NCBI GenBank assembly: GCA_031459535.1
Contig: JAVKIJ010000064.1
Coordinates: 1 to 18,857, forward strand
Direction of reading: 5' to 3'
Length of the DNA: 18,857 nt
DNA from: Candidatus Fervidifonticultor quintus
Lineage (GTDB): Bacteria; Sysuimicrobiota; Sysuimicrobiia; Sysuimicrobiales; Humicultoraceae
Shown: positions 1 to 18,857 of the stretch, piece after piece
Numbering within the stretch: position 1 is the stretch's first letter
How the letters are laid out: every line of letters starts with the position of its first letter
Position numbers and translations under genes: made by a program
Notes under the pieces: generated by a model
Databases searched by the model: none
Told to the model about the DNA's origin: nothing
Seen by the model: only the letters and a program-made list of their open reading frames with translations

Positions 1-92
1 ACTGTAGGGACGGTACTCTTTGGTCGGCATGGACAACGATTCGACTTTAGCGCACTAAAGTCCTGTCCAAGACCGATTTCTCGGACAGGCTC
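1..92 (-). mobile_element. Probable left end of an insertion sequence (IS1182/IS5-like) with the first 10 codons of its transposase (ATG at 30, runs off the window)
   Basis: Minus strand reads CTAG(96-93)|GAGCCTGTCCGAGAA...ATG CCG ACC AAA GAG TAC CGT CCC TAC AGT = MPTKEYRPYS. From memory, an (F/Y)RPY N-terminus and a CTAG target next to this kind of end resemble IS1182-family elements. Only 10 codons are visible and the other end lies outside the window. Confidence 0.4.
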
Positions 93-488
93 CTAGCCAC
101 ACGCTGCGAGGCGTCGCCCCCGCTGGAACTGATCGATGTCTGCGCGATCGCGGAGACGGCCCGGTCCTGGTACAGCCAGACGCTGTGTCGGGGCAACGAC
201 TGCGTGGTATGGCTCGGCGTGGTCGAGGGGGAAGTTTCACTGGCACAAACACGACGCAGCAGAACTCGTTCTGCTGCGTCGTGGAGGGGTCACTGGATCG
301 TCCATCTGGAGGAGCGCATGGTTGAACTGCGCCCCTGGCAGGTATTTGCGGTCCCCCGGGGCGTCGGTCATCGCACGCACGTGCCGGAGCGCAGCGTGGT
401 CTTGATGGCCGGAGGCGAGGGCGTTGTCCCGACCGGTGACTTACCGCGCGACGCATCTGACAACGCCCTGCTGTCCGGCGCCGATTGA
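93..488 (+). pseudogene. Decayed cupin-domain protein (mannose-6-phosphate isomerase-like cupin)
   Basis: Joining frames gives PPLELIDVCAIAETARSWYSQTLCRGNDCVVWLGVVEGE / FHWHKHDAAE / FCCVVEGSL / IVHLEERMVELRPWQVFAVPRGVGHRTHVPERSVVLM..VVPTGD. Cupin motif 1 (GEFHWHxH..E..VxEG) is split over three frames; motif 2 (VPRGVxHR) is intact. No convincing start codon or RBS. Confidence 0.75.
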
Positions 489-512
489 CAGCAGGAGGGA
501 CGTGGATACAAT
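485..512 (+). promoter_or_regulatory. Sigma70-type promoter for the fluoride riboswitch leader
   Basis: Perfect TTGACA (485-490), 16-nt spacer, TACAAT (507-512). The implied start site (about 518-520) falls just before the aptamer's first stem. Confidence 0.75.
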
Positions 513-520
513 CAATTCGG

Positions 521-571
521 AGGCGATGAGGCTCGTCTGAACCGCCGGACTTCCCGGCTGATAGCCTCTAC
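521..571 (+). ncRNA. Fluoride riboswitch (crcB motif) aptamer
   Basis: AGGCGATGAGGCTCGTCTGAACCGCCGGACTTCCCGGCTGATAGCCTCTAC fits the fluoride aptamer pattern GGCGATG..AAxxGC..GCTGATxxxxxCTAC. P1 is 521-526/533-538, P2 is GCCGG 544-548/CCGGC 554-558, and the pseudoknot is GAGGC 528-532/GCCTC 564-568. Confidence 0.95.
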
Positions 572-595
572 CCGATGCGGGTAGGGGCTGTTTTT
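563..595 (+). terminator. Intrinsic terminator forming the riboswitch expression platform
   Basis: AGCCTCTACCCG-ATG-CGGGTAGGGGCT (12-bp stem with one G-U) followed by GTTTTT. Its 5' arm is the 3' strand of the pseudoknot, so ligand binding should block termination (ON switch). Confidence 0.85.
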
Positions 596-600
596 CGTAC

Positions 601-982
601 ATGCGGCCCCGGCTTGACGGATCGGACGGGGCCGCTGTGCCTGGGGCGGCCGAGGGAGGCAGGGGATTGGTACCGACCTTCCCGACCACCGTCGGCGAGG
701 TGGACGAAGCCCGCCAGGAACAGCAGCAGGTCGTAGAGCGCTTCCAGAGAGAAGCCGTGGAATACGCGCGCCTACGGGGCATCGACCCGCACGTGAGGAT
801 CGTCGCCGGACACCCGGCGGAAGCGATCGTGGATTACGCCCGCACGCAGGGCATTGACCTGATCGTCATGGGGCACCGCGGGATGTCCGACCTGCAGCGC
901 TTCTTCGTCGGCAGCGTGGCCGACCGTCGTTGATCACGCGCCGTGTATGGTATTGATCGTCGGGCCGGGAGTCCGATCGTAG
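601..982 (+). pseudogene. Universal stress protein (UspA family), internally shortened and frameshifted near the 3' end
   Basis: Motifs LDGSDGA, GHPAEAIVDYA, IDLIVMGHRG and FFVGSVADR. The frame stops at TGA 931-933, but the usual tail VDHAPCMVLIV continues in another frame to TAG 980-982, consistent with a 2-nt loss near 927. The first helix/strand segment after LDGS also looks missing or scrambled. Confidence 0.8.
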
Positions 983-983
983 T

Positions 984-2189
984 ATGACGGCCATCCTCTG
1001 CCGGGTGTCCGGCGACAGCCGATCCCGGGGAGCGGCGGTGCGCTTCGTGGTCCTCCTTGGCATCGTCAGTCTCCTCGCCGACACGACCTACGAAGGCGCG
1101 CGCAGCGTGATCGGTCCGTACCTGGGTCTGCTGGGAGCGAGCGCCCCGGTGATCGGTCTCGTCGCCGGGGCAGGGGAGTTGATTGGCTATGCGCTACGGC
1201 TGGGCACGGGTTACCTGGCCGACCGCACCGGCCGCTACTGGGCGATTACTTTCGCCGGCTACCTGATCAACCTGGGCGCCGTGCCGCTGCTGGCGCTGGC
1301 CGGCTCATGGCCCTTGGCGGTCGCGCTCATGGTGCTGGAGCGGGTGGGGAAGGGGATCCGCACGCCTGCCCGCGATGCCATGCTTTCGCACGCGACGCAC
1401 CAGGTGGGACGCGGCTGGGGCTTCGGTCTGCACGAGGCCCTGGATCAGGTCGGGGCCGTCCTGGGACCGCTGGTGGTGGCGGGCGTCCTGTTCTCCCAGG
1501 CCTCTTACCGCACGGGGTTTGCCGTGCTCCTCATCCCTGCGGCCCTGGCCATCGCGTCACTGGCCGTGGCCCGGCTGCACAACCCGAGCCCGCGCGACCT
1601 CGAGCCGACGGCGACAACTCTGCAGGCGACAGCCCTGCCCCGCGCGTTCTGGATCTACCTCGCGGGGGCGGCGCTGGTCGGCGTGGGCTACGTCGACTTC
1701 TCGCTCATCGCCTTCCATTGGGGCCGGGGGGCCGTCATCCCGCCCGCAACGATTCCCCTATTGTACGCGCTGGCGATGGGGGTGGACGCTCTGGCCGCGC
1801 TGGTGTTTGGCCGGATCTTTGACCGTGCCGGCGTCCTCGTGCTGGCGGCCGGCGTGGGGATCTCACTGTTGTTCGCCCCGCTCGTCTTCCTGGGAGGAGG
1901 GGTTGGGGCACTGGTCGGCGTGACCCTGTGGGGAATCGGCATGGGGGCCCAGGAGTCGATCATGCGCGCCGCCGTCGCCGGCATGGTGGAATCGGACCGC
2001 CGCGGGTCCGCCTACGGGATCTTCCACGCGGGCTACGGCGCGTGCTGGTTCCTGGGGAGCGCGACTATGGGAGTCCTCTACACGGTCTCTGTTCCGCTGC
2101 TCGTCGGATTCTCGGTCGCCGCCCAGGCGCTGGCAATCCCACTGATCATTAGGTCGCATAGGCAGATTCGCCTCGCTTCGTGGCCATGA
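984..2189 (+). CDS. MFS transporter (intact, about 400 aa; start could be GTG at 1038)
   Basis: Many hydrophobic helices; MFS motif A in both halves (GYLADRTGR, GRIFDRAG); RRGSAYGIF in the C-terminal half. Confidence 0.92.
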   Translation: MTAILCRVSGDSRSRGAAVRFVVLLGIVSLLADTTYEGARSVIGPYLGLLGASAPVIGLVAGAGELIGYALRLGTGYLADRTGRYWAITFAGYLINLGAVPLLALAGSWPLAVALMVLERVGKGIRTPARDAMLSHATHQVGRGWGFGLHEALDQVGAVLGPLVVAGVLFSQASYRTGFAVLLIPAALAIASLAVARLHNPSPRDLEPTATTLQATALPRAFWIYLAGAALVGVGYVDFSLIAFHWGRGAVIPPATIPLLYALAMGVDALAALVFGRIFDRAGVLVLAAGVGISLLFAPLVFLGGGVGALVGVTLWGIGMGAQESIMRAAVAGMVESDRRGSAYGIFHAGYGACWFLGSATMGVLYTVSVPLLVGFSVAAQALAIPLIIRSHRQIRLASWP

Positions 2190-2393
2190 CGCGACGGGTG
2201 CAGCATGTCCACGTGGATCTCGCCTTCGCCAGAGTGGGGACGCGCTTGCGGAAGTGATGTGATGCGGTTCAGGAGGCCCGGAACTGGCCGCAGGCGGCCC
2301 CCTTCCCTGCACCCGGGCCGCCCCGGGGCAGGGGATCATCCCCCAGAGGTAAAAAGGCTCTGTCAGTACCAGGATATCCGGGAGCGCAGACGC

Positions 2394-4580
2394 ATGACCC
2401 AGGAGCAGATTCAAGCGATCGTTGCCAGCAGCCGGCCCGAGCGACTGGCAGATCCGGGCAGGCACCCGATCCCCGGCGACCATATGGCACACATGGTCCA
2501 GCTCACCTCGTGGGGCCACTGTGCCCTGGCGGCGGACCACCTCCTGTTCCCGGAGATCACAGGAGCGCTTCCGGCGGTCGTTTCGGGGGTGATCCGGCAA
2601 CTCAACCTGCAGTTTGCAGCCGCCGACCTCGTCGGCGGCGACGGGCGCGAGACGGCTGAGAGGAAGATCAGAACCCGGCAGTTCGCCTACCAGACCTTGC
2701 TGGAGATGGCCCTCAACTTTGCGGGAATGGAGAGCCGTTGGCTGGATGCCGGTGAGAAGCGCCAGGCCACAGCAGCGATCCGGGCCACGCTGGCCGAGTG
2801 GGAGGCACGGGAGACCGCCCGAGGGCCGGCCTCCGTGGCCGCCGCGGTGGTACGGCACTTCCTCGACCGCATGAAGCTGGTCCAGAAGGGCGCCAGCATG
2901 GTCGCCGGGACCGCCGCGCGAATCGAACAGGCGCTGGACTTCGGCCGGCCCGTGATGGCCCCCTTCCTGGATCGCGCCCAGGCGGAGATCGAGCAGAACA
3001 TCTACACGCGCCTGGTCCGCGGCGGGCATTGCCGGTTCGGCAATGACTACGCTCTCGGGCTGCGCTGGCTGCGCCACCTGGGATTCGAACAGGTCTCCAC
3101 CAACCCGGTGCTGGCGGCCCTGGCCTACCAGGACGACCCGGCGCTCGGCCAGACCTTTCAGACCGAGGTCCGCGCGCATCCCAAGTTCGCCCAATGGGCC
3201 CGCGCCCCGGAGAAGTCGGCGGATGAGATCGCGCTCTACGCGACGCTCCTGGCCCTGTGGGACAACCTGCACGTCTTTCGGCCCATCTTCTTCAACCTCG
3301 CGCGCGAGTCGGGCGGCGGCGTGGTCTCGTTCCAGCTCAACCCCAACATCGCCCACCTGGTTGAGGAGAGTATCCGCGACGTCTTCGCTGCTGTCGAGGC
3401 GGCTGCGGAAGACCTGCGGACCTACGACGACTATCTGCTGGCAGGATATCCCGCCTTCCGTGAGCGCGCCCGACCCAACATGGTCATCAAGGTAGCCGCC
3501 TCGTCACCCGCGGCCCGCGAGATCGCCCGGACCATCAACGGGTTCGGCATCGGCTCCAACGTCACCGTGGTGTTCGCCGCAGCCCAGGAAGTCACCATGA
3601 TCCTGGAAGAGCTGGCCGGTATGGCTCACGCGGTCCACAAGGGCATTCTGCCCACGCAGGTCTACATGACCAACATGGGCGGGCGGCTCGAGAGCCACCT
3701 GCGCGAGGTGAAGCTGGAAGAGCTGTTCCGCAGGCTCCGGGACCGGGTTGGCGAGCAGCGGGCTCTGGAGCGGTTGCACCGGCTCGCCGCAGCCAACGGG
3801 ACGCAGGAAAGAGTCGATCGGGCCAGCGGGTACGAGGCCAAGGTTATAGCTGCCACCCGGTATGCACACCAGCGCACCATCGACAGCCACGTGATCGACG
3901 CGCTCGGAGAGGTGGCGTCCGAGGAGGAGTTGAGGACCTGGGAGGACGTCATCGGCAAGTCCGGGACGCTGGTGGCCCGCCGGGTCTGGGGCATTTTCTT
4001 CTCCCCCCAGAACCGGGAGAGGTGGCTGGACTACCTCGGCCGCACGTATGGGTTGAGCCGCGACCAGGCCCAGTTCGTCTTGAGCCGGATTCACTACCTT
4101 CCGGCCTCGAAGCGCAAGCCGCAGGACACCTACTGGGCCCTGGCCAGCAGCAACATGGTCCACACCGAGTTCCCCAACCACCAGGAGAACGTGCGCCGCA
4201 CCGCTGAGACCCAGGGGTTCTCACTGGAGCCCTATCTGGAATCGGTCACCGGTCAGTTTTCGCCCGAGGTGGTCGAGTGGTTGAATCGCCTCCCGGACTT
4301 CCAGCGGGCATACGAGCTGAACCCCCAACTCAACGAGATCCTGCGCCTGGCCGGCATCGAGGGCGATTTCGGCAGCGGCGGGTTGACACCTGACCAGTGG
4401 CCCGAGTTCGGGTCCGTACAGAAGACGCTGGCCGAATTCAAGGCAGCGTACGATGCCTTTAGGGACCACATGCTGGGGCTGTTCAAAGAACTGGTCAAGC
4501 CCGCGCGCACCACCAGGACGGCCGCGCACGCCGCCCGTAGACCCGCCCGGCTCGCCGCAAGGGCTCGCAGGCGCCGGTGA
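2394..4580 (+). CDS. Long (about 728 aa) transaldolase/class I aldolase-fold protein
   Basis: Transaldolase-like motifs in order: FGND, VSTNP, VVSFQLNP, PNMVIKV (Schiff-base Lys codon 3489-3491), NVTVVF, TNMGGRL, PASKR, HTEFP. ATG 2394 has GGAG at 2381-2384; the longer 2205 start in the ORF track is unlikely. Confidence 0.8.
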   Translation: MTQEQIQAIVASSRPERLADPGRHPIPGDHMAHMVQLTSWGHCALAADHLLFPEITGALPAVVSGVIRQLNLQFAAADLVGGDGRETAERKIRTRQFAYQTLLEMALNFAGMESRWLDAGEKRQATAAIRATLAEWEARETARGPASVAAAVVRHFLDRMKLVQKGASMVAGTAARIEQALDFGRPVMAPFLDRAQAEIEQNIYTRLVRGGHCRFGNDYALGLRWLRHLGFEQVSTNPVLAALAYQDDPALGQTFQTEVRAHPKFAQWARAPEKSADEIALYATLLALWDNLHVFRPIFFNLARESGGGVVSFQLNPNIAHLVEESIRDVFAAVEAAAEDLRTYDDYLLAGYPAFRERARPNMVIKVAASSPAAREIARTINGFGIGSNVTVVFAAAQEVTMILEELAGMAHAVHKGILPTQVYMTNMGGRLESHLREVKLEELFRRLRDRVGEQRALERLHRLAAANGTQERVDRASGYEAKVIAATRYAHQRTIDSHVIDALGEVASEEELRTWEDVIGKSGTLVARRVWGIFFSPQNRERWLDYLGRTYGLSRDQAQFVLSRIHYLPASKRKPQDTYWALASSNMVHTEFPNHQENVRRTAETQGFSLEPYLESVTGQFSPEVVEWLNRLPDFQRAYELNPQLNEILRLAGIEGDFGSGGLTPDQWPEFGSVQKTLAEFKAAYDAFRDHMLGLFKELVKPARTTRTAAHAARRPARLAARARRRR

Positions 4581-4584
4581 CGCC

Positions 4585-5835
4585 GTGACGCTCCAGCCGT
4601 ACAGCATGGGAATCGGCGACCGGTTCGGCCGCCAGGGCCGCGCGCAGCTCGAGGCCTTCGTGCAGGCCAGGGCCCTGGGGATCGACCTGGTCCCGGTGTG
4701 GAACAAGTCGCACCGTGAGCACCGGATCATCGGCACGCATCCTGCGGCGGTGCGCGCCGAGGCCGACGCCGCCGCCTCGGCCCTGGGCTGGAGGCACTCC
4801 TACTACGTCGACGCCGACCACATCACGCTCGAGACCGTGAACGCATTCATCCCGGCCAGCGACTTCTTCACCATCGACGTGGCTGACTACGTGGGCCGAT
4901 CGGCCTCCCAGAGCGACGTCTCGGACTTCGTGGCGCGGCACCGCCGGCTCATCGGCGTGGTGCGTATCCCGGGGATCGAACGCGAGCTCACCATCTCTGA
5001 CGGCGAGGTGGCTGCGATCGCCCGGAAGTACCTGCGGGCCGTGCGGGAGGCGGGTGCCATCTATCGCCACGTGGAGGCTGCCAAGGGTCGCGACCAGTTC
5101 ATCACCGAGGTGTCCATTGACGAGACGGACACTCCACAGACGCCCGTCGAGTTACTGTTCATCCTCGCAGCCATGGCGGACGAAGGGATCCCGGCGCAGA
5201 CCGTCGCCCCCAAGTTCACCGGCCGGTTCAACAAGGGCGTGGACTACGCCGGCGACGTGGGCCAGTTCGAGCGAGAGTTCGCCGAGGATCTGGCCGTGAT
5301 CGCGTTCGCCGTCGGCGAGTTCGGCCTGCCCACCAATCTCAAGCTCAGCGTGCACTCTGGCAGCGACAAGTTCGCGATCTACGAACCCATCGCCCGGGCC
5401 CTGCGCCGGAGTGGCGCCGGCGTCCACCTCAAGACCGCCGGCACCACATGGCTGGAAGAGGTCGCCGGGCTGGCGGCGTCAGGGGGAGAAGGCCTGCGGC
5501 TCGTGCAGGACATCTACGAGCAGGCCCATGCGCGGATCGACGAACTCTGCGCGCCGTACGCGGCGGTGATCGACATTGACCGCGGCCGTCTGCCCGACCC
5601 TGGGGAGGTCAGGCGATGGTCGGGACAGGAGTTCGTCGCCGCCCTGCGTCACGATCCGACCTCCCCGGCGTATAACCCGCACTTCCGCCAGCTGCTCCAC
5701 GTAGCCTTCAAGGTCGCCGCCGAGATGGGCCCCGCCTACCTGCAGGCCCTCGATGCCCATGCCGGCGTCATCGGCCCCCTGGTTACGGAGAACCTGCTCG
5801 AGAGGCACATCCAGCCCCTCTTCGGGCGCCTGTAG
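4585..5835 (+). CDS. uxaE: Tagaturonate/fructuronate epimerase family protein (UxaE-like)
   Basis: Motifs SMGIGDRFG, DADH, FFTIDV, EVSIDET, APKFTGRFNKGVDY, KLSVHSGSDKF and HLKTAGTTWLEE. The GTG at 4585 lies 4 nt after the upstream stop. Confidence 0.85.
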   Translation: MTLQPYSMGIGDRFGRQGRAQLEAFVQARALGIDLVPVWNKSHREHRIIGTHPAAVRAEADAAASALGWRHSYYVDADHITLETVNAFIPASDFFTIDVADYVGRSASQSDVSDFVARHRRLIGVVRIPGIERELTISDGEVAAIARKYLRAVREAGAIYRHVEAAKGRDQFITEVSIDETDTPQTPVELLFILAAMADEGIPAQTVAPKFTGRFNKGVDYAGDVGQFEREFAEDLAVIAFAVGEFGLPTNLKLSVHSGSDKFAIYEPIARALRRSGAGVHLKTAGTTWLEEVAGLAASGGEGLRLVQDIYEQAHARIDELCAPYAAVIDIDRGRLPDPGEVRRWSGQEFVAALRHDPTSPAYNPHFRQLLHVAFKVAAEMGPAYLQALDAHAGVIGPLVTENLLERHIQPLFGRL

Positions 5836-5851
5836 CGTCCCAGGCTTCGGG

Positions 5852-6625
5852 TCAGGCGAGCCGGTATACCCCGGGCGCGATCTCGGGGAACTTCTGCCAC
5901 ACCTCCGCATCGTGGCCAGGGCACAGGCGCCCCTCATCGCCGCCGCACAGCGTCCGAATTCGCTGCATGGCCTCCAGGCACTCGCGCACGCTGCCCAGGT
6001 GGATGGCTGGGGGAATCCAGTCGCGCAGATTCCGGTACGTCGTCAGGGCGTCGTTGGCGATCACGAACGGCCCCCTGGCGGTGTCCACCACGACGATCTG
6101 CATTCCGGGGGAATGACCGCCGACCCACTCCAGACGGATGCCGGGGGCGGGCTCGCCGGTGCCGTCGATCACCCGCAGCCGCCCCGATGTGCGGACGGCC
6201 TCGAGGTCCTCGAAGAGGCAGTCGCTCGTGAACCGCTGGTGCCAGGGCTCCCGACCGCCGTAGTCCATCCAGAACTCCAGCTCCCGCTTCTGCACCCAGA
6301 ACGTGGCCCTGGGAAACGCGCCTTCCAGGTTGAAGTGATCCCAGTGCATGTGGGTGAGAATCACTGTGGTGACCGCACCCGGCTCCACACCCAGGGCGCC
6401 CAGCAGCTGCTCCCGGGTGCGCAACTGGTCCACGGGCACGCCCTTGACCTTCCCGAGCCGGTGCGTGAACCCGGTGTCCACGACCACCGGACCGTCCGGG
6501 CCCCGCAGCACCCAGAGGAAGTACGCTGATGTGGTCGTCTCGCCCACGGGGTACAGGTAGAGGCGGGTCGACCAGTCCACCAGACGACCGCCGGGGCTCA
6601 ACGCGAAGATCTCCCAGGTGCTCAT
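5852..6625 (-). CDS. Metallo-beta-lactamase-fold hydrolase, N-acyl homoserine lactonase-like family
   Basis: VVDTG, THMHWDH (HxHxDH), GHSPG, ANDA and PGHD metal ligands; GGAGGAGG RBS upstream of ATG 6625. Confidence 0.85.
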   Translation of the reverse strand: MSTWEIFALSPGGRLVDWSTRLYLYPVGETTTSAYFLWVLRGPDGPVVVDTGFTHRLGKVKGVPVDQLRTREQLLGALGVEPGAVTTVILTHMHWDHFNLEGAFPRATFWVQKRELEFWMDYGGREPWHQRFTSDCLFEDLEAVRTSGRLRVIDGTGEPAPGIRLEWVGGHSPGMQIVVVDTARGPFVIANDALTTYRNLRDWIPPAIHLGSVRECLEAMQRIRTLCGGDEGRLCPGHDAEVWQKFPEIAPGVYRLA

Positions 6626-6759
6626 CACGAGGGCCTCCTCCCTGGTGCTCACTACGTACTTCTTCGCTCCGCCAGCACCGACCCCTCGATGCACCCGCAA
6701 GCGGGTATCAGACGCCGATCGCGCGAAGGAATCCACAACCGACCGGGAGGGAACCGACG

Positions 6760-7734
6760 ATGGCCGACCAACGTCTTCTCTATCTCTCGCAGGCCGACGT
6801 GGCGTCTGCCGGCGTCACCATGCAGGAGATCATCGACGCGCTCGAGGCGGCGTTCCGCGAGCACGGCGAGGGCCGGGTGGAGATGCCGCCCAAGCCCGGC
6901 GTACACCCGCGTCCCGACGCGTTCATCCACGCCATGCCGGCCTACATCCCTGCGCTGCACGCGGTCGGCCTCAAGTGGGTGAGCGGGTATCCGGAGAACT
7001 ACCGACGCGGGCTGCCGTATATCAGTGGACTGCTGATCCTCAATGATGAAGAGACCGGCGTGCCGCTGGCGGTGATGGACGCCACGTGGATCACTGCCAT
7101 GCGCACAGGCGCGGCGACCGCGGTGGCGGCAAAGTACCTCGCCCGGCCCGACTCGCAGACCCTGGGCATCCTGGGCTGCGGCGTGCAGGGCCGCAGCAAT
7201 CTGGAGGCACTGCGGGTGCTGTTCCCGATAGAGCGCGTCATCGCCTACGACATCGTGCCCGAGCAGACCGCGCGGTTCGCCGCCGAGGTGAGGGCTCGTT
7301 GGGGGCTGGAGGTCGTGGCGGCGCGGCAGCCGCGGGAGGCGGTCTCCGGTTGCGACCTGGTGGTAACGGCCGGTCCCATCCTGCGGCGGCCCCACGCCAC
7401 CATCAAGGCCGGCTGGTTGGAGGAAGGCGCTTTCGCGTCGCTGGTGGACTTCGACTCCTACTGGGATGGGGCCGCCCTGCGAGAGGTGGACAAGTTCTGC
7501 ACCGACGACATCCCCCAGCTCGAGCACTATCGCGCTGCCGGGTATTTCCAGGACATCCCGCCCATCTACGGGACGGTAGGCGAGCTGGTGGCGGGCAAGA
7601 AGCCGGGACGCCAACACCCCAGGGAGCGCACCATGACGTGCAACCTGGGGCTGGCGCTGGACGACATGGCGACGGCACCCATCGTCTACCGCCGGGCGAT
7701 CGAACGGGGAGCGGGGACCTGGCTCCCGCTGTAG
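6760..7734 (+). CDS. Ornithine cyclodeaminase / mu-crystallin family protein
   Basis: MPPK, HAMPA, GLKWVSGYPEN, ITAMRTGAA, Rossmann GILGCGVQG and GLALDD motifs; GGGAGGG RBS before ATG 6760. Confidence 0.9.
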   Translation: MADQRLLYLSQADVASAGVTMQEIIDALEAAFREHGEGRVEMPPKPGVHPRPDAFIHAMPAYIPALHAVGLKWVSGYPENYRRGLPYISGLLILNDEETGVPLAVMDATWITAMRTGAATAVAAKYLARPDSQTLGILGCGVQGRSNLEALRVLFPIERVIAYDIVPEQTARFAAEVRARWGLEVVAARQPREAVSGCDLVVTAGPILRRPHATIKAGWLEEGAFASLVDFDSYWDGAALREVDKFCTDDIPQLEHYRAAGYFQDIPPIYGTVGELVAGKKPGRQHPRERTMTCNLGLALDDMATAPIVYRRAIERGAGTWLPL

Positions 7735-7772
7735 CAGATCGAGCGCAGCGCCCGATGCCTTCGCCGACGGCG

Positions 7773-8699
7773 CTAGTGACGGAGCAGATTCCGCAGGACG
7801 AACAGAACGTTGGCGGGCCGCTCGGCGAGCCGGCGCATGAAGTACGGATACCAGTCCGACCCAAACGGCGTGGCGACCAGCACCTGGTAGCCCTGCGCCA
7901 CCAAGTCGAGCTGCAGTTGCGGGCGCACCCCGTAAAGCATCTGGAACTCGAAGCGCTCGGGGCCGATCCCGTGGGTGCGGACGAAGTCGATTACGTGGTG
8001 GATGATCCGGTCGTCGTGGGTGGCAATGGCCGTGTAGCCTCCGTCCGCCAGTGCGCGCTCCGCCAGCTTGATATAGTTGCGGTCCACGTCGGCCTTCTTC
8101 GGGAACGCCACGGTTGGTGGTTCCAGGTAGGCTCCCTTCACCAGGCGCAGGTTGGGCCGGTACGGGAGCAGCGCTTCCAGGTCGGCCTCGCTCCGGTAGA
8201 GGTACGACTGGAGGGCCGTGCCCACGTTGTCCAGCCCGTCGGCCCGTAGACGGCGGTAGATCTCCAGCGTGGCGTCCGTGCGGCCGGAATCCTCCATGTC
8301 GATGCGGATGAAGTTCCCCAGCCCGGCGGCGTACTGCACCAGGTGCGCGACGTGGCCGTAGGCCACATCCACCCCCCGATCCAGCCCGAGGTGCGTGAGC
8401 TTCAAGGCCACATTGCAGCGCAGCCCTTCCTGTCTGATCCGGTCCAGGATGACCACGTACTGCTCCACCACGGCGCGGATCAAGGCCTCCTCGGTGAGTC
8501 CCTCACCCAGCAGCGTGGTGTTGGTCTTCAGGCCCCTGGCATTGAGACCGCGCAGGACCCTGACGCACTCGTCCAGGCTCTCGCCCGCGACGAACCGCGC
8601 CGCCCCGAGCCGCATGCCGTAGCGCCGAACCCAGGCCGTCATCCGGGGACTGCGTGCCGCGGAGAGAATGACGTGGCGGAACAGTGAGGTCGCCGGCAT
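7773..8699 (-). CDS. Monofunctional proline dehydrogenase
   Basis: RFVAGE, LLGE, ALKLTHLG, FIRIDME, LQSYL, LRLVKGAY, IATHD, EFQMLYG and WYPYFMRRLAERPAN motifs. Confidence 0.93.
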   Translation of the reverse strand: MPATSLFRHVILSAARSPRMTAWVRRYGMRLGAARFVAGESLDECVRVLRGLNARGLKTNTTLLGEGLTEEALIRAVVEQYVVILDRIRQEGLRCNVALKLTHLGLDRGVDVAYGHVAHLVQYAAGLGNFIRIDMEDSGRTDATLEIYRRLRADGLDNVGTALQSYLYRSEADLEALLPYRPNLRLVKGAYLEPPTVAFPKKADVDRNYIKLAERALADGGYTAIATHDDRIIHHVIDFVRTHGIGPERFEFQMLYGVRPQLQLDLVAQGYQVLVATPFGSDWYPYFMRRLAERPANVLFVLRNLLRH

Positions 8700-8708
8700 C
8701 CAGCCCAC

Positions 8709-8737
8709 AGCGTATGGGGCCGGCCCGGGGGCGTCAA
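8709..8737 (-). promoter_or_regulatory. Putative sigma70-type promoter for the proline dehydrogenase gene
   Basis: Minus strand TTGACG (8737-8732), 17 nt, TACGCT (8714-8709), then 9 nt before ATG 8699. Confidence 0.55.
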
Positions 8738-8753
8738 GCTTCGGGGTAGCGCC

Positions 8754-10745
8754 CTAGCGGCTCCCGGCCAGGCCCCACCCGAGGACCCGAGCGAGCTCGT
8801 CTGCCGAGGTCAGCCCATCGAGCACGAGCGCCCTGCCGGCCTCGTAGATCCGCGAGCCATCCTCGAGCACCCGCTCGACGACTTCGCCGGCCCGACCGAC
8901 CCTTAGCATCCGCCGGCTTGAGGCGTCAACGCACCAGACGTCGAGGAGCAGGCGCCGGCCCTTGAACCCGGTGAAGCCGCAGGTTTCGCATCCGGTCGGC
9001 GCGAAGGTCCGCGCACCCCGGAAGGGACCCGCATCACCACTGACCGGCTGCTTACACGCCGGGCAGAGCAGCCGAACGGCGCATGCGGCGACGATCGCCC
9101 GGAGCGTGGAGGCCACCAGCGCCGGCCCCACGGCGTCCAGCGCCTCGCTCAGCACCGAGACCACCTCGCCGGCCGCGTGACCGGCCAGCAGCACTCGCGT
9201 GCGTCCGGCTTCGAACACCGCGGCCTGGGCCGGCCGGCTCGAGGTATCGTCAACAATCACCAGATCGGCGCCGGCTTCGCCCGCGGCGGCGATCGTCGGT
9301 GCCACGTCGGCCCCGGGAGCGCGCACGGTCTGGTTGATGGTCGAGCGCCGGTAGACCGGGGCAGCCTCGAGGGCCCAGATCTTGCCGCGTAGCCCGGCGG
9401 GAACCAGGCCGTGGAGCAGGGTCGAGCGCACCCACCGGTCGGCGCACCCGACCACGACCACACCTGAGGCGGCCTGCAGCGCTTCGCGGACCGGCTGGAT
9501 GAGTTCCTCGGACACCCCTAGGGCCGGAAGGTCGGGCACGTCGGCGTGCAGCGGTTGCACCACCACCGTGGCTGCCTCGCCGTACATGGTCGGTAGGAAG
9601 GTCCCCACGAGCATCACGTCTCGATCTCCCACCGGAAGGGTGACTGTCGCGGTGGTCCCCGCCGCCCCGCCGGCGCCGGTGATGTGGCGCAGATGCCTGA
9701 GAATCCCGGCGTGCAGGTCGGCCGGCTGCCCAGGCCGGTCCACGAGCACACCCTGCAGGCGGTACCGTACGCGGGCCGCACCGTCGGGCCCCGGGTCGAA
9801 GTGGATCTCAGTTCCCCCCTGCTGCAGGGCCTGCACCAGGTGGAACTGGAAGTACTGGGCCTCCGTCGCCCCAACCGTCGGTGTGCCGCTGTCGCTGGGT
9901 GTGCTGCGGTTTGGGAAGAACCAGTCCTGCATCTGTTCGATGTTGGACGACAGGGCCAGCGCCCGGCGTACCTGCAGGCCGGTCCGCGCCGTGATCTCGT
10001 CCACGGTCTGCTGGTCGGTAGGGTCCACCATGGCCAGGGTCATCTCCTGGCCGAACTTGAGGATGGGCAGCACCCGGCGGTCGCGCACGAAGGCCTCGGG
10101 CAACAGTCGGGCCGTCTCCGCATCGATGATCTCGGGCGACAGATACACGTAGGGATAGCCGAGCTGATGGCTCAACGCCCAGGCGAGGTCGTCTTCGGAC
10201 AGCGCGCCCTGCTCGACGAGCACCTGGCCGAGACGCTTGCCGCTCCTGGCCTGGGCGGCCATCGCCTGTTGGAGCTGGTCGGGGGTAATGAGCATGTTGG
10301 CCACGAGCAACTCGCCCAGCCGGTCCGGCTGCCCGGCGCTGCGGGCCCGCTCATCGTCCGGACCTGGAGCGGCACCCGGCAGCCAGGCGGCGATCTCCTG
10401 GGGAAAGGTACGAACATTGATGGGCTTTTCCACCGTGCCGAGGCAACCCGCCTGCAGCCACGCCTCCCGGTCCTCCGGCGCGGCCAGCGCACTCATGGCG
10501 AGGACCCGGATGGCGGCGCTGCGGGGGTTCTCTCGCAGTTTGCGCAGCACGTCCAGCCCGTGCAGGTCGGGCAGGTGCATATCGAGCAGGATGAGGTCGG
10601 GTTGCGTCTCTTGGGCCAGCGCCAGTGCCTCGGCACCTGAGCGCGCCTCGCTGACCTCGAATCCCGCGGGTTGCAGCACCCTGCGCACGAGCGTCAGGTT
10701 GGGCGGCTGATCATCCACCACCAGCACGCGCGGCAGGCGTTTCAT
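8754..10745 (-). CDS. Fusion of receiver domain, tandem MshEN motif and GspE/PilB-like domain with degenerate ATPase motifs (about 663 aa)
   Basis: REC (VLVVDD, LILLD, AMSA, EKP); two MshEN repeats; T2SSE-N-like LAMVDP; EIHFDP..VRYRLQGVL; CPAC and GCETCGFTGFKGR Zn motif. The Walker A position reads VVVVGCADRWVRST. ATG 10745 overlaps the upstream stop (ATGA). Confidence 0.88.
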   Translation of the reverse strand: MKRLPRVLVVDDQPPNLTLVRRVLQPAGFEVSEARSGAEALALAQETQPDLILLDMHLPDLHGLDVLRKLRENPRSAAIRVLAMSALAAPEDREAWLQAGCLGTVEKPINVRTFPQEIAAWLPGAAPGPDDERARSAGQPDRLGELLVANMLITPDQLQQAMAAQARSGKRLGQVLVEQGALSEDDLAWALSHQLGYPYVYLSPEIIDAETARLLPEAFVRDRRVLPILKFGQEMTLAMVDPTDQQTVDEITARTGLQVRRALALSSNIEQMQDWFFPNRSTPSDSGTPTVGATEAQYFQFHLVQALQQGGTEIHFDPGPDGAARVRYRLQGVLVDRPGQPADLHAGILRHLRHITGAGGAAGTTATVTLPVGDRDVMLVGTFLPTMYGEAATVVVQPLHADVPDLPALGVSEELIQPVREALQAASGVVVVGCADRWVRSTLLHGLVPAGLRGKIWALEAAPVYRRSTINQTVRAPGADVAPTIAAAGEAGADLVIVDDTSSRPAQAAVFEAGRTRVLLAGHAAGEVVSVLSEALDAVGPALVASTLRAIVAACAVRLLCPACKQPVSGDAGPFRGARTFAPTGCETCGFTGFKGRRLLLDVWCVDASSRRMLRVGRAGEVVERVLEDGSRIYEAGRALVLDGLTSADELARVLGWGLAGSR

Positions 10746-11197
10746 CTCGCAAGCCTCCCCTCCGCCATGGGGCGATCCTCCTGGGCGTAGCGTTGTCTGA
10801 GCTGAGCGCCGATGCGGGCGGCCAGGTCGGCGGCGACAAATGGCTTTGTCACGTAGTCGCGCGCCCCCGCCGCCAGGCCCGCCACCATCGCCTGCTCGCC
10901 GGCGACCGCGGTGAGGAAGATGACGGGAACTGCTGCGGTGGCCGGGTCGGCCTGGAGCATGCGGCAGACATCCAACCCCGACAGCTCGGGCATCATGATG
11001 TCCAGCAGGATGAGATCGGGGCGGAAGGCGCCCACGGCCTCGAGGGCCTCGCGGCCGCTGCAGACGGCCCGCACCGTGCACCCCCAGCGCGTCAGGTGGG
11101 CAGCCAGGACTTTGAGATTGATGGGCTCGTCATCGACGATGAGGATCCGGGGTGTTCGGCCGCCGATGTAGGCTTCGAGCGAAATGGCTTGGGTCAT
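10742..11197 (-). CDS. Single-domain response regulator
   Basis: ILIVDDE, LILLDIMMP, IFLTA and YVTKPF, a complete receiver set with no output domain. Confidence 0.9.
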   Translation of the reverse strand: MTQAISLEAYIGGRTPRILIVDDEPINLKVLAAHLTRWGCTVRAVCSGREALEAVGAFRPDLILLDIMMPELSGLDVCRMLQADPATAAVPVIFLTAVAGEQAMVAGLAAGARDYVTKPFVAADLAARIGAQLRQRYAQEDRPMAEGRLAR

Positions 11198-11225
11198 TGT
11201 CCAGAGTCCCCCGTCCGCTCCCGTC

Positions 11226-13496
11226 TCAATCGATCCGCAATCTCAAGACCCCGTCGAGAATCTTCATCAGCTCCCTGACGTCAATCGGCTTGGCCAGGCA
11301 CGCATGTGCGCCGGAGGCCAGCAGGCGCTCGGCCTGCTCGGGTGATGGGTCCGAGCTCAACACGACCACGGGGATCCGCCGTGTCTTCAGATCGGCCTGC
11401 AGGCGGTGCAGGACTTCGCTGCCCGGGATGTCGGGCAGGTGCACGTCGAGCAGGATCAGGTCGGGGACGTGTTCGCGGGCCAGGGTGAGACCCATGCGGC
11501 CCTGCATGGCCGACATCAGCTTCACCCCAGGCCGCCGGGCCAGCACGCGTTCGATCAGGTCCAGATGGGCCAGGTTGTCCTCGACGTACAGGACGGCGTA
11601 GGTCGTCTCGGTGAGGCCCCTGACGGCTCTGGCCTGCGCGACGTCTGCCGGACGATCGGCGGGCTGCGCGGCCGGCTCGGCCAGCGGGAGCTCGATCCAG
11701 AACGTGCTGCCGCGACCCACCTCGCTGTCCACACCGATCGTGCCGCCCATGACTTCGGTCAGGCGTTTAGAGAGTGCCAGGCCGAGCCCAGTCCCTTCAA
11801 CGCCGCCCCCGGCGGTCCCGAGCCGCTCGAAGGGGATGAACAGCCGCTCCTGCTTGTCCGCCGGAATGCCTGGACCGGTGTCGGTGACCTGGATGCGCAC
11901 GCGGTCATCCTGAGTGCGGTACGACAGGATGACCTCGCCGCCCACCTTGTTGTACTTGACGGCGTTGGAGAGCAGGTTCAGCAGCACCTGCTTGAGGCGC
12001 TGTCGATCGGCCAGGACCCTGTGCGCCTCGGCGTCGGCCATCTCGGGGCGCAGCCGCACGGCCCGCTCGGCCGCCAGCGGCGCGGTGAGCGCCAGCACCT
12101 CCTCGGCGATCTCCCCCAGTCCCACTGACTCCGGCGAAACGGACATGCGGCCCGCTTCGATACGGGCGATGTCCAGCACTTCATTGATGAGGTCCAGCAG
12201 GTGGCGGCCGGCCTTGAGGATGTAGCCCAGGTTCTCCCGCTGCTCCGGCGAGAGAGGGTCCATCTCCAACAACTGGGCGAAGCCCAGCACGGCGTTGAGC
12301 GGCGTGCGGAGTTCGTGGCTCATGCGGGAGAGAAACTCGCTCTTGGCCAGGTTCGCCCTCTCGGCGTCCAGCCGGGCCTGCTCGAGTGCGGCCTCGATCT
12401 CCTTGCGGTTGGTGATGTCTAACCCGAGGCCAAGCAGGCTCTCGACCGCACCCCGCTGATCGCGCTCAAGGGTGACCAATGTGTAGATCCAGTGATAGGT
12501 CCCGTCTTTGTGGAGCATGCGGTACTCGTCTGTGAACTGTCGCTCGCCCTCCGTGACCGCGTCGGACACCACGGCCCGGAACCGCTCGTAGTCCGCCGGG
12601 TGCATGTGCGCCTTCCAGAACCCCGGTGTCTGGAAGACCTCGTCGGGCGCATACCCCAGGACGCGCTCGGTGCTGGGGCTGATGTAAGAGACGCTCAGGT
12701 CCCCGGCTGAAGCCCGCCAGACGATGAAGGGGCCTGCCGCCACGAGATCTTCGAAGAAGGCGCCAGCCTCACGGCTCACGGCCACCCGCTCCATCGCCGA
12801 CCGCCCGGCCGCGTGGCGCAACTCGCGGTTCTCGAGCTCGAGCCGGCGATTCCTCTCCTGCAGTTCGGCCACGAACGAGGCACGGGCCAGGGCATGCCCG
12901 ATCCGCTGTGCGATCGTCAGGGCGAGGAGCTCGTCGTCCTCGGAGTACGGCACAGCGGCCGTCCCGCGCCTGGACACGTAGAGTACGCCGATGGGCTGAC
13001 CGTTGGTCTTCACCGGTGCCAGCAGTAGGCTGCGTGGTCCATACCGGTTCAGCGCAGCCCACAGGTCCGGCCGTACCGAGGGCCGCATGTCGTCCGGACT
13101 CGCCCTCGGGATCCGCACCGAGCGCCCGCTCTCCAGCACCCGCGTCAGCAGCGTGGGCCCGTCGCCAACGGACGGCACCAGCCCCGGGAGCGCCCGCATG
13201 AAATGCACGGCTTCTGGATCGGTGTCGGCAGCGGCGACGAGCCGGAGAGGCCCGCCGCCGGCCGGCCGGAGCAGAATCGCGCAACTATCGCCGAGGACCT
13301 CTGCGGTTCGCACCGCCGTCGCAGAGGCGATGGCGGTCTCGGTGAGATCTGCCTGGTCGATAGCCGCGCACACCTCGGCGAGCGCCTCGGCCCGCGACAG
13401 CCCCACCGAGCCGTGCCCCCTCGGGACGGGCGTTCCGGGTTCGCGTGCCGGTGGCATCTTTGACAGGGCGCGGTCCATGGGCGGCACAGATCTCAT
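11226..13496 (-). CDS. Hybrid sensor histidine kinase (GAF-PAS-HisKA-HATPase-REC)
   Basis: GAF-like N-terminus (SLLLAP..IGVLYV..YSEDD); PAS/PAC (YISPS..LGY, HPAD, EYR..KDG, DIT); H-box SHELRTPL; NAVKY; DTGPG; GTGLGL; C-terminal REC (YVED, LLDVHLP, AKP). Confidence 0.93.
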   Translation of the reverse strand: MRSVPPMDRALSKMPPAREPGTPVPRGHGSVGLSRAEALAEVCAAIDQADLTETAIASATAVRTAEVLGDSCAILLRPAGGGPLRLVAAADTDPEAVHFMRALPGLVPSVGDGPTLLTRVLESGRSVRIPRASPDDMRPSVRPDLWAALNRYGPRSLLLAPVKTNGQPIGVLYVSRRGTAAVPYSEDDELLALTIAQRIGHALARASFVAELQERNRRLELENRELRHAAGRSAMERVAVSREAGAFFEDLVAAGPFIVWRASAGDLSVSYISPSTERVLGYAPDEVFQTPGFWKAHMHPADYERFRAVVSDAVTEGERQFTDEYRMLHKDGTYHWIYTLVTLERDQRGAVESLLGLGLDITNRKEIEAALEQARLDAERANLAKSEFLSRMSHELRTPLNAVLGFAQLLEMDPLSPEQRENLGYILKAGRHLLDLINEVLDIARIEAGRMSVSPESVGLGEIAEEVLALTAPLAAERAVRLRPEMADAEAHRVLADRQRLKQVLLNLLSNAVKYNKVGGEVILSYRTQDDRVRIQVTDTGPGIPADKQERLFIPFERLGTAGGGVEGTGLGLALSKRLTEVMGGTIGVDSEVGRGSTFWIELPLAEPAAQPADRPADVAQARAVRGLTETTYAVLYVEDNLAHLDLIERVLARRPGVKLMSAMQGRMGLTLAREHVPDLILLDVHLPDIPGSEVLHRLQADLKTRRIPVVVLSSDPSPEQAERLLASGAHACLAKPIDVRELMKILDGVLRLRID

Positions 13497-14557
13497 CAGG
13501 CCAGCCCTTTGATCCGCAGTTTCAGGTCATTGGCCGAGTCCGCGGCCCGCAGGGCGTCCTCGTAGCTGATCAACCCCTGACGATGGAGCTCGAACAGGGC
13601 CTGGTCGAAGGTCTGCATGCCCTCCGAAACCCCGAGCTCTATGGCCTGCTTGATGGCAGCGATCTCGCCCTTCTTGATGAGTTCGCGAATGCGGGGGGTC
13701 GCCACCATGATCTCCACGGCGACCACCCGGCCCGAGCGGTCAGACCGCAGGACGAGGCGCTGCGAGACGATCGCCTCGAGCGTCAGCGAGAGCCGGTGGA
13801 GGACCTCCTGGGTGTGATCGGAGGGGAAAAAGGCCAGCATGCGTTCCAGGGCCTGAGACGCGTTGACCGAGTGCAGGGTACTCAACACCAGGTGCCCGGT
13901 CTCCGCGAAGTAGAGGGCCGCTTCGGCAGAGTCGCGATCCCGCATTTCGCCGATGAGCAGCACATCCGGCGTCTGACGGAGCGCTGACCGCAGGGCATCC
14001 GCGAAGCTCGGGGTGTCCGTGCCGACCTCCCTCTGGCTCACGATGCTGCGCTTGTCGGGGTGCAGGAACTCGATGGGGTCCTCTACCGTCACGATGTGGC
14101 CGTCTATCTGGCTGTTGCGGTAGTCAACCATCGCGGCCAGGGTGGTGGACTTCCCGGTGCCCGCGTGTCCGGTTACGAGGATCAGCCCGCGGCTGCGCAG
14201 GCTGAGCGCTCGGAGGACCGCCGGCAGCCTCAGCTCATCGAAGGAGGGGATGGCCAGTTTCACACGGCGGGCCACCAGCGCCACTGACCCCCGCTGGACG
14301 TAGACGTTCACCCGGAAGCGGCCCCGGCCCGGCAGGCTGTATGCCAGGTCGGCGCTCTGCTCGACCTGGAGCCTGTGCCGTTGCTCCTCTGTAAGCATCT
14401 GCAGGGCCAGCTCGCGGGCCAGGTCCTTGGAAACCACGTCCTGGGTGTTCGACGTGAGATGGCCGTGGATGCGGTAGGTGGGCGGGCAGCCAGCCTTGAC
14501 GTAGAGATCTGTGGCATCCAGCCCTTCCATGGCCTCCAGGAGATCGTTGATGTGCAT
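13496..14557 (-). CDS. pilU: PilT/PilU-family retraction ATPase (PilU-like)
   Basis: Walker A GHAGTGKST, TVEDPIE, QREVG, ALRQTPDVLLIGEMRD, GHLVLSTLH and GMQTFDQAL. It lacks AIRNLIRE and sits directly after pilT. Confidence 0.85.
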   Translation of the reverse strand: MHINDLLEAMEGLDATDLYVKAGCPPTYRIHGHLTSNTQDVVSKDLARELALQMLTEEQRHRLQVEQSADLAYSLPGRGRFRVNVYVQRGSVALVARRVKLAIPSFDELRLPAVLRALSLRSRGLILVTGHAGTGKSTTLAAMVDYRNSQIDGHIVTVEDPIEFLHPDKRSIVSQREVGTDTPSFADALRSALRQTPDVLLIGEMRDRDSAEAALYFAETGHLVLSTLHSVNASQALERMLAFFPSDHTQEVLHRLSLTLEAIVSQRLVLRSDRSGRVVAVEIMVATPRIRELIKKGEIAAIKQAIELGVSEGMQTFDQALFELHRQGLISYEDALRAADSANDLKLRIKGLA

Positions 14558-14578
14558 CGCGACGGCCTGCCTTCTGCG

Positions 14579-15667
14579 CTACATGCGGGCCACGACCGGC
14601 TCGCGCGTCCCCGGGGGACGCTCCGCCCCGAACATCGCCTTCTCGACGGCCCACCGGTACGCGACCTCGGCGGTGATCTGCCCGGTCTTCAGCAGGCTGC
14701 GCAGGCTCTGGTCGAGGCTCTGCATCCCGTCCTTGGTCCCCGTCTGGATCACCGAGAGGATCTGGTGGACCTTGCTCTCCCGGATCAGGTTGCGGATCGC
14801 GGGCGTGGCGATCATGACCTCCACGGCCGCCACGCGGCCCTTGCCGTTGGCCGTGGGGAGCAGCGTCTGGGCGATGACGGCCACCAGGCTCTCGCTCAAC
14901 TGGACCCGGATCTGCTCCTGCTGACTACTGGGGAAGACGTCGATGATCCGGTTGATGGTGGAGGCCGCGCTGGACGTGTGCAGCGTCGCCAGCACCAGGT
15001 GCCCGGTCTCCGCCGCGGTCAGGGCCATCGCGATCGTCTCCAGGTCCCGCATCTCCCCCACCAGGATCACATCGGGGTCCTCGCGCAGGGCGGCCCTCAG
15101 CGCTCCGGCAAACGACTTGGAGTTGGTCCCCACCTCTCGCTGGTTGACTACGCTGTGCCTGTGCTGATGAACGAACTCGATGGGGTCTTCGATGGTCACC
15201 ACATGGCAGTTCCGCCGCTCATTGATGATGTCCACCATCGCGGCCAGGGTGGTGGACTTGCCGGAGCCGGTGGGGCCGGTGACCAGGATGAGGCCTCGGT
15301 CCCTCAGGGCCAGGTCCTCCAGCACGGGCGGCAGCCCCAGCTCCGCCACCGTCTTGATCTTGGAGGGAATCAGGCGCAAGACAATGCCCTCACCCAGGCG
15401 ATGGCGGAAGACGTTGACCCGGAAGCGGCCGAGATTGGCGAGCTCGAGGGAGAAGTCGAGGTCCCAGTTCTCTTCGAACCGCGCCTTCTGGGTGTCGGAC
15501 AGGATGTCGTAGATGATCTCGTGCAGGTCCTGCTTGGTGAGGACCGGCGCGTCCTTCACGGGCCGCAGCTCCCCGTTCACGCGGAGCTTGGGCGGGATGC
15601 CCACGGTGAGGTGGAGATCCGAGGCATTCGCTTGCTTGGCCAGGATCAACAGGTCGGTGAGGTCCAC
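14579..15667 (-). CDS. pilT: Type IV pilus retraction ATPase PilT
   Basis: ASDLH, GPTGSGKSTT, TIEDPIE, LREDPDVILVGEMRD, GHLVLATLH and the PilT signature AIRNLIRE; GGAG RBS before GTG 15667. Confidence 0.95.
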   Translation of the reverse strand: MDLTDLLILAKQANASDLHLTVGIPPKLRVNGELRPVKDAPVLTKQDLHEIIYDILSDTQKARFEENWDLDFSLELANLGRFRVNVFRHRLGEGIVLRLIPSKIKTVAELGLPPVLEDLALRDRGLILVTGPTGSGKSTTLAAMVDIINERRNCHVVTIEDPIEFVHQHRHSVVNQREVGTNSKSFAGALRAALREDPDVILVGEMRDLETIAMALTAAETGHLVLATLHTSSAASTINRIIDVFPSSQQEQIRVQLSESLVAVIAQTLLPTANGKGRVAAVEVMIATPAIRNLIRESKVHQILSVIQTGTKDGMQSLDQSLRSLLKTGQITAEVAYRWAVEKAMFGAERPPGTREPVVARM

Positions 15668-15810
15668 GATGTCGCTCCGGAAGAACTGATGGCTTCCTCA
15701 AGAGGGATGGTGACGTCCGACACGGGCCGCGAGCCTCTGTCGGAGACCCACAGAGGGCTATGCCCGGATTTCGGCACCGATAGACTTCCCGAGGGGCGCC
15801 CAGTCGGGTG

Positions 15811-17691
15811 CTACCCGGGCTCGGGTGCGGTGCCGCCGGGCGGCGACGGGTCCGCCAGGAGGTCCCGGTCACGCCGGATGATGAGCTCCCGCTCCAGCGG
15901 TGACATGGTCTCCAGCAACCGCAACAGCGCATCAACCACGCCTGGGTCCAGCGTGGTGCCCGCCATGCGCCGCAGCTCGGCCTTGGCCTCTTCCAGGGAC
16001 TTCCGAGGTCGGTACGGCCGGTCCGAAATCAACGCATCGAACGTATCGGAGACGCGGATGATGCGGGCCCCCAAGGGGATCTGGGAACCCGCCAGACCAT
16101 CGGGATACCCGGTCCCGTCGTAGGCCTCCTGATGGTAGAGCACCAGATCCGCCAGGTGACTGAACGGTCCGGCCTCCGCGAGCATGGCCGCGCCCCGCTC
16201 GGGGTGCTTCCGCACCAGCTCCCATTCCGCAGGGCTGAGCGGTGAGGGCTTCCGGAGAATGACCTCGGGGATGGCGAGTTTGCCGATGTCGTGAATCATG
16301 CTGGCGAGTTTGATGCGCTCGATCTCCTCCGGCGGCAGCTCCAGCTCCATGGCGATGGCCACCGCGGTGCTCGCCACCCGGTGGCAGTGGGTCATGATCT
16401 CGCGGTCCCTGGCGGCGAGTACCTCGGTGAGCACCTTGATGCTGCCCAGCAGCAGCGTGCGCAGCTCCCGCTGGGCGCGGGCATCGGTCTCCGGGCTTTC
16501 GCTGGCGTCGATCAGGGCCTGCAGCGCTACCCGGTGCGGTCGGGACTGGAGCCGCCGCGGCCGGAAGACAGCCTGCTCTGCGGCGTCGCCCTCGCTGTCC
16601 GCCGCGCTAGCGGCCTCGGTCCCGCCCAGGCTCTCTGCCATCGGCTCGTGGAACACGACGCGGTTCTTGCCCTGCTTCTTGGCATCCAGCAAGGCCGCGT
16701 CCGCGCAGTCCAGCAACGAAGCCGCCGACAGGCGGCCGTGGTTGCGGAACTGGTACGTCGACGCGCCGACGCTGATGGTGACCCGGAACGTGCCCTCCGC
16801 GGTGGGAATCTCGGTTTCCTCTATGGCACGCCGCAGCCACTCACCACGCTGTACGGCATACTCGCGGTCGGTGCCCGGCAGGAGCCACACGAACTCTTCG
16901 CCGCCGTACCGGCATTGCGCGTCGCGCTCTCCCCTGCCTTCCAACATGATCTTGGCCACCTGCCGCAGGACGTCATCCCCGGCCTGGTGACCGTAGCGAT
17001 CGTTGATACCCTTGAACCAGTCGATGTCGATCACCAGACACGACAGCGGCTGGTCGCCGCGCGCCGCCCGCTCCATCTCCAGGTGCAGTCGGTCGTCGAA
17101 TGCCCGTCGGTTGAACAGGCTGGTGAGCGGATCACTGGCGGCGAGCTCCTCCAGGAAGCTGATCCGGCGTCGCAGCAGGTCCTCGCGGCCGCGCGCCCGG
17201 AGGATGGCCCGGATGCGGGCCGTCAGCTCCGTGGGGGACAGCGGCCGCTTCACGCAGTCTGCGGCGCCTTCATCGAGGCTAGCCGCCTGGCGCTCGACGT
17301 CGTCGGACGCGCTGAGTGCCACGATGGGGATACCGTGAGTGGCGGGGTCTCGCTTGAACGCCCGCACGGCCCCGATGCCGTCGAGGCCGGGCATGGCCAG
17401 GTCCAGGAGGACGAGATCAGGGGCCTGGGCCTTGGCGGTCGCAACGAGATCGGCAGCCTCGCTGGCGGCGGCGACCTGGGCCCCCAGCCCCTCGAGGCGG
17501 CGGGCAATGGTGCGGGCCGAGTGCACGTCGCTGACGACGAGGATGCGGGCGGGGCGGGAGCCGAACTGCAGGGCGCCGGTGGTCAACCTCTGGCGCGGCT
17601 TGGCGGTCTCCAGGTCATGGGGCATCCGGGTCTGTGACGCTGACAATGGCACCCTCGTGGCAGCCGACGGCTCTTCAGTGTGTGTTCCCAC
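15811..17691 (-). CDS. REC-GGDEF-HD-GYP protein (diguanylate cyclase / phosphodiesterase); start may be ATG 17625
   Basis: REC (DLVLLDLAMP); DPLTSLFNRR, DIDWFKGINDRYGHQAGD, RYGGEEF, AKKQGKNRV; HD-GYP motifs HCHRV, HDIGK, HPERG, DGTGYP, DTFDA and RPYR. Confidence 0.93.
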   Translation of the reverse strand: MGTHTEEPSAATRVPLSASQTRMPHDLETAKPRQRLTTGALQFGSRPARILVVSDVHSARTIARRLEGLGAQVAAASEAADLVATAKAQAPDLVLLDLAMPGLDGIGAVRAFKRDPATHGIPIVALSASDDVERQAASLDEGAADCVKRPLSPTELTARIRAILRARGREDLLRRRISFLEELAASDPLTSLFNRRAFDDRLHLEMERAARGDQPLSCLVIDIDWFKGINDRYGHQAGDDVLRQVAKIMLEGRGERDAQCRYGGEEFVWLLPGTDREYAVQRGEWLRRAIEETEIPTAEGTFRVTISVGASTYQFRNHGRLSAASLLDCADAALLDAKKQGKNRVVFHEPMAESLGGTEAASAADSEGDAAEQAVFRPRRLQSRPHRVALQALIDASESPETDARAQRELRTLLLGSIKVLTEVLAARDREIMTHCHRVASTAVAIAMELELPPEEIERIKLASMIHDIGKLAIPEVILRKPSPLSPAEWELVRKHPERGAAMLAEAGPFSHLADLVLYHQEAYDGTGYPDGLAGSQIPLGARIIRVSDTFDALISDRPYRPRKSLEEAKAELRRMAGTTLDPGVVDALLRLLETMSPLERELIIRRDRDLLADPSPPGGTAPEPG

Positions 17692-17726
17692 AGTGGATGC
17701 GGCCTAGTCGCCACACGGGAGTTCTG

Positions 17727-18433
17727 TCAGCGCCAGAGATGCCGCAGGGCCACGGTGAGCAGAATCGCCGCAAGGACCTTCCGGAGGTGGACTGGCAGTA
17801 GGCGATGGGCGCCGGTCCAGCTCCCCACGAGGCCACCCACGAAGGCTGCGGCGACCAGCGGGGCTAGATTGCCGAGCACCAGGGCGCCGCGGGCCGCGCG
17901 GCCGGCCAGACCTGCGACGGAGTTGACCACGATGAACGCAGCCGACGTGGCGGCGGTCGGCTTGGTTCCCGCCCATCCGGCCAGGATCATCAGAGGGCTG
18001 AGGAAGATGCCGCCGCCCACCCCGACCACCCCGGAAAGGACGCCGATACCCGCGCCGGTGGACAGGGCCACGATCCAGGACAGCGGGCGCGGCGGCCGTT
18101 CGGTGGGACTCCACCAGAGGCGCGCGGCGGCCGCCACCAGCGCCACGCCCAACAGCAGGCCGTAGACCTGAGGTGACACGTGGAGCAACCCGCCGAGGTA
18201 GGCTCCGGGCACCGACGGACGAGGAAGGGCAGAATCAGGCGCGCCGAAAGGTGTCCGGCCCTGGCGTAGGTGATCATCGCCACACCGGCGACCAGGATGT
18301 TGAGGACCAAGGCGCTGGTGGACATCTCGGCGGGCGGAACCCTGTAGAGGCTCAGCACGGCCAGATAGCCCGACGCCCCGCCGTGCCCAACCGAGGCATA
18401 CACGGCTGCGACGACCGCCACCAGGATCAGCAT
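17727..18433 (-). pseudogene. Sulfite exporter TauE/SafE family permease split by a 1-nt frameshift near 18216
   Basis: N-half YASVGHGGASGY...LILPFLV and C-half SVPGAYLGG...GVVGVGGGIFLSP...TSAAFIVVNS are in different frames. Minus strand GTC CG TCG GTG lacks one base. This could be a sequencing error. Confidence 0.8.
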
Positions 18434-18458
18434 GCTGGGAGACAGGCCGCCCTGGGGA

Positions 18459-18647
18459 TTACTGTTCGCGCACCTGGTTGATGCGCATGATGCTGTGCAG
18501 GCTGATGATGTACTGCAGAGAGCCCACCATGAGCATGATGTAGTCGTCGCCGACCTCGAGGAGGTCGCCGAACTGGGTCTCCTCGTTGGTGAACAGCACG
18601 CTCACCCGCGTGCCCTTCCACTCCTGGAGCCGCTCGCCCAGTGTCAC
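18459..18647 (-). CDS. Small (62 aa) protein, possibly Sm/Hfq-like fold
   Basis: Very strong purine-rich RBS (GGAGGAGGGGGAGG) before GTG 18647; natural composition. Pattern is helix, then VSV..TN..GxLxxxxDDYIML, then IISLHSIxxI. Confidence 0.7.
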   Translation of the reverse strand: MTLGERLQEWKGTRVSVLFTNEETQFGDLLEVGDDYIMLMVGSLQYIISLHSIMRINQVREQ

Positions 18648-18790
18648 CGCACTGCCTCCCCCTCCTCCCCTCCGGCTCTCGTCTCGACATTCGGAGGTGA
18701 GCAGGAAACTCCTTGCGGGCAGGAAGCGCGGGAATGCCGTACAATAGCATCTTGATCGCGCCCGTGATGTCGCCTAGTGACGCCCAACCC

Positions 18791-18857
18791 ATGATCCTCC
18801 TGGAGGACGTGCACAAGTGGTTCGGAAGGCTGCACGTCCTCCGCGGGGTCAACCTGG
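18791..18857 (+). CDS. Amino-acid ABC transporter ATP-binding protein (GlnQ-like), 5' fragment running off the window
   Basis: MILLEDVHKWFGRLHVLRGVNL is a typical N-terminus of polar amino-acid ABC ATPases; only 22 codons are visible. Confidence 0.7.
   Translation, partial: MILLEDVHKWFGRLHVLRGVNL

Follow-up and report, generated by a model that had tools for sequence, protein, structure and literature searches.

A predicted pseudo-ATPase of the PilB type, with receiver and MshEN domains, is encoded near retraction-motor genes in a Sysuimicrobiota genome

A receiver-MshEN-PilB gene and its neighbours

The window, an 18,857-nucleotide stretch of contig JAVKIJ010000064.1 from Candidatus Fervidifonticultor quintus, encodes a PilB-like protein, here called pseudo-PilB, together with signalling proteins and ATPases of the pilus retraction family. 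In the direction of transcription, the genes are:

15811..17691, minus strand: REC-GGDEF-HD-GYP protein, likely a c-di-GMP synthase/phosphodiesterase (Pfam; GGEEF, HD and GYP motifs)
14579..15667, minus strand: PilT retraction ATPase, 362 aa, with GPTGSGKS, IEDPIEF, GEMRD, HLVLATLH and AIRNLIRE (Pfam T2SSE, E 7e-54)
13496..14557, minus strand: PilU-like retraction-family ATPase, 353 aa, motifs intact, without AIRNLIRE (Pfam T2SSE, E 7e-42)
11226..13496, minus strand: hybrid histidine kinase GAF-PAS-HisKA-HATPase-REC, 756 aa (Pfam; H394 in SHELRTP)
10742..11197, minus strand: single-domain response regulator, 151 aa, its stop overlapping the pseudo-PilB start (Pfam Response_reg, E 5e-30)
8754..10745, minus strand: REC-MshEN-pseudo-PilB gene (P0002), 663 aa, stop included (open reading frame, translation, Pfam, 86 full-length homologues)

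The pseudo-PilB frame is intact, in agreement with the unbroken 663-aa frame first described, and there is a 4-nt overlap between its ATG and the stop codon of the preceding receiver gene. The pilT and pilU genes lie two genes upstream and are co-directional; the intervals between consecutive genes from pilT to pseudo-PilB measure -4 to 28 nt. Signalling genes accompany pseudo-PilB elsewhere as well: orthologues of the single receiver (59-78% identity) stand directly upstream in loci L009, L010, L011, L012, L017, L019, L020 and L022; similar kinases are found upstream in nine of 22 related loci; and L009 and L018 also hold genes for GGDEF, HD-GYP and REC-HD-GYP proteins and hybrid kinases. A proposed involvement of both phosphorylation and c-di-GMP signalling is supported by this gene content, in which a hybrid kinase, a single receiver and c-di-GMP enzymes accompany pseudo-PilB. 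Pfam revealed no Hpt domain in the window that might link the hybrid kinase to the receivers. The cluster contains no pilB, pilC, pilM or pilin gene, either in the window or in three annotated related loci.

A promoter and terminator scan of positions 7500-18000 returned zero of each (means for shuffled sequence, 0.6 and 2.3), a result that is silent on operon limits. Contigs from metatranscriptome library X4 covered all 30 bins of positions 7000-18000 and spanned the proline-dehydrogenase/pseudo-PilB and kinase/pilU junctions. DNA may be present in libraries of this kind, and the contigs are at most a weak hint that the region is expressed.

Within pseudo-PilB, the following features were delimited, all on the minus strand:

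10398..10727: receiver (REC), residues 7-116, with D11, D12, D55, S85 and K107 (Pfam Response_reg, E 8e-25)
10164..10322: MshEN_N tandem, residues 142-194, two c-di-GMP-type motifs of 24 residues each, separated by 5 residues (read off the sequence)
9906..10163: MshEN C-terminal subdomain (PF05157), residues 195-280 (Pfam, E 1.4e-15)
9531..9863: N2D-like domain, residues ~295-405, without the ERRxPQDGR arginine motif (alignment, AF2, Foldseek to PilF/PilB)
8781..9530: degenerate ATPase core (CTD), residues ~406-655 (alignment, pLDDT, Foldseek, dN/dS)
9423..9452: former Walker A, VGCADRWVRS, residues 432-441 (alignment and 86 homologues)
8979..9065: tetracysteine CPAC ... CETC, residues 561-589 (conserved cysteines)

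The protein scores only 66 bits on T2SSE (PF00437; cut-off 24.9), mostly through its C-terminal third, versus 410-489 bits for the three true PilB/GspE proteins of the same genome. Nevertheless, its AF2 model has a mean pLDDT of 83.3, with the CTD mostly at 85-97. Foldseek aligned the model to PilF (5oiu_B) over 382 columns with an rmsd of 3.3 Å and a TM-score by target of 0.83; the matches to 5oiu_B and 5tsh have TM-scores by target of about 0.8, at a core identity of 21-22%. The best sequence match in the PDB is 6f8l (E 8e-47). Judged from these models, the N2D and CTD of pseudo-PilB are predicted to retain the PilB-type fold.

Both sensor domains were examined across the 86 full-length homologues. 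The receiver, originally described as intact, indeed carries all five signature residues, each conserved in 79-86 members: D55 in 85, K107 in 86, S85 in 85 and D12 in 83, with position 11 being Asp in 79 and Glu in four. The MshEN domain matches the N-terminal domains of PilF, PilB and MshE (PDB sequences), and combines PF05157, which exceeds its own cut-off, with two 24-residue motifs that start at residues 142 and 171, 29 apart. The reported 24+5+24 tandem is thus real, but its end had been placed one codon too far, at 10161 instead of 10164. Neither motif fits the strict pattern, RLGxx(L/V/I)(L/V/I)xxG(L/V/I)(L/V/I)xxxxLxxxLxxQ. Under the relaxed pattern (from PMC5013675), motif II fits, and motif I departs from it at a single place, position 10, where M151 stands and G, A or S is needed. 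The relaxed tandem is found in 16 of the 86 members, and 62 have one relaxed motif or both. Key residues are well kept: R171 in 86, Q165 in 84, Q194 in 76, and R or K at position 142 in 75. Binding of c-di-GMP by pseudo-PilB is therefore plausible, but because so few members have the relaxed tandem, and because motif I of pseudo-PilB fails at position 10, part of the family may bind it only weakly or no longer. The dual-input protein proposed in the initial annotation is plausible, with the c-di-GMP half as the uncertain one.

Lost catalytic motifs and their conserved replacements

Pseudo-PilB is 22-27% identical to the genome's own PilB proteins. Alignment with these three PilB/GspE sequences revealed a replacement at each catalytic motif: VTGPTGSGKT (Walker A) becomes VGCADRWVRS; T(V/I)EDPVEY (Asp box) becomes ALEAAPVY; DPDI(V/I)MVGEIRD becomes GADLVIVDDTSS; and TGHLVLSTLHT (His box) becomes RTRVLLAGHA. 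CPAC, CETC and GFKGR are kept. Every replacement and retention listed in the initial annotation was recovered in this alignment, and the absence of the N2D arginine motif ERRxPQDGR can be added to the losses. Where EDPxE and hhhhGE would be expected, pseudo-PilB has LEAAPV and DLVIVDD, in which E460 and D499-D500 remain.

The same changes recur throughout the family. The homologues, which represent clusters down to 50% identity and have intact frames, include no member with GxxxxGK[ST] (0/86). Instead they share the replacement VGCxDRxxRS, with G433, C434 and R440 in all 86. D494 is likewise invariant (86/86), and E460 is found in 85. The Walker B Glu is replaced, but the acidic pair is kept (D499 in 85; position 500, Asp in 77 and Glu in seven). 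The position of the first His-box His is R517 (Arg in 75), and the second His is retained (H523, 82). The tetracysteine is essentially fixed (C561 and C564, 86/86; C586 and C589, 85/86), and the zinc feature of the PilB/GspE subgroup is therefore present. All told, the CTD has 21 near-invariant columns. Since the same degenerate motifs recur in all 86 homologues, they are not the result of chance.

Could the deviant site still work, as a slow, switch-type NTPase that binds or slowly hydrolyses nucleotide through R440 (at the Lys position), S441, E460, D494 and D499-D500? The former active-site residues rank with the best-conserved positions of the CTD (R440, D494, G433 and C434, each 86/86), which suggests that the former pocket is still used for something. 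However, C434, R437 and V439 stand in place of all three P-loop glycines, and the loop carries bulky Arg/Trp or Pro/Leu residues. To our knowledge, no P-loop NTPase functions with a loop of this kind. Also missing are the Asp-box acids, the catalytic Glu, the first His and the N2D arginines. Together these substitutions argue against ATP hydrolysis, and we regard an NTPase of this kind as very unlikely.

Selection was estimated from NG86 dN/dS in five pairs (dS 0.13-0.9). The pairs were drawn from relatives' genomes because a metagenome scan for close relatives of pseudo-PilB yielded only relatives of at most 63% identity and receiver-only matches. Values were below 1 in every domain: 0.15-0.41 for the CTD, 0.03-0.19 for MshEN and 0.155-0.33 for the whole gene. 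Of the findings that the initial annotation had named as counting against it, neither intact Walker motifs in close homologues nor neutral evolution was seen.

These data bear directly on the notion that the gene is a functionless PilB duplicate in decay or neutral drift. Such a duplicate might be suspected from the CTD values, which are 1.5-3 times those of the neighbouring pilT (0.09-0.14), and from the absence of the gene in 12 of 31 relatives' genomes. It is at odds with intact frames in 86 clusters, purifying dN/dS in the CTD together with its near-invariant columns, high AF2 confidence and conserved synteny. Decay was rejected on the conservation data and is extremely improbable. Pseudo-PilB is instead, on the evidence of alignment and codon substitution, a conserved pseudo-ATPase whose degeneracy is a family trait. 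The homologues occur in genomes of Sysuimicrobiota (CSP1-3), a phylum without cultured members across which the protein is conserved; these genomes hold true PilB proteins too (three in the source genome). Nineteen of the 31 relatives carry the gene. It is dispensable, since no copy is present in G004, a 96%-complete genome of the same genus.

Linkage to pilT and a candidate role

Gene order ties pseudo-PilB to the retraction-motor genes. In the species collection, pilT directly follows pseudo-PilB in 20 of 22 family loci; the contigs of the other two end first. It also follows in all six loci with distant, REC-less forms, or 26 of 28 loci in total. Among relatives' genomes, pilT is immediately downstream in all 18 carriers besides the source genome (the counts of 31, 19 and 18 include the unpublished G013). 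The two genes are often only 3-12 nt apart or overlap, making pilT, often with pilU, the partner indicated by gene order. The converse does not hold: pilT-pilU pairs without pseudo-PilB are found in G024, in G028 and as a second pair in G012, and tblastn revealed no hidden pseudo-PilB upstream of these unlinked pairs (E ≤ 1e-3). Pseudo-PilB without a nearby pilT was not found among the loci and genomes surveyed.

Two observations temper this association. The PilT of the window shares 72-80% identity with PilTs from another family and from the unlinked pair of G012, but only 63-67% with those that adjoin pseudo-PilB in its own family. The local pairing therefore arose by rearrangement, and might differ from the ancestral one. 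Moreover, pilB-pilT adjacency is common for real PilB genes, so the linkage may be partly inherited from an ancestral pilB-pilT operon rather than functional. Complex prediction for residues 137-663 of pseudo-PilB with the window PilT gave a score of 0.30 (mark, 0.32), and is counted neither for nor against binding.

Because the ATP site is lost, two sensor domains are kept, the protein is conserved and its gene almost always adjoins those for retraction motors, pseudo-PilB probably serves as a regulator and not as a motor. More specifically, it may be a dead paralogue of PilB that acts as a signal-gated, non-enzymatic regulator of pilus dynamics through PilT/PilU, a proposal to which we assign an even chance. 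It would have two inputs. One is a phosphoryl group on D55, for which the hybrid kinase of the same locus is the probable donor; the other is c-di-GMP, with the adjacent GGDEF/HD-GYP enzyme synthesizing or breaking it down. These signals would alter the conformation or oligomeric state of pseudo-PilB. The output, suggested by gene order only, would be control of the PilT/PilU retraction motors: pseudo-PilB might bind PilT/PilU directly, or it might, as an inert PilB look-alike, fill the motor-docking site at the pilus base. By either route, it would set when retraction can occur.

The initial annotation had envisaged a different target, with pseudo-PilB blocking or tuning the motor by joining PilB hexamers or by occupying the PilC platform. 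In that scheme, a dead PilB would act on extension, by poisoning hexamers formed with true PilB or by obstructing the PilC/PilM platform, and piliation would be lowered upon signalling. The retained PilB-type N2D+CTD fold and tetracysteine are compatible with it; the genome's three true PilB/GspE proteins are possible targets; and in 2021 Koch and colleagues are said to have described competition among pilus motors for the same platform. However, no link to these partners emerged. Pseudo-PilB is never beside pilB, pilC or pilM in the annotated loci, and its conserved neighbour is pilT. At the low identity to the genome's own PilBs, mixed rings become less likely. Occupation of the platform, for its part, would affect PilT no less than PilB, and so overlaps with the explanation that we prefer. 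An action on extension is thus unlikely, and poisoning of PilB hexamers is less likely than action on the retraction motors, toward which the gene context (pilT) shifts the interpretation.

A further alternative dispenses with motors altogether. A permanently "empty" PilB could serve as a c-di-GMP or phosphorelay transducer to biofilm or other targets, leaving the pilT linkage as a relic of history. This would be analogous to signalling by nucleotide-free PilB of Myxococcus xanthus to exopolysaccharide production: according to the review PMC11656802, a Walker A mutant of that protein up-regulates EPS, and the substrate-free state may be what signals. Many genes at the locus encode signalling proteins, and degenerate PilB-like proteins carry diverse sensor heads. 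Tight pilT adjacency is nevertheless hard to dismiss as a remnant when it persists across families whose pseudo-PilB proteins are only 30-38% identical, and we consider an output unrelated to motors to be rather improbable.

Bacteria must choose between extension and retraction of their type IV pili. Known controls of this choice comprise PilB cofactors (FimX, PilZ), the action of c-di-GMP on MshE and competition of the motors for one docking site. A dead PilB copy that is under selection, bears two sensors and is genetically tied to retraction motors may exemplify a new regulatory principle, the motor-shaped regulator.

Distribution and comparison with known systems

Degenerate PilB bodies are not confined to this family. 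In the protein library, the canonical P-loop is absent from 62 of the best 150 representatives. All 42 of the Walker-A-less rows in the tree form one group, with moderate support and with long-branch attraction possible. The taxa named among 20 degenerate representatives are Methylomirabilota, Armatimonadota, Magnetococcales and "bacterium". Sensor heads vary, as in P0159 (REC, MshEN and a degenerate body) and P0221 (GAF, MshEN and a degenerate body). The theme thus seems to recur in several phyla, and for this reason a mechanism solved in one tractable species would apply widely.

The homologues bear public labels such as "type IV pilus assembly protein PilB", "MshE" and "ATPase". These labels are probably wrong as to function, which matters for annotation. 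A literature search found no relevant paper on a pilus pseudo-ATPase, on a PilB pseudoenzyme or on a PilB with degenerate Walker A, and the main text of the Sysuimicrobiota paper (PMC11604079) mentions no pilus, PilB or PilT. Degenerate PilB-like proteins are widespread and, within the literature searched, undescribed. Tentatively, and with some doubt, degenerate MshEN-PilBs as a whole might be widespread "dummy motors": inert copies of the PilB shape, seated at the base of the pilus or on PilT/PilU and working as signal-gated retraction clutches. If so, they would join the extension and retraction ATPases as a third kind of motor-site occupant, and the Sysuimicrobiota form would be the most elaborate, with phosphorylation and c-di-GMP inputs in one polypeptide.

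The architecture had been thought undescribed. This is too strong, since receiver and MshEN domains also occur together elsewhere. REC-MshEN response regulators such as Bd2402 are known (Wang et al. 2016, PMC5013675), and have the same receiver-before-MshEN order as pseudo-PilB. Full combinations with an active motor also exist. P0247 joins REC, MshEN and T2SSE in the same domain order, with the receiver ahead of MshEN, and has an intact Walker A (GPTGSGKT) and 423 bits on T2SSE, in contrast to the 66 bits and absent P-loop of pseudo-PilB. Atlas clusters with the REC, MshEN and T2SSE Pfam families, of 55 and 80 members and with bodies that may or may not be active, exist in other phyla. Only the dead form of this combination is unusual.

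Among characterized proteins, Vibrio cholerae MshE (PMC5013675; PDB match 5htl) shares the four-helix MshEN, the 24+5+24 motifs and the PilB/GspE body. However, MshE, with its GPTGSGK[ST], is an active ATPase. Pseudo-PilB has replacements at the P-loop, at the Asp box, at the Walker B Glu, at the first His and at the N2D arginines; it also has an extra receiver, and Met in place of G/A/S in motif I. Thermus thermophilus PilF and Geobacter PilB share MshEN/GSPII-type N-terminal domains, N2D+CTD and the zinc tetracysteine. These are working extension motors, from which pseudo-PilB differs in every catalytic motif and to which its core is only 21-22% identical.

Gene order also has a precedent. 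In Geobacter sulfurreducens, an MshE-type, PilB-like gene, mshE (GSU0435), lies directly upstream of a pilT paralogue, pilT3 (GSU0436), as pseudo-PilB does in its relatives' genomes. According to Speers et al. 2016 (PMC5065972), the pair is conserved in related species, co-transcription is unlikely and mshE is a putative ATPase. Unlike pseudo-PilB, it lacks a receiver.

Functionally, the closest comparisons are with proteins that tune pilus motors from outside. CpiA is an inhibitor of the Acinetobacter pilus motor. FimX-PilZ, as presented in PMC11656802, is a non-motor tuner of pilus motors that responds to c-di-GMP or other cues, much as is proposed here for pseudo-PilB. Both FimX-PilZ and CpiA have unrelated folds and act on PilB, whereas pseudo-PilB is to all appearances a dead copy of the motor itself, and is linked to pilT.

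Altered motifs in a PilB-like frame

The pseudo-PilB gene starts with an ATG at 10745; this start codon and the stop codon of the preceding gene, which encodes a 151-aa response regulator, share the overlap ATGA. A 775-aa ORF from an upstream GTG was rejected as the gene: it overlaps the preceding gene.

Gene and domains of pseudo-PilB (P0002)
8754-10745, minus strand: pseudo-PilB gene, open 663-aa frame
Residues 7-116: receiver domain (REC; Pfam E 8e-25)
Residues 142-165 and 171-194 (nt 10322-10164, minus strand): two 24-residue MshEN motifs
Residues 195-280: MshEN (Pfam PF05157)
T2SSE: weak Pfam match (66 bits), mostly from the last 110 residues

The window's assembly also encodes three full-length PilB/GspE proteins (T2SSE 410-489 bits), all three with GPTGSGK[ST]. 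Alignment A2 compares the window protein with these.

Catalytic motifs, true PilB/GspE versus the window protein
Walker A: VTGPTGSGKT; VGCADRWVRS
Asp box: T(V/I)EDPVEY; ALEAAPVY
Walker B: DPDI(V/I)MVGEIRD; GADLVIVDDTSS
His box: TGHLVLSTLHT; RTRVLLAGHA
N2D arginine motif: ERRxPQDGR; gap

The CxxC...CxxC cysteines and the GF(K/R)GR motif are retained. The motif changes listed in the initial annotation are therefore correct, with only the end coordinate of its MshEN tandem off by one codon, and its observation of a pseudo-PilB carrying REC and MshEN is confirmed.

Elsewhere in this genome, a true PilB (L001:1480-3705, contig C107; 741 aa) carries about 170 extra residues N-terminal to its MshEN domain, and a second MshEN-like match lies nearby (C107:17204-17539). 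In the window, an ORF of 791 aa (2205-4580, plus strand), for which the sole family match is a weak one to transaldolases, runs 128 nt into the beginning of a tagaturonate-epimerase-like gene (4453-5835, plus strand); the start predicted for one or the other is probably incorrect.

Conservation, selection and carriers

A search of a 5.8-billion-protein collection found 86 proteins (P0002-P0087; 586-737 aa, 50-89% identity), the majority of which share the window protein's three Pfam domains; some ten further forms, around 522 aa long, lack REC. Among the 86 aligned full-length homologues, GxxxxGK[ST] occurs in none. The motif now in its place is also conserved: G433, C434, R440, and D494 in 86/86; E460, D499, and H445 in 85/86; and H523 in 82/86. 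The four cysteines are kept in 85-86 of the 86. Conservation averaged over columns reaches 0.64 in the dead core (the degenerate ATPase domain), 0.77 in REC, and 0.29-0.40 in linkers. An AlphaFold2 model from alignment A1 (mean pLDDT 83.3; most of the core 85-97) superposes on the PilF and PilB cores with a TM-score, by target, of about 0.8. That this conserved core serves as a deviant nucleotide-binding switch is improbable, the P-loop pattern being absent throughout.

In the five pairs whose dS is not saturated (0.13-0.9), Nei-Gojobori dN/dS lies at 0.15-0.41 for the core, at 0.03-0.19 for MshEN, and at 0.155-0.33 when the full gene is counted. For the neighbouring active pilT, four pairs (three from the same loci) yield 0.09-0.14. 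Column conservation and dN/dS together thus place the dead core under purifying selection, with constraint relaxed 1.5-3 times relative to a working motor. Neutral decay, ranked last where alternatives are ordered by falling confidence, is very improbable: neither intact Walker motifs in homologues (0/86) nor neutral evolution (core dN/dS 0.15-0.41) was found.

Named carriers are MAGs of Candidatus Fervidifonticultor (phylum Sysuimicrobiota, alias CSP1-3), Geohabitans, and Sysuimicrobium, plus records labelled 'Armatimonadota' or 'bacterium'. Among 31 genomes of the order, including the unpublished G013, 19 have a pseudo-PilB-type best match: 13 with REC, two REC-less at about 50% identity, and four distant at 33-38%. 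The remaining 12 give either a true PilB with Walker A as their top match or just a weak match (11 of them checked; top match in G020, E 3.5e-12). G013 bears on such counts and on no other claim. Distant forms at loci L031-L036 (479-595 aa) keep MshEN ('EDDxAWAL'), with a core so eroded that Pfam finds no T2SSE.

A quick IQ-TREE analysis used 64 hand-picked rows: eight of the 86 REC forms, five REC-less, seven distant, 22 other degenerate representatives, and 22 true PilBs. All 20 Sysuimicrobiota pseudo forms group with one further representative (SH-aLRT 96), nested among 39-42 degenerate PilB-like proteins (SH-aLRT 98 and 82), with true PilBs outside. This deeper grouping is uncertain because of long branches and skewed composition.

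Linkage to pilT and signal inputs

The co-directional cluster in the window (minus strand) runs REC-GGDEF(GGEEF)-HD-GYP, pilT, pilU-like, GAF-PAS hybrid kinase, single REC, pseudo-PilB, with successive gaps of 143, 21, -1, 28, and -4 nt. In the species collection, pilT lies directly downstream of pseudo-PilB in 20/22 family loci (the two exceptions reach a contig edge), followed by a pilU-like gene in 12 of those 20, and downstream of distant forms in 6/6 loci. Among relatives' genomes other than this one, pilT is likewise directly downstream in 18/18 that carry the gene, G013 included. The window order, with pilT-pilU upstream of the kinase (13496-15667, minus strand), is unlike all 18. The window PilT shares 72-80% identity with PilTs of another family (f5) and of an unlinked pilT-pilU pair in the relative G012, and only 63-67% with own-family PilTs adjoining pseudo-PilB. 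Gene order and identities point to a rearrangement of the locus or a replaced motor pair. The assembly (89% complete) yielded no more than three PilT-family genes, and its 'own' pair is apparently lost.

Contigs from one hot-spring metatranscriptome library span the whole cluster at low depth (window 7000-18000). One 1.4-kb piece, lying over the 3' part of the gene for pseudo-PilB, has 27 mismatched positions, which indicates the presence of a related strain. A few kilobases downstream of its pseudo-PilB cluster, a related MAG has a family-B DNA polymerase gene (L018:15759-19589) split by an intein that carries a LAGLIDADG endonuclease domain.

GGDEF, HD-GYP, REC-HD-GYP, and hybrid kinase genes occur among the annotated clusters (window, L009, L018, and L034), none of which contains pilB, pilC, pilM, or pilin genes. 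Pairs of pilT and pilU also occur without pseudo-PilB, an asymmetry that fits an accessory factor of retraction motors. With about an even chance of being right, we propose that pseudo-PilB would be a non-catalytic, signal-gated regulator of pilus dynamics, acting via PilT/PilU or a shared motor-docking site. That it blocks PilB or PilC, as initially annotated, ranks next and is unlikely; it overlaps the preferred reading if the mechanism is occupation of the platform. The initial interpretation is partly supported: the conserved dead core and intact REC favour a signalling pseudoenzyme, and a cluster tied to pilT and lacking pilB, pilC, and pilM speaks against PilB or PilC as its target.

The proposed regulator would take two signal inputs. 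REC residues D11, D12, D55, S85, and K107 are present and kept in 79-86 of 86 members. Most MshEN contact residues named in the accessible text of Wang et al. 2016 (PMC5013675) are kept (R171 86/86, Q165 84/86, Q194 76/86), and 75/86 have R or K at position 142. Motif I of the window protein has M at the Gly position, and only 16/86 members match the relaxed published pattern in tandem. According to that text, the motif need not be perfectly conserved, and there are fusions of REC with MshEN. Binding of c-di-GMP by pseudo-PilB is therefore plausible, if uncertain. The REC-GGDEF-HD-GYP protein (15811-17691, minus strand), with GGEEF, HD, and GYP motifs all present across its three domains, may be able to synthesize as well as degrade c-di-GMP, controlled by phosphorylation. 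For nucleotide-free M. xanthus PilB, the accessible part of a review (PMC11656802) reports signalling to targets other than the motor; such an output is doubtful here, given the persistent pilT linkage.

Comparison with known systems

Catalytically dead PilB was found described neither in literature searches nor in the accessible part of that 2024 review of PilB cofactors. Speers et al. 2016 (PMC5065972), in its accessible text, describes an mshE-pilT3 pair in Geobacter, degeneracy not being noted there. Degenerate PilB-like bodies are common: of the 150 best representatives at 50% clustering, 62 have no GxxxxGK[ST], and 33 of these reach 440 aa or more and carry the tetracysteine. P0159 joins REC and MshEN to a degenerate T2SSE without cysteines, in a sister group with a Methylomirabilota member in the tree; P0221 is GAF+MshEN+degenerate T2SSE. 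Another library representative, P0238, fuses MshEN to a SIS domain. A 660-aa membrane protein of a Bryobacterales MAG (L037:8423-10405) with a C-terminal MshEN-type tandem motif was rejected as a PilB relative; it resembles c-di-GMP-controlled glycosyltransferases of the NfrB type.

P0247 has the same REC-MshEN-T2SSE order as the window protein, but an intact ATPase, and Atlas clusters of other phyla share the order. The architecture alone is therefore not new, which narrows what was first claimed. Pseudo-PilB is a member of the PilB/MshE c-di-GMP receptor family turned pseudoenzyme; its added features are the receiver domain, the two-component and c-di-GMP wiring, and the tie to retraction motors.

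Follow-up and report, generated by a model that had tools for sequence, protein, structure and literature searches.

A Walker-motif-less PilB paralogue with receiver and MshEN domains, linked to pilT, suggests a previously unreported mode of type IV pilus switching

How a cell chooses from moment to moment between extending and retracting its type IV pili is partly understood, and the regulators known to us (FimX-PilZ, PilG/PilH, and c-di-GMP acting on active PilB) all target working motors. The locus described here raises the question of whether a motor paralogue that has lost its catalytic motifs could take part in that choice. The window, an 18,857-nt stretch of DNA, is the whole contig of an uncultured hot-spring metagenome-assembled genome (88.85% complete), which NCBI labels Armatimonadota and the literature assigns to CSP1-3/Sysuimicrobiota. 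It carries six co-oriented minus-strand genes, G1 to G6, in the order REC-GGDEF-HD-GYP, pilT, pilU, hybrid kinase, single receiver and REC-MshEN-PilB-like protein. ORF calls together with Pfam and NCBIfam searches reproduced this order and these domains, which had been proposed in a sequence-only reading of the DNA, as well as the intergenic gaps of 143, 21, -1, 28 and -4 nt. The inventory of one kinase and four REC domains was likewise recovered, with no further domain type, and a Pfam domain search found neither Che-type genes nor DNA-binding regulators in the six-gene block. The structural pil genes, also absent from the block in that reading, were located on contig C93, which encodes pilins, PilB, PilC, a PilT-like gene and a secretin.

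All gene junctions are bridged by Logan contigs from three DNA runs, two of which may be the source of the assembly, and from one RNA library, all belonging to one study. Since independent contigs bridge every junction, the gene order is real and not an assembly artefact. Contigs assembled from the single RNA library, in which DNA carry-over is possible, cover G6, G4, G2 and G1 and run across two junctions, G3/G4 and G1/G2; a contig across two genes does not by itself prove a single transcript.

The most distinctive member of the block is G6 (8754..10745, minus strand), a 663-aa protein with the architecture REC-MshEN-T2SSE according to Pfam and NCBIfam. Its start was placed at the ATG at 10745 on the basis of the orthologue alignment, an ATGA overlap and an upstream GGAGG-rich stretch. 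The domain boundaries are 1-125 for REC, approximately 141-280 for MshEN, approximately 293-400 for the N2D and approximately 410-657 for the CTD. Using the published definitions of Walker A (GX4GK[ST]) and the atypical Walker B (Dh4GE) given in PMC6762196, we found neither motif in any of 32 database members of the G6 family or in any of 18 members derived from the loci, the window included. The same patterns matched all three PilB-like genes of this genome, each of which also carries MshEN, and among PilT controls Walker A was present in 19 of 19 and Walker B in 18 of 19. The alignment shows that the Asp box, the Walker B glutamate and the arginine fingers are missing from G6 as well, and the protein falls below the cut-offs of both extension ATPase models (119.6 bits versus 675.65 for TIGR02538; 97.1 versus 630.25 for TIGR02533). 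Judged from these lost catalytic motifs, G6 cannot act as an extension motor.

The remainder of the protein is well preserved. A tetracysteine zinc motif (CxxC...CxxC) occupies positions 561-589 of the CTD, and its residues C561, C564, C586 and C589 are invariant across 32 G6-family sequences. The AF2 model has a mean pLDDT of 82.7, and its core superimposes on PilB/PilF structures with target-normalised TM scores of 0.81-0.84 and rmsd of 3.2-3.6 A (Foldseek; 5tsh, 5oiu, 5it5). The MshEN c-di-GMP motif is described in PMC10519070 as two 24-residue copies of RLGxx(L)(V/I)xxG(I/F)(L/V)xxxxLxxxLxxQ separated by a 5-residue spacer; G6 contains such a tandem at 142-194, with M in the first copy where G is usual, and scores 70.7 bits against the NF053729 cut-off of 38. 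A relaxed version of the tandem pattern matches 22 of the 32 family members, in which the core residues are invariant.

Loss of every ATPase motif would also be expected of a functionless, decaying pseudogene, an explanation that was already disfavoured and that we find hardly credible. G6-like full-length open frames form about 100 sequence clusters with 47-89% identity, and the mean column identity of the family is 59%; invariant residues occur across the MshEN motif, the N2D, the altered former P-loop region and the four cysteines. The confident, PilB-like model and the coverage of G6 by RNA-library contigs also argue against decay.

Comparison with related genomes indicates that the conserved unit is smaller than the six-gene cassette, consisting of an MshEN-PilB paralogue without Walker A or B, in most cases fused to a REC at its N terminus, followed by pilT. 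The dead PilB gene precedes pilT in 17 of 17 relatives' loci, with pilU next in 12 of them, and this tight arrangement is kept across three families. Hybrid kinase, single REC and/or REC-HD-GYP genes usually precede the dead PilB, the REC-HD-GYP genes lying inside the cassette in 6 of the 17. Two-component or c-di-GMP signalling genes lie upstream of 13 of 14 REC-bearing G6 orthologues, whereas none occur upstream of the three REC-less ones. Neither active pilB nor pilC is ever the conserved neighbour. In family f5, a more divergent Walker-A-less MshEN-PilB lies directly upstream of pilT-pilU in both loci examined. The association is not universal in the phylum, as a G6 match at E<=1e-70 is missing in 65 of 94 genomes, and no upstream dead PilB was detectable in any of four pilT-pilU loci examined in f7, f2 and genus g23 of f4. 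Stand-alone pairs are also found in genus g8; since pairs without a dead PilB exist in the same phylum, the motors do not need it. Thus, the proposed tie between a signalling module and PilT/PilU stands for the dead-PilB core, whereas the view of six genes as one conserved, self-contained unit does not, the order in the window being unique among 20 loci.

The two motor genes in the window have a separate history. G2 (14579..15667, minus strand) encodes a 362-aa PilT retraction ATPase (TIGR01420, 496.5 bits versus a cut-off of 319.1) with Walker A, Walker B and the AIRNLIRE motif. G3 (13496..14557, minus strand) starts 21 nt after pilT and encodes a 353-aa PilU-like second retraction ATPase (PilT/PilU family, 430 bits versus 319.1), assigned to PilU from its intact Walker A and B motifs combined with absence of AIRNLIRE. 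Their closest counterparts are the stand-alone pairs of genus g8 (80% identity for G2 and 78% for G3) and the pairs of family f5 (77% and 73%), whereas G2 is only 61-66% identical to the PilTs of the relatives' cassettes. In a PilT/PilU tree built as a quick version only, G3 forms a clade with the g8 and f5 PilUs (SH-aLRT 99 and 97), apart from 12 cassette PilUs; the corresponding PilT grouping, termed B and including G2, has a support of 82, which is under the threshold of 95. On this sequence comparison, the window pilT-pilU pair is assigned to lineage B, a paralogue pair different from that in the relatives' cassettes. The g8 lineage B pair is flanked by glycosyltransferase genes.

Adjacency of pilB and pilT, with or without pilU, is common, and therefore much of the linkage could descend from an ancestral pilB-pilT-pilU operon. 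In this genome, however, the pilT-pilU pair adjoining the G6 module comes from another lineage, the gene order is new and the junction is a 1-nt overlap, which implies that the linkage was re-made and not merely inherited. Such re-wiring, in which the same sensor module is joined to another PilT-PilU lineage in another order, is unusual evidence of selection on the linkage.

This history bears on the possibility that the output is not a pilus at all, and that G6 is instead a c-di-GMP- and phosphorylation-dependent scaffold, for instance for exopolysaccharide or secretion, with the nearby pilT a relic of the ancestral operon. The M. xanthus PilB is reported to have a signalling role in EPS regulation (PMC5544727), and both the glycosyltransferase genes around the g8 pair and the finding of only one PilC gene in this genome fit such a role. 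Nevertheless, the persistence of the dead-PilB-to-pilT arrangement across three families, its re-creation here with a second motor lineage and the lack of EPS or secretion genes in the window make this explanation very unlikely.

Two further genes may provide inputs to the module. G4 (11226..13496, minus strand), the start of which overlaps the pilU stop by 1 nt, encodes a 756-aa cytoplasmic hybrid histidine kinase with the Pfam architecture GAF-PAS-HisKA-HATPase-REC and no HPt domain. Its kinase core is 46-73% identical to those of the kinases upstream of dead PilB in the relatives, although the sensor domains differ. G5 (10742..11197, minus strand) is a 151-aa protein consisting of REC alone by Pfam; orthologues with 56-78% identity are found in the relatives' loci, most of them directly upstream of the dead PilB. 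The sequence-only reading had described the block as a phosphorelay, a term that for a multi-step His-Asp-His-Asp pathway requires an HPt domain or protein linking the REC of the hybrid kinase to the terminal REC. A search with PF01627, which matched in the control genomes and gave three matches in other families, returned none either here or across 15 relatives of the same family, with the reservation that a divergent HPt may escape Pfam. The description as a phosphorelay is therefore unsupported.

The first gene of the block differs from the others in its distribution. G1 (15811..17691, minus strand) encodes a 626-aa protein with REC, GGDEF and HD_5 domains (Pfam/NCBIfam). Its GGEEF motif is intact, and in an alignment to PleD the metal- and substrate-binding residues correspond; the I-site position reads GxxD, not RxxD, so that product inhibition is probably absent. 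The HD, HHE and GYP motifs of HD-GYP phosphodiesterases have metal-ligand roles. G1 retains HD and GYP; HQE replaces HHE in G1 and in the three orthologues examined, which renders its phosphodiesterase activity uncertain, whereas the cassette-linked REC-HD-GYP proteins of relatives have HHE(R) in five of six cases and HHEQ in the sixth. Full-length orthologues in six relatives are on contigs other than that of the cassette, and the three examined share a housekeeping context of EPSP synthase, TruA and ECF-transporter genes. With adjacency to the cassette in only 1 of 20 loci, G1 is best described, from these gene neighbourhoods, as a genome-specific neighbour outside the conserved core that joined the cluster only in this genome. 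The 143-nt spacer between G1 and pilT (15668..15810, minus strand) is bridged by DNA contigs and by one RNA-library contig (15512-16468), and a search of it found neither a consensus promoter nor a terminator, nor any trace of the 3' end of a dead-PilB gene.

These data allow the original six-gene proposal to be weighed, namely that a private c-di-GMP pool is produced and degraded by G1 and read by G6, and that the kinase drives a phosphorelay, all within one self-contained operon. Co-orientation with short gaps, the bridged spacer, the failure to find a terminator-like site in the block, the presence of GGEEF, HD and GYP motifs and REC in G1, and the REC-HD-GYP genes within the cassettes of six relatives are all in keeping with it. 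We nonetheless regard it as distinctly unlikely in view of the isolated adjacency and housekeeping context of G1, the negative HPt search and the HQE variant of the G1 clade; moreover, gene order cannot establish a local pool. A local c-di-GMP link as such is plausible from gene content, because six of the 17 relatives have REC-HD-GYP genes within the cassette itself.

We propose, with a probability of roughly one half, that the dead PilB integrates phosphorylation and c-di-GMP signals to gate the PilT/PilU motors. From the observed domains, motif loss, fold, conservation and gene linkage, we infer phosphotransfer, c-di-GMP binding, protein contacts and a direction of effect as follows. The retraction motors, G6 as the non-catalytic integrator of signals, and its inputs would make up the functional unit. 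G4, the cytoplasmic GAF-PAS hybrid kinase, would sense an intracellular cue and phosphorylate receivers directly, with no HPt step. Its putative targets are three receivers: the one within the kinase, the single-domain G5 and the one at the N terminus of G6. The first two probably compete as sinks or serve as modulators. The MshEN domain of G6 would bind c-di-GMP, the level of which may depend on enzymes under receiver control, namely G1 here and REC-HD-GYP proteins in relatives. As G6 keeps the PilB fold and zinc site and is predicted to be unable to hydrolyse ATP, it may act at the type IV pilus base as an adaptor or docking subunit whose regulation decides whether PilT/PilU engage, and such gating would shift the balance between pilus extension and retraction.

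A PilB-like fold could also be directed at the extension side. G6 might compete with, or co-assemble into, active PilB hexamers and block or poison extension when phosphorylated and/or bound to c-di-GMP, with PilT/PilU merely co-expressed. Its complete N2D-CTD fold and zinc site could use PilB docking or ring interfaces, the three intact MshEN-PilB genes of the genome are possible targets, and HD-GYP genes adjoin two of them, which shows that c-di-GMP and PilB are more broadly connected in this organism. We consider this reading unlikely, given that the conserved neighbour is pilT and never active pilB or pilC, that G6 is only 25-31% identical to active PilBs, which makes mixed rings less likely, and that the module has here been joined anew to a second pilT-pilU lineage, which speaks for a role in retraction.

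Several known systems offer points of comparison. The best sequence and fold matches of G6 are MshEN-bearing extension ATPases (PDB 5tsh, 5oiu, 6f8l and 5htl). With V. cholerae MshE, M. xanthus and Geobacter PilB and T. thermophilus PilF it shares the MshEN tandem motif, the N2D-CTD and the tetracysteine; however, it lacks the catalytic motifs, scores far below the TIGR02538 cut-off and has an N-terminal REC. In Pil-Chp (PilG/PilH) and cyanobacterial CheY-like control, receivers influence pilus motors without involving transcription. The present block differs from Pil-Chp- and Frz-type systems in having no CheA, CheW, MCP or HPt and a GAF-PAS hybrid kinase instead, and from Pil-Chp and CheY-like control in that one of the receivers forms part of the dead motor protein. 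The FimX-PilZ-PilB system of Xanthomonas and Pseudomonas, as described in PMC11656802, offers the parallel of a degenerate enzyme that acts as a c-di-GMP sensor in post-translational control of a type IV pilus motor, and FimX likewise has an N-terminal receiver-like domain. In the present case, the sensor is a dead motor paralogue and not a GGDEF-EAL protein, the conserved neighbour is pilT and not pilB, and Pfam found no EAL or PilZ domain within the six-gene block. PilU of V. cholerae and P. aeruginosa is reported to act through an ATPase-dead, Walker-mutant PilT as adaptor (PMC6762196), which provides a precedent for a non-hydrolysing ring in that role. G2 and G3 share the pattern of a PilT with AIRNLIRE and a PilU without it, but the inactive ring in that system is a laboratory PilT mutant, whereas in the present loci the conserved protein is of the PilB type and dead by nature.

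A literature search found no paper describing a dead PilB beside PilT, and the module suggests that type IV pili can be switched by a mechanism not yet reported. A conserved pseudo-motor with a receiver and a c-di-GMP reader, tied to PilT/PilU, would represent a new type of regulator. With one kinase, a handful of receivers, a single pseudo-ATPase and two motors, the system is compact and open to testing, and its components, which are all soluble and come from a thermophile, would suit biochemistry and cryo-EM. A broader and more doubtful, though possible, generalisation is that dead PilB paralogues form an overlooked class of clutches, placed at the motor-docking site or stacked with PilT/PilU, whose engagement is set by fused sensors; the CSP1-3 module would then be a complete phosphate AND c-di-GMP gate on retraction, its fused sensors being the receiver and the MshEN reader fed by a dedicated kinase, and several phyla would have evolved or acquired the same principle. 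Proteins resembling MshEN-PilB but without Walker A also occur under the labels Methylomirabilota/Rokubacteria.

The six co-oriented genes lie on the minus strand at positions 8754-17691, with gaps of 143, 21, -1, 28, and -4 nt as described in the sequence-only reading, and Pfam/NCBIfam searches confirmed the assigned domain content for all of them: G1 encodes a REC-GGDEF-HD-GYP protein, G2 PilT, G3 a PilU-like protein, G4 a GAF-PAS-HisKA-HATPase-REC hybrid kinase, G5 a REC protein, and G6 a REC-MshEN-PilB-like protein, each on the minus strand. The window is the entire contig C100 (18,857 bp) of a 3.1-Mb metagenome-assembled genome that is 88.85% complete. The genus Fervidifonticultor has been placed in the hot-spring candidate phylum CSP1-3/Sysuimicrobiota (PMC11604079), a paper that reports autotrophic enrichments of the phylum and whose main text contains neither "pili" nor "pilus"; the sequencing runs containing the window stretch are hot-spring metagenomes. 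Relatives retrieved by protein search bear the NCBI label Armatimonadota, and one is named 'Candidatus Fervidifonticultor octavus'. The genes flanking the block have no relation to pili: downstream lies a proline dehydrogenase gene and upstream a TauE-type exporter gene in two overlapping frames. The matches of this TauE/SafE exporter (17727-18433, minus strand) are divided between frames 17990-18433 (profile positions 2-71) and 17727-18212 (positions 74-236), which implies a frameshift near 18200; no indel relative to the window is reported there in any of four runs. Elsewhere in the window, a 791-aa frame (2205-4580, plus strand), whose sole match is a weak one to the transaldolase family, extends ~128 nt into the beginning of a tagaturonate-epimerase-like gene (4453-5835, plus strand).

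Every gene junction is bridged by Logan contigs from three DNA runs, all of one study and two of them possibly the source of the assembly: G1/pilT by contigs 15257-18857, 15032-18115, and 15257-18132, pilT/pilU by 14054-15061, pilU/kinase by 11962-14074, the kinase to G6 by 10435-13336, and G6/proline dehydrogenase by 7492-9191 and 4467-9191. In one metatranscriptome library, contigs fall on G6, G4, the G3/G4 junction (12703-13619), G2, the G1/G2 spacer (15512-16468), and G1; these are compatible with expression and read-through but are weak evidence for either, since such assembled contigs may hold DNA carry-over. One contig of this library (8008-9389), running from the last stretch of proline dehydrogenase into the 3' region of G6, disagrees with the window at 27 of its 1382 positions, which points to a second, closely related strain in that sample. 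A promoter and terminator scan of 7600-18857 gave no match, a result that carries no weight in a phylum with high GC content and no model organism.

The distinctive component of the block is G6, which belongs to a family of PilB paralogs without Walker A and B motifs (hereafter dead PilB). An alignment of G6 with 17 orthologs from relatives and the three other PilB-like proteins of the same genome shows that the glycine-rich P-loop and its lysine are gone throughout the G6 family, as are the Asp box, the glutamate of Walker B, and the arginine fingers; the tetracysteine motif is retained. Pattern counts found both Walker A and Walker B in 0/32 database members and in 0/18 locus-derived members of the family (window included), and in 3/3 of the genome's own PilBs; among PilTs, the counts were 19/19 for Walker A and 18/19 for Walker B. 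Mean column identity in the family is 59%, and invariant residues occur within the MshEN motif, N2D, and the replaced P-loop. The AF2 model of G6 has a pLDDT of 82.7, and its core matches the folds of Geobacter PilB and Thermus PilF with TM scores of 0.81-0.84; residues 142-194 carry the tandem MshEN motif for c-di-GMP binding. Because motif loss is combined with family conservation, a confident PilB-like model, and the MshEN motif, G6 is, as judged from sequence and predicted structure, a folded pseudo-ATPase under selection with two predicted sensory inputs. The relatives of G6 form ~100 sequence clusters at 47-89% identity; named clusters are labeled Armatimonadota or 'bacterium' and annotated just as 'response regulator' or 'PilB'. 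A decaying gene was also considered for G6, and is strongly disfavored by the family conservation, the ~100 clusters, and the confident PilB-like model.

For the comparison of gene order we used 20 loci, namely the window, 17 loci of relatives, and two metagenome loci; G6 relatives P0002 and P0003 (88-89% identical) are outside this set, and true relatives made up 3/16 of the loci returned by the search of genome contigs and 4/30 of those from metagenome contigs. The expected conservation of the six-gene order did not hold, as the arrangement pilT-pilU-kinase-REC-dead PilB occurs only in the window among the 20 loci. What relatives share is a core in which pilT directly follows dead PilB (17/17 loci) and pilU follows pilT (12/17); in the remaining loci, one contig stops inside pilT, and four have no pilU in the ~1.9 kb available. 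Upstream of dead PilB and on the same strand, ten of the 17 loci carry hybrid kinases, with cores 46-73% identical to G4 and variable sensors (GAF-PAS, PAS only, or dCache-HAMP), and six carry REC-HD-GYP genes; a G5-like single REC stands directly upstream in eight loci (seven by Pfam, one by tblastn), and in one locus a REC is fused to a degenerate GGDEF. Signaling genes are found upstream of 13 of the 14 REC-bearing dead-PilB orthologs and of none of the three REC-less ones, counts that are not independent given the kinship of the genomes. The GGDEF fusion, from relative G005 (L018:4678-5730, minus strand), joins a G5-type receiver to a domain with a degenerate active-site motif and a remaining RxxD site, and may represent an additional c-di-GMP receptor within the cassette.

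The retraction motors of the window belong to a different lineage from those of the relatives' cassettes. Window PilT and PilU are 61-66% and 54-58% identical, respectively, to the cassette pairs of relatives, versus 80 and 78% (PilT) and 78 and 76% (PilU) for stand-alone pairs of genus g8, and 77 and 73% (PilT) and 70 and 71% (PilU) for pairs of family f5. In a quick maximum-likelihood tree, the cassette pairs ("A"; support 99 for PilT and 97 for PilU) split from a "B" group to which the window, g8, and f5 pairs belong; support for this group is 97-99 among PilUs and 82 among PilTs. In both f5 loci examined, a MshEN-PilB that is more divergent and has no Walker A comes before the B pair; the g8 B pair is surrounded by glycosyltransferase genes, and the g8 G6 cassette retains A-type PilT only. 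The window's genome (88.85% complete) yielded no A-type pair. Since the window motors are of the B lineage, the kinase-REC-dead PilB block has become joined to the other motor pair in this genome, where the pilU stop and G4 start overlap by 1 nt. Neither leftover sequence from the 3' end of a dead PilB in the 143-nt spacer nor junction repeats turned up, apart from chance matches of 13-14 nt. Of the observations made here, the new joining of block and motors argues most strongly that the retraction motors would act together with the sensor module. The linkage of dead PilB to pilT-pilU is not universal in the phylum: four further loci contain pilT-pilU pairs with no detectable dead PilB upstream. 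G6 homologs (E <= 1e-70) are present in 29 of 94 genomes, including 20/33 in family f1, 8/23 in f4, and 0/37 elsewhere; these tallies count the unpublished genomes G013 and G022, on neither of which the locus-level claims rest.

G1 stands apart from this core. Its full-length orthologs in six relatives (56-64% identity) are all located on contigs other than that of the cassette; in the three relatives examined, their neighbors are genes for EPSP synthase, TruA, and an ECF transporter, and no other window gene was found near them in five loci checked. Thus, the view of a self-contained cassette including G1 is not sustained: its orthologs sit elsewhere, and the order is confined to the window among the 20 loci. 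G1 has an intact GGEEF motif and is missing the RxxD I-site; its HD-GYP half has HQE at a position that reads HHE(R) in five of the six HD-GYPs linked to relatives' cassettes and HHEQ in the sixth. HQE before GYP is common to all four REC-GGDEF-HD-GYP proteins compared (window 15811-17691, L076, L078, and L079). In the window's genome, a stand-alone HD-GYP gene (L083:6087-6902, minus strand) adjoins an active MshEN-PilB gene (L083:3804-5687, minus strand), and another (L082:1940-2677, plus strand) shares a contig with an active MshEN-PilB gene (L082:12651-14876, minus strand). Taken with G1 and the cassettes, these loci place c-di-GMP turnover repeatedly beside MshEN-bearing PilB-type proteins in this lineage; a private c-di-GMP pool at the window locus is a conjecture. 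Contig C107 also encodes a Roadblock/LC7 (MglB-like) protein (L082:8723-9094) and a TPR-MshEN-PilB.

The structural pil genes were found elsewhere in the genome, as anticipated, at locus L081 (G000:C93, 1383-12188, minus strand), which encodes two pilin-like proteins, PilB, PilC, a further pilin-like protein, a divergent PilT-like ATPase without AIRNLIRE, three proteins without a Pfam match, and a secretin. Just one PilC was found for the three active PilBs of this genome.

For the proposed phosphorelay, no transfer domain was found: HPt (PF01627) was detected in neither the window's genome nor 15 genomes of the same family, and the same search matched three genomes of other families and the control genomes. 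As no HPt was found while the controls matched, a branched two-component scheme, in which one kinase serves several competing receivers, is more likely than a His-Asp-His-Asp relay. We propose that G6 would act as a non-catalytic PilB-type subunit engaging the pilus base or PilT/PilU, and that two signals, c-di-GMP and G4-driven REC phosphorylation, would together determine this engagement and so tilt the machine toward extension or retraction, with G5 and the kinase's own REC as putative phosphate sinks. To the general statement, that of a non-catalytic subunit biasing extension versus retraction under the control of REC phosphorylation and c-di-GMP, we give roughly even odds; what has been shown is sequence, fold, and gene linkage. 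That a motor ring can serve as an adaptor without hydrolysing ATP has a precedent in PilU, which works through a Walker-mutant PilT (PMC6762196); G6 would likewise be an inactive motor-family ring, although the PilT in that case is a Walker mutant. The main rival explanation takes G6 as a decoy blocking the active PilBs. For G6 as a regulatory subunit, the module would fall within a control principle already known in kind, the post-translational regulation of type IV pili by c-di-GMP and two-component systems.

Co-occurrence of MshEN with REC and other domains has been reported (Wang et al., 2016; PMC5013675); we found no published description of a REC-MshEN-dead-PilB protein or a pseudo-ATPase pilus regulator, and the supplementary MshEN-architecture tables of that paper may list it. 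Among 16 more distant homologs examined, ten have no Walker A, two have lysine replaced by arginine, and four are intact; REC fusions occur in two of the intact proteins (P0144 and P0146) and in two of the Walker-A-less ones, and cluster members are labeled Rokubacteria/Methylomirabilota. A short conserved C-terminal tail resembling P-W-T-(S/L)-P, which the window's G6 does not have, is found on many G6 orthologs (L015, L016, L020, L021, L025, and L026) and on Methylomirabilota-labeled Walker-A-less homologs P0127, P0181, P0205, and P0264, and could be a docking peptide.
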